A stretch of DNA of 64,000 nucleotides from the IMG/VR virus record IMGVR_UViG_3300024503_000015, positions 206,182 through 270,181 of that record; one strand, 5' to 3'. Positions within the stretch are counted from its first letter, which is position 1; every line of letters begins with the position of its first letter. Under the pieces are notes generated by a model that was given only the letters and a program-made list of their open reading frames with translations, was not told where the DNA came from and ran no database searches. This document shows positions 1-64,000 of the stretch, piece by piece. The translations under genes were made by a program, and so were the position numbers.

Positions 1-880
1 GTCCGCCTGGATGATCTGCTAAGTTTAGCACACCAGTCATATCGCCGCCAGTTTTTAATACAACTTCTGCGGCACGTGGTGCTTGGTTACCTGTGGCGTT
101 TGCTGGCACATTTAAGTGACCAGTCATTGTGTCGCCTGTAATGTTTACATATTTGGAGTCGGCATAACCTTTGTTAATAGCAAAGGAATCTATGCTATAA
201 AGAGTTTCGTGCTGTGTGTTGAAACTATTAACAGCAGTTTGGAAATCTGTTTGATTAATAGGACTGCGTAAGCCGCCGATTAATTGATTACGTGCATCCA
301 GCGCATATTGTAATTTTGGTAATGGGTCGTCCTGTAATTTAGAACTTAATGTATCAATTTTAACGGAACCGTAACTGGTAATAGTACCAGTTGCCGCACT
401 AGTTGATAAGTTTGTTCCTGCGTTTGTATATACTAGAACATTGTCTACTGTGCCAGTTAACAATAGGGCAGAAGTAGTGTTAAATGAAGTATTGTCTGTG
501 GACGCGATTGTAACTCGTTGTCCAGGATCTAAATTGTGGTTTGCTGAAAGTGTAATAGTGGCAACGTTGCTACTTCTTGATACACTAACAATATCAAAGG
601 TTTCTTGCTCGGAATAATCAAACTGGATAGTACCGTTAGGACTGAAAAAGTCTTTGAATACTAAACTAGTACCAATAGAATTAACTACTGGAATCTTATT
701 ACCTTGTCCTACTAATGTATCAGGAGTATCGCTAAGGTCAGTGAACTTTAAAAATCCGCCTTGACCGAAAACAGCATATAACTCTTGGAAGTTTTCATTC
801 GTTTTTCTAAACGCTTCACGGATACTATCACCAGTTCCGTCATTACCTGATACGCCGATGTCGACTATTTTACGTGCCAT
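1..880 (-). CDS. Virion baseplate/tail protein, 5' part (runs off the window; not in ORF track)
   Basis: ATG at 880 after GGAG. Reads MARKIVDIGVSGNDGTGDSIREAFRKTNENFQELY, the T4 gp9/gp10-type N-terminal motif. Frame is open to position 1. CTAAATA motif at 911-917. Confidence 0.8.
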   Translation of the reverse strand, partial: MARKIVDIGVSGNDGTGDSIREAFRKTNENFQELYAVFGQGGFLKFTDLSDTPDTLVGQGNKIPVVNSIGTSLVFKDFFSPNGTIQFDYSEQETFDIVSVSRSSNVATITLSANHNLDPGQRVTIASTDNTSFNTTSALLLTGTVDNVLVYTNAGTNLSTSAATGTITSYGSVKIDTLSSKLQDDPLPKLQYALDARNQLIGGLRSPINQTDFQTAVNSFNTQHETLYSIDSFAINKGYADSKYVNITGDTMTGHLNVPANATGNQAPRAAEVVLKTGGDMTGVLNLADHPGG

Positions 881-910
881 TGAATACTCCAAAAAAGACT
901 TTGTATCCAA

Positions 911-946
911 TATTTAGCAGATAATTTTATAACCTTAATGTAAATA
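911..946. promoter_or_regulatory. Back-to-back TAAATA late-promoter motifs
   Basis: CTAAATA on - (911-917) and TAAATA on + (941-946) between divergent genes; resembles the T4 late promoter TATAAATA. Confidence 0.65.
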
Positions 947-950
947 ACTG

Positions 951-1238
951 ATGTTCATACGTATAGATACAGAAAAAAGTCAGCATACACGAACTAGTAA
1001 ACTTGGTCGTGAGCATACTTATGAACGTAAAAAAACTATTGTAGTCCTGCGCTGTGATAACTGCGGTGAAACATTTACTAGGACTAAAGGATCAATGGAT
1101 CCTAATAGGTTAAACAATAATTTCTTTCACTGTTGCCCTAGTTGCGATCCTAAGAGATTTGCACAGAAAAAAGGTGCAGAACGCAAAATCATATGGGATA
1201 AGACTGTTTCGAGCCTGGATGATATTAGTAAACTATAA
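951..1238 (+). CDS. Zn-finger protein
   Basis: CDNC...CPSC motifs; ATG 4 nt after TAAATA. Confidence 0.7.
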   Translation: MFIRIDTEKSQHTRTSKLGREHTYERKKTIVVLRCDNCGETFTRTKGSMDPNRLNNNFFHCCPSCDPKRFAQKKGAERKIIWDKTVSSLDDISKL

Positions 1239-1263
1239 ATATTTGCTCATGGAGGACACTAGA

Positions 1264-1482
1264 ATGTTGTCATTATTAAAAAAACTATTTGGCGGTAAGT
1301 CTCAAGAAACCGTAGCAGAAGCACCATACAAGGTTGAAGCACCTAAAGTGGAAGAAACTAAAGTAGAAGCACCTGCTCCAGTTGCTGAGGCACCTAAAGC
1401 AGAAGCACCTAAGAAAAAGGCCGCTGGCCGTAAACCAGCAGCCGCAAAAAAGGCTCCTGCTAAGAAAGCCCCTAAGAAGTAA
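1264..1482 (+). CDS. Small Lys/Ala/Pro-rich basic protein (histone H1-like tail)
   Basis: TATAAATA at 1234-1241, then GGAGG, then ATG 1264; C-terminus KKAPAKKAPKK. Confidence 0.65.
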   Translation: MLSLLKKLFGGKSQETVAEAPYKVEAPKVEETKVEAPAPVAEAPKAEAPKKKAAGRKPAAAKKAPAKKAPKK

Positions 1483-2491
1483 TCGCTTGTTTGTGTAGTG
1501 CAAACGAGGCTAGATTTTTAGCCTTGCTTTCGCACATAATATCAAACTGATCCCAAAAACTCAGTGCCCATTCGTTCACTGCTGTGTTCCAGTAGAAGTT
1601 CGAATGTGCTCTGAGTTTTGCTTTTTTGTGTCCACTTTCCATTAGTGAAAGTAGGGAGGGAGCGGAGTCTGTGGCATGGCCATTAAGATGCTCTTCCCGT
1701 GAAACACTATAATGTATGACAGGGCGCACACCACGCCAACTATCGATAATCCTTTTAACACGGTCGTCAGTTGCTTCAATATATTCTCCAGTATTAATCC
1801 AATGATGGTGTATGTCTAGCACCAAAGCGAGATCTTTGGCAAGTTCGAGGCTTGAGTCGATTCCCCAGGTGATTTCGTCATTTTCGATGGTGATGCAGTT
1901 TCTTGCTTCGGGGGAAAGTCTCGGGAGGGCACTTTTAATACCGGCTGGACCGGCTCTACCGGCGATGTGGACGTTGATCTTAAAGTCCTGAAATCTTTTA
2001 CCATACCCCATCCATCTCGCCATATCCGCATGATACTCAAACTCCTCTATAGAACGCTGAACAATATCAGGATTGTCGCTTGCCAACACAGTAAATTGAC
2101 CAGGATGAAAACTGAGACGAACGTTGCGGGAACGAGCAATATCTCCCACTTCTGCAAAATGTTTTTGGGCGTATGTCTGCACATCATTTTCACGCCAAAA
2201 CCAGCACCAAGTAGGCTCAGTGTAGACAGGAAGAATATCACTGCTAAGGCGTACCATACGTAAGTCATCATCTAATTGCCCTACCCTTTCTACTAATAAT
2301 TTAGTTGAGTTGATATTTTGTTCAAGCAAAGACCACAATTTTTCAACAGCCACATCTTTGGTTTGACGGTTAAGCCAAGCCACAGTTGTTGCTCCTGTAT
2401 TGTATTTCTTACATTCATCTTTGGGTTTAATACCGTCTACTTGATCTGGACGGTCGATCCATTTACAGGCAAAGCCAATACGTTTGTTCAC
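1472..2491 (-). CDS. uvsE: UV damage endonuclease
   Basis: RIGFACK, RLSS, RLSFHPGQF, ENDE, LDIHHH and RAHS motifs. Likely GTG start at 2491 after GAGAG and a sigma70 promoter at 2520-2548. Confidence 0.92.
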   Translation of the reverse strand: MNKRIGFACKWIDRPDQVDGIKPKDECKKYNTGATTVAWLNRQTKDVAVEKLWSLLEQNINSTKLLVERVGQLDDDLRMVRLSSDILPVYTEPTWCWFWRENDVQTYAQKHFAEVGDIARSRNVRLSFHPGQFTVLASDNPDIVQRSIEEFEYHADMARWMGYGKRFQDFKINVHIAGRAGPAGIKSALPRLSPEARNCITIENDEITWGIDSSLELAKDLALVLDIHHHWINTGEYIEATDDRVKRIIDSWRGVRPVIHYSVSREEHLNGHATDSAPSLLSLMESGHKKAKLRAHSNFYWNTAVNEWALSFWDQFDIMCESKAKNLASFALHKQAITS

Positions 2492-2531
2492 AAAACTCTC
2501 GATAAAGTTACGATAATATATTATAGCATCG

Positions 2532-3227
2532 TTACTGCCAGTTGTCAACAATGATTTGGTCCTGGACATCTTCGGGATTTGGTGTTCCGTGGAACGCAAT
2601 TACGCTACAATCCGGGTTCATAGACGGGCTACGCACCGTCTTAAACACGTTTTTACCCTGAACCCTAATCAACTCTTCCCGCTGTCTTATTTCCCACTTG
2701 TAGCTCTGTATCCAAGTTTCAGGGAAAAATTTTATAATACTTTTGTGTGACTGCCAAATCCAATCTTGATCACCTGGGAACTTTTTGGTTAACGCTGGAT
2801 TGTTTTCCAAATCGTCCCAAATATTGCTGAAATGGTTACTGGGCCAACGCAGTACAGCACTACCTAATTTTGGTGGCACACGTCTAAACACTCTGCCTAC
2901 ATCTTCCAAACCAACAAAATTTCCAGGCAGGTACGAAACCAATTTGTCTATATTACCTACAATAACCATATCCAAATCAAAGAACAAATTTACATCACCG
3001 TCTGGAAAATGTCCTTGTTTAAAGATATATGGTTTCCACCACCAACCAGAAAACAGTCCTTTGGGCAAGGGTTTAATTTTAATTGCAGGATTTAAGTTTG
3101 TAGGATCTTCAGTAAAGCAATAAAAATCAAAAGGCACAGTTAAGTGCCTTGAGACCATATTGTAAAGTTTGTTTACATATTCCGGACCGTACTTTGTACC
3201 GTGTTTTAAACTAATGACGTTTAGCAT
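2532..3227 (-). CDS. Glycosyltransferase-like protein
   Basis: LKHGTKYGPEYV, GWWWK, FFDLD (DxD), GDQDW and FHGTPNP motifs typical of phage GT-A proteins. Confidence 0.7.
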   Translation of the reverse strand: MLNVISLKHGTKYGPEYVNKLYNMVSRHLTVPFDFYCFTEDPTNLNPAIKIKPLPKGLFSGWWWKPYIFKQGHFPDGDVNLFFDLDMVIVGNIDKLVSYLPGNFVGLEDVGRVFRRVPPKLGSAVLRWPSNHFSNIWDDLENNPALTKKFPGDQDWIWQSHKSIIKFFPETWIQSYKWEIRQREELIRVQGKNVFKTVRSPSMNPDCSVIAFHGTPNPEDVQDQIIVDNWQ

Positions 3228-3388
3228 TACCAGTGCCTTATTACACCCGCTACAATGAATATGTTAGTTATTATATAAGTCAATACAATAACAGTTCGAA
3301 TCAATGCAATCCTGTCCGCTTCTTGTTTGGTAACACCGGCTTTCTCTCCTAGTGCCTTGGCCCATAGTCTCCAAAACTTACGTACCAT
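3227..3388 (-). CDS. Small membrane protein (53 aa, not in ORF track)
   Basis: MVRKFWRLWAKALGEKAG...IFIVAGVIRHW; fills the gap and overlaps both neighbours. Confidence 0.75.
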   Translation of the reverse strand: MVRKFWRLWAKALGEKAGVTKQEADRIALIRTVIVLTYIITNIFIVAGVIRHW

Positions 3389-3935
3389 CTTTATAAAAAA
3401 CACTACGACTCTTAGGAGTTTCCCACCATTCGATGCTGTGAACTTTGACGCCTAATTTTTTCATTTTGACATCAACTAATTCTGCCATCCAACTACTTAG
3501 GTGTTCCGATGTTGGAACAAAGTCTACTACCATAAATCCTTCGTAGTATTCTTGTTCAGGACCAGACATATTAGCATAATAGATTGGATGAATATGCCAA
3601 CCTGCAACGTATTCGGTTTCTGGAACATACACTGGAATTAGCTCGACTTTTTCTCCCAGCATCTTAGTAAACAGCGGATCGTTTTTATCAATAATAAATT
3701 GATGATCAATATAAGTGTTGATCCATTTCTTTAGCCATTCTAAATGTCTAAAGTCAGTGACCATTCCAGTTTTATCTAATCCGTCGCCTGTTAAATGAAC
3801 CTGCATTTTACCTTCGTGTCCATGTAAATGTCTGCAAGCACATTTCAAGTCTGCCGCATATTCGCCGTTTAGTGTTTGTGTATGAACACGATGTCCATAA
3901 CAAAATTCAAATGTTTTATCAATGATCCAAGTCAT
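3378..3935 (-). CDS. queD: 6-carboxy-tetrahydropterin synthase (PTPS/QueD)
   Basis: F.YGHR, CRHLHGH, MVTDF, PTSE and WETP motifs. Confidence 0.9.
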   Translation of the reverse strand: MTWIIDKTFEFCYGHRVHTQTLNGEYAADLKCACRHLHGHEGKMQVHLTGDGLDKTGMVTDFRHLEWLKKWINTYIDHQFIIDKNDPLFTKMLGEKVELIPVYVPETEYVAGWHIHPIYYANMSGPEQEYYEGFMVVDFVPTSEHLSSWMAELVDVKMKKLGVKVHSIEWWETPKSRSVFYKDGT

Positions 3936-3966
3936 CTCTTGCCCTTTTTAAGTTAAGTTTGATGAC

Positions 3967-4005
3967 ACGCAGAGTATTTAAAGAGGGGTGAGCGTCTAGT
4001 CCTCT
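3967..4005 (-). promoter_or_regulatory. Candidate preQ1-I-like riboswitch / pseudoknot in queD leader
   Basis: AGAGG-ACUAGACGCUCACC-CCUCU-UUAAAUACUCU-GCGU: 5-bp stem, and loop ACGC can pair with the 3' GCGU. Starts just after a sigma70 promoter. Confidence 0.5.
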
Positions 4006-4013
4006 ATTGATAC

Positions 4014-4042
4014 AGTATATAGGTATTACATTATACTGTCAA
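4014..4042 (-). promoter_or_regulatory. sigma70-type promoter for queD
   Basis: TTGACA-N17-TATACT. Confidence 0.75.
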
Positions 4043-4601
4043 TAGTTTTGAATTTAACATTTGCCAAAAGCCAACTACTGGGCATCTGCCATTCTGTATT
4101 GTTAAAAACTACAAAGTACTTATCGGGGAAACATTCAAACACGCGAGCAATCTGGTATATCCAATACCTTGGATCCACTGCGGGTTTAGTAGCATCTGCA
4201 TAGTTAGCAGTATCTTTGTAAATGTTATTGACAAACTGTGTTGGGCTGTGTAGATCAAAACCAAATAAGTTTACATGGTCGTCTAGCATAGCGGCTAACA
4301 AAACAGCATACGGACCACTGCCCCATTGAAAAGGCTCGTCAGGTCTAGTAGTGCCCTGGTAAGGCAAGTCTGGTAATATTTTTACAGGATTGTTTTTGTA
4401 GAAGTGTGCCCAATCTTTTCTAGTATAGATTGTGCCAGCAAAGTGGCTATCCAGTGCTTCTTGTACCATACGTCTGTCTACACAGACTAAATGGTCGACT
4501 GAGTAGTCTCTATGTATGGCGTTACAGCCAACTTTAGTTTCTGTAAGTGAATTTAAATCTAAATGTTTTCTGGATTCGCCGTTGCCAAATACAGATATCA
4601 T
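4026..4601 (-). CDS. Hypothetical protein (Rossmann-like, GT29/Maf-like motifs)
   Basis: Likely start MISVFGNGESR (ATGA overlap); GCNAIHRD, GSGPYA and LFGFDL motifs. Confidence 0.6.
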   Translation of the reverse strand: MISVFGNGESRKHLDLNSLTETKVGCNAIHRDYSVDHLVCVDRRMVQEALDSHFAGTIYTRKDWAHFYKNNPVKILPDLPYQGTTRPDEPFQWGSGPYAVLLAAMLDDHVNLFGFDLHSPTQFVNNIYKDTANYADATKPAVDPRYWIYQIARVFECFPDKYFVVFNNTEWQMPSSWLLANVKFKTIDSIM

Positions 4602-6211
4602 CTTCCGCCAATATAACCGAACGGCTCCCAAGTACCAGGAGTACCGCTCATTACGCAGATCCATCCAACGTAACTAGTTCTTACTGGACTGCTATTCCAA
4701 ATGATATCGCCTTTGTTCCAGGCTTTTTCTGTAGGAGCACCTACGCCGTGTGCAAAGCGTTTACCATTGATAACCATCATTCCGTCTACGCTGAATGCCG
4801 CATCTTCTTGTGGGTTGGTAATGTTTACACTTAGTTGTCCATAGATGTTTACATTTCTAGTTGTATTATTTTTGTCACCGATACGGATACTGCCAGCGTT
4901 ATCTACTTCAAAGTCTTCGCCAATGCCAAACTTATCTGCTGTAATACCACTGCTGGATAATCTTAATGTGCCCGAGCCGTCTTTGATTGTTACAGAATTG
5001 TTAATTGTAACTACGCTGTCTTGTACAGTAATGCTGTCTGACAAGTTTACTGTTCCAGCAACATCTAATGATGTCAGTGTGCCTAAACGAGTAAGACTAG
5101 AGTTAACAACGCTAACTCCTAGGTCAGTTCTGTTTAATACACTCTTACCGTCGATCCAGAATTCTTTGTTAATTGCTAATTCAAGACTTTCTGAAGAATA
5201 GATTCTGTCAGGGTTTGGAAGCATAATAAACTGACGTGTACCACCTTCGCCCTTCCATTGCATACCCTTGCCAAAAATACTGTTATCCTTACTGGCTATA
5301 AATTCTATTGGACTAGTTTTTTCGATTCTGATGTCAGATACAATGCTGTCTACTTCTAATCTGCCGTGAACTTTGACTATTGCGCCTTTGCTCTTAGCAT
5401 TGCCAAACTCTGTAGTGTTTCCTGATACTGTAATACGTCTTGTGTTATCGGTAACAATACTGAAACTGTTACTGCCCCAAGTACCTACAAAACCCACTGA
5501 GTCTTGATCCGCACCTAAAATTACTTCTACATTATTGTCAACGGCACTGATAACTGCGTTTGGTTCTTCTGTATTGACACCTAGTCTTCCTAGGGCATTA
5601 ACAAAAACTGTGTCACCTAGGTTTGTTTCGCCTGTAACACGTAGTTCTTCTAAAGGACCCACTGTGCGTAGGTTACTGTCACGTACTGAATTACCTAATC
5701 TTGTGCGCTCTAAAACATCTGTGCCTTCAATTTGATACTTAGAACCTTTGTATAAATCAATAGATTCTGTGCTGAAAATTCTTTTTGGGTTTGCTTTAAA
5801 AACAAACTGATAACTTACATCTGGGCTGTCCCATTGCAAGCCTTTACCATCTAAATCGCTGAGTTGTCTGCTGGCAAAAGAAATGGATTTTGTAAATGAT
5901 TCTAGGCTTTGTTCTGAAATAACATTCTTAACTAACAGCGTATCTGCTTCTAATTTGCCGTTAACTTTTAAGTTAGCAAATTCGCTAGTACCTGCGGCAA
6001 CAATTTTTCCAGCGCCAAGAACGCCTTCTACGTGAATGTTTCCGCTAATTCTGTCAGCACTTAATACGCCAACCTGTACACCTTTATCTGTAACAATCAT
6101 CTGCTCACGTGTAGCAGTATCAGAAATGCCCTTAGATAGTGTGCCACCGTTAGCGGCTGATTTTAGTGCGTCACCTAAATCTTGAAGAATTTTGTCGATG
6201 TTTGAGCTCAT
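4598..6211 (-). CDS. Virion structural / tail-associated protein
   Basis: Start MSSNIDK 7 nt after TATAAATA (6219-6226). Internal repeat (GKGxQW...PxRIxSxESxxL...SxLxxxGxL); C-terminal W.KGDIIWN..P...GWIC..SGTPGTW. Confidence 0.7.
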   Translation of the reverse strand: MSSNIDKILQDLGDALKSAANGGTLSKGISDTATREQMIVTDKGVQVGVLSADRISGNIHVEGVLGAGKIVAAGTSEFANLKVNGKLEADTLLVKNVISEQSLESFTKSISFASRQLSDLDGKGLQWDSPDVSYQFVFKANPKRIFSTESIDLYKGSKYQIEGTDVLERTRLGNSVRDSNLRTVGPLEELRVTGETNLGDTVFVNALGRLGVNTEEPNAVISAVDNNVEVILGADQDSVGFVGTWGSNSFSIVTDNTRRITVSGNTTEFGNAKSKGAIVKVHGRLEVDSIVSDIRIEKTSPIEFIASKDNSIFGKGMQWKGEGGTRQFIMLPNPDRIYSSESLELAINKEFWIDGKSVLNRTDLGVSVVNSSLTRLGTLTSLDVAGTVNLSDSITVQDSVVTINNSVTIKDGSGTLRLSSSGITADKFGIGEDFEVDNAGSIRIGDKNNTTRNVNIYGQLSVNITNPQEDAAFSVDGMMVINGKRFAHGVGAPTEKAWNKGDIIWNSSPVRTSYVGWICVMSGTPGTWEPFGYIGGR

Positions 6212-6274
6212 AGTGTAGTATTTATATAGAATCCAACATAGCATAAATATTGGTAACACAGGAATATACCTAAA

Positions 6275-8209
6275 ATGCCAGCAGCCTTTTACGATTTTTT
6301 TAGAAAAATAAGATTTAGACCCAGCGAAAGCGTTACAACTATCCCCAACGCAATTACTGTAGATACTGAAATTGAAGCAGACAGCGTCACGGATACTGCT
6401 ACCATTGTTGCTGGGCAGAATATTGCATTTAGCATTGAGGATAGTTCCACAGCAACGCCTGGACAGACAACTGATACCATTACAATTCATGGTCCAGATT
6501 ATCAAACTTATGTACCGTTAGGCACAACAAAGTTACGTTTAGAGCGCGACCTAGGCGCAGAGACTAGCGATATCGAATTATATCCAGATCCACTAAGTCC
6601 AATTCTTATTACTAGAACTGGCGCAAATCAGATTACAATTGGTTCTAACAGTCCTAGTTTACCATTTAGCCAAGAACAAATTGAAGATTTATCTGCTTCA
6701 CTTTTGACTAACGGAACACATACAGAGTTAACAGTTACCTATCAGGATTCCGTTACTTTGCCATCGACATTTGCTCAAAATGCAACTAGCGGCTCGGGCA
6801 TTAATGCTGTATTCAATATTTCAATTATTAACAATACCTATGTGGCCAGCGTTAGCAATGGTGGTACTGGTTTTGCCGCAGGTAATACCGTAACAGTCTA
6901 TGGAACTAATTTCCCAGGCGGATTGAATCCGGCCAACAATGTAACAATTACTGTAGGCTCTGTTGATGGTAGCGGAACAATTTTAACTATTACTTCTGCA
7001 ACAGGAACTCCAATAGCATCAGATAACATAGATTTGGCTGTTACATCTACACTACAAAATGTTACAAGCCGCGGTGCAACAACTACATCAGCAATTACGA
7101 TTAGTAATGCTACAGGCAGTAGTAATACATCTACTGGCGCATTAAAATTAACCGCCGGCGGCCTTGCTGTATTTGAAAATGCTAACATTGGTGGGTATGT
7201 AAAAGCAACAACATTTGAAAGTACTCAGACAACTGGTACTGCTCCATTTACTGTGGCTAGCACTACCGCTGTGGCAAATTTACAAGCCGCCACTGCAAGT
7301 AAATGGCATACTGCTCGTACAGTTACATTCACAGGCGATGTAACAGGTTCATTCAGCATCGATGGATCGGCAGATGTTACTAGCGTAGCATTAACAGTTG
7401 GCAGTGATACAGTTGCACTTGGTACAGATACTACAGGTAACTATGTTGCTACAGCCGGAGTAAGCGGTAACGGTCTATCAGGAAGTTCGAGTTCAGAAGG
7501 TGGAACATTTACAGTTAGTTCAAATGCTACTGCAAACAACACAGCATCAACTATTGTATTCCGTGATACTAACGGCGACTTTAGTGCAGGCACAATTACA
7601 GCCACAGCGTTTACAGGACCAGCAAGTCAGGTAGCATTAACAGCAACATCGACTAATGCCGCACACTATCTAACATTTGTCGATACAACCACAGGTAACG
7701 AAAATATTAGAACTGATGTAGACTTAGCCTACAATCCTAGCACAAATGTTCTTACAGCAGGGACATTCAGTGGTATTATCAGTGGTAGTACAGTCAGTGC
7801 AAGTAGTACACTTAGCATTGGCACTAGCACAATTGAAACGGTTTCAGTTAACCCAGCGGCACTTACTGGCGCAACAACATTAGATTGCAAAACAAATAGT
7901 GTGTTTTACTATTCCTCTAATGCAGCCGCAAACTGGACACTGAACTTCCGTGGTGACGGAAGTACAACAATGAATACATTCTTAACCACAGGACAGAGTG
8001 TAACAGTAGTATTGCTAGCCACACAAGGCGGCACAGCATACTATCCAACAGCGTTTACTGTCGATGGATCTGCCGTTACTCCTAAATGGTTAGGCGGTGC
8101 CGCACCGACAGGCGGTAATGCTAGTAGCATTGACTCATATTCATTTACAATTATTAAAACAGCCGCAAGTACATATACAATTATTGCTAGTCAGGCTAGA
8201 TTTGCTTAA
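6275..8209 (+). CDS. Tail fibre-like protein
   Basis: Thr/Ser/Gly-rich; TLQNVTSRGATT, FTGDVTGS and IVFRDTNGDFSAG fibre motifs; TAAATA at 6244. Confidence 0.75.
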   Translation: MPAAFYDFFRKIRFRPSESVTTIPNAITVDTEIEADSVTDTATIVAGQNIAFSIEDSSTATPGQTTDTITIHGPDYQTYVPLGTTKLRLERDLGAETSDIELYPDPLSPILITRTGANQITIGSNSPSLPFSQEQIEDLSASLLTNGTHTELTVTYQDSVTLPSTFAQNATSGSGINAVFNISIINNTYVASVSNGGTGFAAGNTVTVYGTNFPGGLNPANNVTITVGSVDGSGTILTITSATGTPIASDNIDLAVTSTLQNVTSRGATTTSAITISNATGSSNTSTGALKLTAGGLAVFENANIGGYVKATTFESTQTTGTAPFTVASTTAVANLQAATASKWHTARTVTFTGDVTGSFSIDGSADVTSVALTVGSDTVALGTDTTGNYVATAGVSGNGLSGSSSSEGGTFTVSSNATANNTASTIVFRDTNGDFSAGTITATAFTGPASQVALTATSTNAAHYLTFVDTTTGNENIRTDVDLAYNPSTNVLTAGTFSGIISGSTVSASSTLSIGTSTIETVSVNPAALTGATTLDCKTNSVFYYSSNAAANWTLNFRGDGSTTMNTFLTTGQSVTVVLLATQGGTAYYPTAFTVDGSAVTPKWLGGAAPTGGNASSIDSYSFTIIKTAASTYTIIASQARFA

Positions 8210-8218
8210 GGTTTAACA

Positions 8219-10300
8219 ATGCCATTATTAACTACATTAGGTAGCGCAGGCGTACAATCATATGGAACTTCTGGAATACAGCCGGGAGGAAGTTTGTACT
8301 TTGTTGGCGGCAGTCAGTACTTAACATTTTCGGGAACTAGTTTAACCTACGGTACGGCAAACTTTACCATAGAGTTTTGGTGGAAACCAATTACTAATTT
8401 GACTGGTATTAAAGTTTTATATGCTCAATGGTTTGGTAACAATAATTATCTTTGGATTTATCAACGTGATGGCCAAATTGTATTTGCCACAGTAGGCGGC
8501 GCCATTCGAGCATTTGGTGGAACATTGACATTAAACACTTGGAATCATATTGCTTTAGTTCGAAACAGTGGTAGTGCTAGATTGTTCGTAAACGGTGTAG
8601 CCTATGCTTCTGCAACCTGTACTAATAACTATGCTACTAATACAACATATAATCCGTGTGTGGGGCAATGGTATCCGGGCAATAGTACTTACCCAGCATT
8701 GGGTTACTTAACCAATTTAAGAATTTCTAAGAGTGCGTTATACACTACAGGATTTACTCCTAGCAAAGTTCCTTTTACTAGAACAAGTCAGGGTGCAACC
8801 GCATCTCTATTATTAAATGTAAAATCTAGTGGAACATTTACTACTGATAGTTCAGCCAATGCGATAGCAGTGACAAACAATCTTGTAACATATATTGCTG
8901 AATCTCCATATACTGAAAATTATGTAACGCCGCCAACAGTAACAGTAGTATCTGCTACAGTAACTCCATCTACTCTTACAGGCAGCGAGGGTAGTGCAAT
9001 TACGTTTACTATTGCTGGAACAAACGTTACAGATGGAACATACTACTATACAATTGAACAAGCATCCGGTAGTACAGCAATTACTACATCTGATTTTACC
9101 TCTGCATCCTTGTCTGGTACATTTACAATGACCAGCAATAGCGGATCATTTAATATAACACCTGCAAAGGATTTATTTACAGAAGGTACCGAAACGTTTT
9201 CTGTTGCAGTAAGACAAACATCGATTACAGGAACAATTATTGGCGCCAGTGATGAAATAACTATAACAGATATTTCTATTACACCAACATTAACACCTGA
9301 CGCGGCAACTGTAAACGAAGGAAGTAGTGTATCGTTCACCGCAGCCAATGTTGGCCCAGACGGAACATACTACTGGACAACATCTGGTATTAGTGCAGGC
9401 GATGTAACTGCTACTAGCGGCTCATTTACAATAAGCGGTAGTACTGGTGGAATAGAAAACGGCACGGGCACATTTAGCATCACTACGTCTTCGGATAGAA
9501 CAACCGAAGGATCTGAAACTATGAACGTACAAGTTCGAAGTGGCAGTACTAGCGGAACTATTATTGTATCAACTAGTGTAACGATACTTGATACCTCATT
9601 GACACCATTTACTTCATTTACTGCCAATAGTACTATTGCAGAAATGGCAGGCAACATATCCGGGTATGCTACATCGACTACATTACAAGTAGGAAACCTT
9701 GGGCCTGCTGGAACATATTATTATACATTTAATAACGTATCTGGAACACTATTGACCACAGATATTTCTACAGGAAGTCTATCAGGATCTTTCACAACAA
9801 CTTCATTAAATCAAACAACTACATTAACTATCGGTGCGGCCTCTGATACTGTAGCAGAAACTAATAGTGTCCAAGTGTTTACAGTTCAAATTAGAGAAGG
9901 TTCTATATCAGGAACAGTATTAGTAACTAGTGGACAGATAATATTATACGATTCATCGATGACAATTTCTGCAGTTTCTCCGAACCCTGCTAGTGAAGGT
10001 AACGGATTAAACATTACAGTAACTACACCATTATCGTCTCCTAACGGAATGGTTCAAGGAACATATTGGTTAACATTTGAAAGCACCAGCTCTGCTGTAG
10101 CCGCAGACGTTAGCGGACTACCGTATTCGTTTAATATTACCAGCCAAGGAAACTATTTTATTAACGGTATAGTTTCTATTCGTGCCACGGACGGAGCAGA
10201 AGCCGCAGAAACATTTAGAATTGGTGTGAGACAAGGGTCCACTACCGGAACCCTTGTTGGACTAAGTCCTGTGATTACAATTAACGCTAGTGCTACTTAA
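8219..10300 (+). CDS. Virion protein with LamG/ConA-like domain and Calx-beta/Ig-like repeats
   Basis: NFTIEFWW, WNHIALVR, GYLTNLRIS; repeated D..TEG.ETF.V..R.GS.TG units. Confidence 0.75.
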   Translation: MPLLTTLGSAGVQSYGTSGIQPGGSLYFVGGSQYLTFSGTSLTYGTANFTIEFWWKPITNLTGIKVLYAQWFGNNNYLWIYQRDGQIVFATVGGAIRAFGGTLTLNTWNHIALVRNSGSARLFVNGVAYASATCTNNYATNTTYNPCVGQWYPGNSTYPALGYLTNLRISKSALYTTGFTPSKVPFTRTSQGATASLLLNVKSSGTFTTDSSANAIAVTNNLVTYIAESPYTENYVTPPTVTVVSATVTPSTLTGSEGSAITFTIAGTNVTDGTYYYTIEQASGSTAITTSDFTSASLSGTFTMTSNSGSFNITPAKDLFTEGTETFSVAVRQTSITGTIIGASDEITITDISITPTLTPDAATVNEGSSVSFTAANVGPDGTYYWTTSGISAGDVTATSGSFTISGSTGGIENGTGTFSITTSSDRTTEGSETMNVQVRSGSTSGTIIVSTSVTILDTSLTPFTSFTANSTIAEMAGNISGYATSTTLQVGNLGPAGTYYYTFNNVSGTLLTTDISTGSLSGSFTTTSLNQTTTLTIGAASDTVAETNSVQVFTVQIREGSISGTVLVTSGQIILYDSSMTISAVSPNPASEGNGLNITVTTPLSSPNGMVQGTYWLTFESTSSAVAADVSGLPYSFNITSQGNYFINGIVSIRATDGAEAAETFRIGVRQGSTTGTLVGLSPVITINASAT

Positions 10301-11493
10301 GAACTAGCCTTAAGAAGAATAATCTCTTCGTTAATGCGTCCATTCATACGAGCCTCTGTAGCATTAATCTCGTCTAAGAACTTACGCAACTGCACCTTAC
10401 CAGCGGCTTTGAACTCTTTCATCTTTTCCTCTGGCTTACGCACAGTCTTCATAATGCTGAGTGTTTCGCTAAAGCCGGTAATTGTGGTGCCTTTAACACC
10501 TAATTCCATATATTCGTTGGCAACATACTTGCCCAACTTACGGCTCTTAGTGTTATAAACCCACAACTCCTTGCTACCGATAATGTCAGTAGGATTAATT
10601 GACACCAATTTCAATGGCTCGTCAGTTTTCTTGTACTTGAGTTTAGCAACAAGTTTGTCAACACTGACTGCTTTCTTAGCACGAGGAGCACGATTCACTT
10701 TGGCTTCCTGCATTAACATAGTACAGGCGTTTTGAATCTCCTGCAAAAATGTAATGAAGTTACGAATCTGCTTTTTGCTACGATGACTGTAACCTTCTTT
10801 CAACTGTTCGTCTGCTTTACCGCTGGCAAGCTCTTCTAGTTCTGCCAAATCGCGAGCATAAAAGTCACGAATGATACGAGCGTGTGCGGCTTTGGCCTGC
10901 TGGCTCTTCAACAAATTAAGAACCTTAAATGCTTTTGGATCAAAGTTTTCCGGATCGATTTGAAACGACTCATAGGCCTTTTCAATTTCTTCAGTCATAT
11001 TCAGCGCAACTTCACGCAGACGTTCTTGAATGCTAGGAGTGTACACTTCTTTTTTGACTTCAACTTTTTCTTCGCCCTCGGTATCGTCTTTGCCTTCGAG
11101 GATTACATTGACAATGGCATTACGCAACCAAGCGGCGGTGTCCTTGCCGCTGTTAAAGTCTGCACGTTGCGGAGTCATACCACGTAACAGACAGTGAGCA
11201 ATGGCGCCCATTGTGGTGCTGATACGATTGTCTTTGACTTTCTTAATAGCAACAATGTCTTCTTTAGCACAGCCTGCATCAGTCATCCACTTAACAATAA
11301 TTGGCTTGTAAGTTTTAATGTCGCTTTCTAAACGATAGTAGTCCATGCTACTACGAAAGTGTTTATGGAACTTGTCGGCATCCCAAGATTCGCAACCTTC
11401 CCAATTTGGGCTAGTATCTTTGACTGCACGAGTGCGGTGTGCAATAACTTGCTTTTTGGTTACACGGGTTTTGGTTGCTGTCTTAGTAGCCAT
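10297..11493 (-). CDS. Hypothetical phage protein (398 aa, basic)
   Basis: Long ORF with SD AGGAG and its own sigma70 promoter. Confidence 0.8.
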   Translation of the reverse strand: MATKTATKTRVTKKQVIAHRTRAVKDTSPNWEGCESWDADKFHKHFRSSMDYYRLESDIKTYKPIIVKWMTDAGCAKEDIVAIKKVKDNRISTTMGAIAHCLLRGMTPQRADFNSGKDTAAWLRNAIVNVILEGKDDTEGEEKVEVKKEVYTPSIQERLREVALNMTEEIEKAYESFQIDPENFDPKAFKVLNLLKSQQAKAAHARIIRDFYARDLAELEELASGKADEQLKEGYSHRSKKQIRNFITFLQEIQNACTMLMQEAKVNRAPRAKKAVSVDKLVAKLKYKKTDEPLKLVSINPTDIIGSKELWVYNTKSRKLGKYVANEYMELGVKGTTITGFSETLSIMKTVRKPEEKMKEFKAAGKVQLRKFLDEINATEARMNGRINEEIILLKASS

Positions 11494-11524
11494 TTTTGCT
11501 CCTGTTAATTAACTTAATAAACAT

Positions 11525-11553
11525 ATTATATAGTCACTCTTCCGAAATGTCAA
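11525..11553 (-). promoter_or_regulatory. Consensus sigma70 promoter
   Basis: TTGACA-N17-TATAAT. Confidence 0.85.
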
Positions 11554-11824
11554 CTCCGCTCCAATACAGAACAAACCAATCCAAATCCTTTTTATTCTTA
11601 AACCAAAATTGGGTATAGCTCATTCTGCGAGCTCTTTTGGGCCAAATATACGTCTTAAACGTATTGTAACACCAATTACTTATATTTTGGTAAGTAGATT
11701 CGCTAAACGGTTCTTCAAACCCGTCCCATTCCGGAAAGAGTTCTTGTTGTCCACTTTGGGTAACATAATAAACGTCAGCAGTCCAAAACCCGTCTCTTTT
11801 GTCGATTCGGAACTGTGGTTTCAT
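11534..11824 (-). CDS. Hypothetical protein
   Basis: TAATG-coupled ORF within the operon. Confidence 0.65.
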   Translation of the reverse strand: MKPQFRIDKRDGFWTADVYYVTQSGQQELFPEWDGFEEPFSESTYQNISNWCYNTFKTYIWPKRARRMSYTQFWFKNKKDLDWFVLYWSGVDISEE

Positions 11825-12129
11825 TACAACATGAAATTTATTTTTTGGATGTTCTCAAACTTAAAACTACGCCAATTGCCAATTACGGTATCCCAAACTG
11901 TACAAAGAACTTCTGAAGTTTTTGGGTTCTCTACTGTAGGGCAAATGCCTTCTTTAAGAGTACACTTCATTTCTCTCAGTGTGCCATCAGTTTTTTTGAA
12001 TGTTACTTCCACTGTGTCGTGCATACGTAGAACGTTAATCAACCATTCGCGAAATGACTTGCGTTCATCTTCTGTGGCAGTAGCATACCAATCACTTTGA
12101 AACTCTACTAAATCTGTTACCTGTGTCAT
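11824..12129 (-). CDS. Sm-like/SH3 beta-barrel protein (WYL_2-like)
   Basis: VTFKKTDGTLREMKCTL...VWD...WRSF motif. Confidence 0.65.
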   Translation of the reverse strand: MTQVTDLVEFQSDWYATATEDERKSFREWLINVLRMHDTVEVTFKKTDGTLREMKCTLKEGICPTVENPKTSEVLCTVWDTVIGNWRSFKFENIQKINFML

Positions 12130-12130
12130 A

Positions 12131-12694
12131 TTAAAACTCCAAATCTGCGGCTAATACATATCTAAATTCTTTACTCTGTGGAGGAGTTGGTCTGTGATAT
12201 ATCTTGCCAGGATATATTAACCAATGATTCTGCACAGGCTCTATGGTGATTCGTTCTGGCTGACCGACACCGTTAGGGGCAAACTCTGTACCACTTGACT
12301 TATAGTCTGCATCGGTGGGTATCTTTAAATACCAAATGCCTGATACAGTAGTTTTCCCTTCGGTATAATGGTGCGTGTGCCAAAGATTATCTCGATCCTC
12401 GGTAATTTCATTGTTAGTCATGAAACTCCAAGCCATTAATTGATTAATCTTTACTTCTTTACCTAAATACATAAACACACTAAAGATAAAACTCATTCTA
12501 AATTTCATCCAAAGCGGGTCAGGCAATCCAAATAAATTAACCTGTGTTTGATACTTGGGACTGTTTTTAAAATACTGTCCAGAATTTACAATGTCTGTAA
12601 TTCGTTGTATAGCATCGGCCTGGTCTTGTTCTGTAATTACAGAACTAAAATTATATTTTTCAAATTGCCCAGTATGGTCTACGTATGTGGTCAT
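12131..12694 (-). CDS. Putative 2OG-Fe(II) oxygenase
   Basis: WHTH, SGIWYL, GTEF, YPGKIYH and RYVLA motifs. Confidence 0.65.
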
Positions 12695-13314
12695 TCACGT
12701 TTCTCAATTACTTTATCTGCAAGTCCATATTCAACAGCCTGTTGTGCAGATAAGAATGTATCAAACTTCATGTCGCCAAACATTTCGTCATAGGTTTTAC
12801 CTGCCGTATTGTGTTTAACATACAATTCAGTTAGACGTTTGTTGATACGCTGACTTTCCTCGTAAGTACGTTTAGCATCTTCGAACTGTAGTTCTTGTAC
12901 GTGTACGCTACCACGTGTGCCAGGAGTTCCTGAACTAACACGATGAATCATTGTGCGACTTTCTGGCAATACAAATCGTTTACCTTTTGCACCAGCAGAC
13001 GCTAGGAATGATCCCATACTTGCGGCCTGCCCAACTACGTAAGTGGCAACATCTGGTTTGATAAACTGCATGGTATCGTAAATAGCCAGTCCCGCAGTTA
13101 CACTTCCACCAGGACTGTTAATAAACAGACTAATGTCTTTTTCGCTATTCTCACTTTCGAGGAATAGCAGTTGTGCCACAATCACACTGGCTGAATGTTC
13201 ATTGACGTCGGTGTCTAACATAATTACACGATCCTTTAATAGACGTGAATAAATGTCATAGGCACGTTCGCCTTTGTTTGTGGACTCTACTACCATTGGC
13301 ACCAAATGTGGCAT
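12691..13314 (-). CDS. clpP: ATP-dependent Clp protease proteolytic subunit
   Basis: [23 protein letters not shown] (Ser), MIH (His). Confidence 0.95.
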
Positions 13315-13315
13315 C

Positions 13316-13600
13316 TTATTCTACCTTTTCGTAAGTTTGTTCAAAAATATCTGGCTTGCAGGCATAGAACTCGCCCTGCACTCCTTTAATAATCCAATCG
13401 CCTTCGGTGGCAATATGTTTAACTGTTAAACCTATACCGTCTTCTAATGTGCGTATTTCTGCTTCGGCTGGATCATTGTTATGTTCTTTGCGAATGTTGC
13501 CTAGAGATTCTCCGCAGAATTCTTCTAACTGTGCAACAGATTCGTCTGTGTAAAAAAATTGTACAGCCTCGATAATCACAGGCTTCTTACGAAATTTCAT
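13316..13600 (-). CDS. Conserved phage protein
   Basis: [13 protein letters not shown]...[20 protein letters not shown] family motif. Confidence 0.8.
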
Positions 13601-14303
13601 TATGTTCCTTTGCTAACGTAAAATTAAAAAGTTTATAAAAATACAATTGATCTATCCTGTCAACTTCATAGAAGGTATCAAACGCAACTTCAGTCTTGTC
13701 AACAACTAACTGCTTAAACATCTCCAATAAAGGATTATCGCTGGCTACTTCGATGTTGTATAGATAACGGTCATCTGTAAACCAAAAACGATTAATATTT
13801 CGCTTCTGTTGTCTGCTAGAAGTAGTCTTCAAATACTTTAATTTTAGTTGACTCTTAACAGGCTTACCCATACCACGAATTATACGTGGAACATCTGTGG
13901 TGTTATATTGTTTTTTGAAATCATCGTATATCATATCTTCTTCGTAAAAGTAAGGAAGTTTATAATATATACCTAGGTCTTTGCCTTCGCAGGTATGAAT
14001 ACGATTTTCTAACAAATAGCAAACACGACTTCTAAAGTCACTGATATTTCTAGCATTAGTAAGATTAGACCAAAAGTATTTCTTACCGTAATATTTTCTA
14101 ATCTTTTCGGCTAATGTTCTAGTTTCATCTTTGATATTATTTTTTACACGGTCGTCTTCCATGGAATAAAAAGAACCTGGATTTCCCTCCATAAGTTCTT
14201 TTAGACTTACAGACAACACCAGTGGATCTTCTTGAAACTCCGTGGCTTTTTCTTTATAAGTTGCGGAAAAAATATTATCAAGATCTGAAACTACAACGTT
14301 CAT
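13587..14303 (-). CDS. Hypothetical protein
   Basis: 238-aa ORF, coupled to neighbours. Confidence 0.7.
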   Translation of the reverse strand: MNVVVSDLDNIFSATYKEKATEFQEDPLVLSVSLKELMEGNPGSFYSMEDDRVKNNIKDETRTLAEKIRKYYGKKYFWSNLTNARNISDFRSRVCYLLENRIHTCEGKDLGIYYKLPYFYEEDMIYDDFKKQYNTTDVPRIIRGMGKPVKSQLKLKYLKTTSSRQQKRNINRFWFTDDRYLYNIEVASDNPLLEMFKQLVVDKTEVAFDTFYEVDRIDQLYFYKLFNFTLAKEHNEIS

Positions 14304-14539
14304 TATCTGCCCTCTGTATATTTTTGACCTTTTGGTCCGTTACTAATAAAATCCATTCCGGCCATACGACCTTCGTAAACTCTGCCATTCCAGTTCATTA
14401 ATAGTTTAACACTTTTGTTCATTACCACAGTTAAGTTACGACCTTCATTGAATGCCATAACATCTGCTTGAACAACTCTACCCGAACTTTCCTGTTTAAC
14501 TTCGCAGGTAGCATCGTATCTCACTTTAATATTACTCAT
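14303..14539 (-). CDS. Hypothetical protein
   Basis: Coupled ORF. Confidence 0.7.
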   Translation of the reverse strand: MSNIKVRYDATCEVKQESSGRVVQADVMAFNEGRNLTVVMNKSVKLLMNWNGRVYEGRMAGMDFISNGPKGQKYTEGR

Positions 14540-14925
14540 GGCGCACTCTGTACTTGTTCTGATTCGGATTCATATTTGCCAGCAATGGCTTCTAATAAAT
14601 CAAAGTTTTCTTCTGCACGTTGAATTGCTTCATATGCTTTCTTCAGTGCGGGATTATTTTCTGCGGCATATTTTCTGGCCTGTTGCTTACTACGCTGTTC
14701 ACGTGCCCACTCTAACAAACTTTCTGCTTCTTGTGTAAGTTCAACAGTGGCATAATTCATGTTTAGTTGTTGCCATGAATTGCCATCGTTGACTTCCATA
14801 GCACTCGTGTTAGGGTTATACCGCAACATACCTGCACCACTGGAGCCAGGACTAATATAGTTACTGCTGGGCTGGCCACCAGATACAGTAACAAATCTTC
14901 CACTAGAATTAATACCTTTAATCAT
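14536..14925 (-). CDS. Hypothetical protein
   Basis: ATGA overlaps. Confidence 0.7.
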   Translation of the reverse strand: MIKGINSSGRFVTVSGGQPSSNYISPGSSGAGMLRYNPNTSAMEVNDGNSWQQLNMNYATVELTQEAESLLEWAREQRSKQQARKYAAENNPALKKAYEAIQRAEENFDLLEAIAGKYESESEQVQSAP

Positions 14926-15347
14926 TTATACTCCTTATCTAATTCTACATTAGTTAGTCCAGCCACTGTTTGAAATTTATCCCATGCCGCCTTGGCCGCG
15001 GGATTAGTAGCCAACTCACTGCTAGGCAAAACTGTTTCTAACCAAATCTCTGGGCGACGACTTGGATGTGCGCCAAACTTTCTTGGCTGGTGCATTTTAC
15101 CCGAATCATACAATTCGATGCTAATATCACGAAACTGTTGTTCGTTATGATAACCAGTCCATTCTGGGTTACTCCAGATACTGCCCGCACTACGACCACC
15201 GCCGTAGCCTTCCCAAATATTGCCCCATTGTTCATCGTTATGCGGATCAAAGTCCGTACGAGTAATGAGAACAAGAACATCATTGATATCTACAACACCA
15301 TCAACAATGTCTCGAACACAACGGCTATAACTTAATCCAACTTTCAT
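14922..15347 (-). CDS. Hypothetical protein
   Basis: Coupled ORF. Confidence 0.7.
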   Translation of the reverse strand: MKVGLSYSRCVRDIVDGVVDINDVLVLITRTDFDPHNDEQWGNIWEGYGGGRSAGSIWSNPEWTGYHNEQQFRDISIELYDSGKMHQPRKFGAHPSRRPEIWLETVLPSSELATNPAAKAAWDKFQTVAGLTNVELDKEYK

Positions 15348-16198
15348 TATACTTCCAATACTATGTTAGGGTTCCAGCCACTATCTTCGCTGTAACCATC
15401 TGATTCGTAACCACGTGGATTACACACAACTCTTGTTTCACCAATCATATAATCAAAACAATGATGAGTGTGACCGTGTACCCACAGTTTGATTTGTGGA
15501 CGATCCAAGATGAACTCACTCAAATCACTGTGGTAAGCACCGTTCATTAGTGTTTCACCTCTGTACTGTTCGTGTACACTTTGGAAACTCGGCGAATGAT
15601 GTCCTACTACAACAAACTTTTCGTCAGGGCGTTCTGCTACTACATTTTTGATGTAGCCAAGCATATGACGATGACGGATAACAGTATCATGTGGCTTAAG
15701 GTTAGTGTAACCTTCTTCTTCCTTTTTGATAACACGAAAGTCATTCATCATATCCCGCACAGCATGGAGTGTCAAAGGATCACCTTTGTTCATGTCAGTC
15801 CACAATGTACCACCAATAAATGTTACATCATCAATTTTCTTTGAGCCTGCCTCCAAGAAGTAGACATTAGGGAACTGAGCGCACTCCTCAGATAGTACAG
15901 TAAGTGTACGATTCCATTTACCGTGATAGAATTCATGGTTACCCGCTACGTAAATTGTATTTGGGAATTGGAAACTGCAACGTTTCAAAAAGTCACGAAA
16001 GCGAGCTACCCTTTGTTGTTTACGTCCAAGGTCAGCAAACGCACCATACTCGTAGATGCTGGGCACAACAGGATGGTCGTAGAGTTCCTCTGCAATCATA
16101 ATATCGCCGGCAAGAATAAGCACATCGTAATCCTGATCATTTTGGATATTGATGTCGCTAAACTCTAAATGGAGATCTGACACAAGTTTAATTTTCAT
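15347..16198 (-). CDS. Calcineurin-like metallophosphoesterase
   Basis: SDLH, AGD, AGNHE, HH and HGHTH motifs; ATG 6 nt after TATAAT. Confidence 0.9.
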   Translation of the reverse strand: MKIKLVSDLHLEFSDINIQNDQDYDVLILAGDIMIAEELYDHPVVPSIYEYGAFADLGRKQQRVARFRDFLKRCSFQFPNTIYVAGNHEFYHGKWNRTLTVLSEECAQFPNVYFLEAGSKKIDDVTFIGGTLWTDMNKGDPLTLHAVRDMMNDFRVIKKEEEGYTNLKPHDTVIRHRHMLGYIKNVVAERPDEKFVVVGHHSPSFQSVHEQYRGETLMNGAYHSDLSEFILDRPQIKLWVHGHTHHCFDYMIGETRVVCNPRGYESDGYSEDSGWNPNIVLEV

Positions 16199-16205
16199 AC
16201 TAGTA

Positions 16206-16601
16206 TTATACTTGAAATGTACCGATTCTGTCAATGCTATTGCCCCATTTTAATATAAAAAATGTAGCATCTTGAGCAGTTAGTTTGGCTGTTATAGCAT
16301 AATCGGTATGATAGTTCATTGGAGCCATATGTCTATGCCATATAGGAGTTTCTACAGCGTGACTCATAACCCATTTACCCGATTCGCTTTCCTGCCATTC
16401 TAATAATGGTTGTGCGGCATACAGGTCTGGATCTTCCACATCTCCCATTTTAAATCGATGTACAATTAGTTCTTTGAACTCTACAACCTTGTCATCGATT
16501 AAATTATATTGATGTTTGTAATGACCCGGAGGATTATTATTGTAATTGTTTGGAGTGGGCATAGTTACAGGCCAATTAAAACGGCCACTTATTGTTCCCA
16601 T
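16206..16601 (-). CDS. Hypothetical protein
   Basis: Part of ORF 16206..16691; start uncertain. Confidence 0.55.
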   Translation of the reverse strand: MGTISGRFNWPVTMPTPNNYNNNPPGHYKHQYNLIDDKVVEFKELIVHRFKMGDVEDPDLYAAQPLLEWQESESGKWVMSHAVETPIWHRHMAPMNYHTDYAITAKLTAQDATFFILKWGNSIDRIGTFQV

Positions 16602-17115
16602 TTTCTTCCTGCCATTTTCGAACAGACTCAGCAAGTTCTTCTCTAGTACGTAATTTAACGTTTTCTTCAACAACAGTACCGTCATCTTCACAGAGACTGA
16701 CTTGGAAAGGAGCGTCGATAACTAGGTAGTCATCTTCAACTTGCCAATCATGATTGCCTTCAAACAACCAAGCCGCACCACTGCGCTCGTCGTCATCGTC
16801 TGGATCGCCTTCTAGGTAACACTCTTTAATTTGTTCTTGCTCTTCTTCAGTGATATCATCGCTAAATTCAAACCAACAAGCGTGTTGGTCATCTAATTCA
16901 GACCCCCAACCGCAGTCTGTCTTAGCGTGTGCTTGAGCATCGCCTTCTAAAGGCAAGTTACAATCCATGTCTTCTTCAACAAACCCTTGACCCCAACGAT
17001 AGTGATCATCGATGTTGAACCAACTAATTGAACCATCCGCATTTTCGCGGTACATTTCAATGTGCCAGCAGATACTTTTCTTTTCTAACGGTTTGATCAG
17101 ATATACTTTGCTCAT
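16576..17115 (-). CDS. Acidic hypothetical protein
   Basis: D/E-rich; shares motifs with 17337..17840 (x(F/Y)RWG, EEE.E..E). Confidence 0.7.
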   Translation of the reverse strand: MSKVYLIKPLEKKSICWHIEMYRENADGSISWFNIDDHYRWGQGFVEEDMDCNLPLEGDAQAHAKTDCGWGSELDDQHACWFEFSDDITEEEQEQIKECYLEGDPDDDDERSGAAWLFEGNHDWQVEDDYLVIDAPFQVSLCEDDGTVVEENVKLRTREELAESVRKWQEENGNNKWPF

Positions 17116-17118
17116 TCT

Positions 17119-17340
17119 TCAACTCCGAAATGTTCTTGCCACATACGCTTGGGTTCGCTGATTATTGGTTGCCTTGCCATGAAACCATTCAGATTCTACC
17201 ATTGCATCCAACACCATTCGTTCCATCAACTCTACATACTTTTCTGCGTATGCTTGACTATACGGCATTGCTGTAGTTTCGTTTTGCTTGACAGCATAGA
17301 TACGAGCCTGTTGCTCAAGTTGTTGAATTCGTTCGTTCAT
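17119..17340 (-). CDS. Hypothetical protein
   Basis: MNERI-type small phage ORF. Confidence 0.6.
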   Translation of the reverse strand: MNERIQQLEQQARIYAVKQNETTAMPYSQAYAEKYVELMERMVLDAMVESEWFHGKATNNQRTQAYVARTFRS

Positions 17341-17840
17341 TCTTCGTCCTTAAAGTCAATAACATTACCGTCTTCATCTGCACAGATGATGCGTACAGTT
17401 TCGCCGTCTTCGTTTTTAATCTCAATAGGACCCCAAATCCACCATTCAGTTTCATCTTGATACCATGAATCTTCGCGATCTTCTAAATCGTAAATGCTAT
17501 TCTCGTCGATAAACTCTTGCAGTTCTTCTTCCTCTTCTTCTGTTAGGCCATCAAACTCGATATCATACCAGCAACCACCGTCGTCCATACTGATAAGTTC
17601 AACTTCTTCAATATTATTGTATGAGCAGTCTAGCATATTGATGCTGTCTTTTCGGCCATCGCCTCCAGGAACTTCTGTAAATTCAAATTCTGGAGGATTG
17701 TCGTCACTGGTTTCTACTGACCATTCTCCCCAACGGAATCCATTGGTGGTAGTAATTCTGCCTTTACCTTCTCGTTGAACCCAAAATTCAACTTCTTGTA
17801 CACTCTTTTTGTAATAAGTTCTTACTGTCCAGGTTGCCAT
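17337..17840 (-). CDS. Acidic hypothetical protein
   Basis: Start MATWTV after AAGGAG. Confidence 0.7.
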   Translation of the reverse strand: MATWTVRTYYKKSVQEVEFWVQREGKGRITTTNGFRWGEWSVETSDDNPPEFEFTEVPGGDGRKDSINMLDCSYNNIEEVELISMDDGGCWYDIEFDGLTEEEEEELQEFIDENSIYDLEDREDSWYQDETEWWIWGPIEIKNEDGETVRIICADEDGNVIDFKDEE

Positions 17841-17851
17841 GCTACTTCTCC

Positions 17852-18334
17852 TTAAAGTTCTAAACCGTTTTGTTTGGCATAATCCTCGGGTGATTGACGT
17901 TTTTTCTGATACTCTGCTTCGTGCATATCGCATAGCGTACGAATCCATCCGCCATCTCTACGTTTGCCAGGAGCACAACATTCTTCGCAACAAGAGTCTG
18001 CCCAGGATTCTGCCATGGTAACCATGCCGTGAATGTATTCGTCACCGCCTTGATAATAGAAACGAAGCCCGCCAAACTTTTCTTTAATTTGTTCTACAAC
18101 TACCTGCGGAATAAGTTCACGAGCAGGTTCTTTTTTATTTTCAACGTCCCAATCGTGTTGCTTCTTTGCCCAATCAATCCTGCCCTGTATATTGGCACAG
18201 AGATTTTCTAGGATAGGCCACCAACCTTTACCTACAGCAAATCCGCCGTAGCGTTCCGCAAACATTAATGGAAATCTTTCTTCCATACGTTTAGCAAAGG
18301 CTTCGTATTCGTTATACTCTTGATCTTCTGTCAT
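17852..18334 (-). CDS. Conserved phage protein with CxxC
   Basis: GKGW, QIKEKFGGLRFY, CEEC, GWIRTLC. Confidence 0.75.
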   Translation of the reverse strand: MTEDQEYNEYEAFAKRMEERFPLMFAERYGGFAVGKGWWPILENLCANIQGRIDWAKKQHDWDVENKKEPARELIPQVVVEQIKEKFGGLRFYYQGGDEYIHGMVTMAESWADSCCEECCAPGKRRDGGWIRTLCDMHEAEYQKKRQSPEDYAKQNGLEL

Positions 18335-18585
18335 TTTATATCATCCGAGGTTTCAGGGAAATGGCTAATAATTAAATCTAATGCTTCAATGGTACGCATA
18401 TTGATTACAACATCTTCAGGGTGTAACCAATAGCCGTCTGGATTTGATTCTGTTTTAGGATTCTTTTTCCATTGACGTAATTCTTTTTTCAAGTAAGCAC
18501 GATAGTCTTTTAGATTAAGACTAGTAATTCGATCCGCAGTTTCGCCATCAATCCATTGATAAGGTTTATGCTTTGCTTTACTCAC
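18331..18585 (-). CDS. Hypothetical protein
   Basis: Coupled ORF. Confidence 0.6.
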   Translation of the reverse strand: MSKAKHKPYQWIDGETADRITSLNLKDYRAYLKKELRQWKKNPKTESNPDGYWLHPEDVVINMRTIEALDLIISHFPETSDDIK

Positions 18586-18803
18586 GACTTCAGTCCTTCT
18601 AACGTTTGACGTTTGGCTTCTTCTTTGACTTCTTGTTTATGAATTGTCTGCAATCCGCGAAACATTTCTTCGACTACATGAATAATAGCATTCTTACCGT
18701 CTTCAGTTAAGTGACTGTATTCAGGACTTACAGTACTTTCGTGCCAGACTCTACCGTTTTGGCTAAGTTCTAGTAATGCTCCATAGAGCATATCCTTGTG
18801 CAT
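18582..18803 (-). CDS. Hypothetical protein
   Basis: 3' part of ORF 18582..19061; likely start MHKDML. Confidence 0.55.
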   Translation of the reverse strand: MHKDMLYGALLELSQNGRVWHESTVSPEYSHLTEDGKNAIIHVVEEMFRGLQTIHKQEVKEEAKRQTLEGLKS

Positions 18804-18816
18804 ACTTCTGCGGATA

Positions 18817-20139
18817 TCAAATTTTCTCGCCACTTTGGAACCCTCTAAAATGTAAGAAGCGCGGAAAGCGTAAAGAGTAACTTCCATCCTGGTTTTGTGT
18901 GATAGCGTCAGCACGTACCTCAACGATTTTGCCAACCACCTCTTCACGACCGGACCAATAAGCATCGCGATCAGCATCAGTAAAACCGCTACCAACATTA
19001 ACAATGATATCACGTCCATCGTCTCTGCCTTCGCAAACAAAAGCGCCAAGTTTTCCGACATTTTTACCTGTTCCTTCTTCTACTGCTGTAACAGCCAATG
19101 ACACTTCGATAAATGGCTTTAGTTTAAGCCAAGCCACACTACGTTTACATTCATATCCAGCATTAGGATCTTTGATCATAATACCTTCGTAACCGCCATC
19201 GATTGCCTTTTGATTAATTTCTTTGAAACGTTTTTTACCTGCATCAGTATCGAGATCGACAAGTTCGTGTCCAACAACTGCTACATTAGGTAACGCATCT
19301 TTATGTTTCTTGTGCCAGTAGTAGACCATATCGCTACGATCCGATTGGCTTTTATCCCAAGAGCCTTGTTCAAAGTTTGACAAAGGTAGTACGTCAAACA
19401 AATTAAGTACAGCATCATCGCTTTGTACATCACTCTTGCGGTGTACCTGCTTCATCAAATCTTGGAAACTGCTAGACATAACTTCGCCGTCTAGCACCAA
19501 ATCATATGGCGGAGGATCTTGTTTAACTACTGCACTAATCTGCTCTGCTATGTGAGGAAAATTGACAAGCTCTTTGCCGTTACGACTAAACATATCAACA
19601 CGCCCGTCGGCCCTGACGATAGTAATAACTCGTACTCCATCAAGTTTGACTTCGATAAGTTTCTTTCCAACCACCTTAGCCTCATGATTTGCGCTATCGT
19701 GAGCGAGCTGGCAACTAAACACAGGCACACTATAGTGAGCATATTTCTTCTCCACAACTTTGTTGATTGTTTTTTCGCTTACGCCACAACGCAAGTCTTT
19801 AATAAGGATACGACGATACCAGCCATTCCACTGTTTCTTAGTGGCTGACTTTATCATTGTTTGAATCATATCCCTCGCTGTATTACCGGTGACATTGCGA
19901 GTGACAAAGCCAGTAATAGCGAGAGTAAAACTGCCCCAGTCTAAGCCTGGACCGTCTGCATCTGTTTTCTCTGGGATTTGTTTAAGTCCAAAGGTAATCA
20001 TTGGATCTAATGCAAGACGCACACCTTCGAAGAATTCGTTGTTACCTGCCTCCGCTTGTGCAAGAATGATTGCTTCTTTGTTCAAACGACTAGGATGATC
20101 TTCTAGTGTACTAATAACATTTTGGCATGGATCGCTCAC
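18817..20139 (-). CDS. ATP-dependent DNA ligase
   Basis: EVKLDGVR, LDGE, EGIMIK, WLKLK, VGSGF and SLRFPRF motifs. Confidence 0.95.
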   Translation of the reverse strand: MSDPCQNVISTLEDHPSRLNKEAIILAQAEAGNNEFFEGVRLALDPMITFGLKQIPEKTDADGPGLDWGSFTLAITGFVTRNVTGNTARDMIQTMIKSATKKQWNGWYRRILIKDLRCGVSEKTINKVVEKKYAHYSVPVFSCQLAHDSANHEAKVVGKKLIEVKLDGVRVITIVRADGRVDMFSRNGKELVNFPHIAEQISAVVKQDPPPYDLVLDGEVMSSSFQDLMKQVHRKSDVQSDDAVLNLFDVLPLSNFEQGSWDKSQSDRSDMVYYWHKKHKDALPNVAVVGHELVDLDTDAGKKRFKEINQKAIDGGYEGIMIKDPNAGYECKRSVAWLKLKPFIEVSLAVTAVEEGTGKNVGKLGAFVCEGRDDGRDIIVNVGSGFTDADRDAYWSGREEVVGKIVEVRADAITQNQDGSYSLRFPRFLHFRGFQSGEKI

Positions 20140-20171
20140 AATATCTCCTAAAATTTAACTATGCTATTATT

Positions 20172-20885
20172 TTACTGCCAAATTAACTCTTTGTCAATTG
20201 GTTTGACATAATTTAATTGGGTTTCAATGGATTTGGTTGTGTAATTTACACCGTGTGCTTTGACTCTGGCACGTATAGTTTGAGTCTCTCCAGTCTTACC
20301 TAGTGCAGACTTATTCAAAAAGTTTACCAAATGACCGCCATCTGTGACAGCATCGTGGGCATAGCAGTTAAGTTTTTTGACATATCTAGTATTAACATAT
20401 CTAATATTCAGTAAAATTGGCTCACCTACTACTCCGATATGCTCTTGTTTGGCAGTTTTGGACTCTGTGATAATACGTTTCTTTTCCATTTCTTTGAAAT
20501 ACAAACTAGGAACGCTGGCCAAAATACCAAAGTCTTTAAAAATTACTTCAGGTTTTTGAGTACTAGAAAACACTCGTTGCATATAGTCGTTGAGATTGTC
20601 TGCAATAACACCAAATGTCAGTCTACGATAATAATGTATAATAGCACTGGCTGTATCTGTATCTTCCTGAGTAACTTTGACCAGTACTTTATAATCTTTA
20701 TTCAAGTCCGGAACCATTTGATAACTCAAATGTTCTTTGCTATTCCAGCGTTCATCGCTGTCAGGATCTGCATTGGTAAAAGCACTAACGCTGGTATAGC
20801 CTTTAGTTCTAAAAATAGCACAGGCCATAGCCAAAACATTTTCAGCAGGCCATGTACGTTCATTTAATGGAGTAAAATCATTCAT
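20172..20885 (-). CDS. Hypothetical protein, probable C-terminal OB fold
   Basis: HIGVVGE...RARVKAH...TQLNYVK. Confidence 0.65.
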   Translation of the reverse strand: MNDFTPLNERTWPAENVLAMACAIFRTKGYTSVSAFTNADPDSDERWNSKEHLSYQMVPDLNKDYKVLVKVTQEDTDTASAIIHYYRRLTFGVIADNLNDYMQRVFSSTQKPEVIFKDFGILASVPSLYFKEMEKKRIITESKTAKQEHIGVVGEPILLNIRYVNTRYVKKLNCYAHDAVTDGGHLVNFLNKSALGKTGETQTIRARVKAHGVNYTTKSIETQLNYVKPIDKELIWQ

Positions 20886-21123
20886 AATCGATCATCGTTT
20901 GTTGTTGAATAAGAATGTTTTTGCCTATTTCAAATAAGCCTACCCCGCCAATAAGGTCTTTAACGCTGGCGTGAATGTTTACTTCGCCATCTTTGTCTAT
21001 ACTGGCCATGACAAATTCTTCCATGCTACCTTCTTCGATACGCTTACGCACTTCTTCGATAACATCCAGCATATTTTCTTTGCGACGTTTTTCGTTGCGG
21101 TCGTTGATGTTAATTACTTCCAT
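20878..21123 (-). CDS. Hypothetical protein
   Basis: SD AGGAG; coupled ORF. Confidence 0.65.
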   Translation of the reverse strand: MEVININDRNEKRRKENMLDVIEEVRKRIEEGSMEEFVMASIDKDGEVNIHASVKDLIGGVGLFEIGKNILIQQQTMIDYE

Positions 21124-21580
21124 TAGATTCTCCTTTATTACCCTTAAGATAATCTTTTTCTTTGTAAGTCTTAATCATGTGACAACGACAGCAGAGTGTT
21201 TGAATATTTTCTGCAACATCTTTACCACCATCGCTTTGACGTTCTAAGTGGTCGCCGTGCATTACACCACGCATACAACGTAATTTATGGAACGGATCTT
21301 CGATATCGTCAAACTGCGGATCAACACGAGGATCGTATCCACACTTCTCGCACACCCACCCACGATAGAATGTGTGTGGACGATCCGCTTTGCCCATACC
21401 ACCGTACTCTGTTAATTGCAGTTGGTGTTCACGACAGTAACCATCGCTACCAGGACCATCGAAGATTGTAAGGTCATTGTCACAATCTTCTAACTTACAT
21501 TTGCATTGTAAGCGATATTGTTCCTTAAGGATACTCTGTCCTTTGAGTTTATCCTTATTAGGATCTCTGAGCTTGGACAT
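21110..21580 (-). CDS. HNH endonuclease-like protein
   Basis: CEKCG...GDH...DGG...ENIQTLC..CH..KT. Confidence 0.8.
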   Translation of the reverse strand: MSKLRDPNKDKLKGQSILKEQYRLQCKCKLEDCDNDLTIFDGPGSDGYCREHQLQLTEYGGMGKADRPHTFYRGWVCEKCGYDPRVDPQFDDIEDPFHKLRCMRGVMHGDHLERQSDGGKDVAENIQTLCCRCHMIKTYKEKDYLKGNKGESNGSN

Positions 21581-21581
21581 A

Positions 21582-22727
21582 TTACCACAAGTCTTTCTTA
21601 GCAACAGTAAAACCGTTGTTAGCAGAATATTCTGGTGTCTTCAATTTAGTACTCTTCTTAACCTGTGCAATCAAGAACGGAATACCTGTACGCATTTCTG
21701 AAGTAAAGCCACGCAATCCTGACTCTGCGTATGACTCTGGGTTGGCCTTCTTGTACCATTCTTCATAGGCCATCTTAACCTTATCCCAGAACGGACCGTT
21801 GGGGCCAAAGTCACCATCGAAGTATTCTTTTGTAAATGCCGCAAAGTCTAGCAAGTATTTGTCATCAACAGTAATGCCTTGTTCAAAACACAGATTAAAG
21901 TATTCGTATAACTGACGTGCTTCCTTAGGTTCTACAGGACGTTGTTGGTTTAAGTAAGTCCAGTACTGAGCAAACATACGGGTGACTTCCGGATCCTTAC
22001 GAGTCTTCAGACTCTTGCTCATAAGTGTGTCAGCCAACAAACTGAACGCACCAGGTTGGTCTTCGTCACCAAACTTGCTGTGTGTGGCAAACAAGCCAGC
22101 GGCCGCAAGATAATCGTTCTTCTTGGCTGTGTCAGTCCATTCGGTGTCATCTGCACCGTCAACCTTAGAGCCATAAACCATTTGCTTGTACTTGTCAATG
22201 AAGTCAAGTTCTTCTTTAGCATCGCCGTTTAACAAAATAAAGTTACGACGAATTTCTAATTTGTGTTTTACATTATACACAACCACTGGCACCATTGTTT
22301 GTGCTGTGCGTTCACCGAACACTTTGGTAAGAATAATGTAAAGAGTAATTGCGGTGTGCTGTCCGTCCCAGGCAATGTAATAACCAGGCTTGTCTTCGTC
22401 AATATAAACTTGAATAGCCATAGTCATTGTGCTACGGAAGTGTTGAAGAATGTTTAGAACATGTCGCAGATTAAGACTGCGTTGCATCGTGGAGTCAATT
22501 AGGATCTTGTCCATTGGCACCATGATTGCTTGGCACAACAGCAGGTCGGTAAAGGTTGTCCATTCTTTGTGACGACGTTTAAATTCGTCAACTACTCCGG
22601 TGAGTAGTCCAACAAACATAGGAGCGGTTTTGAGTGCTTCAGCCAAACGTTCTTGTAGAGTTACAAAATGGCTATCCGATTTGAGATATTGCTCGTTGAT
22701 AATCTGAGCATGGGTTTTTTGTGTCAT
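21582..22727 (-). CDS. ParB-N/DGQHR-like domain protein
   Basis: IDSTMQR...WDGQHT; own promoter TTGACT-N17-TATAAT at 22793-22821. Confidence 0.6.
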   Translation of the reverse strand: MTQKTHAQIINEQYLKSDSHFVTLQERLAEALKTAPMFVGLLTGVVDEFKRRHKEWTTFTDLLLCQAIMVPMDKILIDSTMQRSLNLRHVLNILQHFRSTMTMAIQVYIDEDKPGYYIAWDGQHTAITLYIILTKVFGERTAQTMVPVVVYNVKHKLEIRRNFILLNGDAKEELDFIDKYKQMVYGSKVDGADDTEWTDTAKKNDYLAAAGLFATHSKFGDEDQPGAFSLLADTLMSKSLKTRKDPEVTRMFAQYWTYLNQQRPVEPKEARQLYEYFNLCFEQGITVDDKYLLDFAAFTKEYFDGDFGPNGPFWDKVKMAYEEWYKKANPESYAESGLRGFTSEMRTGIPFLIAQVKKSTKLKTPEYSANNGFTVAKKDLW

Positions 22728-22822
22728 ATAATTTCCTTTCTAGGCCTTCTCTTGGCCACCTACACACAACATTATTATTGTGTATATGGAATATTATACA
22801 GTCAAATTATTTAAAAGTCAAG

Positions 22823-23038
22823 TCAAAGGCGGTATGTAATTCGGCCTTTGGACAAATCGTAAGGGCTCATTTCAATCCGAACTTTGTCGCCCAAGATGAT
22901 TTTGATTTTATTTTGGCGCAGTCGGCCATTAGTGTAGCAAGTAAGAACATGCCCATTTTCCAAAGTTACCCTAAACATATTGCTAGGTAATACTTCAGAA
23001 ATGGATCCTTCCATTTCTAATAAATCGCTTTTGCTCAT
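22823..23038 (-). CDS. infA: Translation initiation factor IF-1
   Basis: [14 protein letters not shown]...[21 protein letters not shown]. Confidence 0.95.
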
Positions 23039-23208
23039 TCTTTAGTAAAGATCATACGACCATCGGTTACGGAGATATGAATTTTATCTCCTTCTTTCCA
23101 TCCCATTTTTTCACAGATTTCAGGAGGAATTTTGAACATGACATTATCTGGATCTCCAGGTATGTCTTCGAATATTTCCTCTACCGTGTACGTTTTTGAT
23201 TCGTTCAT
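23035..23208 (-). CDS. AbrB/MazE-like small protein (not in ORF track)
   Basis: 57 aa; [21 protein letters not shown]. Confidence 0.65.
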
Positions 23209-23247
23209 AATCCTTAGTTTATTATATTAGTTTAAAAATGTCAACTT

Positions 23248-25902
23248 TTAGTTTACCGATATATTGACATTTGGTGCAGGAAATATCCCCAAACGCACAT
23301 TCATAGTCAGCGCCGATTGGGTGTTAATAGTTATTGGTAATGATGCGGTATTACTGCTAACCGTCATTACTCCAGTTAATGGAACACTAACATCACCAGC
23401 CGCAAATGGATATGTTGCTACAGTAGTAGACCAACGAGCGTTAACTCCTGTATGTACATCAACTTGATTAGGAGTGGCTTCGTAAAAGACTGCTTCGTAA
23501 ACCATATTAGGTGAACCTAGTGTGCCAGATGTAGACGCTGTTCCCTCCCAGCGAACACGGAAAGTTCTGTTAGGTGCTGTGCCTTCTGCACCATAATAGA
23601 TTCGTTGACAACTATTGTCTGCAGAACTTATCATTATCTTTGGATAAGGAGGGTTAGTACCATTTAACTGACTCCAGTTTGATGAACCAGCACCAAATGT
23701 GATATATGTATTTGTTCCAATATAAATTGTATTGTATGTTGTACCACAGAATGTTACATTGAACGGCAGTGGAACAGTCCAGTATCCATCGTCTTGACTG
23801 CCAACAAAGGTCAACGCTCCAGGCACAGTAGGTGTTGAACTAGACAATGCTAGGGCACCTAATATACTATTTGTAATAACACTACTGGAACCGTTAGGTA
23901 AACCAGTAGTTAAGAATCTATTTCCGCTGTTAGGTCTTGTATCTAAAGTTATACCAGTAACTATAGCATCAGCAGTATAAACACCAGAGAACGCAGTAGT
24001 AGTCAATGAACCGGACGGCGCAGGCTTTGCTGTAATAATATAAGGAACCTGTGTACCATTAGCAACGTTAGTAGTAGTTAATGTTACTGTAGCAGTTTGA
24101 GTATTTGATACTGTTGAATCGTCTACTGCTAGACTAAATGTTGCGGCCTTATTATAACTGTTAAGAGTTTTCTTTCTTGGATATACTTGTCCACTGGTAG
24201 GTCTGTACCAGTTGTTTACTGTTGGGAAAGGTGTTGGATAATATCCACCGACTTCTTGACCTGGATGTCTTGTTCCTTGAAAGAACAACATCTTTCTACA
24301 ACTATTTGGATTGTAAGTAAACCCAGCATCTTTACCATCAAACGTTCCGCCGTTGGTACTTAATACTGTGTCTGTACTAATTGCGGCTATTAATGCACGA
24401 GCATCTGCCTGTGTCATACGAGGATATTTTTCTGCATAACAGGCAATTACACCTACGGTATTAGGACAACTCATACTAGTGCCAGGACACTTTTTAAAAT
24501 TATTATTAATTGAGTCAGATCCGCCTAATGCAGTAACTCTTGGATCAGTAGCGGCAGTCCCATCATACAACGATGCTCCACTATTCCAAACACTTTGAAC
24601 ACCAGAACCGGGTGCATATACATCAATGCGAGGACCGTAGTTACTAAATTCTGCTTTGTAGTCGCCGACCTCAATACCAGTCGAGGCGTAGATACTAGCA
24701 TTTGTTGCTTCGTTGTGTTGTCCTATTGCTCCGCTACAGATAATTTTTGTATCTTCTGTGCCACCATTTGCCGAGCCAGGACTACTACCTCGGTGAATAT
24801 AGTAACTAACTCCTCCGTAGACCATATAATTGTCATAGTCAGGACCTCCAGGAACATCTATATACCAATAACTATTTCCTGCGCTGGCTACAATGATGAC
24901 GCCTTCGCTCATCGCCTCAATCATATCTATATCCGTTGCGGAACTTTGTGTTGGCAATGCCGCACCAGTACGGATCCTAAATGTGTCTAAATCTGCTGTA
25001 GTCCATCCTGTACTAGGACGATTATATGTAACACCTCTATAATACACAGAACTAATGCTAGACTCTGTAATTCCATTTAAACGATATCCCCAACTGTTAT
25101 TCATAACTGTTGGATTTTTAACACCAGTCAACGGATTGATTGGTTTATTTTTATGAAATTCTCTTACATAATCTATGCTATCGTAGAATGTAATATTATA
25201 GATATTAGCATCGCGAGCAAACCCTTGTGTGTTACCTGCACAGTTTCCAGTAGTATGTCCACCATGTTCTTGTAATCGGTAACCCGGATAACTGTATTCG
25301 CCTGCCGCACCACCAGTTACTACAGGATTGTGTTGCTCCCAGTTGTATTCAACCATTCGGCTATAACCAGTACCATCTGGATTCTGTGCATATTCGTACA
25401 CAGTAGGGTACGGAGTTCCATCGTCCATAACAACTACGTCAACATTTTTACCACTGGCATCCATAATAATAGTTGCCGCTTGATTAACTGTGCCAGTAAT
25501 ACCCCAATTACTAATATCTGTTTTTCTGTTTAGTCGTAACAGGCCCCAGTTGATATCGACGCTGTCGCTGGCCACACGTTTGTCAAAGTTTGAACTAGTT
25601 TGAGTAAACCCGTCACAGCCGATAACCATACCAAGATCTGTATGATTTAATTCAACAGTAAAAACTCTAGGATCGTTTCTAACCTGTGCCGCTTCGTCAT
25701 AGGTCAACATATAATGTGTATTTCGACTAATAGGTCGTCTGTTAACACACTCTACCATTCGATCAGGAATGTATAAATTTCCGCTAGGTGTTTCCATATC
25801 TTTATAAAACTCTTCCGAGTCTTTAAAGTCTTTTAAGGTAACAATGTATTCTTTAAGACTTTGATCTTCTGGATTCCCTAGATGAGGAATTGGTGTTGTC
25901 AT
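23248..25902 (-). CDS. Subtilisin-like (S8) protease, probably virion-associated
   Basis: Catalytic DVVVMDDG, HGGH and GTSMS; ASAGN; downstream of a fibre gene. Confidence 0.85.
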   Translation of the reverse strand: MTTPIPHLGNPEDQSLKEYIVTLKDFKDSEEFYKDMETPSGNLYIPDRMVECVNRRPISRNTHYMLTYDEAAQVRNDPRVFTVELNHTDLGMVIGCDGFTQTSSNFDKRVASDSVDINWGLLRLNRKTDISNWGITGTVNQAATIIMDASGKNVDVVVMDDGTPYPTVYEYAQNPDGTGYSRMVEYNWEQHNPVVTGGAAGEYSYPGYRLQEHGGHTTGNCAGNTQGFARDANIYNITFYDSIDYVREFHKNKPINPLTGVKNPTVMNNSWGYRLNGITESSISSVYYRGVTYNRPSTGWTTADLDTFRIRTGAALPTQSSATDIDMIEAMSEGVIIVASAGNSYWYIDVPGGPDYDNYMVYGGVSYYIHRGSSPGSANGGTEDTKIICSGAIGQHNEATNASIYASTGIEVGDYKAEFSNYGPRIDVYAPGSGVQSVWNSGASLYDGTAATDPRVTALGGSDSINNNFKKCPGTSMSCPNTVGVIACYAEKYPRMTQADARALIAAISTDTVLSTNGGTFDGKDAGFTYNPNSCRKMLFFQGTRHPGQEVGGYYPTPFPTVNNWYRPTSGQVYPRKKTLNSYNKAATFSLAVDDSTVSNTQTATVTLTTTNVANGTQVPYIITAKPAPSGSLTTTAFSGVYTADAIVTGITLDTRPNSGNRFLTTGLPNGSSSVITNSILGALALSSSTPTVPGALTFVGSQDDGYWTVPLPFNVTFCGTTYNTIYIGTNTYITFGAGSSNWSQLNGTNPPYPKIMISSADNSCQRIYYGAEGTAPNRTFRVRWEGTASTSGTLGSPNMVYEAVFYEATPNQVDVHTGVNARWSTTVATYPFAAGDVSVPLTGVMTVSSNTASLPITINTQSALTMNVRLGIFPAPNVNISVN

Positions 25903-25903
25903 A

Positions 25904-28063
25904 TTATGCTTCCAATTGTAGTAGTTTTACTGTAACAGTAATAGCCGCTGTTGAGCCGCTTCTGTTAACTACTTTAATTTGTATATCTGTAGTTGGACTA
26001 GATTCATCGTTATAGCCAAATACACCAGGAGTAAATGTTTGTGTTTGTGCTCCGGTAGTAATTACCTCAGCAATTACTCCACTACCTGGTACTGGATCAT
26101 CTGTAATTGCACGACTAGCATCTGCTGTACGTGCCGCAGAAGATGTATAAACAGTTACCCAAGCCGCCGCACTAGTTTGAATACTTAATAACGCATAACC
26201 ACTGAAGCCTGTAATTGTAGCATTAGCACTGGCTAAGTTTGCTATCGAAGAAGTAGTAACAGAACGTGTTGTTCTGGTCGATAGTGTACCACCGCCGCCC
26301 CCGCCACCAGTTGCATCGGTATCATTAACCCATGCACTACCATTCCATTTTAAAACTTGCCCAACACTTGGACTAGAAACAGTCACATCTGCCAGGTCAT
26401 TAATACTGGCCGTAGAAATATCTGTGCCACCACCTCCGCCGCTAATTGTTGTCCATGCCAATGTTCCTGAACCGTTTGTTGCTAGAACTTGTCCACTGGT
26501 TCCGTCTGTGGCTGGGAATGTGAACCCTGGAAATCTTGTTGTGCCGTTTTCTTTGAATACCCATGTAGGCTTGGTAATATCGTTGAACGTTTGAATATAG
26601 ATATCGTTCTCAGCATATAGCCCCCAACCAATAGTTGGACCTGCTAGGAATTCTTTCCAACCAACTGATGCTTGTCCATTGGCAGCACTGCCTGCATTAA
26701 TAATACCGTTGTTAGGTAGTGTTACTGAACCGTCTGTATTAAATGTAAAATCTTTAGTACCGTTTGTAGTTAATTTAACACCGGTATTATTTAAAATAAT
26801 TTTATTAGTATATGCGCTATGACTTACACCCCAGTTAAGTGTAATGCTACCTGCGGTATCGGCAACATTAATGGCAAACGGGTCGTTAGTATTTCTTGTA
26901 TATCCGTCCACAGCCAATGTACCGTTGTCAAATGCAATAGTGCCACCTGCTGGTAATGTTAGAGTACCATCGTCTCCAAATATCCAACCATGCACGGTTG
27001 CACCATAGTTACCAGTTGAAATCTTTACTGCCTTTAATCCATCGGAATCAGAATTAAAGCCAATGGTCGCCAAATCGAGACCGTTAGAAGATGTCCAGCC
27101 TACTAATATCTGAGAATTATTACCCGGTGCCGCAATATGTATTGATTCATTTAGTGCCTGAATCATCATCGTTCCGAGACTTGGGCTATAGTCGCCTAAC
27201 TTAGCAATTTTTAAATTAGTAGGAAAATCTAACGCACCGTCTGTACCAAATGACCAAGTATTAGTACTATTAGTAATCGAAGGAGTTGTGACGTCTGCAA
27301 ATTCTACGCTATCTGTTGTGTTTAAATTTTGATTAGGTGCATCTAACAAATCGTTATAACTTACACTCTGACCAATAGTTGCACTTAAAGTGGTAGCAGT
27401 TGCTTGACAGCGAACAGCGAAAGGAATCTGTTGCCAATCGGACGCTACAAAGGAGGCAAACGGATCAGTTACGCCACCGATGTAAACATACATATAATCT
27501 GTACAGATTGTAGCAACATCAACAACTCCATTGATATCGCTGTCAGAATAGTGGTTACCGCCAGTGTCTACGGTGGCGCCGCTGATATAACCATCAGCAT
27601 CTAATGTTGCAGAATACGTTGCTCTGATCCATCCATAGGGAACAGTTAGTTGTGTACCACCTAATACTGCCCATGCAAAAGCATCGATTAATTTAACATT
27701 TAAAGCGTTCCCCCATGTTCTGTCTTGTACTGGACCTGCTTTGGGATAGACTTCAACTGCTTGGTGTCCAGTAGGATCATAAACACCAGGAAGAATAACC
27801 TGTCCATTAGTAGTTGCTGATAGTTTGGCATCGCCAATATACACAGATCCAGAACCAACATATAAACTGTGCCAACGATTTGTAGGGCTACCTAAGTTGT
27901 ATGTTAAATCACTGTCTGGAACAATATTTTGTGATACTGCTGAAAAGTCACCTTCTGGAATTGTAGTGTACAATTCTCCGATCATTGTATCAATCTTTTT
28001 TAAGGCTGATCCTAACGGTTCTCTACTAATGCCGTCGCCTAAATTTAATGGTGTATATGCCAT
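25904..28063 (-). CDS. Tail fibre-like protein
   Basis: YNLGSPTNRW; repeated W.FG.DG.L..P units; GQVL; TAAATA at 28085-28090. Confidence 0.75.
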   Translation of the reverse strand: MAYTPLNLGDGISREPLGSALKKIDTMIGELYTTIPEGDFSAVSQNIVPDSDLTYNLGSPTNRWHSLYVGSGSVYIGDAKLSATTNGQVILPGVYDPTGHQAVEVYPKAGPVQDRTWGNALNVKLIDAFAWAVLGGTQLTVPYGWIRATYSATLDADGYISGATVDTGGNHYSDSDINGVVDVATICTDYMYVYIGGVTDPFASFVASDWQQIPFAVRCQATATTLSATIGQSVSYNDLLDAPNQNLNTTDSVEFADVTTPSITNSTNTWSFGTDGALDFPTNLKIAKLGDYSPSLGTMMIQALNESIHIAAPGNNSQILVGWTSSNGLDLATIGFNSDSDGLKAVKISTGNYGATVHGWIFGDDGTLTLPAGGTIAFDNGTLAVDGYTRNTNDPFAINVADTAGSITLNWGVSHSAYTNKIILNNTGVKLTTNGTKDFTFNTDGSVTLPNNGIINAGSAANGQASVGWKEFLAGPTIGWGLYAENDIYIQTFNDITKPTWVFKENGTTRFPGFTFPATDGTSGQVLATNGSGTLAWTTISGGGGGTDISTASINDLADVTVSSPSVGQVLKWNGSAWVNDTDATGGGGGGGTLSTRTTRSVTTSSIANLASANATITGFSGYALLSIQTSAAAWVTVYTSSAARTADASRAITDDPVPGSGVIAEVITTGAQTQTFTPGVFGYNDESSPTTDIQIKVVNRSGSTAAITVTVKLLQLEA

Positions 28064-28117
28064 GGGAAATCCTCGCTTATCCTATATTTAGCGAGTTTTG
28101 GTATAGATACAATAGTC

Positions 28118-28142
28118 AAAAAAATACCCGCCGAAGCGGGTA
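28118..28142 (-). terminator. Intrinsic terminator
   Basis: TACCCGC-TTCG-GCGGGTA-TTTTTTT. Confidence 0.85.
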
Positions 28143-28153
28143 AAGTTTGTAGT

Positions 28154-28747
28154 TTATTCGTCTTCCCAGGGTACAGGAATCCAACCTAGTTTAAGTAAAT
28201 CTGCTTCTATTTCTTCTGTAACAATGCCTTCGGGCACATATCCTGTACGCTTTTGCCATTGTTCATTAGTTTCTTTAGCATCGTACTCTTGATTAAGTCC
28301 GCCCATACCTGAACAGTACCAATCAATGTAATCACCTTCTTGACGCATATCTGCAACAATGCCGCCAGCACTACGCCAACTAGCACTCCACAAATCTTTG
28401 TCAGGATCTTGTCGCAGATAAGGAAACATTTCTTTACGAACAAAACGCATATTACACATAGCCGCATAAAGATTCTGTGCATAGGCATCGCTGTTACGAA
28501 CCTTGGCTAGAATCCAATCTGTACTACGTAGGTCGTATTCTAAATTATTTTCCTGCCATTCGGGGTTAGACATGTTTTCTTCGTCTTGTTCACGAAAGGT
28601 TTTAAAAAGATTTAAGTAATCTTCTCTAGGCTCTTTACCTTCTTCCGCACAACGTTCGATATATCCGTTTAATTGAAAACTATGACGCTCTGGGCTTGAG
28701 CTTATTTTAACGTTTGTATCCGGTGAATCCGAGTTTTCTGTAGGCAT
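28154..28747 (-). CDS. Conserved hypothetical phage protein
   Basis: YAQNLYAAMCN, SWRSAGGIVA, YIDWYCSG. Confidence 0.75.
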   Translation of the reverse strand: MPTENSDSPDTNVKISSSPERHSFQLNGYIERCAEEGKEPREDYLNLFKTFREQDEENMSNPEWQENNLEYDLRSTDWILAKVRNSDAYAQNLYAAMCNMRFVRKEMFPYLRQDPDKDLWSASWRSAGGIVADMRQEGDYIDWYCSGMGGLNQEYDAKETNEQWQKRTGYVPEGIVTEEIEADLLKLGWIPVPWEDE

Positions 28748-29240
28748 TACGCACTCCTATAGCCTGTCGTTTAGCATCTTCTAACGCATTGTGTTTTGCA
28801 TCCTGCGGCATTTCAGGATCTGCTAGTTCAAACAATGTACGTGTGTCACGCATTTCCCAGAAGTTCCAAGGATATGCACGACCTAATTTTTCGTAGATAT
28901 TCTGCAAAATCATTAAGTCAAAAGTAGCACCGTGACTCCAAAAATGACTGCACCCCCATGCTAGTGCATGAAACTGATTAATAACTTCATGGATTGGAAT
29001 ACGATCCCTTGGATCAAATGCTTCCTCCATGATGTTAGTATCCTGCTGATTCCACCATTTTAGTGTGTCGTCGCTTACAGTACAACCTAGAGCATCTTGG
29101 CTGTCTATCTCCACACGCAGATAAAGTTCTTTCATGGGTGCATTTGTAAACGGATCAAACCTTACTGCGCCCAAGGTAAGAATAGTTGCTGTAGTCTTTG
29201 TGTCAAGAGTTTCCAAGTCGACCATTAAGTGTTGTGCCAT
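28707..29240 (-). CDS. DEDDh 3'-5' exonuclease (Rv2179c-like)
   Basis: MVDLET, FD, RDTRT, HNALEDA. Confidence 0.85.
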   Translation of the reverse strand: MAQHLMVDLETLDTKTTATILTLGAVRFDPFTNAPMKELYLRVEIDSQDALGCTVSDDTLKWWNQQDTNIMEEAFDPRDRIPIHEVINQFHALAWGCSHFWSHGATFDLMILQNIYEKLGRAYPWNFWEMRDTRTLFELADPEMPQDAKHNALEDAKRQAIGVRNAYRKLGFTGYKR

Positions 29241-29243
29241 ATA

Positions 29244-29606
29244 TTATACCAGAATGAAAATGATTAAAAGATAACCTAGTTGATGAGCCATTTGATCTAG
29301 GCCTAAATGATTCCAAAATTCCTTAGTAGTAATATCTCTATTACCCCAATTCATTTTAGCCCAGTCTATGTGGTAGTGCATTATAAAATCTAACGCACCC
29401 ATAGCCAGTGCTACATTAAGATTGGCCACAGTTAGCACGACTACGGTTGTACCAAAGCCGTGTTTTAGACTGTGTTTAATGCCACGCCAGTCGAGATAAA
29501 TTCCTTTATGCTTGACCTCTTCGTCACTTTGATTAACAAAGTCAATGTACCAATGCTTAACCTGAAGTAAAGCCAATAGAATGAGTGCAATAGTTAGATA
29601 GTCCAT
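29244..29606 (-). CDS. DUF3307-like membrane protein
   Basis: H..DF..Q, H...H, HYHID, LDQ.AH. Confidence 0.75.
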   Translation of the reverse strand: MDYLTIALILLALLQVKHWYIDFVNQSDEEVKHKGIYLDWRGIKHSLKHGFGTTVVVLTVANLNVALAMGALDFIMHYHIDWAKMNWGNRDITTKEFWNHLGLDQMAHQLGYLLIIFILV

Positions 29607-29644
29607 GCTTATGATTATACTATCTTATTAATGTAAAGTCAAGT

Positions 29645-29830
29645 TTACTTCTTGGGTTTATCGTTCGATTCGTCCAAATCGTAGTATTCGTTTTTCATTA
29701 TTGCTTCATCAAACTTTTCTGCATCTGTCTTTTTATTTTTTCGAAAAATGTTATCGTAATTATTACGATAGTTGTCAGTGACTCCTTTGGTTTGAATAGA
29801 GTCGCCTGTGATGTCGTTTCTTGCTACCAT
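29645..29830 (-). CDS. Small conserved phage protein
   Basis: RNDITGDSIQTK...YDNIF; SD AAGGAG. Confidence 0.65.
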   Translation of the reverse strand: MVARNDITGDSIQTKGVTDNYRNNYDNIFRKNKKTDAEKFDEAIMKNEYYDLDESNDKPKK

Positions 29831-29866
29831 ACCACACTCCTTAAAAGTATAGTTATCTGGAGAAGG

Positions 29867-30325
29867 TCAAGTTCTCCAGATTTCCTTAAAGCCTTCGTCT
29901 TCGGTTGGCATTTCAAAAGTATCAATCATGCTACGCATAACTGAATCTGGAATGTTCTTGCCTGGACGACTGGCTAAACGTCGATCCAATTCTTCCTTTT
30001 TAGGAGTTGGAAATACCACAGCAATATGTTCATAGTTAGGCAACATATTGAACTTACGCTTACGGCTCTTAATCGAAACACTGGTCTGATCCCAGATGAT
30101 ATCTAAATTATTTGCCTTACAAATTTCGACTTGGTTAGCCATCAACTTTACGGCAATAGGCATATATTCATCAAAAACTTCGTTGTAGGTTTTACCCATT
30201 TTTTCAGCGTATTCTTCCACAAACTTATCTGTGCTAACCACAGGAATATCCTTAGCCCAGTCTTGATTCTTAATCCAAGTGCTCTTACCTGCACCTGGCA
30301 CTCCGATTAATTGATAACACTTCAT
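29867..30325 (-). CDS. Polynucleotide kinase (P-loop)
   Basis: GVPGAGKST, STD, WDQT. Confidence 0.8.
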   Translation of the reverse strand: MKCYQLIGVPGAGKSTWIKNQDWAKDIPVVSTDKFVEEYAEKMGKTYNEVFDEYMPIAVKLMANQVEICKANNLDIIWDQTSVSIKSRKRKFNMLPNYEHIAVVFPTPKKEELDRRLASRPGKNIPDSVMRSMIDTFEMPTEDEGFKEIWRT

Positions 30326-30555
30326 GGTTGAAAGTTGTCCCTTCCTTTTGTATGCTTACTGATTTCGGCTAAGGTTGCCCTTAGCATTTGAATTTCCATT
30401 GCGGCTTCTTCTAACAAGTTAGCAATCTTGTCGGGCTTACCTTCTGTGACTGCTAACCTGCCAGGAATCTGCCTACGTATCTCTGCTCGTTTATACAAGC
30501 GGAACACTAGGCTTTGCTCTGCTACAGGCAAATGACTTTCATCTTCACATCTCAT
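30322..30555 (-). CDS. Hypothetical protein
   Basis: ATGA-coupled ORF. Confidence 0.6.
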   Translation of the reverse strand: MRCEDESHLPVAEQSLVFRLYKRAEIRRQIPGRLAVTEGKPDKIANLLEEAAMEIQMLRATLAEISKHTKGRDNFQP

Positions 30556-31436
30556 ACTGTCTCCATATAGTTGCGTACCCAAGATAAACGAGCTTGCTCG
30601 TCCATAGCAGTATACTCCTCAATGTTAGCACGGATAGCATCCACTAGTGGATAGTATTCTTCGTCTAAATTGTGCTTGATGTCTTTGTTCAAGTCTACTA
30701 ACTTGTCTGTGCGTGGATTGCGAGCAACCCACTTTGAAGTCAAGTAGTAAGGTGACTTGATCTTAGAACCAACGCCGTCCTTAGTATAGAATACAAAACC
30801 TTCGTGCTTAACAGTCTTTACTAGAGCCTTTAACTCGCCTACTGTAGTAGTAAAGATATCCACAGGGAGGCATCCAAGATGCTTGCCCAAAGGTTCTAGC
30901 GTAAACTTTTCGTAGTATAACTTACCGTTCCAGTCTTTGTGACGGAATCCGATAAAGTACAGTCCAGGTTCTTCAGGTATGATGTGTGGGTCAGTTGGAT
31001 GAACGCACTCAAACATAAAAGTAAAATCTGGGGCACATCTTAGTACATCACGGAAGTTATCAGTGATATATTCCTTTGCCATATCGACAAACTCGCCTGA
31101 AGTAGAACCTGTTGTTGAAACTAGGATATCTCCATTGTGCCAAGTCATAGCAACCATAAAGCCGTTAACTTTACGAAGTGCTGTGATCTCAGTATCGTCG
31201 GATAGCACTGGTGCTTCCTTTTCAATACCATAGTTATAGATCTTTGTGAATGGTCGTTGTACTACATTAAACTCAGAGTCTACAATAGTACCTCGACATT
31301 CGGCGATGTATTCGTTCCACAAGTTATCGTAGAACACTTTCTTCTTGTACTTTAGCACATAGATACCATCGCCACATTCTTTCATGTTGACTAGGTTACT
31401 AGTGTTTACATACTCCTTCAATTCATCTTTAAACAT
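30552..31436 (-). CDS. RNA ligase (T4 Rnl1-like)
   Basis: ECRG, PFTK, KVNG, FMFE, EGFV, KIKS.YY. Confidence 0.85.
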   Translation of the reverse strand: MFKDELKEYVNTSNLVNMKECGDGIYVLKYKKKVFYDNLWNEYIAECRGTIVDSEFNVVQRPFTKIYNYGIEKEAPVLSDDTEITALRKVNGFMVAMTWHNGDILVSTTGSTSGEFVDMAKEYITDNFRDVLRCAPDFTFMFECVHPTDPHIIPEEPGLYFIGFRHKDWNGKLYYEKFTLEPLGKHLGCLPVDIFTTTVGELKALVKTVKHEGFVFYTKDGVGSKIKSPYYLTSKWVARNPRTDKLVDLNKDIKHNLDEEYYPLVDAIRANIEEYTAMDEQARLSWVRNYMETV

Positions 31437-31977
31437 GATGACCCTTAATTTCGTTGTTTTTAATTCTGCCAATCGCATATTCCATTGACACAACAATCTC
31501 ACCGGTTGAATCCATACCTACATCGAATGCACGATACTTTTCTAATCCACTAACACCTCCGTGTAAGTGACCATGAAAATGTAATGCTCCTCTGTGCATT
31601 TGATCCCACTCAGCAATCGGATAGTGAAACATGACAATCTTGTGACCATCATATGTAATATCCAAATACTCGTGTACTTCTGCAAACGCACCACGGAACG
31701 TTTCGTCCATCAATGTCTTACGGTCATGATTTCCTCTAATTAAAATCTTTGTGCCATTCAAACGCTTTACCATTCTACCAGCATCACTACCTGACATGAA
31801 CGCTACATCGCCTAAGATGTAGACTGTGTCTTCAGGTTTGACTTTATGGTTCCATTCTTCGGCCATGGCGTTGTTCATATATGCAACGTCGTCTTTAAAT
31901 CGTGCTCTCGTCACTGGACAGAACTTCATGATGTTCTTATGTCCAAAGTGTAAGTCGCTTGTAATCCATGTTTTCAT
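31429..31977 (-). CDS. Metallophosphoesterase
   Basis: SDLHFGH, LGD, GNHD, HYP, HGHLH; promoter at 32002-32030. Confidence 0.9.
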   Translation of the reverse strand: MKTWITSDLHFGHKNIMKFCPVTRARFKDDVAYMNNAMAEEWNHKVKPEDTVYILGDVAFMSGSDAGRMVKRLNGTKILIRGNHDRKTLMDETFRGAFAEVHEYLDITYDGHKIVMFHYPIAEWDQMHRGALHFHGHLHGGVSGLEKYRAFDVGMDSTGEIVVSMEYAIGRIKNNEIKGHHV

Positions 31978-32057
31978 TTTTTCGCTCTTCTTTCTTGTTA
32001 TATTATACAGCCAAAAGAACGCCCTGTCAACTCTCGAAGACAGGGCAAATGTTGTTT

Positions 32058-32525
32058 TTATACAACGGGCTTGTATGTGCGCCAATCGTCGATGTTGGGC
32101 TTTTCGTCCGCATCGTAGGTCCAACCCAAGGCTCGCATCATTCTGTGCTTAACGAGCAGATTAGGGCTTCTAAACCGCCCTGTATCCTGAAAGCCCAGCA
32201 TTACGCCTACTTCGCATACAGCACCGCTACGACAAATTCCAGCAAAACAATGAACAACAACGTTCATTTTGTTATCCAAAGCGTGTTGTAAAAGAGCCAC
32301 AAGTTGATTGGCTTGTTCTTGACTACACTTCATTGCTTCGTCGTCTACGTGGTCGTTTTCCTCCACGTCCAAAAATTCAAAGTTATGAATTTCCTTGAAC
32401 TTATGGGCAGGAGTAGGACGCCAGCTCGCCGGGTCAACGATACTAATCAGCATACTATTTTCGCCTGCTTCGTGATGAAATCTTTTTGGGATATCATCGG
32501 CGGCTACATTTTCAATCCAAGGCAT
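32058..32525 (-). CDS. Cys-based (CX5R) phosphatase
   Basis: VHCFAGICRS. Confidence 0.85.
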   Translation of the reverse strand: MPWIENVAADDIPKRFHHEAGENSMLISIVDPASWRPTPAHKFKEIHNFEFLDVEENDHVDDEAMKCSQEQANQLVALLQHALDNKMNVVVHCFAGICRSGAVCEVGVMLGFQDTGRFRSPNLLVKHRMMRALGWTYDADEKPNIDDWRTYKPVV

Positions 32526-32534
32526 AATGCCTCC

Positions 32535-32903
32535 TTATTTTTTCATTGCTTCCATCATTCCGAAAAGTTCAGCCCATTGTTCACTAGGCTTTTGACCTTC
32601 GTTAAGATTCATAATAGCAAGAAAATCCTTGTAGTTTTCTGGAACCTTGAAATAGATGTTAGCATAAGTGCAGTCAAATGAGTCGTCCTCATCATGACTG
32701 TACCAAGGATGTTCTGACATTTCATCAAAAACATCTTCGTAGTCTTCACGGTTACCACCACCATTACGTGTATGAACAACAATGTAACCTTCATCCATAT
32801 AGACATTACGGAAACGACCAAAGTCGCTTGCAGTTTTGCCTAGAATTTCAAGTAACTTTCCGCTATCGGGATTCATGCCAAATATCATGTTGTACATTGA
32901 CAT
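32535..32903 (-). CDS. Hypothetical protein
   Basis: GRFR, TRNGGGNR, DD.FD.TYA. Confidence 0.7.
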   Translation of the reverse strand: MSMYNMIFGMNPDSGKLLEILGKTASDFGRFRNVYMDEGYIVVHTRNGGGNREDYEDVFDEMSEHPWYSHDEDDSFDCTYANIYFKVPENYKDFLAIMNLNEGQKPSEQWAELFGMMEAMKK

Positions 32904-32905
32904 AA

Positions 32906-33277
32906 TTACTCCTTTACAAAATCAACTCTTTCACTGTAATAGCCATTCGATTGACCTAGCCAACGAATGTCCACATAACCCTTGCGAGTTGCAAACTTGT
33001 AGAAAGTCCATGTGTAAGACTCGTATGCTTCGAAGTCGGCTGGGCTTTCGCCATCAACTTCTTCTGCTATTAGAATCTCTGAACCTACTAAGTCCTGCAA
33101 ATCGCCGACTATGCTTTCTATGCTTACGCTTTCGCAACAGTCTTGCTCGTGATACATACGATAGCGTTCGCCATCTGTGGTTTCAAAAACGATCTCGTCG
33201 CCACTCTCGTTGATGTTGGACAAAGTCTTGCCCTTCAACACATCAACGTTACAATATTCTCTGTCCCAATATCCCAT
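32906..33277 (-). CDS. Conserved phage protein
   Basis: HEQDCCESV...WLGQSNGYYSE. Confidence 0.75.
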   Translation of the reverse strand: MGYWDREYCNVDVLKGKTLSNINESGDEIVFETTDGERYRMYHEQDCCESVSIESIVGDLQDLVGSEILIAEEVDGESPADFEAYESYTWTFYKFATRKGYVDIRWLGQSNGYYSERVDFVKE

Positions 33278-33286
33278 GATATCTCC

Positions 33287-33505
33287 TTACTGCTTTCGCC
33301 GTTTCATCCAGGTGTAATCTACACCGTCTGGACACTTTCCATCTACAATGCTGTCAGCACCAAACATGCCAACAATTTCGTATTCGCTACTTTTGATAGT
33401 TACAAATACTGCCAATGTTTTTGCCCAATCCATTGCTGGGCCAAGATTATCAAAATCTCGTTCGTAAACATTCTTGTTTACATCTTTCCATATTACTTTA
33501 TACAT
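33287..33505 (-). CDS. Hypothetical protein
   Basis: ATG 6 nt after the TATAAT of promoter 33512-33540. Confidence 0.65.
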   Translation of the reverse strand: MYKVIWKDVNKNVYERDFDNLGPAMDWAKTLAVFVTIKSSEYEIVGMFGADSIVDGKCPDGVDYTWMKRRKQ

Positions 33506-33541
33506 TCAATTATTATATCTTCACTTCAATATTTTGTCAAT

Positions 33542-33616
33542 TGGTCCCGCTACTACGAATCGAACGTAGACTTACTCTTTAGGAGAGAGTCGTTCTATCC
33601 ATTGAACTATAGCGAG
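33542..33616 (-). tRNA. tRNA-Arg(CCT)
   Basis: Cloverleaf; ACTCT-CT CCT AA-AGAGT; CCA. Confidence 0.9.
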
Positions 33617-33626
33617 GGAGGGAATT

Positions 33627-33734
33627 TGGTGTGACCGGGAGGGTTCGAACCTCCAAGGACGGCATATCGCCTAGTCCCGACCCACGGAGTGTTTCACAAC
33701 AGTCCTGGAGCTCTGCCTATTCGCTCACGGTCAC
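33627..33734 (-). ncRNA. tRNA-like RNA with a multi-hairpin domain replacing the anticodon loop
   Basis: Acceptor GTGACCG/CGGTCAC-ACCA, D and T arms; AGGAC/GTCCT stem encloses about 41 nt; own promoter at 33741-33769. Confidence 0.7.
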
Positions 33735-33765
33735 ATACTAAGTATATAACCTTTTCAGCAGTTTG

Positions 33766-34206
33766 TCAACGGGTTATGAGGTATTCGTAGTTCACTGTGT
33801 TGTCGTTTTCTTGCAACACACAGGCACCATTTCTGATATGGAACTTGTAGGCCATTTCAGTTTTTGGGCTAAGTGTTACAAAACGATTAACAGTTGGGAA
33901 AAGTTCTTTTATTTGATCCACTACACCAAAAAGTAGCTCTGCGGCCGCACCCGGCGCATAACTCCAAATTGTATAGAAGATTGCTGTAGTTGGTTCTGTG
34001 GGTGTTTTAGCCAAATCTTCAACAGTTGTTGGCACAAAATCGTGCAGACTAACACAGACCATTGCACGTGGTTTTTCGCCTTCTACAGTGGTGGCGACAA
34101 ATCTGCTACCGCTAACACGAAATTCTTTGGGAATTTCTGGACGTACTGGATCATCCTTGATATAGTCAAGTAATGGATTAGTAGTTTCTCTGATTAATGT
34201 TAGCAT
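33766..34206 (-). CDS. Hypothetical protein (GNAT-like C-terminus)
   Basis: DDPVRP, FYTIWSY, VTLSP, FH..NGA; ATG 5 nt after TAAATA. Confidence 0.7.
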   Translation of the reverse strand: MLTLIRETTNPLLDYIKDDPVRPEIPKEFRVSGSRFVATTVEGEKPRAMVCVSLHDFVPTTVEDLAKTPTEPTTAIFYTIWSYAPGAAAELLFGVVDQIKELFPTVNRFVTLSPKTEMAYKFHIRNGACVLQENDNTVNYEYLITR

Positions 34207-34244
34207 ATAACTATTTAGCATTTAGTGGGCAGATTATGGTGTTA

Positions 34245-34319
34245 TGGTGGTAACGGTGAGATTCGAACTCACACCTTGCTCCGTATGAAGGAGGTGCACG
34301 ACCATTATGCTACGTTACC
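34245..34319 (-). tRNA. tRNA-CAT (Met or Ile2)
   Basis: CTCC-TT CAT AC-GGAG; CCA. Confidence 0.85.
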
Positions 34320-34322
34320 AGA

Positions 34323-34558
34323 TTATTAGTAAGATGTCCCGAGAGTTTTGGTTTGGGTAAGGCCATCCGACGGTGCGATTCGTCCCTCTCTTTGTCTAGC
34401 CCAACATGAAGTTCTTGTAGTCTCAATCCGCTCACCTTGCACCGGCGCTTGATACATATACTCTACAGCATTAAAGTTTATAACTTCAATTAACAAAAAC
34501 TTCCGATCTTTGTTAACTCCTTGCGGATGCTTTTAGAACCTTAACTACTTACTAATAA
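34323..34558 (-). ncRNA. Stem-enclosed structured RNA
   Basis: 11-bp terminal IR TTATTAGTAAG/CTTACTAATAA; internal hairpins. Confidence 0.5.
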
Positions 34559-34560
34559 AA

Positions 34561-34829
34561 GGGGTGGAGAGAGAAAGGCAAGTAATAGACTGGACAATGT
34601 ACAAGCGGGCTCTATAAAGATACCCTTAACAAGTCACAAGGCGCAAAGCACAGGGACCTGTATATTTCCAGTTAGCAACTCACAAAGTCGATTAATATAT
34701 AGAACTGGTTCACACAAGCACGAAACGTTTTCAAGACGTTTTGCCAGTAGTTGATGTTCGGTCTCTATAAGAGATCAAACCTTAGGCATGTAGCCTAAGT
34801 CTGTCTATCCTAATCTCCTTCTCTACTCC
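34561..34829 (-). ncRNA. Stem-enclosed RNA with repeated YUUGU motifs
   Basis: Terminal GGAGTAGAGA.../...TCTCCACCCC stem; about 8 (C/U/A)UUG(U/C) repeats. Confidence 0.5.
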
Positions 34830-34858
34830 AGGCTCGGGCTTTCGCCTTTGCCAAAACT

Positions 34859-34932
34859 TGGTTGCGGGACCTGGAATCGAACCAGGATCTAGAGCTTATG
34901 AGACTCTTGAGTTACCGTTTCTCTATCCCGCG
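34859..34932 (-). tRNA. tRNA-Met(CAT), initiator-like
   Basis: C1:A72 mismatch (CGCGGG...CCCGCAACCA), but lacks the three G-C anticodon-stem pairs. Confidence 0.85.
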
Positions 34933-34935
34933 ATA

Positions 34936-35072
34936 ACTTTATAGGTGCTCTCTGTTCGACTCGAACGAAACCTGCTGAGCTCCTTATCTTCCTGGCACTT
35001 TCGGTGGGTAGTCGACTTAGCACCTAACTCGTGTTATCCAGTGTAGTTCAGCTCAGAGAGCATTTATAAAGT
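34936..35072 (-). ncRNA. Long-stem RNA with T-loop-like hairpin
   Basis: About 19-bp terminal stem ACTTTATAAATGCTCTCTG/CAGAGAGCACCTATAAAGT; GTTCGAGTC loop. Confidence 0.55.
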
Positions 35073-35268
35073 GTCTAGCCACTCCCACCACAGGAGCCCT
35101 AAACCGAGCTGTTACTCTGTCCACTAGCCTTTCCATTTAGACGGTGCTGAGGTCCGCCTTTGTGATTTCTCAAGTCGCTTTAAACAAGCCTTGCGGTAGA
35201 TCCAATGCACCGAGCCATTAAGGTGTAGCAATTACCTAACTCTATCACGCTGAGTTAACGCGGGGTCT
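35073..35268 (-). ncRNA. Putative structured RNA
   Basis: Non-coding and GC-richer than the genome; several hairpins including CCGCAAGG. Confidence 0.45.
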
Positions 35269-35269
35269 G

Positions 35270-35842
35270 TTACAGTAAACCTTCTGCTTGCAGAACTGCT
35301 TCTGTTTTGTCAGACAATTGGATAGTTGTCTGAACATTTAACTCTAGGATTTCATCCTGAAGTTTTTGTTTCTGCTTTTTAGCAGTTGCCACTCTACGAC
35401 GGAATCCGTCTAGATCTTCACGAGTGAGCACACTAGTGTCTACTGTGTCGTTGTAGCCATAGATGCTACGACGGTTTTCGCTTTTGTCGTTACGGATCTT
35501 GTCCAAACGACCTGCTACAACCTTTGCGCTTTCGCGAACGGTCTTACTAGCCAATCCGTTGTAGAATTGGATTTGTTTTTCTAGATGTGCAACATCGGCC
35601 AATCTAGTGTCGATTCTAACTTCTGTGTTAGCACCGCTGACACTTTTACGAATCTCGTAAAGTGCTTCCACTAACGCATCTCTGCGTGTAAGGTTGTCGC
35701 AGAGTGTTCCTGCAACTTTGGAAATTTCTTGTTCCGCTTCTTGGAACTCGTTGATTTTTACTGTGGTCTCAAACTGGAAACCTTTGACGGTATCGTTGAT
35801 ACTGTTCTGAAGTGCATTTGCCTTACGTAGGGAGATATTCAT
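35270..35842 (-). CDS. Coiled-coil hypothetical protein
   Basis: Start MNISLRKANAL after AAGGA; helical. Confidence 0.75.
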   Translation of the reverse strand: MNISLRKANALQNSINDTVKGFQFETTVKINEFQEAEQEISKVAGTLCDNLTRRDALVEALYEIRKSVSGANTEVRIDTRLADVAHLEKQIQFYNGLASKTVRESAKVVAGRLDKIRNDKSENRRSIYGYNDTVDTSVLTREDLDGFRRRVATAKKQKQKLQDEILELNVQTTIQLSDKTEAVLQAEGLL

Positions 35843-35908
35843 TTGTTTTTCCTTTAATGTTTCTATTATACAATCTTTTAAATCTAAATCAATGCCTTTT
35901 GGCAAAAC

Positions 35909-35984
35909 TGGAGCGGGAGACGAGGTTCGAACTCGCGACATTTACCTTGGCAAGGTAATGCTCTACCAACTGAGCTACTCCCGC
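35909..35984 (-). tRNA. tRNA-Gly(GCC)
   Basis: Canonical cloverleaf; CCA. Confidence 0.95.
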
Positions 35985-36032
35985 ATATGAAGAACCTAAG
36001 GCAAAGTTTATAACTTATCCAAAGGCCATATA

Positions 36033-36108
36033 TGGTACACGGTACGGGAATCGAACCCGTCTTACTGACGTGAAAGGCCAGTGTCCTAAACCGATAGACG
36101 AACCGTGC
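36033..36108 (-). tRNA. tRNA-Glu(TTC)
   Basis: Canonical cloverleaf; CCA. Confidence 0.95.
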
Positions 36109-36114
36109 ATTACT

Positions 36115-36190
36115 TGGCTCCCCAGGGTGGGATCGAACCACCGACACCCTGATTAACAGTCAGGTGCTACTACCGCTGAGCTACTAGGGA
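36115..36190 (-). tRNA. tRNA-Asn(GTT)
   Basis: Canonical cloverleaf; CCA. Confidence 0.95.
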
Positions 36191-36197
36191 ATAAACT

Positions 36198-36272
36198 TGG
36201 TACCTGGTGACAGTTTCGAACTGCCGACCCTCTCGGTGTAAACGAGACGCTCTACCACTGAGCTAACCAGGC
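36198..36272 (-). tRNA. tRNA-Val(TAC)
   Basis: Canonical cloverleaf; CCA. Confidence 0.95.
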
Positions 36273-36282
36273 AAACTAACAT

Positions 36283-36359
<77 letters not shown>

Positions 36360-36364
36360 AATGA

Positions 36365-36440
36365 TGGAGCGGGAGGCGAGAGTTGAACTCGTCTATTTCA
36401 GTTTGGAAGACTGACGTGTAACCACAAACACTTCACCCGC
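36365..36440 (-). tRNA. tRNA-Gly(TCC)
   Basis: TCAGT-CT TCC AA-ACTGA; CCA. Confidence 0.9.
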
Positions 36441-36446
36441 ATATTT

Positions 36447-36530
36447 TGGTGCCCCAGGAGAGACTCGAACTCTCACGGCTCTCGCCACTGGCTTCTAAGA
36501 CCAGCGTGTCTACCATTCCACCACCAGGGC
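36447..36530 (-). tRNA. tRNA-Leu(TAG)
   Basis: Long variable arm; CCA. Confidence 0.95.
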
Positions 36531-36531
36531 A

Positions 36532-37335
36532 TTAACTGACAATACTATTTAAGTATTCCTGAATTGTCGTTGCAATTTTTTCTTGCACAGACAATTTAAT
36601 TTTTGCATTCTCACCATTAGCACTCATATACTGTTTTCCGTATTCAGTACAATCTATACCAGTGTGCATAAACTCTTTAAAAATTTCTGAGTTGTCAGGA
36701 TTAGGATCTCCAAACCTAACAGTCGTCCATTTAATATTTTGAGAATCTAAAAACTTAATTAACATATTGTAACCATTTCTATGTCTACGAATATGCCAAT
36801 CTTTGCTTTGACTTTTTTGAAAAGCAATACCGTTTAATCGCTTTTTATGAACTTCAATTGGATATCTATCTGGATTCCATTCTCCGTCTACATAATTTTC
36901 ACGTTCAAATACATATCGTTGATTGTTATATTTGAAACTGTGTGCTATATGACTAAACGTGTAATCTGTAACTAATACATGATCCGGTTTAGGATTCTCT
37001 GCTAGGTACTGTTTTAATCTTTTGTGATGACCTATAAAATGTCCACCGTTAATAGATATATTAACTACATTGGAAACATTTAAGAAATTAGGCCATGCGG
37101 CTTTTTGTTCTTCTTCCCATAGATAATGCCAAACAACATTTTCCATATTGCCATTGGGCATAGGTGTTGTAACATTGTTTTCTTTTCTATGTTTTAGATA
37201 CCATTTAAAAACACTTCTAAAATCATTATGGAAACGTAGACTCCAAGTCCTCGGAGCATCGTCGTTGACTATGTCACCAGCCAAACAATTATTGCCATTA
37301 CTTTGGCAATCTCCTAAAATTAAAAGTGTTTTCAT
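36532..37335 (-). CDS. Hypothetical protein (SGNH-like start) inside the tRNA array
   Basis: LLILGDCQS, NISINGG; AT-rich 267-aa ORF. Confidence 0.7.
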   Translation of the reverse strand: MKTLLILGDCQSNGNNCLAGDIVNDDAPRTWSLRFHNDFRSVFKWYLKHRKENNVTTPMPNGNMENVVWHYLWEEEQKAAWPNFLNVSNVVNISINGGHFIGHHKRLKQYLAENPKPDHVLVTDYTFSHIAHSFKYNNQRYVFERENYVDGEWNPDRYPIEVHKKRLNGIAFQKSQSKDWHIRRHRNGYNMLIKFLDSQNIKWTTVRFGDPNPDNSEIFKEFMHTGIDCTEYGKQYMSANGENAKIKLSVQEKIATTIQEYLNSIVS

Positions 37336-37349
37336 ATTAATAGTTATCT

Positions 37350-37426
37350 TGGCGCACCGTAGGGGACTTGAACCCCTGGCCTCCGACGTGACAGGCCGGC
37401 GCTCTGACCAACTGAGCTAACGGTGC
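37350..37426 (-). tRNA. tRNA-Asp(GTC)
   Basis: Canonical cloverleaf; CCA. Confidence 0.95.
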
Positions 37427-37431
37427 AAATT

Positions 37432-37511
37432 CTATTCTGAAACACACTAACCAACTACCAGAAGCATTTATAATGCCGTTATTCGGTTCGAGCTAATGTG
37501 TTTTAGAATAG
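37432..37511 (-). ncRNA. Stem-enclosed small RNA
   Basis: CTATTCTAAAACACATTAGC/GTTAGTGTGTTTCAGAATAG terminal stem. Confidence 0.5.
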
Positions 37512-38391
37512 TGCTAACGCTGAGATTATACGTTAGCCAATAGTGCCTCTAGCATTATAGTCAGCCTTGCGAGCCAACCTTCTCTAGACATCCACATAAG
37601 CCATTACTGTACCTATGTCCACTATCAGCATCGCCGTTTTTAAAGACAGGCAGTAGTCTTGTCGCCATATGCTATTCTACGCTATCTACTCCGTTGACCT
37701 TGCGAGCCATTCAGCGGCGCTAACCACTTACGAAACTTCCAGCATAAACAGATTTCACCTTGCGAGCTACGTCTGACTCGATTACCTTGCGGCTCGAGTA
37801 TTAGATGCTTTTCACATATGACCGAGGCAGTCTTTGCATTTTATAATCGATAGTTGGGATCGAACCAACAGTCCATTGCTTAAGAGGCAATTGCGTTACC
37901 ATTACGCTATATCAAACCTACCGCGATGAGCTGCCTCTGTTGCTCAATAACCTTTTGGATTACTGAATACAACTCACCACATACCTTTTGTCTCGCGGAC
38001 TACTCAGTGATATTTCACGATCAATGTCCTGCATCAAAACAGTCCACTAACCATTAATATTGCATACAAGCCCTTAGGAGCGACCCCTTGGACAAATACA
38101 CTACCCTTTCTCATACCAATTCGCAAGTTGGTTTTGTTAGGAAGTCAGCACCACCCGTTACTTTTCATGCACCCTGGTTCCCTTGCGGGCCAGTCGATAC
38201 ACATTCTTTCCCTAACACTTGCTTCATTGTTACATCCACCGGTCTTCTCAGTGAACGCTACCTCGCGGTAGTGAGCAGGCTTGTTTACATGAACCATTAC
38301 TGGCGGAGTTGCGTAGGCTTACCTCCTTTGGGTTGATCACTCAACTTATTCTTCGTCAACGGCGAACCGCCAACAGGATAATAAACTACCC
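37512..38391 (-). ncRNA. GOLLD-like giant ncRNA (~880 nt)
   Basis: No credible ORF; five CGCAAG tetraloop hairpins; lies in a tRNA cluster; nested tRNA; 3' hairpin GCTAACG-TATAATCTCAG-CGTTAGC. Confidence 0.7.
37845..37916 (-). tRNA. tRNA-Lys(CTT) nested in the GOLLD-like RNA, no CCA
   Basis: ATTGC-CT CTT AA-GCAAT; intact D and T arms. Confidence 0.75.
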
Positions 38392-38401
38392 TTAAATTTT
38401 T

Positions 38402-38570
38402 ACCATTAAAAAATAACATTACACCCTATGGGATGAAACGTATTTCTGAGTGGAGTTCGATTCTCCTCATAAGCCATTGTTCACGGTTTTCTCAGAAGGG
38501 TAAGATGGCCTTATCCTTCATAAGTCTATGCGTCCATAGACGATACCCGTCAATGCTATTTCTTAATGGT
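38402..38570 (-). ncRNA. Stem-enclosed structured RNA
   Basis: ACCATTAAGAAATAGCATT/AATGTTATTTTTTAATGGT; the stem begins with the tRNA-Tyr ACCA. Confidence 0.5.
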
Positions 38571-38652
38571 GGATGCGGCTGGAGTCGAACCAGCAGTGCC
38601 GTAAGGCGGCGGATTTACAGTCCACTGGGGTTACCAATTTTCCTACACATCC
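38567..38652 (-). tRNA. tRNA-Tyr(GTA)
   Basis: Long variable arm; CCA. Confidence 0.9.
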
Positions 38653-38703
38653 ATATCTGCTTGAAATTTTTAAAGAACTAGGTTAATTTCTTAACTAGTC
38701 TCT

Positions 38704-38732
38704 ATTGTATATGAACTTTAGAAACTAGTCAA
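38704..38732 (-). promoter_or_regulatory. Internal sigma70 promoter in the tRNA array
   Basis: TTGACT-N17-TACAAT. Confidence 0.65.
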
Positions 38733-38739
38733 GACATTT

Positions 38740-38834
38740 TGGCAGTGAGTAAGGGATTCGAACCCTTGATCCCCGTTTTTGCAGGAATGCCTTCTTAGCA
38801 GGAAGGTGCCTTCGACCAGCTCGGCCAACTCACT
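38740..38834 (-). tRNA. tRNA-Ser(GCT)
   Basis: Long variable arm; GCCA. Confidence 0.9.
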
Positions 38835-38842
38835 ATATTTGT

Positions 38843-38871
38843 ATTATACGATCAACTGTTAAACAAGTCAA
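38843..38871 (-). promoter_or_regulatory. Internal sigma70 promoter in the tRNA array
   Basis: TTGACT-N17-TATAAT. Confidence 0.75.
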
Positions 38872-38878
38872 CACCTTT

Positions 38879-38968
38879 TGGCCGAAGCGGTGAGATTCGA
38901 ACTCACGGACCCTTTCGGATCGTCTGTTTTCAAGACAGGTGCAATAAACCGGACTCTGCCACGCTTCG
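38879..38968 (-). tRNA. tRNA-Ser(TGA)
   Basis: Long variable arm; GCCA. Confidence 0.95.
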
Positions 38969-39014
38969 TTGTTTTACTTGTATAATTCGTTGTAGATAGA
39001 ATCTGCTACAAATG

Positions 39015-39092
39015 TGGTACCCCTGCTCCGATTCGAACGGAGAGAACTTCTCCTTTTGAGAGAGACGACTTTACCAATTTGTCCACAGGGGT
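39015..39092 (-). tRNA. tRNA-Leu(CAA), short variable arm
   Basis: TCTCT-CT CAA AA-GGAGA. Confidence 0.85.
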
Positions 39093-39097
39093 ATATC

Positions 39098-39171
39098 TGG
39101 TGCTCAAGGAAAGAATCGAACTTTCGATTGTGTCGTACCAAGACACTGGTATACCATTTACCTACAAGAGC
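39098..39171 (-). tRNA. tRNA-Thr(GGT)
   Basis: GTGTC-TT GGT AC-GACAC; two U:U mismatches in the acceptor stem. Confidence 0.85.
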
Positions 39172-39173
39172 CT

Positions 39174-39245
39174 TGGCGCCTCTGAGTAGATTCGAACTAC
39201 TATAACCTGGTTTAGAAGACCTGGCACTGCTCCATCAGCAGAGGC
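39174..39245 (-). tRNA. tRNA-Arg(TCT), reduced D arm
   Basis: Loop CT TCT AA; 72 nt; GCCA. Confidence 0.7.
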
Positions 39246-39246
39246 A

Positions 39247-39323
39247 TGGTACCCTTGGTTGGATTCGAACCTACACACAACGGATTTTAAATCCATTCGC
39301 ATTACCAATTAGCGTACAAGGGC
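39247..39323 (-). tRNA. tRNA-Leu(TAA), short variable arm
   Basis: ATGGA-TT TAA AA-TCCGT. Confidence 0.85.
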
Positions 39324-39330
39324 ATAATTA

Positions 39331-39406
39331 TGGTGCCGCCCCTTGGGATCGAACCAAGTTCCTCGGTGCTTCAAACCGGTGCAATGACCACATTTGCTAA
39401 AGCGGC
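39331..39406 (-). tRNA. tRNA-Phe(GAA)
   Basis: CGGT-TT GAA GC-ACCG. Confidence 0.9.
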
Positions 39407-39412
39407 GATATT

Positions 39413-39487
39413 TGGGGTGAAGCCGGGAATCGAACCCTGCCTTACTGTTTCACAGACAGCCGTGCGGACCACTACACTAGCAACACC
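39413..39487 (-). tRNA. tRNA-His(GTG)
   Basis: G-1:C73; anticodon GTG. Confidence 0.85.
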
Positions 39488-39489
39488 AT

Positions 39490-39566
39490 TGGCCGGCCCT
39501 GAGAGACTCGAACTCCCAACCTCCAGTTTCGAAGACTGGCACTCTAATCCATTGAGTTAAGGACCG
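39490..39566 (-). tRNA. tRNA-Arg(TCG)
   Basis: CCAGT-CT TCG AA-ACTGG; A20. Confidence 0.9.
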
Positions 39567-39573
39567 TTAAAAT

Positions 39574-39647
39574 TGGCAGGCCTACCAGGACTCGAACCTG
39601 GAACGACTGAGTCAAAGTCAGTTGTGTTACCATTACACCATAGGCCA
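39574..39647 (-). tRNA. tRNA-Gln(TTG)
   Basis: ACTGA-CT TTG AC-TCAGT. Confidence 0.95.
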
Positions 39648-39657
39648 ACAGATTGAA

Positions 39658-39870
39658 TTTGTAAGTAGTTGCCCCATCGTTATAGCAACCATTCACCCAT
39701 GTATATAAAGCCGGCTGGGACTCGGTACGTCACTTGGGATACTAGTCCAGTTAGCAACCAATCTGCAGGGATCTTCCGATCCCCCGGGAGTTGAACCCGT
39801 CCCCTTTTACTATTAAGGTAGTTCGAACTTACCTACAATAGCGTGACATTCTCTTGCTGACACTTACAAA
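39658..39870 (-). ncRNA. Stem-enclosed structured RNA with T-loop-like hairpins
   Basis: TTTGTAAGT/ACTTACAAA ends; GTTCGAAC and GGGTTCAACTCCC loops. Confidence 0.55.
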
Positions 39871-39873
39871 ACT

Positions 39874-39948
39874 TGGTGCCCCAGGATGGAATCGAACCAC
39901 CACACCCTGCTTACAAAACAGGACCTCTACCACTAAGGATACAAGGGC
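39874..39948 (-). tRNA. tRNA-Thr(TGT)
   Basis: Cloverleaf; CCA. Confidence 0.9.
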
Positions 39949-39953
39949 AAAAT

Positions 39954-40031
39954 TGGTCTCCACGGTACGATTCGAACGTACAGCCTCCTGACTCCAGATC
40001 AGGCCGTCTACCAGATTGACATTACGCAGAG
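39954..40031 (-). tRNA. Atypical tRNA-Pro(TGG)
   Basis: C1-G72, A73; loop TC TGG AG lacks U33. Confidence 0.65.
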
Positions 40032-40041
40032 ATAAAAATAA

Positions 40042-40117
40042 TTGCGACCGAAGGACTCGAACCTTCGCGGTAATCTAGAATGCCCCGGCAAGGCCGGTTA
40101 ACCCACCATTGTCGCAA
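40042..40117 (-). ncRNA. tRNA-like element without CCA
   Basis: TTGCGAC/GTCGCAA stem plus T arm GAAGG-TTCGAGT-CCTTC; no clear anticodon arm. Confidence 0.5.
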
Positions 40118-40120
40118 ATT

Positions 40121-40195
40121 TGGTGGAGGCCGAGGAAATCGAATCCTTCTAGACATCTTCCTTGCAAGGGAAGACCGTAGCCCACTACTGCCCCC
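40121..40195 (-). tRNA. tRNA-Ala(TGC), atypical D arm
   Basis: G3:U70; CTTCC-CT TGC AA-GGAAG. Confidence 0.75.
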
Positions 40196-40280
40196 AAATT
40201 GGTGTTAGTTTCTATACCACCCATTGAAACTAACAAACATTGAGAGAACATGGATGAACCCACAAGATCTCTATTTGCTC

Positions 40281-40355
40281 TGGTATAGCGTACGGGGATC
40301 GAACCCGCCTAGTCACCTTGAAAGGGTGATGACCTCCCCAGAAGTCGAACGCTAT
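40281..40355 (-). tRNA. tRNA-Glu(TTC), second copy
   Basis: TCACC-CT TTC AA-GGTGA. Confidence 0.85.
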
Positions 40356-40361
40356 GTAAAT

Positions 40362-40435
40362 TGGTTCCTGGACCGAGAATTGAACTCAGAATGACCGGTT
40401 ATCAGCCGATTGTTATACCATTTAACTATCCAGGA
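40362..40435 (-). tRNA. tRNA-Ile(GAT)
   Basis: ATCGG-CT GAT AA-CCGGT. Confidence 0.9.
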
Positions 40436-40442
40436 ATAATAC

Positions 40443-40520
40443 TATACAAAAAGAAACTAACGACAATGCGCTATGCACCCAGAGTCTATAGTTCCTGGCT
40501 GTGGTTAGTTTGTTTTTATA
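40443..40520 (-). ncRNA. Stem-enclosed small RNA
   Basis: TATAAAAACAAACTAAC/GTTAGTTTCTTTTTGTA. Confidence 0.45.
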
Positions 40521-40523
40521 CAC

Positions 40524-40622
40524 TACCATATGGAAGCACTCTTATGCCTTTTTCGTCATAAGATGGTGGCCCGTCCTTACTACTGACGCTATGCGACCAG
40601 TTAAGAATGCTTTCATATGGTA
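40524..40622 (-). ncRNA. Stem-enclosed small RNA
   Basis: TACCATATGAAAGCATTCTTA/TAAGAGTGCTTCCATATGGTA; overlaps the tRNA-Lys CCA. Confidence 0.5.
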
Positions 40623-40692
40623 GGGGCACAGAGAATCGAACTCTGATTTACGGGTTAAAAGCCCGCTACTTTAACCATTAAGTTATACCCCC
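40618..40692 (-). tRNA. tRNA-Lys(TTT)
   Basis: GCGGG-CT TTT AA-CCCGT. Confidence 0.9.
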
Positions 40693-40695
40693 ATA

Positions 40696-40771
40696 TGGTC
40701 CCTGCTGTGAGATTCGAACTCACACCTCATTGATTAAGAGTCAAGTGCGCTACCATTGACGCTAAACAGGG
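40696..40771 (-). tRNA. tRNA-Lys(CTT)
   Basis: TTGA-CT CTT AA-TCAA. Confidence 0.9.
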
Positions 40772-40833
40772 TTGTACGTATTGATTTGATTTTACGTGCC
40801 AACCCTAGACCATACGGGAGATCTAGAGTGACA

Positions 40834-40854
40834 CTAACGTTTAGCACGTTTCAT
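40834..40854 (-). CDS. Minigene MKRAKR-TAG
   Basis: SD AAGGAG 6 nt upstream; stop followed by a long hairpin. Confidence 0.45.
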   Translation of the reverse strand: MKRAKR

Positions 40855-40866
40855 GCTACTCTCCTT

Positions 40867-40929
40867 TTAATATTTTTTCAAAACTTGATACAACACGAAC
40901 ATTATAACTAACACTACAAGTACTGCCAT
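40867..40929 (-). CDS. 20-aa single-TM peptide
   Basis: SD AAGGAG; MAVLVVLVIMFVLYQVLKKY. Confidence 0.5.
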   Translation of the reverse strand: MAVLVVLVIMFVLYQVLKKY

Positions 40930-40942
40930 AATATTCTCCTTA

Positions 40943-41032
40943 TGGTCCCCCGTTGAGGAATCGAACCTCATCCTGGACCTTATCTAGATTAATCGGTTAT
41001 AAGCCGACCTGCTCTCCATGAGCTAACGGGGG
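40943..41032 (-). tRNA. tRNA-Ile(TAT) with long variable region
   Basis: GTCGG-CT TAT AA-CCGAT; about 20-nt extra arm. Confidence 0.8.
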
Positions 41033-41040
41033 ATATAACC

Positions 41041-41118
41041 TGGAGCAACGGGTCAGATTTGAACTGACGGTTTTACGGATTTGCAATCCGTTGCATTGGG
41101 CCTCTCTGCCACCGTTGC
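41041..41118 (-). tRNA. tRNA-Cys(GCA)
   Basis: U73; anticodon GCA. Confidence 0.9.
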
Positions 41119-41123
41119 ATTAT

Positions 41124-41198
41124 TGGCGTACCCCCAGGGACTCGAACCCCGACTAGCAGTTTTGGAGACTGTCGTGCTGCCATTAACACTAGGGATAC
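41124..41198 (-). tRNA. tRNA-Trp(CCA)
   Basis: CAGT-CT CCA AA-ACTG. Confidence 0.9.
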
Positions 41199-41218
41199 AT
41201 AACACTCTCTTTCGAAAG

Positions 41219-41286
41219 TGTGTATTAAAGCATACTACTCATCGGCTACTGCCATTTGATTGTTCGGCAGTATGCTTTAATACGCT
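41219..41286 (-). ncRNA. Stem-enclosed small RNA
   Basis: GCGTATTAAAGCATACT/AGTATGCTTTAATACAC. Confidence 0.5.
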
Positions 41287-41398
41287 ACCTTTTTACACAT
41301 TCTAGTTATCGCCTAGAACTTACCATCCGGTAGGCCGCCCACATTAAGCCCATGTTTTACGTGCAGGCAGGGTCGCGTTCCCTATAACACGTTTGAGA

Positions 41399-41569
41399 TT
41401 AGTCTTGCTCTACGAGCTCAACTTCTCTCTTGTAAAGTGCTGTGTGATAAGCACGAGCACGATTAAACTTTTCTTCGATGAGTTTTTCAAAAGCATCGTC
41501 GTCCAGTTCATGCTCACTTAGCACTTTGGCACTTTTCTGTTTTCTAAAATCTTCAAAATTCATTTTCAT
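41399..41569 (-). CDS. Small hypothetical protein (56 aa, not in ORF track)
   Basis: MKMNFEDFRKQK...LVEQD; first ORF after the attenuator. Confidence 0.5.
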   Translation of the reverse strand: MKMNFEDFRKQKSAKVLSEHELDDDAFEKLIEEKFNRARAYHTALYKREVELVEQD

Positions 41570-41580
41570 TTCCAAATCTT

Positions 41581-41616
41581 ACAAAACAAAAAACCCTGGG
41601 TTTTTAGTCCAGGGTT
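41581..41616 (-). terminator. Attenuator terminator at the head of the tRNA array
   Basis: AACCCTGG-ACTAAAAAC-CCAGGGTT-TTTTGTTTTGT. Confidence 0.85.
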
Positions 41617-41642
41617 CTTAAAAGTTATTGTGTATGTTACTG

Positions 41643-41804
41643 TTAACTTACACGATCCTCCAAGAACCCTACGATAATCTCAGGTGTACGATCATTACCT
41701 AGACCTAGCCCGACATTACTAAACTGTGACCAATAGGCGGACATACATGCCGGCGCTTTGGCTTGTTTAGATATCGTTTGTCTATGTAAACTAATCGTTT
41801 GCAT
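41643..41804 (-). CDS. Attenuator leader peptide (53 aa, all 20 amino acids)
   Basis: MQTISLHRQTISKQAKAPACMSAYWSQFSNVGLGLGNDRTPEIIVGFLEDRVS; contains AGGGTTCTT, complementary to the terminator 5' arm. Confidence 0.7.
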   Translation of the reverse strand: MQTISLHRQTISKQAKAPACMSAYWSQFSNVGLGLGNDRTPEIIVGFLEDRVS

Positions 41805-41862
41805 TTTGTTTCTCTTTTTCTTACCTTCTTAAAAGTTGTAGCGGAATTGCTACTGTCTTTGT

Positions 41863-41984
41863 ATTGTAATGCCTTTCAACATCTTTGTCAACATCTTTTT
41901 GTCTTTTTTGGACAACCTAATGTTTTGTGGAAAGTGATTGCTTTACAATATTTGTATTATATGAGTATTTATAAAACTTGTCAA
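41863..41984 (-). promoter_or_regulatory. Tandem sigma70 promoters (plus late motif) of the tRNA operon
   Basis: TTGACA-N17-TACAAT (41863-41891); TTGACA-N17-TATAAT (41956-41984) with TATAAATA in its spacer. Confidence 0.8.
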
Positions 41985-42041
41985 TACCTATGTTGAAATG
42001 TGGCGATTTTGCAACATTTTGAAAACCGCCACACTTTTGTA

Positions 42042-42560
42042 TTAACCGTTTAGTACTTTTGCTAGACTATTGATCACTGCGGCAATACGTCCGATGTCAC
42101 GAAGTTGTTCTACGGTGTAGCCTTCCTTCTTCAATGTTTCGTAGTGCGCCTTAACACAGAAATGACACTTGCCAACAATACTTGCGGCAAGACTGTATGC
42201 TTCAAAGCGAGCCTTGGTAGTTCCGCCATGGCTTGCGATAGCGTTCATGCGTAACTGTGCTGGCAAGCCCTTTAGTTGCTCATCGTCTGCCATCTCAACA
42301 TATGGATACCAAACGTTGTTCTGTGCCATAATTGAACCAGCGGTCATCGCGGCATCACGTTCTTTTTCGTCTGTGATGTTGCTCATGATGAAACTAATCA
42401 ATTTTCCATTGCCGGTGCTCATAGCCGCGGCCAATGCACAACCTTCTGCTTCTACAACATCTGATAGTGTACTACGCTTGATTACTGCATCCAGATTTAG
42501 TTTTGTGTCCTTGGCGTATTCTGGTAAACCTTCTTTTAATTGATCAACCCATTGTGTCAT
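42042..42560 (-). CDS. ahpD: Alkylhydroperoxidase AhpD
   Basis: LPEYAKDTKLNL, MAQNNVWY, KCHFCVKAH. Confidence 0.92.
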   Translation of the reverse strand: MTQWVDQLKEGLPEYAKDTKLNLDAVIKRSTLSDVVEAEGCALAAAMSTGNGKLISFIMSNITDEKERDAAMTAGSIMAQNNVWYPYVEMADDEQLKGLPAQLRMNAIASHGGTTKARFEAYSLAASIVGKCHFCVKAHYETLKKEGYTVEQLRDIGRIAAVINSLAKVLNG

Positions 42561-42979
42561 AGTGTGTCTCCTTTAGTTGCTTTGGCTATGCTTTTATAGC
42601 CTTTGTAAGTTGGGTGTACGTGATCCGGGCTAGTTTCGTGCTTTCTAGCATCTATTACAAAGTCCTTGTATTTTTCTGCTACTGCAAGAACTGCCCGTCT
42701 CTTATCGTCCTTGATATTAGGTACAATCCAATAAACACGAGTGGCGTCTACTAGTTGTCTTAGACTGTCTAGTTCCTCCACTGTGTTTATTTTTGCTGTA
42801 TCGTTTGACCCTAGACTAATGATTACATTTTTTGCCTGTGTAGTGCCCTGAGTGTGTAACACATGACGATTAACATAGTCATAACTGTTAATGCCACTCT
42901 TAGCACGAGTAACACATTCTGTACGAACTTGTCCTACTCCTACTGCTAGGCTATCGCCTAGGATTAAACAATCAAGCAT
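42557..42979 (-). CDS. SGNH/GDSL hydrolase-like protein
   Basis: GDSL, SLGSND, DHVHP. Confidence 0.8.
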   Translation of the reverse strand: MLDCLILGDSLAVGVGQVRTECVTRAKSGINSYDYVNRHVLHTQGTTQAKNVIISLGSNDTAKINTVEELDSLRQLVDATRVYWIVPNIKDDKRRAVLAVAEKYKDFVIDARKHETSPDHVHPTYKGYKSIAKATKGDTL

Positions 42980-42990
42980 AATTGATCCTA

Positions 42991-43530
42991 TCAAAGAGTT
43001 TCGCCGCCTACTGTACGGTTACAAGCGCACAACTCACCAGTTTGTAGCGCATCAAGAATACGTAAAGTTTCTTCTGGGCTACGACCAACGTTCAAGTTGT
43101 TGACAGTAACGTGCTGGATAACGTTCTCTGGGTCAACAATAAATGTAGCACGTAGAGCCGCACCTGCTGGAGCATAAAATACACCCAACTGCTCAATCAA
43201 TGACAACTCGCCACGCTGTGTGTCTGCAAATTGTGTATGTGTAATTTTCTGTAAGTCTGGGTGTGCTTTTTGCCATGCGATTTTACAAAACTCGTTATCT
43301 GTGCTACCTGTTAGCAATACTGCGTCACGGTCAGCAAAGTCACCTGCTAGTTTATCGTAGGCTACAATCTCTGTAGGGCAAACGAATGTGAAGTCCTTTG
43401 GGTAGTAAACGATTACTTTCCACTTGCCAGCAAAACTTTCATCTGTAATGTCAAAGAAAGCATCTTCTGGTTGTCCTGGCTTAACACCAGTAATTGCGAA
43501 TTTTTCTAATTTATGTCCAACTGTTTTCAT
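42991..43530 (-). CDS. ahpC: Peroxiredoxin AhpC
   Basis: YPKDFTFVCPTE...GELCAC. Confidence 0.95.
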   Translation of the reverse strand: MKTVGHKLEKFAITGVKPGQPEDAFFDITDESFAGKWKVIVYYPKDFTFVCPTEIVAYDKLAGDFADRDAVLLTGSTDNEFCKIAWQKAHPDLQKITHTQFADTQRGELSLIEQLGVFYAPAGAALRATFIVDPENVIQHVTVNNLNVGRSPEETLRILDALQTGELCACNRTVGGETL

Positions 43531-43666
43531 TTGTTTCTCCTTGTGTGTGTTTGAAAACTATAACAACTCTTCGTTGTATGTGTATATTATATATCCTATT
43601 AAAATGCAAAATCAATAGGTTTTTCCAATAATTATTTTAATAACGCTTATAGGTTTTTTCAATAAC

Positions 43667-43687
43667 AAAAGGGCCCGAAGGCCCTTT
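43667..43687 (-). terminator. Intrinsic terminator
   Basis: AAAGGGCC-TTCG-GGCCCTTTT; identical hairpin at about 52108-52130. Confidence 0.85.
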
Positions 43688-43703
43688 ATTAATTTTGGTT
43701 TGA

Positions 43704-44264
43704 TTAGAAACCGTACTTGTAACCAACACTTACTACGTTACTGTTGATATCACCTTCCTGGCGATCAAATCCAAGAAAGGCTGTACCATTTTTAGTAACA
43801 CCGTAGTCAGCACCAATTCTCCAAGTGCGTGTCATGTAGTTGTCGCCACTGGAGAAACCAGTACGATAACGATAACCAGCTCTTAGACCAAAACGATCAT
43901 TAACTGCAATCTTAACACCTGGTTCAACAGAGTAGTAATCGAAACGATTACCAACTTGCCATTTCTCACCGACTGCACCGCGAACATATCCGCTTAGTTT
44001 GTCTGTAATACCAACTGTTGGAGTAACACCAACTTCTAGTTTACTAGAGTTTGCACCGTTACCATTTGTGTACATGTTTTCACCTTTTAGGTCAACACCA
44101 ACATTTGATGCGGCTTGTGTACCGATAGTAAACTCATAACCTTGTTGGTTGGCTCCTGTGCCACGTGGATCTTCGAATTTATATTCCAATCCAACTACGT
44201 TACCTGCCGCAGAAGCGACACCGGCAACAGCGGCAAACAGAGTTGCAATAACAAATTTTTTCAT
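43704..44264 (-). CDS. Outer-membrane beta-barrel protein
   Basis: Signal peptide, alternating beta-strands, C-terminal GYKYGF. Confidence 0.8.
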   Translation of the reverse strand: MKKFVIATLFAAVAGVASAAGNVVGLEYKFEDPRGTGANQQGYEFTIGTQAASNVGVDLKGENMYTNGNGANSSKLEVGVTPTVGITDKLSGYVRGAVGEKWQVGNRFDYYSVEPGVKIAVNDRFGLRAGYRYRTGFSSGDNYMTRTWRIGADYGVTKNGTAFLGFDRQEGDINSNVVSVGYKYGF

Positions 44265-44399
44265 TTTAAATTTTCCTTATGTGTAAACCGTACGGCAAAT
44301 TTACATACCTTCCGTACGGCAATTAAAAGCGATTATACTAAATCACTTTGTATAGTATATATAAGTGTAAATCAGTAGTCAATATATTTTAGTGCCAAA

Positions 44400-44939
44400 T
44401 CAACTATATTCAAACGGTGTACTTGGGTGTCCATAGTCGACATGTAAATTGGATCCTTTAGTGTCATCGTATTGTGTGTAGTACGACTCGTTTGGTTTAA
44501 CTTCTCTCCAATCATCATACTTGAGTTGGGCGAACGTTACTTGTTTCCTATCCAAAAGATCACAAATAATAAATGTACTAGTACATCTACCTTGAATGTA
44601 TTTCATAGGACCGTGCTTGTATTCGTTAGCCAACAATGCTTTGTGCATTTCGCTATGAGGTCTAAACATAATTCTAGTAATACCTAACTTTTGGTTACGT
44701 AGTCTAAATTTATCTATTAACGTGAGTTCGGAGATTTGAGCATTGTTTTCATCGTCGACACGTAATAGTACGTTCTTGACTTTAATGCTACCTTTTGTAT
44801 GACTGTTGTCTGGTGTTTCCTTGGTGCTCCAAGCAACTGTACAGTCTACGTGATTGACATATAATGTCTCCCCATGAAATTTTAAGACCCACATAGGTAT
44901 GGTCTGATCTTCTAAGTGTTTTTTGTTAAAATGGAACAC
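44400..44939 (-). CDS. Hypothetical protein; upstream ATG at 44972 is separated by an in-frame TAG
   Basis: FHFNK, YVNHV, STKETPDN.HTKG. Confidence 0.7.
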   Translation of the reverse strand: MFHFNKKHLEDQTIPMWVLKFHGETLYVNHVDCTVAWSTKETPDNSHTKGSIKVKNVLLRVDDENNAQISELTLIDKFRLRNQKLGITRIMFRPHSEMHKALLANEYKHGPMKYIQGRCTSTFIICDLLDRKQVTFAQLKYDDWREVKPNESYYTQYDDTKGSNLHVDYGHPSTPFEYS

Positions 44940-45020
44940 TAGGTCCTTACAAGCATATTCAATCTATTTCATTTTCGTTTCCTTTAGTTAAAGGGGGACT
45001 TTCACCCCCCGTGTTTTTAT

Positions 45021-45779
45021 TTACGCAAATATTTCTAATGCAGTACCGCATTCTGAACAGAACTTAGCGTGAGCTTTATTCTGCTTGCCGCAAGTTACGC
45101 ATTTTGGTTTGGCTTTAACTGTCACTGCCTTTTCAACAGGTTTGTTATCTCCCAAGTCGCCTACTAGTCTCAGCACAATATTGTGTACTGTAGATTCTAG
45201 TGCGCCAACTGTGACATGTTGGAATGACTGAGTGGACTTGCTACCTGGAACAGTAATGCCGGTTTCATTTTTAAAACTTGCGGCACTTGCTGTTACATTC
45301 ATACTGTTAAGACTGGCATTGGTAGAGTAAGTAGCACCCATCGGGCTTGCCCAATCTCCTGTACTACCACTAATACCCCTAGTAAGAGTAGTTGAGCTCC
45401 AAGTAGGAATGTTTAGAATAGGGCGTGGAATTTCAAATTGATATTCAACACGGATTAACCCGTCTTCTAGTTTGATACCACGTGGACCATCTTCAATTGC
45501 ACTTGTGCGTTCGATAAACTTAAACTTGTTACCTTCGGAGAGATTGCCGTTTTTAATCCAACGCTCTAAGTCGACAGTCCGACCCGGGTCAATGACCAAT
45601 CCGCCAGGGACGACATTCTCTCCGTCGATAAACACATTTACGACAGCACGAGTTGTATTAAGATTTTTGAGTAAGATACTATATTCGCTAGCGAACGGAA
45701 TATAGACTGTGTCCTTGAATTCACGGAGCACTTTGCCTTTTGATTTGATAGAGGCTACTAGTTTTTGATTATACATCAT
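45021..45779 (-). CDS. Hypothetical protein with C-terminal zinc ribbon
   Basis: EYSILLKN...CVTCG...FCSECG. Confidence 0.8.
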   Translation of the reverse strand: MMYNQKLVASIKSKGKVLREFKDTVYIPFASEYSILLKNLNTTRAVVNVFIDGENVVPGGLVIDPGRTVDLERWIKNGNLSEGNKFKFIERTSAIEDGPRGIKLEDGLIRVEYQFEIPRPILNIPTWSSTTLTRGISGSTGDWASPMGATYSTNASLNSMNVTASAASFKNETGITVPGSKSTQSFQHVTVGALESTVHNIVLRLVGDLGDNKPVEKAVTVKAKPKCVTCGKQNKAHAKFCSECGTALEIFA

Positions 45780-45858
45780 GGTTCTTCCTTTTTACGGCGT
45801 ACACTCTAAACGCCTAGTTATTAAAGAGTGTTAGTGTAGGACCACCCTACAAATTTAT

Positions 45859-46083
45859 TTATATCGGCACTTCGATCAGTTGAAAAATTCTCCAATCTCT
45901 GCGATCAGCCACTTTTTTCTTCTTGTTCTCTTCCTGAACATACTTCAAGAAGCTCTGTGCCTGTTCCATAGTACCGTAGAAGATGTCATTACCGTAAGCA
46001 TAAGTTCCTACCGAGCCGGTTTCGCCTTCCCAGTAATGTCCTACTGCGTAGTTAAACTGTTTTGCTTGTTTCTTCTTTGCCAT
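45859..46083 (-). CDS. Hypothetical protein
   Basis: ORF within the operon. Confidence 0.55.
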   Translation of the reverse strand: MAKKKQAKQFNYAVGHYWEGETGSVGTYAYGNDIFYGTMEQAQSFLKYVQEENKKKKVADRRDWRIFQLIEVPI

Positions 46084-46300
46084 GATTGTCTTTCATATAT
46101 GGCGGAATCTTTTCAGATTCTTCTTGTGTCATAAACCGTTGTGGTTCATGTGCCCAATGTGGCATCCATGACCAACCCCACGACTTCCAATATTTGGCAA
46201 CTAAGTTATTAGCGATAAGAATACCGCCTAGGATTATCAAGAATCCTAAAACTGTTAAAACTGATCCGGCTAAAAATACTGCCGCCTGATCCATATCCAT
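46052..46300 (-). CDS. Membrane protein
   Basis: One TM helix. Confidence 0.6.
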   Translation of the reverse strand: MDMDQAAVFLAGSVLTVLGFLIILGGILIANNLVAKYWKSWGWSWMPHWAHEPQRFMTQEESEKIPPYMKDNHGKEETSKTV

Positions 46301-46321
46301 ACTACTTCTCTTTCTTAAAAA

Positions 46322-46395
46322 TGGTGCGCTAGACAGGAATCGAACCTGCTATCGGGAGTTTAGAAGTCCCTGCCTATCCATTGAGCTTCAAGCGC
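46322..46395 (-). tRNA. Atypical tRNA: amber (CTA) or Arg(TCT) with expanded loop
   Basis: GGGA-C TT CTA AA C-TCCC; Arg-type D loop GGATA; CCA. Confidence 0.7.
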
Positions 46396-46396
46396 A

Positions 46397-46606
46397 TTAT
46401 CGTTCCCAAATTGTAGTCATGTTGAGCCAACGTGCTACGGGTTTAACTACCAGCGGAATCATTAAGCAAAGAATCCAAACCATTTGGATGTATTCTGCTT
46501 CTGTAAATTTGTAGGCAATGTTAGCAAAGCCAACTACTAGATAAATGGCGGACAGCCAAAAGAGGTAATGTCCGCCACTGCGTTGCCAAAGTAAACGTTT
46601 TAACAT
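46397..46606 (-). CDS. Membrane protein
   Basis: Two TM helices. Confidence 0.6.
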   Translation of the reverse strand: MLKRLLWQRSGGHYLFWLSAIYLVVGFANIAYKFTEAEYIQMVWILCLMIPLVVKPVARWLNMTTIWER

Positions 46607-46607
46607 A

Positions 46608-47408
46608 TTACTTACCGTTGGTAGTAACAGTAGGAGTTACAACACCGTTGATAACCAAAGTTTGACCTTTGAAGTTGGCAATAGCATCGGGCAACTTACG
46701 CATGGCTTCTGCTTCTGCCTCCGCCTTCAACAATGGAATTGCCATCGGATTGGCCTGCATCGATTCGTTACGTTTCTTAGCAGTAGCAACTTTGACTTCT
46801 TCGGTCTTGTACTCGTTCTTGGCTTTGACCAATTCGTTGGCGCTGGCTACAACAGAGTCTGCAGGCACAATGTTACGAATAAGAACTTGTCCAATTACAA
46901 TAGTACCATCCAACTTTTCTTCAGCCAGTGTACGAGTAACTTGTTCTTTGATTTCAGTTTCCATTGCTTGACGTGCATCACCCATTTCCAATGCTTCATA
47001 CTTACGTGCGGCTTTGTAGATAGCATTACGTGAAGCATTAAAGATGTAATTATACATCAAGTAAACATCGCCATTATGACTAGCGTGGAATGATTTATTT
47101 TTTGTATTATAAATCTCGGCCACTTGTGCTTGATTGATATTATAAGTAACCAACGCATCAAAGTCCTTCATTGTGCTATTATCTTTAGCCAATGGAGTCA
47201 TGTCTTCAACTTTGACACTAATTTCCTTAGTTGGGAATGTAAGTACATCGCCGATAATAGTTTGGTTAAACGAACCAGGAAGCAATTCCTCATTCTTGAC
47301 CTGCTTGTCAAAACCGACACGGAGACCAACTTCACCAGTTTCGATACGAGTACAACCCGTTGCCAAAACTGCGGCGGCAAGAATAGAGAGAGTTAAAATA
47401 CGCTTCAT
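46608..47408 (-). CDS. SPFH/band 7 lipoprotein
   Basis: Lipobox LATGC, RIETGEVG, SPFH-like body. Confidence 0.8.
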   Translation of the reverse strand: MKRILTLSILAAAVLATGCTRIETGEVGLRVGFDKQVKNEELLPGSFNQTIIGDVLTFPTKEISVKVEDMTPLAKDNSTMKDFDALVTYNINQAQVAEIYNTKNKSFHASHNGDVYLMYNYIFNASRNAIYKAARKYEALEMGDARQAMETEIKEQVTRTLAEEKLDGTIVIGQVLIRNIVPADSVVASANELVKAKNEYKTEEVKVATAKKRNESMQANPMAIPLLKAEAEAEAMRKLPDAIANFKGQTLVINGVVTPTVTTNGK

Positions 47409-47417
47409 TGTTTTTCC

Positions 47418-47594
47418 TTAAAATAAAATTACGATTGCTGTCATCACCATTAGTGCTAACAGTGAAACAATTATACTATAGGCCAATGACTTTGTCAATG
47501 ACCAACGCTCCTTGCCCTCCATTTTCCTCCAGGTAGTAATACCTAAATGGATCAGGACGGCAAGGATTGCAAAGACTAGCCAAAGTCTAATCAT
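47418..47594 (-). CDS. Small membrane protein (not in ORF track)
   Basis: 58 aa, two TM helices, ATGA overlap. Confidence 0.6.
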   Translation of the reverse strand: MIRLWLVFAILAVLIHLGITTWRKMEGKERWSLTKSLAYSIIVSLLALMVMTAIVILF

Positions 47595-48388
47595 TGTGTT
47601 ACCTTAAGAGCGGCATCGACTGCGGCCTTAACAGCGGCATCCAACTGCTCTTGTGTGTAGGCTTCATCCTGGACAGGTGCTTTGAAAGCATCGTCTGGAT
47701 GTACGCCCAATTCACCAATAACTTCGTAGCGGCAAGCACGACCCTTAGACGCATTGTAGTCAGTAGGAATGCTTACAACATCACGTGGATTGATCTTAAG
47801 GATCACTGTACGTTCACCACCAAAGTGGTCCAAGTACTCACGTGAGCAGAAGTGCAGACCAGAACTACAAGTGTTTTCGGCCTTGTCGTCAACTTGGTTG
47901 CGCTCCATTTCAACAATCTGTCCAACAGAGTTATCCATTGTACCACTGTGGCAATCCTTATAGTCCTTACGAACTTTCTTGTATGCCAAGAAGTGACCGT
48001 CATTGGTAATTGGCAAATTACCCTTTTCCAAAAACTTGTACAGTTCTGTAACAGCACGATGACTTGGGTTGCTCATCAAGTTCTCCATAAACTGAACCAT
48101 AGGCTCAATTGGGAAACCATCTTGGTACATAGAAATAATTCTATCTGCCAATGTGTTGTGGAACTCTTGTCCCTTCCAGTAGAACTTGTCTCCTTGGATA
48201 GCGATGTTACCAGCACCATATTCGAGCACAATTTTCTTTGGCTCAATTACTTCCTGTACTGTGTCCCAGTCACCTGTCTTAATTGCTTCTTTGACTTTCT
48301 CATAGGCAATATGAGTAGAAGTAATTGTATGTGGATTGTTGTTAATTACAACAACAATATTTTTGCCTTGAATCAAATATGGAAACAT
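47591..48388 (-). CDS. rIIB: rIIB-like protein
   Basis: NPS, LPIT.DG.FLAYK, CSSGLH, INPRDVVSIP, GRACRY. Confidence 0.85.
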   Translation of the reverse strand: MFPYLIQGKNIVVVINNNPHTITSTHIAYEKVKEAIKTGDWDTVQEVIEPKKIVLEYGAGNIAIQGDKFYWKGQEFHNTLADRIISMYQDGFPIEPMVQFMENLMSNPSHRAVTELYKFLEKGNLPITNDGHFLAYKKVRKDYKDCHSGTMDNSVGQIVEMERNQVDDKAENTCSSGLHFCSREYLDHFGGERTVILKINPRDVVSIPTDYNASKGRACRYEVIGELGVHPDDAFKAPVQDEAYTQEQLDAAVKAAVDAALKVTQ

Positions 48389-48389
48389 T

Positions 48390-50552
48390 TTAAACACCTT
48401 TCTGTGTGTCAATCAAATTAACGTACTCAGCAACTTCATGATTTGGCGCACTACGCAAGTATGCCAACAACGGATAACGCTTACTAATGGTTGCACATTC
48501 ATCAGTAAACTTCTGCACTTGAGCTTCTGGACTAAAGGTTACACCAGGAGCATAACGATTGCACAAACGCTTCAAACTTTGTTCACTGTACTTAATCTTT
48601 TCATAGCCCTTGAACTGTTTTACCAATTCAACATACGGACTATTTTTGTTAGTAACATTAAACATGATGCTTTCATTATACTGCAACAGGTTGAAATTGT
48701 CAACAGCCTGCAATACCAAACTCATAACAAGTTTATTATCAATTGGCTTGCTCAAAACACTAACAATGTGCTCTTCAATGTTGACCCAATTCTTTTGAGT
48801 CTTAATAAACTCAATGTCGCCTTTACGCACACCGTAGATTGTAGTCTTCAAACCAGTTAAACCACAGTCTTTCAAATCGTTGTAAAACTCTTTGACGTTG
48901 CTCATACCATACTTACTTTGAACTTCAAAACCGCTCAAAGGCAAGTAGTAGTAAGTAGTAGCATCATCAAAACTGTCAGCCTTACCAGCATCACGCCAAA
49001 CCATTTCGCGTTCACGATAGTAGCCACCTGTGCCACGTTCTTGCAAACACAAGATTGTAACGTTCTTTGCCAAACCAACTTGACGTTCTTTCTTCGACAA
49101 CGAACTGGCTTTTACAATACGATCCTCTGGAGGATTAGCAATAGCCTTAAAGAACGCCTTAGTGTTCATGACTTTGTCTTTGTTTAATTTATCTAAGACA
49201 AAGACTGTAGCACTATTGTCTGGCTTAGTTTCACGATAGTGGAACTTGGCACGTTCAAGGGCACCGATATTGGTATCATTAACGATAAACTGTACACGGT
49301 CCTCTACAGTAATGCCCCAGTAGGCAAACATATCGTAATGCCCTTGAGCGTTCTTGTTATCACTGTATTGTGTGTCAGCCTTACGGTTAGGATATGCCTT
49401 AGTGTGCTTGGCATAGTTAAAACCTCTGATAACGATGTTGTATTTCTTAGCAAGATCTTCAACACCCATTTTGAAAGTCTTAGTACCGCCGTAACGGCTG
49501 TCATCGAATGTAGACAGGTTAGTGTCTGCTACATACTTCTTAACCGCCGCTTGCCACAAACCATTATGATACTTCTTAGTCAAGAAGATAGCACGATCCC
49601 ACAGGTTAGGAATAGCATCTGCTTCTTTGGCTACGTGAACAGCCAACTGAGCATTTACTGCCTCTAACTTGCGCTTGATGGCATCTACAGTCTGAGGAAT
49701 GTATGACAAACCTTCACGGCTTGCTTGGAAGTCTAATTCGCCAATAGCAAAGTGCATTTCCAAACCACAGTTCAACAACAGGCGCAATTCGCCCATAGCC
49801 TGTTCTGTGTTAGGAACATCTATAGGATAGGCAATATTGCCCATGATGGCTACAGCACGACGGTGTCCGTCTGTGTATGAGTGAACGCCTGGAATGATAT
49901 CCTTAGCATCATATTCTACATCACGGAAACGGAAGTCGCTGACACCGCTGATAACTGGGCGCAGAGCAAAATAAGTGTAGACATATCGTGCTTCTTCTTG
50001 GAACTTACTAAAGTCCCAACGGTCACTGACTGAGAATTTAACTTCGACACCGTCGGGTTCGCTGGTTTGTTCTTCACCCATCTTGGCAATACTAGGCACA
50101 CCTGCTTCGTTAATAAAAGCAGAGTAAACACCTTTAACGCCGTCTTTGATTGCGGTTACCGTGAAGTTATCTGTATAACTAAAAGGACTCTTAGAACCCA
50201 AACCTAATGCGCCGATAAAATCGTTGCTGTTGGTCTTAGTACTTTCAAAGTATGTGGTATAGATGTTTGTAACTTGTTCGTGGCTCAAACCAGTACCATA
50301 GTCACGAATACTAAACCAAGGTTCCAATTGGTTGGGCAAGTGTACATCAAAAGGAGTATCTTGTTTGCCTGCGGCAGTATGGCTATCTACTGCGTTACAA
50401 CTCAGTTCACGGATGATAGCACGGATCTTGTTAGCATACAAGCCTGAACTCAAAATGTTAAATGCCTTAGCAGAGTTGCGAATACGGAACTCGCCCACTT
50501 CACTTACATTACTCAAAATTGCTTCGTTTTGCGGAGCATTGTTAATAATCAT
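48390..50552 (-). CDS. rIIA: rIIA-like protein (N-terminal GHKL fold)
   Basis: LYANKIRAIIRELSCNA.DSH, RDYGTG, GLGSKSPF; promoter at 50593-50621. Confidence 0.88.
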   Translation of the reverse strand: MIINNAPQNEAILSNVSEVGEFRIRNSAKAFNILSSGLYANKIRAIIRELSCNAVDSHTAAGKQDTPFDVHLPNQLEPWFSIRDYGTGLSHEQVTNIYTTYFESTKTNSNDFIGALGLGSKSPFSYTDNFTVTAIKDGVKGVYSAFINEAGVPSIAKMGEEQTSEPDGVEVKFSVSDRWDFSKFQEEARYVYTYFALRPVISGVSDFRFRDVEYDAKDIIPGVHSYTDGHRRAVAIMGNIAYPIDVPNTEQAMGELRLLLNCGLEMHFAIGELDFQASREGLSYIPQTVDAIKRKLEAVNAQLAVHVAKEADAIPNLWDRAIFLTKKYHNGLWQAAVKKYVADTNLSTFDDSRYGGTKTFKMGVEDLAKKYNIVIRGFNYAKHTKAYPNRKADTQYSDNKNAQGHYDMFAYWGITVEDRVQFIVNDTNIGALERAKFHYRETKPDNSATVFVLDKLNKDKVMNTKAFFKAIANPPEDRIVKASSLSKKERQVGLAKNVTILCLQERGTGGYYREREMVWRDAGKADSFDDATTYYYLPLSGFEVQSKYGMSNVKEFYNDLKDCGLTGLKTTIYGVRKGDIEFIKTQKNWVNIEEHIVSVLSKPIDNKLVMSLVLQAVDNFNLLQYNESIMFNVTNKNSPYVELVKQFKGYEKIKYSEQSLKRLCNRYAPGVTFSPEAQVQKFTDECATISKRYPLLAYLRSAPNHEVAEYVNLIDTQKGV

Positions 50553-50660
50553 CTTTAGCCTTTCTGCGCCTAGTTGTTTACTGTATGTGTATATTATAGC
50601 AAATGAACTGTGGTCTGTCAACTGTCGATGAGTCCAAAATATGAACCCATCGACACAAGA

Positions 50661-50852
50661 TTAACCAATTTGATCTATGCGGGCTCTCCAATAGATCTCA
50701 TAAGTGCCTTGATTACAGGCTTCTGCGTAGGTTTCGGCCTCTTCGCGGGTAGTGAAGAATTTGGTTTCTTCTGGGCAAGGACGCTGTCCCCATCCTGCTT
50801 CGTACTCAGTTACGGTGACTTTGTACAGGGTGCTAACTCTAACTTCGGACAT
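50661..50852 (-). CDS. Hypothetical protein
   Basis: SD AAGGAG; EYEAGWGQR. Confidence 0.65.
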   Translation of the reverse strand: MSEVRVSTLYKVTVTEYEAGWGQRPCPEETKFFTTREEAETYAEACNQGTYEIYWRARIDQIG

Positions 50853-50947
50853 TTTGGGCTCCTTTCTTACTAGGCTTTTAGTATAAGCGATCTAGTAAGA
50901 AATGTCAATCGTAAAAAAGGTGTTGTATTTCTACAACACCCTTGCGC

Positions 50948-52027
50948 TTAAAAAGCGTCCCAGTAAGAGTAAGTCTTCTCTTTAACTTTGGTAAGGATAA
51001 GGCTTGCACCTTCCTTGTTAGTGAACACGTACTTGGTACCATTGTCATCAATCTTCTTCAACTCGTCCGGAGTGAATCGGATACCCTGCCAATCCCAATC
51101 TTCGTCACCAGTTTCTTCGTCACGTTCAATAACCTTGTAAGAAATGTTGACATTCTTGTTAAGAGGATTGCCTTCCCATTCCTTGTCTTCAAAATTGTTT
51201 TCTTTGACTTCTTCGCCATTGATAACCAACTTGATTGCATAACGAGAAGTCGAACCGTATTCTGGTTTGGCATTCAGCATAGTCATTGCTTCCTGCGGAG
51301 TTTCGTCGAAACGATTCATTTCTTCAACCAATGCCTTCAGCATGTCAAAGTTGAATTGGTCAAACGTACCAGCAATACCTACAATCTTTTCAATGTGTTC
51401 TTTGTTTTGAAGATTGTCCATGCAGTATTCACGAATGAAGTCTGCATCCAAGCCCTTATACTCAAGGCTGTAATAAACACGACCAGGACGATTACGCATA
51501 TGGCTATTAACACGCCATTTGTCGTTACAAGTAAGCACAAACAACTTTTTGGTTGGGTACACACCGTCCAGCAGAGTCAGCATCTGTTCTTGCTCGTGTT
51601 CATCATAGACTTTTTCAAATTCATCAAACACTACAATTACAGGTTGTTCAATACTTTGAATGAACGCATTGAATTGGTCTCCACACCAAGGAGCATTGAT
51701 TACAATAGTAGGAATACCTTTGTCATATCCCTTGACAGAAAGCATCTTAGCCAATAGTGTTTTGCCAGAACCTTTTTCACCAGTAAGCATTACGCCAGTA
51801 GTACTGGGACGATCCTCAAACGCATAAAGAATACGGTCGGCACGTTTGTTTGTATCGCCGTAAATCTTGCCTTTGATTTCGAACTTGTCAATTGTTTCAA
51901 GAAACAACTGCCCAGACATCTCGTCCTTTTTAACGACATAGTTACCAGCCGGCAACTTCTCTTGAATATCAAGTGCTTCTTTTTTGGATACTCGGTAAGT
52001 GCTACCTTGCTTTAGGAAATAGGTCAT
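50948..52027 (-). CDS. AAA ATPase
   Basis: GEKGSGKT, FDEFEK, NRPGR; promoter at 52064-52092. Confidence 0.9.
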   Translation of the reverse strand: MTYFLKQGSTYRVSKKEALDIQEKLPAGNYVVKKDEMSGQLFLETIDKFEIKGKIYGDTNKRADRILYAFEDRPSTTGVMLTGEKGSGKTLLAKMLSVKGYDKGIPTIVINAPWCGDQFNAFIQSIEQPVIVVFDEFEKVYDEHEQEQMLTLLDGVYPTKKLFVLTCNDKWRVNSHMRNRPGRVYYSLEYKGLDADFIREYCMDNLQNKEHIEKIVGIAGTFDQFNFDMLKALVEEMNRFDETPQEAMTMLNAKPEYGSTSRYAIKLVINGEEVKENNFEDKEWEGNPLNKNVNISYKVIERDEETGDEDWDWQGIRFTPDELKKIDDNGTKYVFTNKEGASLILTKVKEKTYSYWDAF

Positions 52028-52130
52028 GTGATCTTTCTATGAAATAAAACTGCGATACTGTGTATTATAGGCTCGGACAGGGCATCTGTCAATGTGTTTG
52101 GTAAAATAAAAAAGGGCCCGAAGGCCCTTT

Positions 52131-52460
52131 GGTTGTTTGGGTTACAAGGTAAGTCCTACCCCGGAGTTGCAGTTTCTTAGGCTGCTACTAGACCATTGTC
52201 GGCTGTGAAGCCTTCAACAGTGAAGTACTCAAATGTAGATGCGTTTGCATTTACTAGTTTTGCTTGATTTACGGTCATCGCCTACCGTGTTGCCGTCTCT
52301 ACTATCTACCCCTGTCGAAACCATGGCAGGCCCATCATAAAAACACAATACCAAAGTAAATTTACAATGAATACCAAAGTAAATTTATGTCCTTATGGTG
52401 GACCTGGCGGGAGTCGAACCCGCGTCCAGAAGTCCTTCGCTTTGAAGGGATTACAACAAT
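52131..52460 (-). ncRNA. ssrA: Two-piece (circularly permuted) tmRNA
   Basis: Acceptor piece ...GGGTTCGACTCCCGCCAGGTCCACCA (ends 52396) precedes coding piece GGGCCTG...TTCGAC (starts 52333). Tag ANASTFEYFTVEGFTADNGLVAA* at 52177-52248. Terminator follows. Confidence 0.9.
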
Positions 52461-52463
52461 TCT

Positions 52464-53042
52464 TTAAACGCCTGCCTTTGCTAATGTGCCAAATATCCAA
52501 GGTTTTGGATCTAAGTCAATTGTCCAAGATGTCGGTTCATTTCTCATATCTTTTTTGTACACAATATTTATTTGGTCGTGTGTTAGTTTGACTAAGAAGC
52601 CGTCTGTTAATTGTTTTAGATTAGCCTTAACTGTTGCGTAATCTACAAAGGCAACAGCGAATGTTCCTTTAATTTGGACTATCATTAAATGATTAAAAAC
52701 TTTGTCTAGTGTAGTTCTTTGATTCTTACTTTCGTAAACATTTTTTAATTTAAGACTGATTGTCTTTTTAGGAGTTCCTGACTTTGCGTAGAACAAAGGT
52801 TCGTTGCCAGTTTTAACTTCTACGTCGCCATTGGTCCAATCGGTAAATTTTATATCGTAATCGCGAACGTCAGTCCACTCGATGTTCTTTTTATGATTAG
52901 ATAATTGCATTGCCGCAATAATGAATTTTTCTTTCATCATTCGATTTGTGGATTCATTTAATACTGTCTGATGACAGATGTTATTACAAGCATCTGAAAA
53001 CTTGTCAATATCTACCCAATCTAAAAATTCATTGTACTGCAT
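52464..53042 (-). CDS. Possible PD-(D/E)XK nuclease-like protein
   Basis: YD...DVEVKT; AT-rich. Confidence 0.5.
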   Translation of the reverse strand: MQYNEFLDWVDIDKFSDACNNICHQTVLNESTNRMMKEKFIIAAMQLSNHKKNIEWTDVRDYDIKFTDWTNGDVEVKTGNEPLFYAKSGTPKKTISLKLKNVYESKNQRTTLDKVFNHLMIVQIKGTFAVAFVDYATVKANLKQLTDGFLVKLTHDQINIVYKKDMRNEPTSWTIDLDPKPWIFGTLAKAGV

Positions 53043-53044
53043 TG

Positions 53045-53140
53045 TTATTCGCCATCTGGAAATTTATCGTGCCAGTCCATGATCCACCAAATGACCCAAC
53101 CGACCACTGCGGCGATAATTAACCAGAACAGCAACGTCAT
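53045..53140 (-). CDS. 31-aa membrane peptide (not in ORF track)
   Basis: ATGA overlap; one TM helix. Confidence 0.5.
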   Translation of the reverse strand: MTLLFWLIIAAVVGWVIWWIMDWHDKFPDGE

Positions 53141-53322
53141 AATAAATCTAAGTCCTTCTTAAATTTTTCAATTTCATCTTTAAGATGTAATTTTTCTTTT
53201 TTAAGATTACTTACTGCTTTGTCGTCTTGGTATCTATTAAACTCTTCTTGAATTAAACGATCCAATTCGTCGTGCTTCTTTTGTAAATGCTTAATGTGGT
53301 GTTGAATTTTTTCACGATCCAT
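53137..53322 (-). CDS. DUF465/YdcH-like protein
   Basis: H.ELD..I...LKKEKLHLKDEI. Confidence 0.75.
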   Translation of the reverse strand: MDREKIQHHIKHLQKKHDELDRLIQEEFNRYQDDKAVSNLKKEKLHLKDEIEKFKKDLDLL

Positions 53323-53521
53323 TGCTACTCCTATTCATTGCATTTCTAATTATATCAAGTTCGCTTTTTAAACGACTGCGTTCTCGATTTATATACTCAA
53401 CGCTTTCCTGTAACAGTCGAACCTGCTCTTGAAGTTGTCGAACCTGTTGCTCCAGCGGAAGAAGATTTGGATCTTTTTCATGTACATGAATCTTTACTTC
53501 TTCACTGTATGCTGGAATCAT
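53312..53521 (-). CDS. Coiled-coil hypothetical protein
   Basis: Heptad pattern. Confidence 0.6.
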   Translation of the reverse strand: MIPAYSEEVKIHVHEKDPNLLPLEQQVRQLQEQVRLLQESVEYINRERSRLKSELDIIRNAMNRSSNGS

Positions 53522-53901
53522 TGTGCTACTTCCTCTTTTGCTGGCTCTTCTGCCGGTGCTTCTGTATTTACTTCAGGCTTAGGAGCTCTTGCTTCAAATC
53601 CACTGAGTAAGTTGGCTCTTGCAGTTTGGACTATTGTATCTAATTCTGCATCACTAACACGACCTCTAGTAAATTCTTTTAGTACATCAGCAAAGGCCGC
53701 CCCAACTACTGCGGCAATATCTGCTACTGTACCAATTGGCTTGCCTTCATTATGTTTTACTAATACTGCGGTTCTGCCATAGATGAAATGCTGAATGTCG
53801 CGATCCAATGTTACTAGTACATCTGGTGTAGGATCGTTCATTAACTCCTTGAGCATATGAGCGAATGTTGCTACATCGCGTTTGATTTCTTTTTTATCCA
53901 T
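53518..53901 (-). CDS. Hypothetical protein
   Basis: Coupled ORF. Confidence 0.6.
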   Translation of the reverse strand: MDKKEIKRDVATFAHMLKELMNDPTPDVLVTLDRDIQHFIYGRTAVLVKHNEGKPIGTVADIAAVVGAAFADVLKEFTRGRVSDAELDTIVQTARANLLSGFEARAPKPEVNTEAPAEEPAKEEVAQ

Positions 53902-54101
53902 TACTTACCTGCGGATTCTTTACGTTCGTTCTTTACTGCGGTTACATCGTTACGAACTTCTTTACATAGTTTGGCTAACTCTTGTAAGTGCTTGCGAACA
54001 CGAGTACCTGCGGCATTAACACCCTTGTCATAGAACTTTTCAAAGTCACCTTCTGCGGCTTCGATTAGTTTTGAAAAATCTTGAAATCTGTTTGTTGCCA
54101 T
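53901..54101 (-). CDS. Histone H1-like (Hc1-type) small protein
   Basis: D.EKFYDKGVNAAGTRVRK.LQEL; SD AAGGAG. Confidence 0.75.
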   Translation of the reverse strand: MATNRFQDFSKLIEAAEGDFEKFYDKGVNAAGTRVRKHLQELAKLCKEVRNDVTAVKNERKESAGK

Positions 54102-54291
54102 AATGTTTCTCCTTGTTATTATGTTTATTACTTTTAGCCAACTTGGCTGGGCTTTTCTGGCCGTGTAGTACAGAATTGACACTCTGGATCCTTGCACGGT
54201 TCTTCTAGCCACTTATTACACAACTCGCAAAAATACGCATCGTACTTGTTGCTATATTGTTTCTCACTTTCACAGACAGGACACTTATAAC

Positions 54292-55128
54292 TTATGTCCA
54301 TAATCCGTGCCTCACTTTGATTAGGCGAATCATCATAGCCTCATCTTCTTTTTCATAGTCTGCTTCGATTTTACGAAGTAACTTGTGTGCTTTATCGCTC
54401 ATCTTTCTAAGTTCAGGAGTCTTGTCATTACTGAAACTTAATTTGCCACCGTTGGCTAAACGTGCGGCTTCACAGTAAGCAGTCCAGCCACTTGCTTCCA
54501 TCGGCTCTGGACGATTACGATATACCTGTGTCCACCATGTGTACAAGTCTAAGATTTCCTGCGCTTTGACTGCCTGCGGAGTAAGTTCGCCAAGGTTCTT
54601 ACTGTCTGGTCCAACTTCGTCTTCTTTCCAACGTAGATTACGTTGCCATTCAAGGTTGTCAAGTCCGGCTTGAGGACAACGCCAAGTGCGCCATCTGAAC
54701 CAACCAGTAGCCCAAAACGGTGCTTTGTATTTTTCTCTTTCACTCTTGTCACTCCATGCTATGTGCCACCAGGCTAGTTCAACCTCGACAAAATCTTGAA
54801 GTTCATTAAAGAGACAAGGTAAAAAACGATTACCAACATCGTGCCAATCACCGGGCTTGATATCACGAGGATGAGCGGTAAGGGCATGAGTTTTAGTAAC
54901 CCAACGGTTGTTAATGTAATATTTGAGAGCATGTAGTTTATCCGGAATAAAAAATACAACTGTTTGTAAATGATCCAATCCTTCTTCTGCTAACCACCAA
55001 CGGATAGGATACGCGGCTTTAGCACGAGATTCCCACTCGTCCCACTCTTCGCTAGTCCCACACTTTAGTTTAGTAGTACCACGAAGCCAATCTGCAAATT
55101 TTGAACAAGTCCAATAATGATTACGCAT
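54292..55128 (-). CDS. Conserved hypothetical phage protein
   Basis: Trp-rich; EILDLY.WW...RP, RLIKVR..LWT. Confidence 0.75.
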   Translation of the reverse strand: MRNHYWTCSKFADWLRGTTKLKCGTSEEWDEWESRAKAAYPIRWWLAEEGLDHLQTVVFFIPDKLHALKYYINNRWVTKTHALTAHPRDIKPGDWHDVGNRFLPCLFNELQDFVEVELAWWHIAWSDKSEREKYKAPFWATGWFRWRTWRCPQAGLDNLEWQRNLRWKEDEVGPDSKNLGELTPQAVKAQEILDLYTWWTQVYRNRPEPMEASGWTAYCEAARLANGGKLSFSNDKTPELRKMSDKAHKLLRKIEADYEKEDEAMMIRLIKVRHGLWT

Positions 55129-55266
55129 TTTAATCTATCTTATCTATTCCGTAGAGTTGCATGAAGCCGACCTTGTACACCGAAAACTCTATTGCCTCAC
55201 TTAGTGTAGCAAACGTTCTCGATGAAAGTGTTCCAGCAGTCATGTAGTATCTTACCTTATACATCA

Positions 55267-55830
55267 CTATACTATATGATCCGCTACCCCAAAGTCAACC
55301 ACTTCTTGTGCAGTTAGGTAAACATCGCTGGCTGGTAGTAGTTTTGCTTTAACTCTACTTTTAACCAAGCCTGTTGTTTCGGTTAGAATTGTTATCATCT
55401 TTTCATTTAACAATTCGGTTTCTTTCATTTCTGCTTTTAGGTCGTGATACTTAGCATCCATTCCGGATGTAAATTGGTGACACATAAAACTAGTATTACT
55501 AGCCGCATAACGATGCTTTTTATCACCGCAGGCAAAAATTAAAAATGCCGCACTCATGACAGCACCAATTCCAATAGTTCTTACAATATGTGGACTGCTA
55601 CGCATTACATCAATTAACGCTAGAGCCTGATACAAATCTCCGCCCGTGCTGTTAATATACAAGGTCAAAGTTCTACCTTCGCCTTGTAAATTTTCATAGA
55701 GAATCCATTTGATGGCTTCGCCTACTGTATCTTCATCTATCTCTCCATTCAAATAAAAAGTAGAATTTTCCAGTAATCTAAGATCAATTCTATCTTCCGC
55801 ATTGAACTCATCAATTTTTTTCATTTTCAC
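55267..55830 (-). CDS. Second ClpP-family protease
   Basis: YINSTGG, MSAA, FMCHQ, DVYLTA. Confidence 0.85.
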   Translation of the reverse strand: MKMKKIDEFNAEDRIDLRLLENSTFYLNGEIDEDTVGEAIKWILYENLQGEGRTLTLYINSTGGDLYQALALIDVMRSSPHIVRTIGIGAVMSAAFLIFACGDKKHRYAASNTSFMCHQFTSGMDAKYHDLKAEMKETELLNEKMITILTETTGLVKSRVKAKLLPASDVYLTAQEVVDFGVADHIV

Positions 55831-56114
55831 TCCGGTATATATTGTCCAAAGCCGTTCTCTTGGAAGTGTGTGTATACGGCATCTTTATCTATTTCATCTA
55901 ATGCTTTTACTTCTTGTGCAAATGTATTAATGTTAATAGTTCCGTTTGAACTTTTAGAACTTTTTAACATTTGGAGTATATCTGCTAAATGGCCTAATCT
56001 TTCCAATCCAACATCTACTTCTCCATCTTCAAATAACTTGTATGCCCTTTCGGCATGGTCCGAGCAATACTCAAACATAGATGCTTCGAACTTCTGAACG
56101 TGTGCTTGTGACAT
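55827..56114 (-). CDS. Hypothetical protein
   Basis: SD AAGGA; own promoter. Confidence 0.6.
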   Translation of the reverse strand: MSQAHVQKFEASMFEYCSDHAERAYKLFEDGEVDVGLERLGHLADILQMLKSSKSSNGTININTFAQEVKALDEIDKDAVYTHFQENGFGQYIPE

Positions 56115-56220
56115 GATTCCTTACTTTATTAAGTGCTACTATTATAACACATTTATTTAACCTGTCAAATACTTATCTACTCAGTTAACATAAATACACG
56201 TATAAAGAGCGGAGCGTAAA

Positions 56221-56502
56221 ATGGGTGATATATTCAAAATAATTGGTGATTTGGGTATGCCGGTAGCGGCGGCATTGGCAGGTGGATACTTTGTTTACCT
56301 AACAATCAAATTACTACTACAAGGTGTTTTGGGAAGTATCAAAGGTATGGCCGGTATTATTACTGCGTTAGACAATCGTGTAAAAACAATGAACCACGAT
56401 GTTGTACGTATTGATACTATTGTGTCCAACGCATTAGGTTTACGCCCTGACGTAGATCGTATTGCTAGAGCAGATGGTAAGAACGATGCTAGACGAGACT
56501 AA
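56221..56502 (+). CDS. Membrane protein (possibly holin-like)
   Basis: N-terminal TM helix; TAAATA at 56191. Confidence 0.7.
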   Translation: MGDIFKIIGDLGMPVAAALAGGYFVYLTIKLLLQGVLGSIKGMAGIITALDNRVKTMNHDVVRIDTIVSNALGLRPDVDRIARADGKNDARRD

Positions 56503-56656
56503 TACAAAATTACAAGATGCAATTATAACGTTGCATGACATAGCCAGACTAATTGAACAAGAAGTTGGCCGAGGTAACCTTAGTGACGATATTAGAAACT
56601 GTGCTAATAGAGTCAATGTATTGATTAAGGAAAGAGTCGAAAATGCTGTATGTTGA
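56486..56656 (+). CDS. Hypothetical protein
   Basis: Overlapping ORF chain. Confidence 0.55.
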   Translation: MLDETNTKLQDAIITLHDIARLIEQEVGRGNLSDDIRNCANRVNVLIKERVENAVC

Positions 56657-56840
56657 TTACAGTTGGGATTTAAATCCTAGCGGTATCATATTCGATGAAG
56701 AACTTGATATTGATAAGTTAGGTTGGAAGCACGGCGATTGCTTTAGAATTACCAACGTTAATGGTAAGGCAATGCTGGTTAAAATGCACCCAGTAGAGCA
56801 ATTTGTAAAAGGATACCCAGTAAATGTTCAAGAAGAATAA
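56643..56840 (+). CDS. Hypothetical protein (AbrB-like LGWKHGD)
   Basis: ORF chain. Confidence 0.55.
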   Translation: MLYVDYSWDLNPSGIIFDEELDIDKLGWKHGDCFRITNVNGKAMLVKMHPVEQFVKGYPVNVQEE

Positions 56841-56982
56841 ATGGCAGTTGTGGTATGATGCACAACCCCAACACATCAAAGATTGGATGGATCAGCCAAG
56901 AGCAATTTGGTATGACAGCGATATGTGGAAGGCTGGCATTACTGGATTAGTTGTTGGTTTAATAATAGGGATGATTATATAA
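56824..56982 (+). CDS. Small membrane protein (not in ORF track)
   Basis: 52 aa, C-terminal TM helix, TAATG coupling. Confidence 0.55.
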   Translation: MFKKNKWQLWYDAQPQHIKDWMDQPRAIWYDSDMWKAGITGLVVGLIIGMII

Positions 56983-57359
56983 TGGATGTCGTAGAGTTAG
57001 TCAATAAGTATGGGTTTCCAATCGTTATGGCGGTTGGTATGGGTTTCATTATCAAATACGTTTGGGAATGGGCCACAAAAGAAGTTAAGCCAGTTATCAG
57101 CGATGCTAATACTGTGTTGATTGCTCTTATCGACCGTATCCGTATGCTAGACAATGACTTGATTCGTCTTAACCAAAAAGTTAATACAGTCTTACACCTA
57201 CGTGGTAAGATGATTGAATCGGATCGTGTTATGGAAACTGCACTTGTAGAAGCACAGGCTAACAAGAAGTTCCACGAAGCAATGGAAGAAGCAGACAAGA
57301 TTGGCGCAAAGAAAGTTGACCCGGACGATAAAAAGACTGCGGCCGCTGGCGAGAGTTAA
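56982..57359 (+). CDS. Membrane protein, paralog-like to 56221..56502
   Basis: YGFPIVMAVGMG...LIDRIRMLDNDLIRL vs LGMPVAAALAGG...LDNRVKTMNHDVVRI. Confidence 0.7.
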   Translation: MDVVELVNKYGFPIVMAVGMGFIIKYVWEWATKEVKPVISDANTVLIALIDRIRMLDNDLIRLNQKVNTVLHLRGKMIESDRVMETALVEAQANKKFHEAMEEADKIGAKKVDPDDKKTAAAGES

Positions 57360-57361
57360 TA

Positions 57362-58066
57362 ATGTCAACAATTATAGCCACCTTGGTGATGGTTCAAATC
57401 ACCATAGCCTGTGTTACCCTTTATCTTCATAGAGGACAAACACACAGAGCAGTAACATTCCATCCAGCAGTAAATCACTTCATGCGTTTTTGGCTTTGGC
57501 TTACAACAGGTATGGTTACCAAGCAATGGGTAGCAATACATCGCAAACATCATCAAGCCAGCGATACAGATTTAGATCCGCACAGTCCACAAGTTTACGG
57601 TATTAAAACTGTGCTATTCAAAGGCTGGAGTTTATATCACTCTGCCAGTAAAGATACCGCAATGGTTGAAAAGTTAGGAGTAGGTACTCCTGATGATTGG
57701 CTAGAGCGTAATGTTTACACCCTACACAGCCGCCTTGGAATTCTCTTAATGTTAGTCATAGACTTATTGTTCTTTGGTCCTTGGGGTATTCTTGTGTGGG
57801 GCATTCAAATGATATGGATTCCATTCTGGGCCGCTGGTGTTATTAATGGACTGGCACATTGGTGGGGATATCGTAATACTGACACCAAAGACACTAGCCG
57901 TAACTTATGGCCTTGGGCTATTTGGATCGGTGGTGAGGAACTACATAACAATCATCATGCCGATGGGGCCAATGCTAGTTTCCGTCAACGTTGGTTTGAA
58001 TTAGATATCGGTTGGATCTATATTAAGGTACTACGCTTCTTTAACCTTGCACAGGTTAGGAATTAA
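57362..58066 (+). CDS. Delta-9-type fatty acid desaturase
   Basis: His boxes HRGQTH, HRKHH and HNNHH. Confidence 0.9.
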   Translation: MSTIIATLVMVQITIACVTLYLHRGQTHRAVTFHPAVNHFMRFWLWLTTGMVTKQWVAIHRKHHQASDTDLDPHSPQVYGIKTVLFKGWSLYHSASKDTAMVEKLGVGTPDDWLERNVYTLHSRLGILLMLVIDLLFFGPWGILVWGIQMIWIPFWAAGVINGLAHWWGYRNTDTKDTSRNLWPWAIWIGGEELHNNHHADGANASFRQRWFELDIGWIYIKVLRFFNLAQVRN

Positions 58067-58805
58067 CAGCAATAAACTCTGCTTCAGGAATACGTGTCTT
58101 AGTATTCTTACTTCCTAGTACTACTACAATTCTGCGTCCTATTTCTGTATCCAACATCATTACTATGCAACCTCCACTGGCTCTTATGTAGCCAGTTTTG
58201 CTGACAATAAATTCATGACGCTTGCCAATAATTGGATTAGTATTATTAAAGATAAACCACTTTTTCTTTATCTTAATTTTAACCTGCGGTGTGCGTGATG
58301 CTTCAATAATCTCTGCGTAGTTCTTTGCCGCTAGAACTAGTTTAATTAAATCAGTGGCTGTGCTTACATTAAACACACTAAGCCCTGTAGGTTCGACATA
58401 CTTTGTGTCGTGCATACCTAACAGATGTGCTTTAGTATTCATTGCTCTAACACAGGCATCCTTACCATTAGGATAGTATTGACACAGTAGATCAGCCGCT
58501 TTGTTGTCGCTGTGTACTAATGCTAGTTGTATTGTTTCGGCTCGGGTATACTTACCGATTTGTTCATCTAAGTTTTGATTAGCATCTAACACAACCATTG
58601 CCGTCATTAGTTTAGTAATGCTGGCAATACTACGCTGTTGATCTATGTTTTCGCTTTGAATAATTCTGCCGGATTCATCGGCCACGAGCCAGCTCTGAGC
58701 GGTGATAGACAGAGGTTTGGCAGTGGCGGCGCTTGTTTGCCCATGATGTAAAAAGGCAAAAAATACCAATATAGATATAACTCTACACATCTGTCTATTG
58801 TACAC
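58056..58805 (-). CDS. D-Ala-D-Ala peptidase S11 (PBP7-like)
   Basis: SITK, SDN, KTG; signal peptide. Confidence 0.9.
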   Translation of the reverse strand: MYNRQMCRVISILVFFAFLHHGQTSAATAKPLSITAQSWLVADESGRIIQSENIDQQRSIASITKLMTAMVVLDANQNLDEQIGKYTRAETIQLALVHSDNKAADLLCQYYPNGKDACVRAMNTKAHLLGMHDTKYVEPTGLSVFNVSTATDLIKLVLAAKNYAEIIEASRTPQVKIKIKKKWFIFNNTNPIIGKRHEFIVSKTGYIRASGGCIVMMLDTEIGRRIVVVLGSKNTKTRIPEAEFIAVNS

Positions 58806-58826
58806 TCTGCTATAATCTCTGTCAAA

Positions 58827-60878
58827 TTATTTTTCATGTGCTATGAATTCACCATTCCAATTATCTGGAAGGTTCTGTTCTTTCATAAACTCGCAACGTT
58901 CAATCCAGATTTTGTAGTACTTGTCCATTTGTCCACCAAAGTTGCCTTTTAGTTTTTTACACATAGCGGCTGCTTCGTCGAACTTCTTTTGTTTATACAA
59001 GGCATGCATCAACTCGTGCTGTACTTTATCTTTACTGTAATCTTCACCTTTGGTTCTTAATGCTGTATAGATTAAGTCTGCTACAGTTTTGCCTTTAGGT
59101 TGTAAGTTATCTAGCATTAGATAGAAGAAGTCATCTTTAGTACGGTTGTAAGTTTCAGCACCGATGATACATAACACGCCATAGGCCTTACAACGTGCTT
59201 CTAAACGAGCGGCGGTTGAAACCATGTCACCTAAGATGTCGTAACTATGTCTGTCAGTTGATCCCATCTCACCAATAAAGCCAATACCTGAGTTACAACC
59301 CCAACCCATTGCGGCTGGTGGTAAGCCTTGTGCTTCCATTAGTTTAGTATACTCATCAACAGCATCTAACATCTGTAAACCAACAGCAACAATAGTACGG
59401 GCATGATTAGGATCTTCAATCGGAGCACCGTGTATGTGCATACTTGCGTCACCTACATACTTTATGACCATACCCTTGTTGTCCATGATAGGCTGACTAA
59501 TAGCATCCATGTAACCGTTCATATACTTGCCTAATCCAGCAACATCATCACCGTAGTGTTCTCCAATGGGTGTAAAGCCACGCAAGTCACTGAACATAAC
59601 GGATACGTCTTTACGCACACCACGCTTGATTAGGTCTGGATCTTTTTGTAGCATTTCTACTACTTCCTTACTACAGTATCCAGCGAACTGTTTCTTAATT
59701 GCCTGTTTCTGTAAAAACTCGCTTATAAACTTAACGCCATAACAATGAAGAGCAACGATAATAAGGCCAAACGCGATCGCAGTCGCGTCTCCCAAGACGA
59801 GCCAATTATTGAAAGCGTAGATAGTACCAGGAACGATGGCACCAACAATAACCACAGTAGCACCAATGCCAACATAAGTCCACCTCGATAAGAAAATTAA
59901 TAATATGCCAAGTGATACTAATGCTAAAATTTCAACCCCGTCGGCATAGTCGGGACGTTGAATAACAATGCCGTTAACCATTGTACCAATTACTGCGGCC
60001 TGCACTTCGTGAGGAAATACAGCACCTTTGCTTGTCGGTAACGGATTACTAATACCAGCGGCAGTAGGACCTACAATAACGACGGCGCCACCTAAATCTT
60101 TTGGAAGTTTAACAGCACTAACGCTATGAGCTTCTTGGCTCCAATCGATCCAAATTCTTCCTAAACTATCTGTAGCAATAGGACCAAACTTTGGAATACG
60201 CATTTTCTCAACGCCGCCTTCAAAAAGTTTTACTTGGAAGGTAGAGTCTCCTGCGGCGACTCTAAGTGTCTCTAAACTCAATGCTGGATATAATTTGCCG
60301 TCTACAGTAACAATTAACGGCATGCGGCGATTAACACCATCTACTTCTGGAAGTGTTCCTGTAATGCCAACACCTGCGGCATTTTGTTCTAGTTGAGGAA
60401 CGTTGGCGATTAGTCCCGGGTATTGAATAATTTGATCTAGATGTTCTGGACCTAGTACAGCCGATCCTGGAACACGTGGTGTATTCTTTGTTTTCTGTGC
60501 TGGCGCACTTCCTAGTACTACAGGGAACTCTTTTAGAGTTTGTCCTAGCGCACCATCTCCACCAGTACGATCTGTCTCTGGCATAAGAACATTAAGTACA
60601 ACAAGTCCTGCATTTCTTTGGTATAGTTCCTTCACAAGTTTAGCATATTCTGCTCTTGGTAAGGGCCACTGACCATATTTGTCTAACGTGGCTTCGTCGA
60701 TATTTACAGTAACTATGTTGTTAACTGTAACTTCTTTACTTGTAATTAATGTGTCAAAATAACGTAGTCTTACGCTTTCAACAAATGTAGGATCTGCAAC
60801 TCTGACACCAACAACTAGTGCTAGAGTTAGTAAAGCAGTCCATGGACTTACTAGTATTTTTTTGAATTGTATTTTCAT
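58827..60878 (-). CDS. CHASE2-domain class III adenylate/guanylate cyclase
   Basis: IDE..GQWP.PR, DGVNRR, three TM helices, FSDLRGFT, KYVGD, GDMVSTAARLE. Confidence 0.9.
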   Translation of the reverse strand: MKIQFKKILVSPWTALLTLALVVGVRVADPTFVESVRLRYFDTLITSKEVTVNNIVTVNIDEATLDKYGQWPLPRAEYAKLVKELYQRNAGLVVLNVLMPETDRTGGDGALGQTLKEFPVVLGSAPAQKTKNTPRVPGSAVLGPEHLDQIIQYPGLIANVPQLEQNAAGVGITGTLPEVDGVNRRMPLIVTVDGKLYPALSLETLRVAAGDSTFQVKLFEGGVEKMRIPKFGPIATDSLGRIWIDWSQEAHSVSAVKLPKDLGGAVVIVGPTAAGISNPLPTSKGAVFPHEVQAAVIGTMVNGIVIQRPDYADGVEILALVSLGILLIFLSRWTYVGIGATVVIVGAIVPGTIYAFNNWLVLGDATAIAFGLIIVALHCYGVKFISEFLQKQAIKKQFAGYCSKEVVEMLQKDPDLIKRGVRKDVSVMFSDLRGFTPIGEHYGDDVAGLGKYMNGYMDAISQPIMDNKGMVIKYVGDASMHIHGAPIEDPNHARTIVAVGLQMLDAVDEYTKLMEAQGLPPAAMGWGCNSGIGFIGEMGSTDRHSYDILGDMVSTAARLEARCKAYGVLCIIGAETYNRTKDDFFYLMLDNLQPKGKTVADLIYTALRTKGEDYSKDKVQHELMHALYKQKKFDEAAAMCKKLKGNFGGQMDKYYKIWIERCEFMKEQNLPDNWNGEFIAHEK

Positions 60879-61411
60879 TTTTTAAATCCTGGCTTTGGTA
60901 AGTGGTTGCGGCCGTAACTAATTCTACTGCCTATAATTTGTTCTAATGCTGTATGTAAGGCTTGTCCTGATAAATGTTTACGCAACCATTTTTCTGCTAA
61001 GTTGTTAATAATCTTTTCATTAGCGTGTGCAAAGCCGCCTTTACTTTTAGCGTGTACATAAGCGTGATATGCTTCGTGGGCCGCAACAGCAACGTCTCGT
61101 GCCGCGGTGCTGTCTAGATTTGGTAAGTTGATACTGCCAACGCCGTCGCCTGTATCCCTAAACATTGGATCTCCGCTACTCTGGTAGACATAATACATTC
61201 CAGGACCTAATTCGTCATCATCGTCAGTTACTCTATCTCTACCTAGAATATTTCTAACTACATCATATGCTGTCCAAAGCGTGGCTGCAGGTTCTCTGCT
61301 TAATTTTGTAGTTGGAAGCATTATTTTATCTTCAGGATCGAAGTCACCATATCTTGCTTTTAAATCGGCGTCACTTGCTTCTGCTTCTTTTATAAATTCT
61401 TTTGCTCTCAT
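60875..61411 (-). CDS. Hypothetical protein with HExxH
   Basis: Start MRAKEFIKE; AAHEAYH. Confidence 0.6.
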   Translation of the reverse strand: MRAKEFIKEAEASDADLKARYGDFDPEDKIMLPTTKLSREPAATLWTAYDVVRNILGRDRVTDDDDELGPGMYYVYQSSGDPMFRDTGDGVGSINLPNLDSTAARDVAVAAHEAYHAYVHAKSKGGFAHANEKIINNLAEKWLRKHLSGQALHTALEQIIGSRISYGRNHLPKPGFKK

Positions 61412-61551
61412 GATCTTGGTGCCGCGCCGTTTCGAGTAGCAGGATCCCATGAGTGGCAACCCTTGGGTCGTCCGTCTTTGTCGCAAAATGCTATTCCGGC
61501 GCAGCCTGCTAAGGTTGTAATAATTGCTAATATTAAGATGTTTTTCAGCAT
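61408..61551 (-). CDS. Small lipoprotein (47 aa, not in ORF track)
   Basis: MLKNILILAIITTLAGC lipobox; ATG 4 nt after TAAATA; ATGA overlap. Confidence 0.65.
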   Translation of the reverse strand: MLKNILILAIITTLAGCAGIAFCDKDGRPKGCHSWDPATRNGAAPRS

Positions 61552-61569
61552 CCAATATTTAGTTAGATT

Positions 61570-63963
61570 TTATTGGCGAACAACTGTGCTACAACCCGCT
61601 GGATTTGTACAACTTTGAATGATGCTAAATGATTTGCCGCCTGTTTGTTGCAGGTCAACACTGGCTGGGCCACCTGCGTTAGTTACATCAATAACTGCTC
61701 TGTTAGCAGTATTTCCTGTTTGTGTCACTAGTGCTGAGTTGTTATTTCCTGTTAGTGTAATATCAGCGAAATGGCCAGCACCGCCAGACTGTGTAGTGTT
61801 TACAGTATTAATATCGCCTGTAACTTTACTGAACAATATGTGATTACCGGTTTGTGTATGATTTACAGTATTACCATTTCCTTGTATTTTAGTTTCAGCA
61901 TAATTTGAACCACTAGCATTTGACTGATTAGTAGTTATGTTATTGCCCCACCCAGGCACTTCTTGCTTTAAGTAGTTACTGCCAGTTTGAGTATTATTAA
62001 CAATATTGTTGTTTCCTTCTAAGGTAAATTCGATTTTGTTCTTAGTACCACTTTGTGTAATAGTTACATTATTGTTAGTACCGTATGTTTGTGTGATGTA
62101 CAATTCGTTATTGTAGTTTTGTGTACCGTTGTTCCAAGTATTAATTCTAGTTTGTTTAACATCTATATCTGCTGGAGGAACGTATGAGCCACCGCTACCT
62201 ATAACTTGATCACCAGGCGCATTTGTTTGTGTAATTGTTCCACCTTCAACTACTGGTCCTAATAAAACTGTTGTACCCGACACGTCAACTACTGCGCTGT
62301 TAGAATAAACAAATCCACTAGTGTCAATTGTATTTGTTTCAGTAATCCACCCTGTAGTAAATGCAGAGTTAGGTACGTTCATACGGCCTGCACCGTAGTC
62401 CCATTGAAAACGTAGTCCATAGCCGCCGGTGTCGTTCCAGTACCATGCTTCAAAATTATAAGTCTGTCCTGCTACTATGTCTATCCAGCCAGACGCTGTA
62501 TAGCCACCTATACTCTGAAGTTGGAATGTAGATCTATCGTTGATAACTGTTTGTCCGTTTACACTCATAACAAATCCGTCATCGCTGTTGCTATAGAAGT
62601 ATAATCTATATACAGTACCTGCAGGATAATTTTGTGTCGTCGGAGCAGTAATCGTTCCGTTGAATCTAACTAAGGTACCAGTGTCCATATTTGGAAAACT
62701 GCCGTTAGTCGGAACATAAACTCCGTTACTAGTTGTACCAATACTAACAGGCTGTCCACCAGGTGGCATATCAGGTACACGATATGGCCCTAACCAGTTT
62801 TTAATACAACCTAACCAACCGCAGTTATAAGTGTAAGGATCGAATTTGTAGACTTTATAGTTTAATCCCTGCTGTATGTTTTGTGTTGTAGTTGTTGCTG
62901 TGCCGTTTGCTTCTATGGTGCTGCCATTAACGCCGGTTGTAGTAACTGTATTAATTGGTGTTGTAGTTGTTGTCAGAACACCGTTTACAATTTTTGTAGT
63001 TACTACGTTAGACGCAACCTTAGTTTGATATACTGCTTCAGTACCATTTGTACTTGTGCTAGTTCCGTCGCTGTAAGTTGTTGTAGTTACAGGTGTGCGA
63101 TAAACAGTAGTTGTATTACCATTAACCACAGTTCTAGTTGTATAAGTTACACTAGTTCCTGTTACTGTAGGAGTCGGAGCAGGAGCCGCACCGGCAGTTG
63201 CGCCCGTGCCAGCATTGGTCACTGACATTGTGTTATTATATCCACCAGCAGTACCACTAGTAGTACCACCAGTAGCACTAGGGCCGCCACCGTTAGCGTT
63301 AGCAACTAAGCCAACTGTACTCGAACCAGGCACTCCATCGCTGTTAACGATACAGGCATTTGATCCGCCCCATGCACCTTGACAAGCACCGAACCCTGGA
63401 TTTGATACCCAACCTTGTGCTGTTATATTATTATAAGGCCCAAACTCCGGGTTATACAATAAGTTGCCGCCGCCATTAAGTTGGAATGTAGGAGCACGAT
63501 ACCAAGGACCATAATCACCTGCCCAGTAACTTCCATCAATACCGTACATACTGACTGTGGCATAGGCTACTTGGCTTGCTTGTGCCGCAGTAAGCGTTGC
63601 ACTGATAGTTACTGTAGTCCAAGGTACCGCAGTATCAATACAAGGATTACCACACACAGCATTTGGGTTTGGTAAGTTAGCAGAGTTAGTTGAGTTTACG
63701 CTAGTGATTAATCCACCACTGCTGTTATAGAACTGTATCTTTACGTTAGCCGTATCACTTTGTCCTGCACGGCCGCCGCCGTTGTGTGCTAGTACACTCA
63801 TTGTAAATGTACCGCCTTGTTGCATATTACTATCAAACACTACTTGTTGACTAATTGTAGTAGTAACATAAGCAGTAGCAATAGCATTATAAGTCACAGC
63901 CTGACTATGTGCGCTAATGCACACAGTTAAAAACACAAGGAACTGTAATAAACGTTTTATCAT
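61570..63963 (-). CDS. Secreted protein with PA14 domain and curlin-like repeats
   Basis: Signal peptide; SDDG (PA14); C-terminal Q.G..N repeats. Confidence 0.8.
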   Translation of the reverse strand: MIKRLLQFLVFLTVCISAHSQAVTYNAIATAYVTTTISQQVVFDSNMQQGGTFTMSVLAHNGGGRAGQSDTANVKIQFYNSSGGLITSVNSTNSANLPNPNAVCGNPCIDTAVPWTTVTISATLTAAQASQVAYATVSMYGIDGSYWAGDYGPWYRAPTFQLNGGGNLLYNPEFGPYNNITAQGWVSNPGFGACQGAWGGSNACIVNSDGVPGSSTVGLVANANGGGPSATGGTTSGTAGGYNNTMSVTNAGTGATAGAAPAPTPTVTGTSVTYTTRTVVNGNTTTVYRTPVTTTTYSDGTSTSTNGTEAVYQTKVASNVVTTKIVNGVLTTTTTPINTVTTTGVNGSTIEANGTATTTTQNIQQGLNYKVYKFDPYTYNCGWLGCIKNWLGPYRVPDMPPGGQPVSIGTTSNGVYVPTNGSFPNMDTGTLVRFNGTITAPTTQNYPAGTVYRLYFYSNSDDGFVMSVNGQTVINDRSTFQLQSIGGYTASGWIDIVAGQTYNFEAWYWNDTGGYGLRFQWDYGAGRMNVPNSAFTTGWITETNTIDTSGFVYSNSAVVDVSGTTVLLGPVVEGGTITQTNAPGDQVIGSGGSYVPPADIDVKQTRINTWNNGTQNYNNELYITQTYGTNNNVTITQSGTKNKIEFTLEGNNNIVNNTQTGSNYLKQEVPGWGNNITTNQSNASGSNYAETKIQGNGNTVNHTQTGNHILFSKVTGDINTVNTTQSGGAGHFADITLTGNNNSALVTQTGNTANRAVIDVTNAGGPASVDLQQTGGKSFSIIQSCTNPAGCSTVVRQ

Positions 63964-64000
63964 TTTTGTATCAAGATAATAATAGTATTACCTCCCTGAT

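What the first reader, a model, noticed from the sequence alone, without database searches (positions are those of the whole stretch)
3967..4005. preQ1-I-like riboswitch pseudoknot in the phage queD leader
The transcript starts just upstream of a 5-bp stem AGAGG/CCUCU. The loop ends CUCACC, an A-rich tail UUAAAUA follows, and GCGU can pair with loop ACGC to form an H-type pseudoknot. This resembles class I preQ1 aptamers as I recall them. The downstream gene makes a preQ0/preQ1 precursor, so the gene context fits. The longer loop suggests a variant, possibly with a different deazaguanine or pterin ligand. Riboswitches are seldom reported in lytic phages. Caveat: the tail also contains the late-promoter motif TAAATA.
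Basis: partly seen in the sequence, partly recalled or inferred. Interest (0 to 1): 0.7.

Follow-up and report, generated by a model that had tools for sequence, protein, structure and literature searches.

The report
Phage-only pseudoknot switch before queD

Summary
The single sequence folds no better than shuffles. The evidence comes from relatives: 260 fetched viral loci carry the element, as 155 distinct aptamers. P1 covaries. A pseudoknot helix P2 is supported by compensatory changes at all five pairs.

The element sits at the 5' end of the mRNA. In about 96% of cases the next gene is a PTPS/QueD homologue. No Rfam 15 family matches it; the preQ1-I model scores under 9 bits here against a threshold of 39. 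It does share preQ1-I's overall plan: a 5-bp P1 closed by G-C, an invariant C before the P1 3' strand, and an A-rich L3.

The P2 3' strand overlaps the 5' strand of a second helix. That helix buries the start codon in this window, and the Shine-Dalgarno sequence in a second class. Pseudoknot formation should therefore free the ribosome site, which is ON logic, the opposite of known preQ1 switches.

The ligand is unknown. I found the motif in no cultured phage, in none of the 80 bacterial pattern matches checked, and in no paper searched. Verdict: a real, probably new riboswitch-like class, and only loosely preQ1-I-like.

The parts
4037..4042 (-). -35 hexamer TTGACA of a sigma-70-type early promoter
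   Evidence: 11 of 12 consensus matches with a 17-nt spacer. It belongs to about 30 such promoters on this strand of the genome.
4014..4019 (-). -10 hexamer TATACT. The predicted transcript start is near 4007-4010, 2-5 nt before P1.
   Evidence: In 30 of 75 relatives a good -10 lies 3-11 nt before P1; many others have an ATAAATA-type motif there instead. The start site is predicted, not measured.
4001..4005 (-). P1 5' strand AGAGG
   Evidence: Pairs with 3982-3986. 97.7% of cells are paired and three positions show compensatory changes. The closing G-C pair is invariant in 70 of 70 sequences.
3997..4000 (-). L1 (ACUA). The family pattern is N-C-U followed by 0-6 variable nucleotides.
   Evidence: L1 length is 3-9 nt. 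C and U at positions 2-3 are invariant in alignments A3 and A4, and the later filters required them, so their constancy beyond A4 is not an independent finding. The first L1 nucleotide varies: U 64, A 48, C 43.
3992..3996 (-). P2 5' strand GACGC, inside the P1 loop
   Evidence: Pairs with 3964-3968. 100% paired in 69 distinct close relatives. 87.4% paired, with all five pairs covarying, in 125 distinct relatives.
3987..3991 (-). L2 UCACC (family UCAYC). The invariant C at 3987 directly precedes the P1 3' strand.
   Evidence: UCAUC 123, UCACC 29, UCAAC 3. U, C, A and the final C are invariant in A6, but the filter that chose its rows required them. This C is positionally equivalent to the preQ1-I specificity cytosine as described in PMC11625349; that equivalence is an inference.
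3982..3986 (-). P1 3' strand CCUCU
3969..3981 (-). L3 UUAAAUACUCUGC, 13 nt. The family pattern is N N A N A N A Y U C U G C.
   Evidence: Three alternating A's and UCUGC are invariant in the close-relative alignment A2, whose rows were chosen by a looser pattern. In the wider A6 the selecting filter itself required them. Fixed length of 13 nt. TAAATA is present in only 32 of 155 variants.
3964..3968 (-). P2 3' strand GUGUC
   Evidence: Relatives carry CUGUC, AAGUC, AGGUC, UGCC, CGCC, CACC, GCAU, ACUA and others, each matching its own loop strand.
3961..3966 (-). Sequestor 5' strand GUCAUC. It shares GUC with the P2 3' strand.
   Evidence: It pairs with GAUGAC at the start codon in the MFE fold. 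The CAU:AUG helix has probability above 0.5 in 51 of 74 leaders.
3942..3946 (-). Shine-Dalgarno-like AAGGG, in the loop of the sequestor hairpin
   Evidence: Sequence reading. It lies 6 nt before the AUG.
3931..3936 (-). Sequestor 3' strand G-AUG-AC (start codon at 3935-3933)
   Evidence: The G-AUG-R-C context occurs in 64 of 66 genes behind the element, against 11 of 420 (2.6%) other genes in the same loci.
3378..3935 (-). Regulated gene: a 185-aa PTPS/QueD-family protein
   Evidence: PF01242 E 2.4e-27. phrog_2389 QueD-like. TIGR03367 QueD 59.8 bits, below its cut-off of 89. 41-43% identical to QueD of Campylobacter and Pseudomonas jumbo phages.

Best explanation
The element is a 5'-terminal cis-regulatory RNA of the phage PTPS/QueD mRNA. 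It can adopt two mutually exclusive folds.

Fold A is a compact H-type pseudoknot. P1 is AGAGG:CCUCU and P2 is GACGC:GUGUC. Three highly conserved loops surround them: L1 N-C-U..., L2 UCAYC, and L3 NNANANAYUCUGC.

Fold B is a hairpin in which GUCAUC pairs with G-AUG-AC and buries the start codon. In a second class of relatives, an anti-SD strand pairs with the Shine-Dalgarno sequence instead.

The 3' strand of P2 and the 5' strand of the sequestor share nucleotides, so forming the pseudoknot releases the ribosome-binding site. I think a small ligand most likely stabilises fold A. By analogy with preQ1-I it would be a flat guanine-like heterocycle such as a 7-deazapurine, a pterin or a purine, read by the invariant C before the P1 3' strand. 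The element would then be a translational ON riboswitch for the first committed enzyme of the phage's 7-deazapurine pathway.

Shown: the conservation, both helices, the gene association, the overlap of strands, and the absence of a match to any Rfam family. Inferred: ligand binding, the ON direction, and the transcript start.
For: 1. Family size and specificity. A QueD-based search and two DNA-pattern scans of IMG/VR returned 260 loci with the element, in 155 distinct versions. My covariance model separates true copies (40-77 bits) from pattern-only hits (22 bits or less). It finds exactly one copy in this 270-kb genome, at 63.2 bits, E 4e-18.

2. Structure. P1 is 97.7% paired with three covarying pairs. 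P2 is 100% paired in close relatives. Across 125 distinct sequences P2 is 87.4% paired against 53.6% in shuffles, with five of five pairs changed on both sides, 233 such cells, and 0 of 500 shuffles as high. Slid registers reach 50% at most. G-U pairs fit only the minus-strand RNA.

3. Gene association. The first downstream gene is a PTPS family member in 74 of 77 and 111 of 115 cases, spanning at least six subfamilies. The loops stay constant while the protein diverges strongly in sequence. That fits a constant small ligand better than a co-evolving protein partner.

4. Expression platform. The G-AUG-R-C context needed for the sequestor helix is found in 64 of 66 regulated genes, against 2.6% of neighbouring genes. 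Blocking the P2 strands raises P(AUG unpaired) from 0.05 to 0.45 in the start-codon class (n = 96), and P(SD unpaired) from 0.30 to 0.63 in the SD class (n = 86). Both designs point the same way.

5. Pathway context. This genome also encodes FolE and a QueE-like radical-SAM enzyme. Relatives place QueE-like, YhhQ/Vut_1, phosphoribosyltransferase and GMP-reductase genes behind the element.
Against: - No ligand was tested, and no direct transcript 5' end is available. The metatranscriptome data are assembled contigs that break at the conserved core.
- The single sequence folds no better than shuffles.
- ON control of a biosynthetic gene by its own pathway product would be odd, so either the ligand is not the end product or the direction is misread.
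- In part of the SD class, an alternative pairing with GCAUG at the start could offset the opening of the SD: mean P(AUG unpaired) goes from 0.47 to 0.39.
- The thermodynamic model ignores the pseudoknot's own energy and folding kinetics.
- Many sequences are related, so counts of cells are not counts of independent events.
- The rows were collected with sequence patterns and a filter that demanded parts of L1, L2 and L3 and 4 of 5 P1 pairs. Invariance of those loop letters in the wider set, and any P1 statistics there, are partly built in. P2 was not selected for.
Confidence: 0.6

Rival explanations
1. It is a true, if divergent, preQ1-I riboswitch. It binds preQ1 or preQ0 and represses queD by feedback.
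For: It has the same overall plan, as listed for preQ1-I in PMC11625349: an H-type pseudoknot, a 5-bp P1 closed by an invariant G-C, an invariant C before the P1 3' strand preceded mostly by U (as in type I), and an A-rich start to L3. The gene regulated belongs to the queuosine-precursor pathway. RF00522's best hit in one relative's 30-kb contig falls exactly on the element (11.6 bits).
Against: RF00522 gives under 9.1 bits here and 11.6 bits (E 0.23) at best, against a gathering score of 39. No Rfam family appears at E up to 10 even in a 66-nt search. The nucleotide after P1 is not a conserved U. L3 is 13 nt long and carries an invariant UCUGC that preQ1-I lacks. P2 is a 4-5-bp G+C-rich helix. 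The P2 3' strand overlaps an anti-start or anti-SD strand rather than the SD, which predicts ON rather than OFF.
Confidence: 0.13
2. The pseudoknot is the operator for a protein. Candidates are the PTPS/QueD enzyme itself (autogenous control, as with the T4 gene 32 leader pseudoknot), another phage translational regulator, or ribosomal protein S1.
For: Phage leaders with pseudoknots that bind their own gene product are known (T4 gene 32; from my own knowledge). The strict link to one gene family would suit autoregulation. Conserved single-stranded loops could be protein contacts.
Against: The RNA loops are nearly invariant across at least six PTPS subfamilies that differ strongly in sequence and length (141-306 aa). 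There is no co-variation of the RNA with the protein subfamily. PTPS is a T-fold enzyme with no known RNA-binding role. The complex prediction could not be run for protein plus RNA, so there is no evidence either way from that.
Confidence: 0.14
3. It is a ligand-independent structure. It could be a 5'-end cap-like pseudoknot that protects the mRNA from 5'-dependent decay. It could also be a folding timer or thermosensor that sets a fixed ratio of open to closed ribosome sites.
For: It sits at the extreme 5' end of the predicted transcript. Two-state competition does not by itself require a ligand.
Against: A stabiliser or timer would be expected on many phage mRNAs. This genome has one copy, and the family is tied to one enzyme family in about 96% of cases. 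Fifteen or more invariant unpaired nucleotides are hard to explain without a specific partner.
Confidence: 0.1
4. It is a chance stem next to, or overlapping, a late promoter (TAAATA), with no RNA function.
For: (A/C)TAAATA is strongly enriched upstream of genes in this phage. The single-sequence fold is unremarkable.
Against: Compensatory covariation in two helices across 125-155 distinct sequences. TAAATA is absent from L3 in 123 of 155 variants; what is kept is A-N-A-N-A. The conservation is strand-specific, through G-U pairs.
Confidence: 0.02

Closest known systems
preQ1-I riboswitch (Rfam RF00522), especially type I
   Same: A small H-type pseudoknot at an mRNA 5' end. A 5-bp P1 closed by G-C. 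A loop strand that pairs with the 3' tail. An L2 of about 5 nt ending in an invariant C directly before the P1 3' strand, mostly preceded by U. An A-rich L3 start. Association with a queuosine-precursor pathway gene. Translational control.
   Different: No significant covariance-model match (under 9-12 bits against 39). L1 is longer and begins N-C-U rather than U. L3 is 13 nt with an invariant UCUGC. P2 is 4-5 G+C-rich pairs. The P2 3' strand overlaps an anti-start or anti-SD strand, so ON is predicted rather than OFF. Known only from phage contigs. The ligand is untested.
preQ1-II and preQ1-III riboswitches (RF01054, RF02680)
   Same: Pseudoknotted sensors tied to the queuosine-precursor pathway. 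In preQ1-III the expression platform lies away from the binding pocket.
   Different: They are much larger (about 80-100 nt), have an HL-out topology with extra helices, and are associated with the queT transporter gene. No model match here.
THF-II (folE motif) and THF-I riboswitches
   Same: Small RNAs that control an early gene of GTP-derived pterin metabolism and recognise a guanine-like (pterin) face.
   Different: THF-II is a hairpin with an internal loop and no pseudoknot. It is bacterial and acts as an OFF switch. No model match here.
Leader pseudoknot of phage T4 gene 32 mRNA
   Same: An H-type pseudoknot at the 5' end of a phage mRNA that governs translation of the downstream gene.
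   Different: It nucleates binding of the gene's own protein product and has no conserved ligand-pocket-like loops. The comparison rests on my own knowledge and was not tested here.

Membership tests
preQ1-I riboswitch (RF00522) | Match to the family covariance model at or above the gathering score (39 bits) | tested here: not met
   No Rfam hit at E up to 10 in 351-nt and 66-nt searches. A whole-genome scan with RF00522 lists seven hits of 9.1-13.8 bits, none on the element. The best relative scores 11.6 bits, E 0.23.
preQ1-I riboswitch (RF00522) | H-type pseudoknot: a 5-bp P1, with part of the P1 loop pairing to the 3' tail (P2) | tested here: met
   P1 is 97.7% paired with three covarying pairs. 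P2 is 87.4% paired with five covarying pairs in 125 sequences, and 0 of 500 shuffles reach that.
preQ1-I riboswitch (RF00522) | Invariant specificity cytosine immediately 5' of the P1 3' strand, preceded by U (type I) or A (types II and III); G-C closing pair on top of P1 | tested here: met
   C is invariant, preceded by U in 123, C in 29 and A in 3 of 155 aptamers (the collecting patterns required this C, so its invariance there is partly built in). The closing G-C is present in 70 of 70. The feature definition is taken from PMC11625349.
preQ1-I riboswitch (RF00522) | Conserved U directly after the P1 5' strand (U6) that reads the ligand edge | tested here: not met
   That position is U 64, A 48, C 43. 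The next two nucleotides, C-U, are the constant ones instead (invariant in A3 and A4; required by the later filters).
preQ1-I riboswitch (RF00522) | Short A-rich L3 (about 6-8 nt) leading straight into the P2 3' strand | tested here: not met
   L3 is a fixed 13 nt, N N A N A N A Y U C U G C. Only the first half is A-rich, and UCUGC has no counterpart in preQ1-I.
preQ1-I riboswitch (RF00522) | In translational members, the P2 3' strand includes SD nucleotides, so ligand binding turns expression OFF | tested here: not met
   The P2 3' strand overlaps the strand that pairs with the start codon (this window) or with the SD (second class). Blocking P2 opens the ribosome site.
preQ1-I riboswitch (RF00522) | Selective binding of preQ1 | not testable with these tools
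   Needs in-line probing, ITC or reporter assays.
Riboswitch (generic) | A conserved structured aptamer with covariation, in the 5' UTR, with a consistent gene association and an expression platform that overlaps the aptamer | tested here: met
Riboswitch (generic) | Direct ligand binding that changes expression without a protein | not testable with these tools
   No biochemical data. The ligand is unknown.

The most novel reading that the evidence does not exclude
This is a new riboswitch class known only from viruses. It would be a preQ1-I-like pseudoknot that has been rewired into a translational ON switch. It would sense a purine-, pterin- or 7-deazapurine-like metabolite other than the pathway end product, for example the substrate-side pterin or guanine. 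It would gate the first committed enzyme of a phage 7-deazapurine pathway. In near-complete relatives that pathway lacks both a recognisable QueC and a TGT/DpdA, so it may work at the nucleotide level, as in toyocamycin synthesis.
Probability: 0.4. Interest if true: 0.88.

Novelty: new variant of a known kind. Interest (0 to 1): 0.8.

Why it matters
Riboswitches are rarely reported in lytic phages, and I know of no class confined to viruses. This one is compact (about 45 nt) and abundant in environmental jumbo-phage contigs. It is backed by unusually rich covariation and is tied to a single enzyme family. That makes it a ready target for ligand hunting and for structural work alongside the well-studied preQ1-I fold.

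If the ON logic holds, it shows how the same small pseudoknot plan can be inverted, by letting the tail carry an anti-sequestor instead of the SD.

It also points to an uncharacterised phage 7-deazapurine pathway. That pathway has FolE, PTPS and a QueE-like enzyme, often a phosphoribosyltransferase or GMP reductase, and no QueC or TGT. Its product and purpose (DNA, tRNA or nucleotide pool) are unknown.

Tried and rejected
- Rfam scans of the whole window, of 351 nt and of 66 nt around the element gave nothing relevant.
- RF00522 run directly on this genome and on five relatives' contigs gave only sub-threshold noise, with one hit on a relative's element at 11.6 bits.
- The single-sequence fold is not significant.
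- A megablast of the region against cultured phages found no match.
- A blastn of the leader against 50,697 phage records gave only chance hits inside coding genes.
- The queD leaders of PA5oct, CP220 and Vibrio phage 2.275.O lack the element even with the model's filters off.
- A pattern scan of bacterial genomes gave 120 or more matches, about the number I estimate by chance. All 80 fetched score 22 bits or less with the model.
- MAFFT alignments of variable-length segments pushed the gaps to the ends and were unusable for P1. I solved this with an equal-length seed alignment, a covariance model and a model-based alignment.
- The model-based alignment of the wider family truncated before P2. 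I replaced it with an ungapped 33-nt alignment.
- Metatranscriptome contigs from the same river samples contain the region but break at the conserved core, and they give no 5' ends.
- A protein-RNA complex prediction for the autoregulation rival was not folded by the tool, so it is not evidence either way.
- Seven literature searches on preQ1 riboswitches, queD or PTPS, and phage found no description of the motif.
- Readings considered and rejected: a terminator of the upstream gene (it lies downstream of the promoter and has no U-tract), a transcription attenuator (only 14-35 nt to the AUG and no terminator), and a DNA-level operator (G-U pairs and compensatory changes argue for RNA).

Full report
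**What is at the coordinates**

The feature lies on the minus strand. Reading 5'->3' from 4007, the sequence is AU AGAGG ACUA GACGC UCACC CCUCU UUAAAUACUCUGC GUGUC AUC. It continues AAACUUAACUUAAAAAGGGCAAGAG AUG ACU.

- AGAGG (4005-4001) pairs with CCUCU (3986-3982).
- The loop ends CUCACC, and UUAAAUA follows the stem.
- GCGU (3970-3967) is complementary to ACGC (3995-3992).

The ORF 3935..3378 encodes a 185-aa PTPS/QueD-family protein:
- PF01242, E 2.4e-27.
- PHROG QueD-like.
- NCBIfam QueD 59.8 bits, below its cut-off.
- 41-43% identical to QueD of Campylobacter and Pseudomonas jumbo phages.

A near-consensus sigma-70 promoter, TTGACA-17-TATACT at 4042..4014, precedes the stem. It is one of about 30 such promoters on this strand of the genome. 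The window is the last 64 kb of a 270,181-bp viral contig that CheckV rates 71% complete.

**Is it more than chance?**

Not from this sequence alone. The leader's MFE is -14.1 kcal/mol, z = -0.92. No Rfam 15 family matches at E up to 10, in 351 nt or in 66 nt. The preQ1-I model RF00522, run on the whole genome, lists seven hits of 9.1-13.8 bits, none on the element.

**Relatives change the picture**

A search of IMG/VR with the QueD protein gave 80 loci at 67-100% identity. About 35 of them have the same leader, with the stem changed in a compensatory way: AGUGG/CCACU, UGCGG/CCGCA, AGACG/CGUCU.

These hits lie upstream of genes with quite different N-termini.

I built a covariance model from 32 equal-length copies, using P1 only.
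- True copies score 40-77 bits and pattern-only hits 22 bits or less.
- The model finds a single copy in this genome: 63.2 bits, E 4e-18.

**Structure**

On the model-based alignment of 70 distinct sequences:
- P1 is 97.7% paired.
- Three of its pairs change on both sides. The middle pair is U-A in 27, A-U in 26 and C-G in 17 sequences.
- P2 between GACGC and GUGUC is 100% paired.
- The whole structure is 98.8% paired; 0 of 500 shuffles reach that, and slid registers reach at most 68%.

A second pattern left the P2 3' strand free and excluded the main class. It uncovered many more variants. Their P2 strands are entirely different yet complementary:

| Loop strand | Tail strand |
|---|---|
| GACUU | AAGUC |
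| GGCG | CGCC |
| GGCA | UGCC |
| GGUG | CACC |
| AUGC | GCAU |
| UAGU | ACUA |
| GACAG | CUGUC |

There are 53 strand combinations in all.

On an ungapped alignment of 125 distinct 33-mers, my register gives:
- 87.4% of cells paired, against 53.6% in shuffles.
- All five pairs changed on both sides, in 233 cells.
- A covariation score of 0.867 against 0.279.
- 0 of 500 shuffles as high, and slid registers at 50% or less.

Its '+2' slide, which is my register, gives 90%.

G-U pairs fit only this strand, so the functional molecule is the minus-strand RNA.

One caveat applies. The rows were collected with patterns and a filter that demanded parts of L1, L2 and L3 and at least 4 of 5 P1 pairs. 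Loop invariance in the wider set is therefore partly built in. P2 complementarity was not selected for.

**Anatomy of the family** (155 distinct aptamers in 260 loci)

- P1: 5 bp with an invariant G-C on top.
- L1: 3-9 nt beginning N-C-U.
- P2: 4-5 bp.
- L2: UCAUC, UCACC or UCAAC, with an invariant last C.
- L3: always 13 nt, N N A N A N A Y U C U G C.

TAAATA occurs in L3 in only 32 of 155. What is kept is the alternating A pattern. In this genome (A/C)TAAATA really is a gene-upstream motif, 22-fold enriched. But the internal copy here is TTAAATA and is not conserved as such, so the late-promoter reading does not explain the element.

Upstream of P1, 30 of 75 relatives have a good -10 hexamer at 3-11 nt. 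Many others have an ATAAATA-type motif about 8-12 nt away. The aptamer therefore seems to start at the 5' end of the transcript whichever promoter type is used. This is a prediction. The river metatranscriptome data are assembled contigs that break at the conserved core and give no 5' ends.

**What it controls**

The first downstream gene is a PTPS-family protein in 74 of 77 cases and in 111 of 115 cases. These span at least six subfamilies of 141-306 aa. The exceptions are a cupin, a methyltransferase and two unknowns.

Genes further downstream include UvdE, a glycosyltransferase-like protein, a phosphoribosyltransferase, a QueE-like radical-SAM enzyme, a Vut_1/YhhQ-family transporter, GMP reductase and KdsA.

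Elsewhere in this genome there is a cluster containing:
- FolE.
- A QueE-like enzyme, 70% identical to the one linked to the element in relatives.
- A 2OG-Fe(II) oxygenase.
- An XPRT-like phosphoribosyltransferase.

No TGT/DpdA and no convincing QueC were found here. Nor were they found in two near-complete relatives (382 kb at 100% and 332 kb at 93%), though all have the QueE-like gene. Divergent DpdA families could escape PF01702.

**Expression platform and direction**

In the window class, GUCAUC (3966-3961) pairs with G-AUG-AC (3936-3931). GUCAUC is the last three bases of the P2 3' strand plus AUC.
- The G-AUG-R-C context that this needs is present in 64 of 66 regulated genes, but in only 11 of 420 other genes of the same loci.
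- The helix has probability above 0.5 in 51 of 74 leaders.

In a second large class, the P2 3' strand (for example UGCC) runs into CCUAUG...CAUAGG. This hairpin buries the AGG of the SD AGGAG and shares CC with P2.

I mimicked the pseudoknot by blocking both P2 strands:

| Class | n | Measure | Free fold | P2 strands blocked |
|---|---|---|---|---|
| Start-codon sequestor | 96 | P(AUG unpaired) | 0.05 | 0.45 |
| SD sequestor | 86 | P(SD unpaired) | 0.30 | 0.63 |

The paired test gives p = 1e-22. Blocking the neighbouring UCUGC instead has less effect.

Both platform designs make P2 and the sequestor mutually exclusive. Pseudoknot formation should therefore open the ribosome site, which is ON. 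This is a thermodynamic inference. In part of the SD class an alternative pairing with GCAUG partly offsets it.

**Comparison with known families**

The features that define preQ1-I were taken from the review PMC11625349.

Met:
- H-type pseudoknot.
- A 5-bp P1 with a G-C closing pair.
- An invariant C before the P1 3' strand, preceded mostly by U as in type I.
- A pathway-appropriate gene.

Not met:
- The covariance-model score.
- A conserved U after P1.
- A short A-rich L3.
- SD nucleotides within P2.

RF00522 does place its best hit in one relative's contig on the element, but at 11.6 bits and E 0.23.

I therefore do not file it as a preQ1-I member. It works like a small pseudoknot riboswitch and may be a distant, rewired offshoot of preQ1-I.

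**Distribution and novelty**

- No cultured phage in 50,697 records carries it.
- The closest cultured QueD genes (PA5oct, CP220, Vibrio 2.275.O) lack it.
- Seven literature searches found no description.

Within these limits it appears undescribed.

**Verdict**

It is a real, conserved, phage-borne cis-regulatory pseudoknot. It is most likely a translational ON riboswitch for PTPS/QueD with an unknown ligand that is probably guanine-, pterin- or 7-deazapurine-like.

The P2 register, the family membership and the implied OFF logic are not supported.

Noticed in passing
window 37517-37980 (-): A full-length GOLLD RNA (RF02032, 207 bits, E 4e-57) with a tRNA-Lys(CTT) embedded at 37844-37917. It lies inside the phage's tRNA array.
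   Followed up: no
window 52086-52549 (-): A phage-encoded permuted (two-piece) tmRNA. It matches RF04321 at 138 bits and the beta-proteobacterial type at 129 bits. ARAGORN gives the tag peptide ANASTFEYFTVEGFTADNGLVAA. This may hint at a betaproteobacterial host.
   Followed up: partly
window 33542-46395 (-): An array of 32 tRNA genes. It includes all four GUN-anticodon tRNAs that receive queuosine (Asn, Asp, His, Tyr). At 46322-46395 there is a tRNA with anticodon CTA, a possible amber suppressor and so possible TAG recoding.
   Followed up: partly
G000:C1:147000-160000 (locus L337), outside the window: A cluster with FolE (L337 7047-7745), a QueE-like radical-SAM enzyme (5197-6060), a 2OG-Fe(II) oxygenase (4513-5196) and an XPRT-like phosphoribosyltransferase (8742-9323). 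Near-complete relatives lack TGT/DpdA and QueC. Together this suggests a 7-deazapurine route that stops at, or branches from, CDG and may act on nucleotides, as in toyocamycin synthesis.
   Followed up: partly
whole genome G000; e.g. upstream regions of 17 of 157 genes: The heptamer ATAAATA (also CTAAATA) is about 22-fold enriched in the 90 nt upstream of genes. It is probably this phage's late or middle promoter motif. Many relatives place it 8-12 nt before P1 of the pseudoknot.
   Followed up: partly
window 3227-3403 (-) and equivalents in 23 related loci: A small conserved ORF (53-58 aa, phrog_1679, function unknown) directly follows the PTPS gene in many phages. It is probably co-transcribed and therefore under the same control.
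   Followed up: no
window 3954-3997: In four river metatranscriptome assemblies, contigs break exactly at the conserved pseudoknot core. The loose ends match other phages' versions of the element. So several variants co-occur in one sample, and the core acts as an assembly repeat.
   Followed up: partly
window 1472-2599 (-) and related loci: A UvdE-type UV-damage endonuclease gene (PF03851, E 3.6e-41) lies two to four genes downstream of PTPS in 30 related loci. This linkage is conserved and unexplained.
   Followed up: no

What the first reader, a model, noticed from the sequence alone, without database searches (positions are those of the whole stretch)
33627..33769. tRNA-like RNA whose anticodon loop is replaced by a three-hairpin domain
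This 108-nt RNA has a perfect acceptor stem with ACCA, a D arm and a T arm. Its 'anticodon stem' AGGAC/GUCCU closes about 41 nt that can form three mini-hairpins (UGUU/AACA, UCCG/CGGG, GGC/GCC), and there is almost no variable loop. Its own sigma70 promoter would start at about the mature 5' end. Inference: a non-decoding tRNA mimic (decoy or scaffold), or an intron-like insertion processed by the nearby RNA ligase.
Basis: partly seen in the sequence, partly recalled or inferred. Interest (0 to 1): 0.68.

Follow-up and report, generated by a model that had tools for sequence, protein, structure and literature searches.

The report
Anticodon-less tRNA-Leu mimic of jumbo phages
A giant river-water phage encodes a conserved small RNA, under its own promoter, that looks like a leucine tRNA whose anticodon arm has become a plain hairpin, so it probably cannot read codons and must do something else.

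Summary
The 108-nt RNA (window 33627-33734, minus strand) and its promoter are real.

- **Family:** I found 47 distinct homologues in uncultivated phage contigs, 50-99% identical. Five genomes or records checked, one of them a complete 364-kb phage genome, each hold one copy.
- **Fold:** the shared structure is a class-II (long-variable-arm) cloverleaf: acceptor stem, 3-bp D stem with an 11-nt loop, a variable hairpin where the anticodon arm should be, a second conserved hairpin in the variable-arm position, a T arm, then A73 and usually CCA.
- **No decoding:** loops of the anticodon-position hairpin are 3-6 nt (often GNRA or CCAUA), never 7, and none is conserved.
- **Origin:** a covariance model of the family scores tRNA-Leu genes best among real tRNAs, including T4 tRNA-Leu. 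All the E. coli LeuRS determinants listed in a review are kept.
- **Promoter:** a sigma-70-type promoter ending 6-7 nt before G1 is visible upstream of nearly all of the 44 homologues inspected.
- **Databases:** no Rfam family matches, and no GenBank phage record matches by blastn.
- **Function:** untested. I favour a leucylatable, non-decoding mimic acting as a decoy or sponge.
- **Splicing:** an intron reading is not supported.

The parts
33741..33769 (-). Sigma-70-type promoter: TTGACA (33769-33764), 17-nt spacer, TATACT (33746-33741). The -10 element ends 6 nt before G1 of the RNA.
   Evidence: 11 of 12 consensus matches. An equivalent TTGNNN-17-TATAAT is visible at the same distance upstream of nearly all of the 44 homologues inspected.
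33627..33734 (-). The 108-nt tRNA-Leu-like RNA, from G1 (33734) to the encoded CCA end (33627).
   Evidence: Covariance model R1 scores it 96 bits. It is a single copy in the 270-kb record.
33728..33734 (-). Acceptor stem, 5' strand GUGACCG. It pairs with 33631-33637.
   Evidence: 100% of cells paired in 47 sequences, and 5 of 7 pairs show changes on both sides.
33709..33725 (-). D arm: 3-bp stem AGC/GCU and an 11-nt loop GAAUAGGCAGA of tRNA-Leu type (A14, A15, G18, G19, A20a).
   Evidence: Stem invariant in 47 of 47. A14, A15, G19 and A21(col) are also invariant. The loop nearly matches the phage tRNA-Leu D loops AAAUUGGUAAA.
33682..33708 (-). Arm 3, in the anticodon-arm position: hairpin CCAGGA-C-UGUU-GUGA-AACA-C-UCC-G-UGG with a GNRA tetraloop and no anticodon loop.
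   Evidence: A single hairpin in 44 of 44 members, 17-27 nt long, with 35 distinct sequences and loops of 3-6 nt. The basal pair C27-G53 is invariant, and 28:52 covaries between CG and UA.
33679..33681 (-). Three-nt linker GUC. Its first G (column 54) is invariant.
33656..33678 (-). Arm 4, in the long-variable-arm position: GGGAC-UA-GGC-GAUAU-GCC-GUCCU.
   Evidence: Basal 5-bp stem is 94.9% paired, and 60:80 covaries between GC (26) and AU (21). A single hairpin in 44 of 44 members, 23-27 nt, with 31 distinct sequences.
33655..33655 (-). Invariant U between arm 4 and the T stem, equivalent to U48, the Levitt-pair partner of A15.
   Evidence: Column 84 is invariant in 47 of 47.
33638..33654 (-). 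T arm GGAGG-UUCGAAC-CCUCC.
   Evidence: 100% of cells paired, and 2 pairs covary. The T loop UUC.A is canonical.
33627..33637 (-). Acceptor stem 3' strand CGGUCAC, discriminator A73 and the encoded CCA.
   Evidence: A73 is invariant in 47 of 47, and CCA is encoded in 41 of 47.
33542..33616 (-). Context: tRNA-Arg(CCU) begins 10 nt after the RNA's CCA. It is probably co-transcribed, and RNase P cleavage at its 5' end would free the 3' side of the mimic.
   Evidence: The same neighbour follows the RNA in most class-1 loci.

Best explanation
This is a gene for a non-decoding tRNA mimic derived from a class-II tRNA-Leu.

**Shown**
- It belongs to a conserved family of uncultivated, mostly jumbo phages. 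Five genomes or records checked each hold one copy.
- It has its own sigma-70-type promoter, placed so that transcription should start at or within a nucleotide or two of G1.
- The shared fold is a five-way tRNA junction: acceptor stem, D arm, arm 3, arm 4 and T arm.
- Arm 3 is a variable-length hairpin capped by tri-, tetra- or penta-loops. It has no 7-nt loop and no conserved triplet, so the RNA has no recognisable way of reading a codon.
- The parts that stay constant are the acceptor/T minihelix, the D/T elbow, U8:A14, A15:U48, A20a and A73.

**Inferred**
- The 3' end is released by processing of the downstream tRNA-Arg or mRNA, and ends in CCA.
- Bacterial LeuRS ignores the anticodon. It needs exactly the elements that are conserved here, so the RNA is probably bound by host LeuRS and probably leucylated.
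- Because it cannot decode, I think it most likely acts as an abundant decoy or sponge. The target would be a host factor that recognises the tRNA-Leu body or the CCA end, for example a tRNA-directed defence enzyme, or LeuRS itself. Use as a translation substrate is unlikely.
For: - **Family and structure:** 47 distinct homologues, 50-99% identical. 97.2% of cells are paired, 116 cells are compensatory, and 0 of 500 shuffles match.
- **No anticodon:** arm-3 loops are 3-6 nt in 44 of 44 members. The Rfam tRNA model gives no hit, and default ARAGORN gives none.
- **tRNA-Leu origin:** among real tRNAs, 17 of the 18 best matches to model R1 are tRNA-Leu. In T4, tRNA-Leu scores 46.9 bits against at most 24.5 for any other tRNA. 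In the window's own genome the best are tRNA-Leu(UAA) at 36.6 bits and tRNA-Tyr at 35.6 bits.
- **LeuRS determinants:** A73, U8, A14, A15, U48, G19, A20a and the T-loop residues are invariant. Review PMC9976931 lists A73, A15-U48, G18G19, A20a and the D/T-loop contacts as the E. coli leucine identity set. It also reports that tRNA-Leu lacking the anticodon arm and variable arm is still charged.
- **Promoter:** it ends 6-7 nt before G1 in nearly all of the 44 homologues inspected.
- **Copy number:** one copy in each of five further genomes or records, including a 100%-complete 364-kb phage.
- **RNA libraries:** contigs from riverine metatranscriptome runs cover the RNA unspliced. In 3 of the 4 runs laid, the contig over it has 5-20-fold higher depth than the contig over the genes downstream.
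Against: - No direct evidence exists for a discrete small RNA, for its ends, for aminoacylation or for any partner.
- The RNA-library data are contigs only. They cannot show transcript ends or strand, and may include DNA.
- The hosts are unknown, so LeuRS rules are extrapolated from E. coli and A. aeolicus.
- No LeuRS or L/F-transferase gene was found in the 270-kb record, which is about 71% complete.
- No protein gene is linked to the RNA across both genomic contexts.
- There is no terminator after the RNA. It is usually followed within 10-45 nt by a tRNA or by an ORF with a ribosome-binding site, which also fits a leader or processing role.
- The acceptor-stem sequence is more conserved than LeuRS would require.
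Confidence: 0.55

Rival explanations
1. It is a tRNA-like leader or punctuation element. Its job would be to sit at the 5' end of a transcription unit and be cut off by tRNA-processing enzymes, so setting or protecting the 5' end of the downstream tRNA-Arg or mRNA. It would have no role as a free RNA.
For: The promoter starts at about G1, and no terminator follows. The RNA is followed within 10-45 nt by tRNA-Arg (class 1) or by an ORF with a ribosome-binding site: the 72-aa protein, or the 64-aa histone-H1-like protein of class 2.
Against: Processing signals need only the acceptor/T minihelix. Here A73, the encoded CCA, A15:U48, A20a, the whole D arm and the base of arm 4 are invariant or covarying over 47 variants. 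The downstream gene differs between lineages while the RNA stays the same.
Confidence: 0.17
2. It is a dedicated amino-acid carrier. Leu-charged mimic would feed a non-ribosomal aminoacyl-tRNA-dependent transferase (of the L/F-transferase, Fem/GNAT or cyclodipeptide-synthase kind) without competing in decoding.
For: The LeuRS determinants are retained and there is no anticodon. In 26 of 65 loci, a highly conserved 151-aa GNAT-fold protein is encoded directly upstream.
Against: The GNAT resembles the malonyl-CoA decarboxylase catalytic domain, not Fem or L/F-transferases. It is absent from most class-2 neighbourhoods. No aat homologue is present in the record.
Confidence: 0.12
3. It is an interrupted tRNA gene. 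Part of the middle region would be an intron, removed and resealed by the nearby RNA ligase and phosphatases to give a decoding tRNA.
For: An Rnl1-like ligase, a metallophosphoesterase and a Cys-phosphatase lie 1-3 kb downstream. The window's tRNA array lacks tRNA-Ala. Relaxed ARAGORN can force a tRNA-Pro reading with a 22-nt intron.
Against: Across the homologues no conserved anticodon loop remains in any register, and only the basal pairs of arms 3 and 4 are conserved. G3-C70 rules out Ala identity. RNA-library contigs show no joint in the RNA. The ligase is near the RNA in only 8 of 65 loci. ARAGORN's occasional calls disagree with each other: Pro-UGG, Pro-GGG and two 4-nt 'anticodons'.
Confidence: 0.03
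4. It is the RNA partner of an RNA-repair or quality-control ribonucleoprotein, in the manner of Y RNA/YrlA with Ro and RtcB. It would act as a scaffold for the neighbouring ligase and phosphatase cluster.
For: It has a tRNA-like body and lies near RNA-repair-type genes in class-1 phages. Jumbo phages are reported to carry Ro/TROVE proteins with a tRNA-like partner (PMC7824862).
Against: No Rfam Y-RNA or YrlA match appears even at E<=10. The ends form an open acceptor stem with CCA rather than a Ro-binding stem. The repair genes are not linked to the RNA in class-2 loci. I did not search for a Ro gene.
Confidence: 0.05
5. It is a decaying tRNA-Leu pseudogene with no function.
For: It derives from a tRNA and lies at the edge of a tRNA array.
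Against: There are 47 variants down to 50% identity with 116 compensatory cells. The promoter is conserved, 30 columns are invariant, and each genome checked holds a single copy across two gene contexts.
Confidence: 0.01

Closest known systems
Bacterial and phage tRNA-Leu (class-II tRNA)
   Same: Both have a 7-bp acceptor stem, a 3-bp D stem with an 11-nt AAAUUGGYAAA-type loop, a long extra arm, a canonical T arm, A73 and CCA. tRNA-Leu genes are the best non-self matches to the family model.
   Different: The mimic has no 5-bp anticodon stem with a 7-nt loop and no anticodon. Its arm 4 is 23-27 nt with an internal loop, much longer than Leu variable arms. It scores 76-110 bits against its own model, while true tRNA-Leu genes score 26-47. 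The Rfam tRNA model does not detect it.
Phage T4 species 1 RNA (rnaC), a small stable RNA of the T4 tRNA cluster
   Same: Both are phage-encoded and lie in the tRNA cluster close to tRNA-Arg. In my fold, T4 rnaC has an acceptor-like stem, two internal hairpins and a perfect T arm CCGGG-UUCGAAU-CCCGG, with no anticodon. The T4 record annotates no function for it.
   Different: The two share no significant sequence or model similarity (12.5 bits, E=0.025). rnaC is 139 nt, has no D arm, has U-U mismatches in its acceptor stem and has no encoded CCA. It lies at the 3' end of a tRNA transcript rather than behind its own promoter.
tRNA-like domain of tmRNA
   Same: Both are aminoacylatable tRNA mimics without an anticodon. 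A permuted tmRNA is also encoded in this window.
   Different: The mimic has G3-C70, not the G3:U70 alanine determinant. It has no mRNA-like reading frame and no pseudoknots, and it keeps a full D arm. It is of Leu type, not Ala type.
YrlA / bacterial Y RNAs (tRNA-like partners of Ro)
   Same: Both are non-decoding RNAs with a tRNA-like D/T elbow, and both are associated with RNA-repair gene neighbourhoods.
   Different: From my own knowledge, in YrlA the 5' and 3' ends form the Ro-binding stem and the acceptor-like helix is closed. Here the acceptor stem is open and ends in ACCA. There is no Rfam hit.
Bacillus cereus tRNA-Other (pseudo-tRNA)
   Same: Both are tRNA-derived RNAs that do not function in translation yet have a cellular role (PMC3399842, abstract seen).
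   Different: tRNA-Other is chromosomal and, from my own knowledge, keeps a cloverleaf with an anticodon arm. This RNA is phage-borne, class-II shaped and has lost the anticodon loop.

Membership tests
Canonical tRNA (Rfam RF00005) | Scores at or above the family gathering threshold (29 bits). | tested here: not met
   No RF00005 match over 33627-33734, even at E<=10. The adjacent tRNA-Arg scores 61 bits.
Canonical tRNA (Rfam RF00005) | A 5-bp anticodon stem closing a 7-nt loop with U33 and an anticodon. | tested here: not met
   Arm 3 is a 17-27-nt hairpin with 3-6-nt loops in 44 of 44 members, and no loop residue is conserved.
Canonical tRNA (Rfam RF00005) | A 7-bp acceptor stem, a D arm with G18G19, a T arm with the UUCRA loop, a discriminator and CCA. 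| tested here: met
   All are present and either covarying or invariant.
tRNA-Leu (bacterial class II) | The LeuRS identity set: A73, U8:A14, A15:U48, G18G19, A20a and the D/T-loop tertiary pairs. | tested here: met
   All the corresponding columns are invariant, or nearly so for G18, in 47 sequences. The list of determinants comes from PMC9976931. Actual charging was not tested.
tRNA-Leu (bacterial class II) | A Leu anticodon (NAG or YAA). | tested here: not met
   There is no anticodon loop at all.
tRNA-Leu (bacterial class II) | Closest relatives by profile are tRNA-Leu genes. | tested here: met
   17 of the top 18 tRNA matches to R1 are tRNA-Leu. T4 tRNA-Leu scores 46.9 bits.
Intron-containing tRNA gene | Conserved exon sequence that restores an anticodon stem-loop once a variable intron is removed, or a spliced RNA form. 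| tested here: not met
   No conserved anticodon-loop residues exist. RNA-library contigs have no joint in the RNA, although contigs can miss rare forms.
tmRNA | A G3:U70 alanine determinant, a tag reading frame and pseudoknots. | tested here: not met
   G3-C70 is invariant. ARAGORN and Rfam tmRNA models hit only 52107-52549.
Y RNA / YrlA | A Ro-binding stem formed by the two termini, and a match to the Rfam models. | tested here: not met
   No Rfam match at E<=10. The termini form an acceptor stem with a free ACCA end.
Y RNA / YrlA | A co-encoded Ro/TROVE protein. | not tested
   No Ro profile was searched in the genome.
T4 species 1 RNA (rnaC) | Sequence or profile similarity to T4 rnaC. | tested here: not met
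   R1 scores rnaC 12.5 bits, E=0.025. The resemblance is in architecture only.

The most novel reading that the evidence does not exclude
Phages carry a purpose-built leucine-tRNA look-alike that host LeuRS charges but the ribosome cannot use. It would work as an RNA anti-defence decoy against tRNA-Leu- or CCA-end-directed immune enzymes, or as a private Leu donor or LeuRS sponge. That would be a new class of phage counter-measure made from a tRNA, and possibly the long-sought kind of role for T4's species 1 RNA.
Probability: 0.3. Interest if true: 0.85.

Novelty: new variant of a known kind. Interest (0 to 1): 0.62.

Why it matters
Phage tRNA genes are now known to be weapons against tRNA-cleaving defences. 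A conserved phage tRNA that has deliberately lost its anticodon, while keeping every synthetase determinant, points to a use of tRNA shape outside decoding.

It gives a well-defined family to test: 47 variants with a clear fold and a promoter. The tests are leucylation without decoding, binding to tRNA-directed toxins, and effects on host LeuRS.

It also offers a modern comparison for the unexplained small stable RNAs of the T4 tRNA cluster.

On the practical side, the family is missed by Rfam, and ARAGORN either misses it or mis-calls it as tRNA-Pro or an undetermined tRNA. A covariance model would improve annotation of jumbo-phage genomes.

Tried and rejected
the AGGAC/GUCCU helix pairs in only 40.7% of family cells, and UCCG/CGGG is replaced by the arm-3 and arm-4 pairings.
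- **Intron reading:** ARAGORN with introns gave nothing at default settings. At a relaxed threshold it gave only a tRNA-Pro(CGG) with a 22-nt intron. ARAGORN's calls on a few homologues disagree with each other.
- **Rfam:** neither the gathering threshold nor E<=10 gave any relevant family.
- **GenBank phage records:** blastn with three family members gave no match. tblastn with the GNAT protein found only Pelagibacter phage Mosig at 36% identity.
- **Scan of 185,579 prokaryote genomes:** Only one real hit was recovered, on a 6-kb contig of a Crocinitomicaceae MAG. Occurrence in bacterial genomes is therefore not excluded.
- **Protein partner:** no gene is shared by both genomic contexts.
  - The upstream 151-aa protein is a GNAT fold nearest to malonyl-CoA decarboxylase.
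  - The 155-aa protein is a DSPc Cys-phosphatase.
  - The 72-aa protein has no annotation.
- **LeuRS and L/F-transferase genes:** none in the phage record.
- **Literature:** four full-text searches found no description of this RNA. One search call failed on a term that was too short.
- **Expression:** only contigs were available, so transcript ends and strand could not be read.

Full report
**What is at the coordinates.**
- The window is the last 64 kb of a 270-kb IMG/VR virus record, estimated about 71% complete. It carries 31 tRNA genes, a GOLLD RNA and a permuted tmRNA, all on the minus strand.
- On that strand, 33734->33627 reads GUGACCG-UG-AGC-GAAUAGGCAGA-GCU-[53 nt]-U-GGAGG-UUCGAAC-CCUCC-CGGUCAC-ACCA.
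- Upstream lies TTGACA, a 17-nt spacer and TATACT, ending 6 nt before G1.
- The sequence-level observation is therefore correct.
- ARAGORN does not call it. The Rfam tRNA model does not call it either, even at E<=10 in a 400-nt search.

**Homologues.**
- The protein encoded just upstream (151 aa) retrieved 80 related viral loci, many with a homologous RNA directly downstream.
- A degenerate pattern for the 5' half found 81 viral contigs.
- After removing an unrelated repeat found in bacterial genomes, 44 distinct RNAs remained.
- A covariance model built from them (R1) found three more divergent members with other acceptor sequences.
- The 47 sequences are 50-99% identical.
- Each of five further genomes or records searched whole holds exactly one copy. 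One of them is a 100%-complete 364-kb phage genome. The window's own record also has one copy.
- No member matches any of 50,697 GenBank phage records by blastn.

**The conserved fold.**
- Folding the middle region of every member gives two hairpins, not a closed three-hairpin domain.
- The family structure has these parts:

| Part | Detail |
|---|---|
| Acceptor stem | 7 bp |
| D stem | 3 bp, with an 11-nt loop |
| Arm 3 | basal pairs at alignment columns 27-29/51-53 |
| Linker | 3 nt, starting with an invariant G |
| Arm 4 | basal 5 bp at columns 57-61/79-83, then an internal loop, a 3-4-bp distal stem and a tri- to hexaloop |
| Junction base | one invariant U |
| T arm | canonical |

- This structure is 97.2% paired. 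It has 116 compensatory cells, 11 of 23 pairs changed on both sides, and no shuffle or slid register comes close.
- For the window copy alone, the minimum-energy fold does use that helix. Its 93-95%-identical relatives L007 and L008 adopt the family fold. L007 carries an A->G and U->C double change that keeps the arm-3 pairing.
- The order of helices and the linker lengths are those of a class-II tRNA. Arm 3 sits where the anticodon arm belongs and arm 4 where the long variable arm belongs. The model's alignment to T4 tRNA-Leu maps them the same way.

**Why it cannot decode.**
- Arm 3 is a single hairpin of 17-27 nt in 44 of 44 members (35 distinct sequences).
- Its loops are GNRA tetraloops in 14 members, CCAUA in 10 and other 3-6-nt loops in the rest. 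None is 7 nt long.
- Only the basal pairs are conserved.
- Arm 4's distal part is also free to vary.
- Nothing resembling a conserved U33-anticodon-R37 exists in any register. This also removes the intron reading, because an intron would leave conserved exon residues behind.
- Contigs from four riverine metatranscriptome libraries cover the RNA colinearly, with no joint in it.

**What it derives from.**
- Among genuine tRNAs in 42 sources, 17 of the 18 best matches to R1 are tRNA-Leu. The exception is a tRNA-Tyr.
- In phage T4, an unrelated test case, tRNA-Leu scores 46.9 bits against at most 24.5 for the other seven tRNAs.
- The D arm is nearly the tRNA-Leu D arm: AAAUUGGCAAA against AAAUUGGUAAA.
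- Invariant in all 47 sequences are U8, A14, A15, G19, the A after C20 (A20a), the single U before the T stem (U48), the T-loop UUC, and A73.
- Review PMC9976931 lists A73, A15-U48, G18G19, A20a and the D/T-loop contacts as the E. coli leucine identity set. It says the anticodon and variable arm are not needed. It also reports that tRNA-Leu lacking both arms is still charged, unless A73 or the D/T interaction is destroyed.
- The inference, not tested here, is that bacterial LeuRS would bind and probably leucylate this RNA.

**Expression signals and context.**
- A TTGACA-like and TATAAT-like pair with 17-nt spacing ends 6-7 nt before G1 in nearly all of the 44 homologues inspected. The RNA is therefore probably a primary transcript starting at its mature 5' end.
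- CCA is encoded in 41 of 47 members.
- No terminator follows the RNA.
- There are two gene contexts:
  - Class 1 (this window): GNAT-fold protein, then the RNA, then tRNA-Arg(CCU), then a 72-aa protein, with a DSPc Cys-phosphatase, a metallophosphoesterase and an Rnl1-like ligase further on.
  - Class 2: a divergent radical-SAM gene, then the RNA, then a 64-aa histone-H1-like protein, with no tRNAs nearby.
- No protein gene accompanies the RNA in both contexts. The ligase lies within 4 kb in only 8 of 65 loci.
- Six riverine metatranscriptome runs hold the region.
- In three of the four runs laid, the contig over the RNA has 5-20-fold higher depth than the contig over the genes downstream. 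This fits transcription but cannot resolve a discrete small RNA.

**Mechanism proposed.**
- Shown: a conserved gene, one copy in each genome checked, promoter-equipped, encoding a tRNA-Leu-shaped RNA without an anticodon.
- Inferred: it matures to a CCA end and is recognised (and likely charged) by LeuRS, but is invisible to codons. It would then act off the ribosome.
- I rank the possible roles as follows:
  1. A decoy or sponge for a host factor that recognises the tRNA-Leu body or CCA end. Many anti-phage systems attack tRNAs, and phage tRNAs are known counter-measures (the preprint 'Viruses encode tRNA and anti-retron to evade bacterial immunity', listed; defence review PMC13434031).
  2. 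A leader or processing element.
  3. A private Leu donor.
- The record encodes no LeuRS or L/F-transferase.

**Comparison with known RNAs.**
- It works like other non-decoding tRNA mimics: the tmRNA tRNA-like domain, YrlA and B. cereus tRNA-Other. It fails the defining features of each (see the membership table).
- The nearest phage analogue is T4 species 1 RNA (rnaC), which the T4 record annotates in the tRNA cluster close to tRNA-Arg.
- In my fold, rnaC has an acceptor-like stem, two hairpins and a perfect T arm.
- There is no significant similarity between the two (12.5 bits), and rnaC lacks a D arm.
- I found no paper describing the present family in four full-text searches. That library is incomplete, so prior description cannot be excluded.

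**Verdict.** The RNA is real and conserved. The proposed fold and the intron idea do not. It is a new family: a new variant of the known kind 'tRNA mimic'. Its function is open.

Noticed in passing
window 34497-35270 (- strand), especially 34545-34858: About 770 nt without an ORF of 50 aa or more, with tRNA-Met (34859-34932) in the middle. Both flanks are 76-84% identical in related phages whose neighbouring GNAT protein is only 63-78% identical. The 3' block folds with z = -3.1 into a multibranch closed by a long-range helix. There is no Rfam hit at E<=1. Metatranscriptome contigs here reach depth 340-1600, against 12-26 for neighbouring genes. This is a candidate new structured RNA beside a tRNA.
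   Followed up: partly
window 37517-37980 (- strand): GOLLD RNA (Rfam 207 bits) with tRNA-Lys(CUU) (37844-37917) embedded inside it.
   Followed up: no
window 52107-52549 (- strand): Permuted (two-piece) tmRNA, best matched by the betaproteobacterial and permuted models. The tag peptide is ANASTFEYFTVEGFTADNGLVAA. This may hint at the host group.
   Followed up: no
window 46322-46395 (- strand): Amber-suppressor-type tRNA(CUA), which ARAGORN labels 'Pyl'. TAG ends only 4 of 75 long ORFs. Reading TAG through does not lengthen the longest ORFs, so there is no sign of recoding.
   Followed up: partly
window 40943-41032 (- strand); also L095, L122, L133, L140, L128, L111: tRNA-Ile(UAU) of 90-95 nt carrying a long extra arm. 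This is unusual for an Ile tRNA and is conserved across these phages.
   Followed up: no
window 30552-32525 (- strand): An RNA-repair-like cluster: an Rnl1-type RNA ligase (316 aa, KxNG motif), a metallophosphoesterase and a DSPc Cys-phosphatase (HCxxGxxRS). The phosphatase family has more than 2,500 close relatives in metagenomes.
   Followed up: partly
window 33766-34221 (- strand): A 151-aa protein that is highly conserved (at least 60% identity in 40 phage loci). AlphaFold pLDDT is 92.5. It is a stand-alone GNAT fold, closest to the catalytic domain of malonyl-CoA decarboxylase. It matches no PHROG or NCBIfam family.
   Followed up: yes
window 33542-41198: The 30-gene tRNA array covers 19 amino acids but has no tRNA-Ala. 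Related phages do carry tRNA-Ala(UGC) in the corresponding arrays.
   Followed up: no
L163-L282 (genome contigs), e.g. L167, L222: A dispersed repeat beginning GTGAGCGTAAGCGAAYAGGAAACGCTCTAG occurs dozens of times in Acidisoma cellulosilyticum and in one proteobacterial MAG. It matched my search pattern by chance and is unrelated to the RNA.
   Followed up: no
L286 (phage T4, NC_000866 70908-71046): T4 rnaC (species 1 RNA) folds with z = -4.6 into an acceptor-like stem, a long hairpin, a second hairpin and a canonical T arm. No Rfam family covers it at its gathering threshold.
   Followed up: partly

What the first reader, a model, noticed from the sequence alone, without database searches (positions are those of the whole stretch)
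41581..41984. Candidate 'pan-codon' attenuator: a leader peptide with all 20 amino acids gating the phage tRNA array
Seen in sequence: two sigma70 promoters, then an unannotated 53-codon ORF (41804-41643), then an intrinsic terminator, then the tRNA array. The leader uses all 20 amino acids within its first 42 codons and 36 distinct codons overall, including ATA, AGA, CTA, TTA and GGG. Codons 45-48 contain AGGGTTCTTG (41670-41661), which pairs with TAAGAACCCT (41620-41611), the terminator's 5' arm. A nested GTGTA..TACAC hairpin covers the stop codon. The downstream tRNAs also cover all 20 amino acids. Established: this is the layout of trp/his-type ribosome-mediated attenuators, but those sense one or a few amino acids through codon runs. 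Inference: fast translation masks the antiterminator and transcription stops. Stalling at almost any codon, from starvation or host anticodon-nuclease defence, frees it and induces the phage tRNAs. That would be a general translation-stress sensor; I know of no described example.
Basis: partly seen in the sequence, partly recalled or inferred. Interest (0 to 1): 0.93.

Follow-up and report, generated by a model that had tools for sequence, protein, structure and literature searches.

The report
All-amino-acid leader gating phage tRNAs
A family of freshwater giant phages places, ahead of their tRNA gene arrays, a short translated leader that is kept by selection to contain every one of the 20 amino acids and that ends in a conserved terminator/antiterminator switch, which looks like a built-in sensor of general translation trouble that turns the phage's own tRNA genes on.

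Summary
Two peripheral claims are wrong. The record has no tRNA-Ala. A 56-aa gene and a ~190-nt structured RNA lie between the terminator and the first tRNA.

Comparative data strengthen the idea. The leader is a family of at least 161 distinct peptides of 42-58 aa. 142 contain all 20 amino acids, 19 contain 19, and none has fewer. Chance gives about 2%.

Rare residues move rather than disappear. Cys occupies 21 alignment columns beside its main one, yet 106 of 123 peptides have exactly one. His is never lost.

Triplet-only indels and third-position variation show the ORF is translated. AlphaFold finds no fold.

Across 64 distinct attenuators the 5' arm, the shared arm and the terminator 3' arm covary three ways (G-C-G 26, A-U-A 25). 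The antiterminator (-22 to -33 kcal/mol) always beats the terminator (-15 to -18).

Every locus with about 900 nt or more of downstream sequence carries tRNAs.

Best reading: a ribosome-mediated attenuator with a "pangram" leader. Ribosome delay at any amino acid gives read-through into the tRNA operon.

Regulation itself is untested, and I found no published description. This is a new variant of a known mechanism and is of high interest.

The parts
41956..41984 (-). Promoter P1, TTGACA-17-TATAAT (12/12)
   Evidence: Conserved in relatives. In RNA run X17, coverage begins downstream of it and is zero upstream.
41863..41891 (-). Promoter P2, TTGACA-17-TACAAT (11/12)
   Evidence: Invariant TTGACA and TACAAT in 23 aligned leaders.
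41838..41853 (-). 5' stem-loop of the transcript (GTAGC / GCTAC around AATTCC)
   Evidence: The closing pair changes on both sides in 4 sequences. Distant clades have a different stem-loop at the same place.
41643..41804 (-). Leader ORF, 53 codons plus stop; contains all 20 amino acids
   Evidence: The coding signature is triplet-only indels and third-position variation. AlphaFold gives pLDDT 55.6 and pTM 0.14.
41729..41762 (-). Mid-ORF hairpin P1 (codons 15-26). Its closing stem GCCAA / TTGGT includes the invariant Trp codon. Candidate RNA polymerase pause hairpin.
   Evidence: It forms in all 40 distinct variants at -9.5 to -16.5 kcal/mol, with different inner stems. The only variable sites in the core clade are unpaired.
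41676..41705 (-). Hairpin P2 (GGTCTAGG / CCTGAGAT) spanning the NDRTPE codons
   Evidence: Only one-sided G-U/A-U changes were seen, so support is weak.
41657..41672 (-). Antiterminator 5' arm (codons 45-50)
   Evidence: The T/C change that swaps Phe and Ser is always matched by A/G in the partner.
41630..41653 (-). Apical hairpin of the antiterminator, with the stop codon (41645-41643) in it
   Evidence: GTGT/ACAC is replaced by TGGG/CCCA or GTTAC/GTAAC in other variants.
41609..41624 (-). Shared arm: 3' strand of the antiterminator and 5' strand of the terminator
   Evidence: three-way covariation.
41583..41616 (-). Intrinsic terminator: 8-bp stem, 9-nt A-rich loop, T6-G-T4
   Evidence: Compensatory changes in L007, L145 and L160. 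The T-run lies 47-57 nt after the stop codon in all variants.
41399..41569 (-). Small conserved gene (56 aa, predicted helical, no family match) between the terminator and the tRNAs
   Evidence: It is present in every relative and evolves faster than the leader (dS 0.65 against 0.28).
41205..41398 (-). Conserved structured RNA of unknown kind. It is probably part of the same transcript.
   Evidence: z = -5.0; 12 of 22 pairs change on both sides. No Rfam match.
40943..41198 (-). First tRNAs of the array (Trp, Cys, Ile-TAT). No other sigma-70-like promoter lies between P2 and these genes.

Best explanation
This is a ribosome-mediated transcription attenuator at the head of a phage tRNA operon. 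Its leader peptide is a "pangram", kept by selection to contain every amino acid, mostly the rare ones exactly once.

Shown:
- Two consensus promoters drive a short transcript that carries a translated 42-58-codon ORF.
- The last codons of the ORF form the 5' strand of a long hairpin. The 3' strand of that hairpin is also the 5' strand of an intrinsic terminator, so the two structures exclude each other.
- Both structures are maintained by compensatory change.
- The long hairpin is about 10 kcal/mol more stable than the terminator.

Inferred:
- If a ribosome follows the polymerase closely, it occupies the 5' arm while the shared arm and the terminator are being made. The terminator then forms and transcription stops.
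- If the ribosome is delayed at any codon of the first ~40, because any charged tRNA is scarce, the 5' arm is free and pairs first. The polymerase then reads through into the small gene, the structured RNA and the tRNA genes.
- This gives a negative feedback loop between translation speed and phage tRNA supply.
- The conserved mid-ORF hairpin probably pauses the polymerase so that the two machines start in step.
- The near-invariant NDRTPE codons sit at the last position from which a ribosome still leaves the arm free.
For: - Anatomy at the stated coordinates.
- Translated ORF: all indels inside it are multiples of 3, while non-coding indels are not. Variable sites in the invariant core are all third-position and synonymous.
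- Not a folded protein: pLDDT 55.6, pTM 0.14. No Pfam, PHROG or atlas relative.
- Pangram property: 111 of 123, then 142 of 161 distinct peptides hold all 20 amino acids, and none has fewer than 19. Expectations are about 2% from the phage proteome and 4.2% with the family's own composition. A column shuffle gives 50 of 123, with a maximum of 65 in 2000 shuffles.
- The part upstream of the arm (mean 39 aa) is complete in 91 of 117 peptides, against 0.3% expected.
- Compensation: peptides lacking Cys at the main column have one elsewhere in 92 of 99 cases, spread over 21 columns. Only 6 of 62 peptides that keep it have a second. For His the figures are 29 of 29 against 9 of 132.
- On a tree built without these residues, the Cys pattern changes at least 31-44 times with only 6 changes between presence and absence. 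The His pattern changes at least 14-27 times with no loss.
- Codon level: both Ser boxes 68/68, both Arg boxes 61/68, both Leu boxes 57/68, ATA together with ATT or ATC 62/68.
- Switch: the core helix is 96.5% paired with two double-sided pairs, and 0 of 500 shuffles reach it. The antiterminator is -22 to -33 kcal/mol and the terminator -15 to -18 in all 61 variants folded. Three-way covariation: G-C-G 26, A-U-A 25, wobble-compatible 8, mismatched 5.
- Synteny: every locus with about 900 nt or more of downstream DNA has tRNAs. The upstream genes differ.
- No other sigma-70-like promoter lies before the first tRNAs.
- The leader is present in metatranscriptomes. In one run coverage starts at the promoters.
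Against: - There is no experimental evidence of translation, termination or regulation.
- The RNA contigs end at assembly-graph branch points, not at RNA 3' ends. In two runs the depth beyond the terminator is similar to the depth before it, and DNA carry-over cannot be excluded.
- The ribosome-binding site is weak (GAGAA with an A-rich spacer).
- No anti-antiterminator exists, so an untranslated leader would read through, unlike trp.
- The NDRTPE motif and other residues are conserved in position, which a pure composition sensor does not require.
- Part of the sequence and codon conservation is explained by RNA hairpins.
- This genome has no tRNA-Ala although the leader has four Ala codons.
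- Internal promoters mean that only part of the array is necessarily gated.
- The Fisher tests are not corrected for phylogeny, and the tree of 50-residue peptides is poorly resolved.
Confidence: 0.7

Rival explanations
1. The switch is real, but the sensor is a regulatory nascent peptide. The near-invariant NDRTPE (with YWS) arrests or slows the ribosome in response to one specific signal such as a small molecule or a factor. The all-20 content would be secondary.
For: NDRTPE is conserved as amino acids while its codons vary (CGT/CGC; CCT, CCA and CCC). It lies just upstream of the 5' arm, where a stalled ribosome would decide the outcome. Known arrest peptides are conserved in sequence (own knowledge).
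Against: It does not explain why Cys, His, Tyr, Phe and Lys are relocated rather than lost. It does not explain why both codon boxes of Ser, Arg and Leu are kept. YWS and AK are explained by the closing stem of hairpin P1. No match to any known arrest motif was found.
Confidence: 0.12
2. The alternative helices are real but are set by something other than the ribosome. Candidates are a phage or host protein (for example the product of the small gene just downstream, acting as an autoregulator), an RNA, or RNase III cleaving the long hairpin to separate the leader from the tRNA precursor.
For: The long irregular hairpin of about 25 pairs resembles phage RNase III sites (own knowledge). A conserved small gene always follows. 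The antiterminator is the default fold.
Against: This gives no reason for a translated ORF that ends in the hairpin's apical loop in every variant. It also gives no reason for the pangram composition. The overlap with a canonical terminator is maintained by three-way covariation, which processing alone does not need.
Confidence: 0.1
3. The ORF encodes an ordinary small phage protein that is highly expressed from two strong promoters. The terminator simply ends its mRNA and the hairpin stabilises it. Under this reading the all-20 content is chance.
For: The family is conserved, with an invariant core. All 20 amino acids in one 53-aa peptide has a chance of 2-5%.
Against: 142 of 161 members are complete, with rare residues moving between columns. 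Phe and Ser swap freely where the RNA pairs. No fold is predicted. Synonymous sites are twice as constrained as in the neighbouring gene. The more stable helix destroys the terminator.
Confidence: 0.04

Closest known systems
Leader-peptide transcription attenuators of amino-acid operons (trp, his, leu, thr, ilv, phe of enterobacteria)
   Same: A promoter-proximal translated leader. An intrinsic terminator and a mutually exclusive antiterminator that share one arm. The position of the ribosome decides which helix forms. A hairpin lies inside the leader that could pause the polymerase.
   Different: There is no run of one amino acid's codons; instead every amino acid is present, the rare ones once. 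No anti-antiterminator was seen, so lack of translation should give read-through. The leader is long (42-58 codons). The regulated genes are tRNAs, not biosynthetic enzymes. The element is encoded by a phage.
toiL uORF of the E. coli topAI-yjhQ transcript (PMC12121999)
   Same: A uORF that reports general translation stress. Stalling at several different positions relieves premature termination.
   Different: toiL acts through Rho and RNA accessibility. It was described as sensing ribosome-targeting antibiotics, controls a toxin-antitoxin pair, and is not reported to be compositionally complete.
Antibiotic-responsive ribosome-mediated attenuators (for example the vmlR leader, PMC9226507)
   Same: A short leader ORF, an intrinsic terminator and antiterminator, and induction when ribosomes stall.
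   Different: These are tuned to drug-dependent stalling at particular peptide contexts and regulate resistance factors.
T-box riboswitches
   Same: A terminator/antiterminator decision that reports tRNA charging and controls genes of the translation supply chain.
   Different: T-boxes bind one uncharged tRNA directly and need no translation. No T-box or any other Rfam family matches here.
pyrBI / pyrE attenuators
   Same: They sense how closely the ribosome follows the polymerase rather than one amino acid.
   Different: There the leader ORF runs through the terminator, so close coupling prevents termination. That is the opposite sign. The signal there is the nucleotide pool.

Membership tests
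Leader-peptide (ribosome-mediated) transcription attenuator | Short translated ORF between the promoter and the regulated genes | tested here: met
   The ORF is open in all variants. Indels occur only in multiples of 3 inside it. The conserved core varies only at third positions. Translation itself was not observed.
Leader-peptide (ribosome-mediated) transcription attenuator | Intrinsic terminator after the leader and before the regulated genes | tested here: met
   A G+C stem plus a T-run lies 47-57 nt after the stop codon in all variants, with compensatory changes. Its activity was not measured.
Leader-peptide (ribosome-mediated) transcription attenuator | Antiterminator helix that shares an arm with the terminator | tested here: met
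   The core helix is 96.5% paired with two double-sided covarying pairs. Three-way covariation is seen over 64 attenuators. The antiterminator is more stable than the terminator in every variant.
Leader-peptide (ribosome-mediated) transcription attenuator | The antiterminator arm lies where a translating ribosome covers it | tested here: met
   The 5' arm is codons 45-50 of 53, and the stop codon sits in the apical loop. Coverage by the ribosome is inferred from footprint size.
Leader-peptide (ribosome-mediated) transcription attenuator | Run or cluster of codons for the sensed amino acid | tested here: not met
   There is no codon run. All 20 amino acids are present instead, and Cys, His and Trp usually occur once.
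Leader-peptide (ribosome-mediated) transcription attenuator | Pause hairpin / anti-antiterminator (the 1:2 helix of trp) | tested here: inconclusive
   A mid-ORF hairpin is conserved in 40 of 40 variants, with different inner stems. It does not overlap the antiterminator arm, so it could pause the polymerase but cannot act as an anti-antiterminator.
Leader-peptide (ribosome-mediated) transcription attenuator | Read-through responds to the supply of charged tRNA | not testable with these tools
   The metatranscriptome contigs could not resolve 3' ends.
T-box riboswitch | Stem I with specifier loop, and the T-box sequence in the antiterminator bulge | tested here: not met
   No Rfam family scores at E <= 5 on the minus strand of 41150-42050 beyond chance snoRNA/miRNA hits. 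A UGG in the arm is not conserved across clades.
Functional small phage protein | A predicted fold or a family match, with conservation explained by the peptide | tested here: not met
   pLDDT 55.6 and pTM 0.14. No Pfam, PHROG or atlas relative. Conserved residues coincide with RNA stems.

The most novel reading that the evidence does not exclude
Phages have evolved a pan-amino-acid (and partly pan-isoacceptor) "pangram" leader peptide. It works as a universal probe of charged-tRNA supply. Any shortage, from starvation, host shut-off or tRNA-cleaving defence systems, delays the ribosome and switches on the phage's own tRNA operon. This would be a homeostat for the translation apparatus that needs no protein regulator.
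Probability: 0.55. Interest if true: 0.95.

Novelty: new variant of a known kind. Interest (0 to 1): 0.9.

Why it matters
How phage tRNA arrays are regulated is essentially unknown. Why phages carry near-complete tRNA sets is still debated; the proposals include codon bias, host tRNA decay and escape from anticodon nucleases.

A leader that samples all 20 amino acids and gates the array would give those genes a demand-driven control. It would also be the first attenuator built to sense translation in general rather than one amino acid.

It offers a clean, testable rule. Deleting one amino-acid type from the leader should blind the switch to that amino acid only. That also makes it a compact natural part for reporting the charging of any tRNA.

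The selection signature itself is unusual and could be searched for elsewhere: residues conserved in presence but not in position.

Tried and rejected
- GenBank phage collection: the region matched only through tRNA-Trp, so it gave no relatives.
- Neighbours of the upstream AhpD-like gene: 80 loci were examined, and most have no tRNA array after it. That gene is not part of the module.
- Databases: Pfam and PHROGs gave nothing for the leader or the small downstream gene. Rfam gave nothing at the site. The ESM atlas score was at noise level.
- AlphaFold: no confident fold.
- RNAalifold on the full leader chose the terminator and missed the antiterminator, because the apical parts do not align. 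The helix was therefore tested explicitly and per sequence.
- Metatranscriptome contigs: the apparent 3' end at 41586 in three runs looked like termination. It is explained by a 36-nt unitig (41580-41615) shared among co-occurring strains, plus the overlap between adjoining assembly contigs. I rejected it as evidence.
- Retention of all 20 amino acids inside the close clade of 27 variants is not independent evidence, because 19 of the 20 are supplied by its invariant core. The decisive evidence came only from distant relatives.
- Hits of the profile to two large Ig-like repeat proteins (LGNDATPEITV) were judged to be chance.
- A profile of all clades was too diverse for the locus finder. A one-clade alignment worked.
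- T-box-like direct tRNA sensing was considered and rejected.

Full report
**Context.** The window is the last 64 kb of a 270-kb IMG/VR virus record estimated to be 71% complete. It is a giant phage from river and freshwater metagenomes. All features discussed lie on the minus strand. ARAGORN finds 31 tRNA genes between 33542 and 41198, one CTA-anticodon tRNA at 46322, and a tmRNA.

**Observation.** Reading 41300-42200 and the pattern scan confirm two near-consensus sigma-70 promoters, at 41984-41956 (12/12) and 41891-41863 (11/12).
- The ORF at 41804-41643 encodes 53 residues.
- It reaches all 20 amino acids at codon 42 and uses 36 distinct codons.
- The ten bases at 41670-41661 pair with those at 41620-41611. 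GTGTA/TACAC brackets the stop codon.
- The terminator is an 8-bp stem with a 9-nt loop and a T6-G-T4 tail at 41616-41583.
- Folding the leader alone gives -78.3 kcal/mol (z = -4.7). The minimum-energy structure uses the long-range helix, not the terminator.

Two side statements fail.
- No tRNA-Ala exists anywhere in the record.
- A small gene (41569-41399) and about 190 nt of structured RNA separate the terminator from tRNA-Trp.

**Is all 20 unusual in this one sequence?** Only moderately.
- In this phage's own long ORFs, 0.55% of 42-aa windows and 2.3% of 53-aa windows hold all 20 amino acids. So do 11 of 216 N-terminal 53-mers.
- 36 distinct codons is in the top 1.3% of windows. Codon adaptation is in the lowest 1.4%, owing to rare G+C-rich codons.
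- Taken alone, this would be a post-hoc curiosity.

**Close relatives.** Protein and DNA searches found 27 distinct variants of the locus in viral and metagenome contigs.
- In all of them the tandem promoters, a 5' stem-loop, the ORF, the helix, the terminator, the small downstream gene and a tRNA array recur.
- The upstream gene differs, and so does the order of the tRNAs. The module therefore travels with the array.
- Inside the ORF every indel is a multiple of three. Outside it they are not.
- Within the invariant core the only variable sites are synonymous third positions. The ORF is therefore under selection as a translated sequence.
- Its synonymous divergence is less than half that of the adjacent gene (dS 0.28 against 0.65). 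In the leader, 15 of 21 invariant residues keep an invariant codon, against 1 of 7 in the adjacent gene. This points to an added RNA-level constraint.
- All 27 variants hold all 20 amino acids. However, 19 of the 20 are supplied by the invariant core, so this clade alone adds little.

**Distant relatives decide the matter.** A profile search of 1.84 billion representative proteins found 14 further small proteins below 50% identity. Twelve hold all 20 amino acids and two lack only Val.
- A second profile search gave 302 hits, of which the best 120 were returned. With the proteins fetched earlier these made 123 distinct peptides of 46-58 residues. Of these, 111 are complete and 12 have 19.
- Adding 40 peptides from 53 viral loci gives 161 distinct peptides of 42-58 residues. 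142 are complete, 19 have 19, and none has fewer.
- Random peptides with the family's own composition are complete 4.2% of the time. Shuffling residues within alignment columns gives 50 ± 4.7 complete peptides of 123, with a maximum of 65 in 2000 trials.
- The segment upstream of the helix (mean 39 residues) is already complete in 91 of 117, against 0.3% expected.
- Counts are under-dispersed. Cys occurs exactly once in 106 of 123 peptides and His exactly once in 114 of 123.
- Rare residues are conserved in presence, not in position. In the 123-peptide alignment Cys occurs in 20 columns and His in 11.
- Peptides without Cys at the main column have one elsewhere in 92 of 99 cases. Only 6 of 62 that keep it have a second (p = 2e-28).
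- The corresponding figures are: His 29/29 against 9/132; Tyr 23/23 against 45/138; Phe 76/76 against 54/85.
- These tests ignore phylogeny. On a tree built with Cys and His masked, the Cys pattern changes at least 31 times (by number of states) to 44 times (on the tree), with only 6 changes between presence and absence. The His pattern changes 14-27 times with no loss.
- At the codon level, 68 distinct leaders use 33-42 different codons. They carry both codon boxes of Ser in 68/68, of Arg in 61/68 and of Leu in 57/68. ATA occurs together with ATT or ATC in 62/68.
- AlphaFold gives no fold (pLDDT 55.6, pTM 0.14). No family library knows the peptide.

**The RNA switch.**
- On 23 aligned leaders the ten-pair core of the antiterminator is 96.5% paired. 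Two pairs change on both sides (C-G 16 / U-A 7, and U-A 17 / C-G 4). None of 500 shuffles reaches the score, and slid registers collapse.
- One of these changes swaps Phe and Ser in the peptide. Here the RNA, not the peptide, is constrained.
- The apical stem changes sequence but persists, and it always holds the stop codon.
- In all 61 variants folded, the antiterminator (-22 to -33 kcal/mol) is more stable than the terminator (-15 to -18).
- Over 64 distinct attenuators, the base of the 5' arm, its partner in the shared arm, and that partner's partner in the terminator 3' arm covary as G-C-G (26) or A-U-A (25). Eight are wobble-compatible combinations and five have a mismatch in the antiterminator only.
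- This is the classical signature of two alternative, functional helices.
- A hairpin in the middle of the ORF forms in all 40 distinct variants with different inner stems. Its closing stem pairs the Ala-Lys codons with the Tyr-Trp-Ser codons. It explains part of the sequence conservation and is a candidate pause site.

**Mechanism.**
- Shown: the anatomy, the coding signature, the selection for a complete amino-acid set, the two alternative helices, and the linkage to tRNA arrays.
- Inferred from ribosome footprint size and from established attenuator logic: a ribosome keeping pace with the polymerase covers the 5' arm (codons 45-50) while the shared arm and the terminator emerge, so transcription stops. 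A ribosome delayed anywhere in the first ~41 codons leaves the arm free, the stronger helix forms first, and the polymerase reads on.
- Because there is no anti-antiterminator, an untranslated leader should also read through.
- No other sigma-70-like promoter lies between P2 and the first tRNAs, but several lie deeper in the array.

**RNA evidence.**
- Six river metatranscriptomes hold the region, and four were examined.
- In one run the coverage begins just downstream of P1 and is zero upstream, which is consistent with promoter activity.
- Contig ends at 41586, 41609 and 41615 are assembly branch points caused by co-occurring strains.
- Depth beyond the terminator relative to before it is 1.0, 0.6, about 0 and 1.0 in the four runs. 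A gap common to all four runs and possible DNA carry-over forbid any conclusion about termination.

**Comparison with known systems.** The element works like the trp/his class of leader-peptide attenuators and meets its structural criteria. It lacks the defining codon run and the anti-antiterminator, and it regulates tRNA genes.
- The nearest functional analogues are uORFs that sense general translation stress, such as toiL (PMC12121999), and antibiotic-responsive attenuators (PMC9226507). These differ in terminator type, signal and target.
- T-box riboswitches share the purpose but not the mechanism, and nothing in Rfam matches.
- Four full-text searches found no description of a compositionally complete leader or of attenuation of phage tRNA arrays. 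The library does not cover most subscription journals.

**Verdict.** I rate this a new variant of a known mechanism and of high interest.

Noticed in passing
window 41205-41398 (-): A conserved, strongly structured RNA fills the gap between the small gene and the first tRNA (z = -5.0). 12 of 22 consensus pairs change on both sides among relatives, and it has no Rfam match. A 144-nt metatranscriptome contig (41330-41473) that overlaps it has about 3 times the depth of the leader. It may be a new RNA class tied to phage tRNA arrays.
   Followed up: partly
window 37517-37980 (-): A GOLLD RNA (RF02032, 207 bits) lies inside the tRNA array, with tRNA-Lys(CTT) at 37844-37917 embedded in it.
   Followed up: no
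window 52107-52549 (-): A phage-encoded two-piece (permuted) tmRNA of betaproteobacterial type, which hints at the host group. A phage ribosome-rescue RNA next to a stall-sensing leader may be functionally connected.
   Followed up: no
window 46322-46395 (-): A tRNA with a CTA anticodon (amber suppressor; ARAGORN labels it Pyl), apart from the main array.
   Followed up: no
window 41399-41569 (-): A small, conserved, predicted helical protein of 54-62 aa always follows the terminator and precedes the tRNAs. It has no family match and evolves faster than the leader. It may be co-regulated with the tRNAs or may itself be a regulator.
   Followed up: partly
window 42042-43530 (-): The phage carries AhpC-type peroxiredoxin, GDSL-like hydrolase and AhpD/CMD-like genes just upstream. 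The AhpD-like gene has more than 590 relatives in viral contigs.
   Followed up: no
L184:2001-2160: A natural variant in which the 5' arm is fused directly to the terminator 3' arm. The shared arm and the apical hairpin are deleted, so the leader ORF reads on for 52 aa. It may be a constitutive mutant of the switch.
   Followed up: no
whole record G000 (270 kb): There is no tRNA-Ala gene although tRNAs for the other 19 amino acids are present. Related arrays (L107, L116, L125, L132) do carry Ala. The record is only 71% complete.
   Followed up: partly
P0027, P0039 (not in window): Large Ig-like repeat proteins carry LGNDATPEITV repeats that hit the NDRTPEI part of the leader profile. This is probably chance resemblance.
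   Followed up: no
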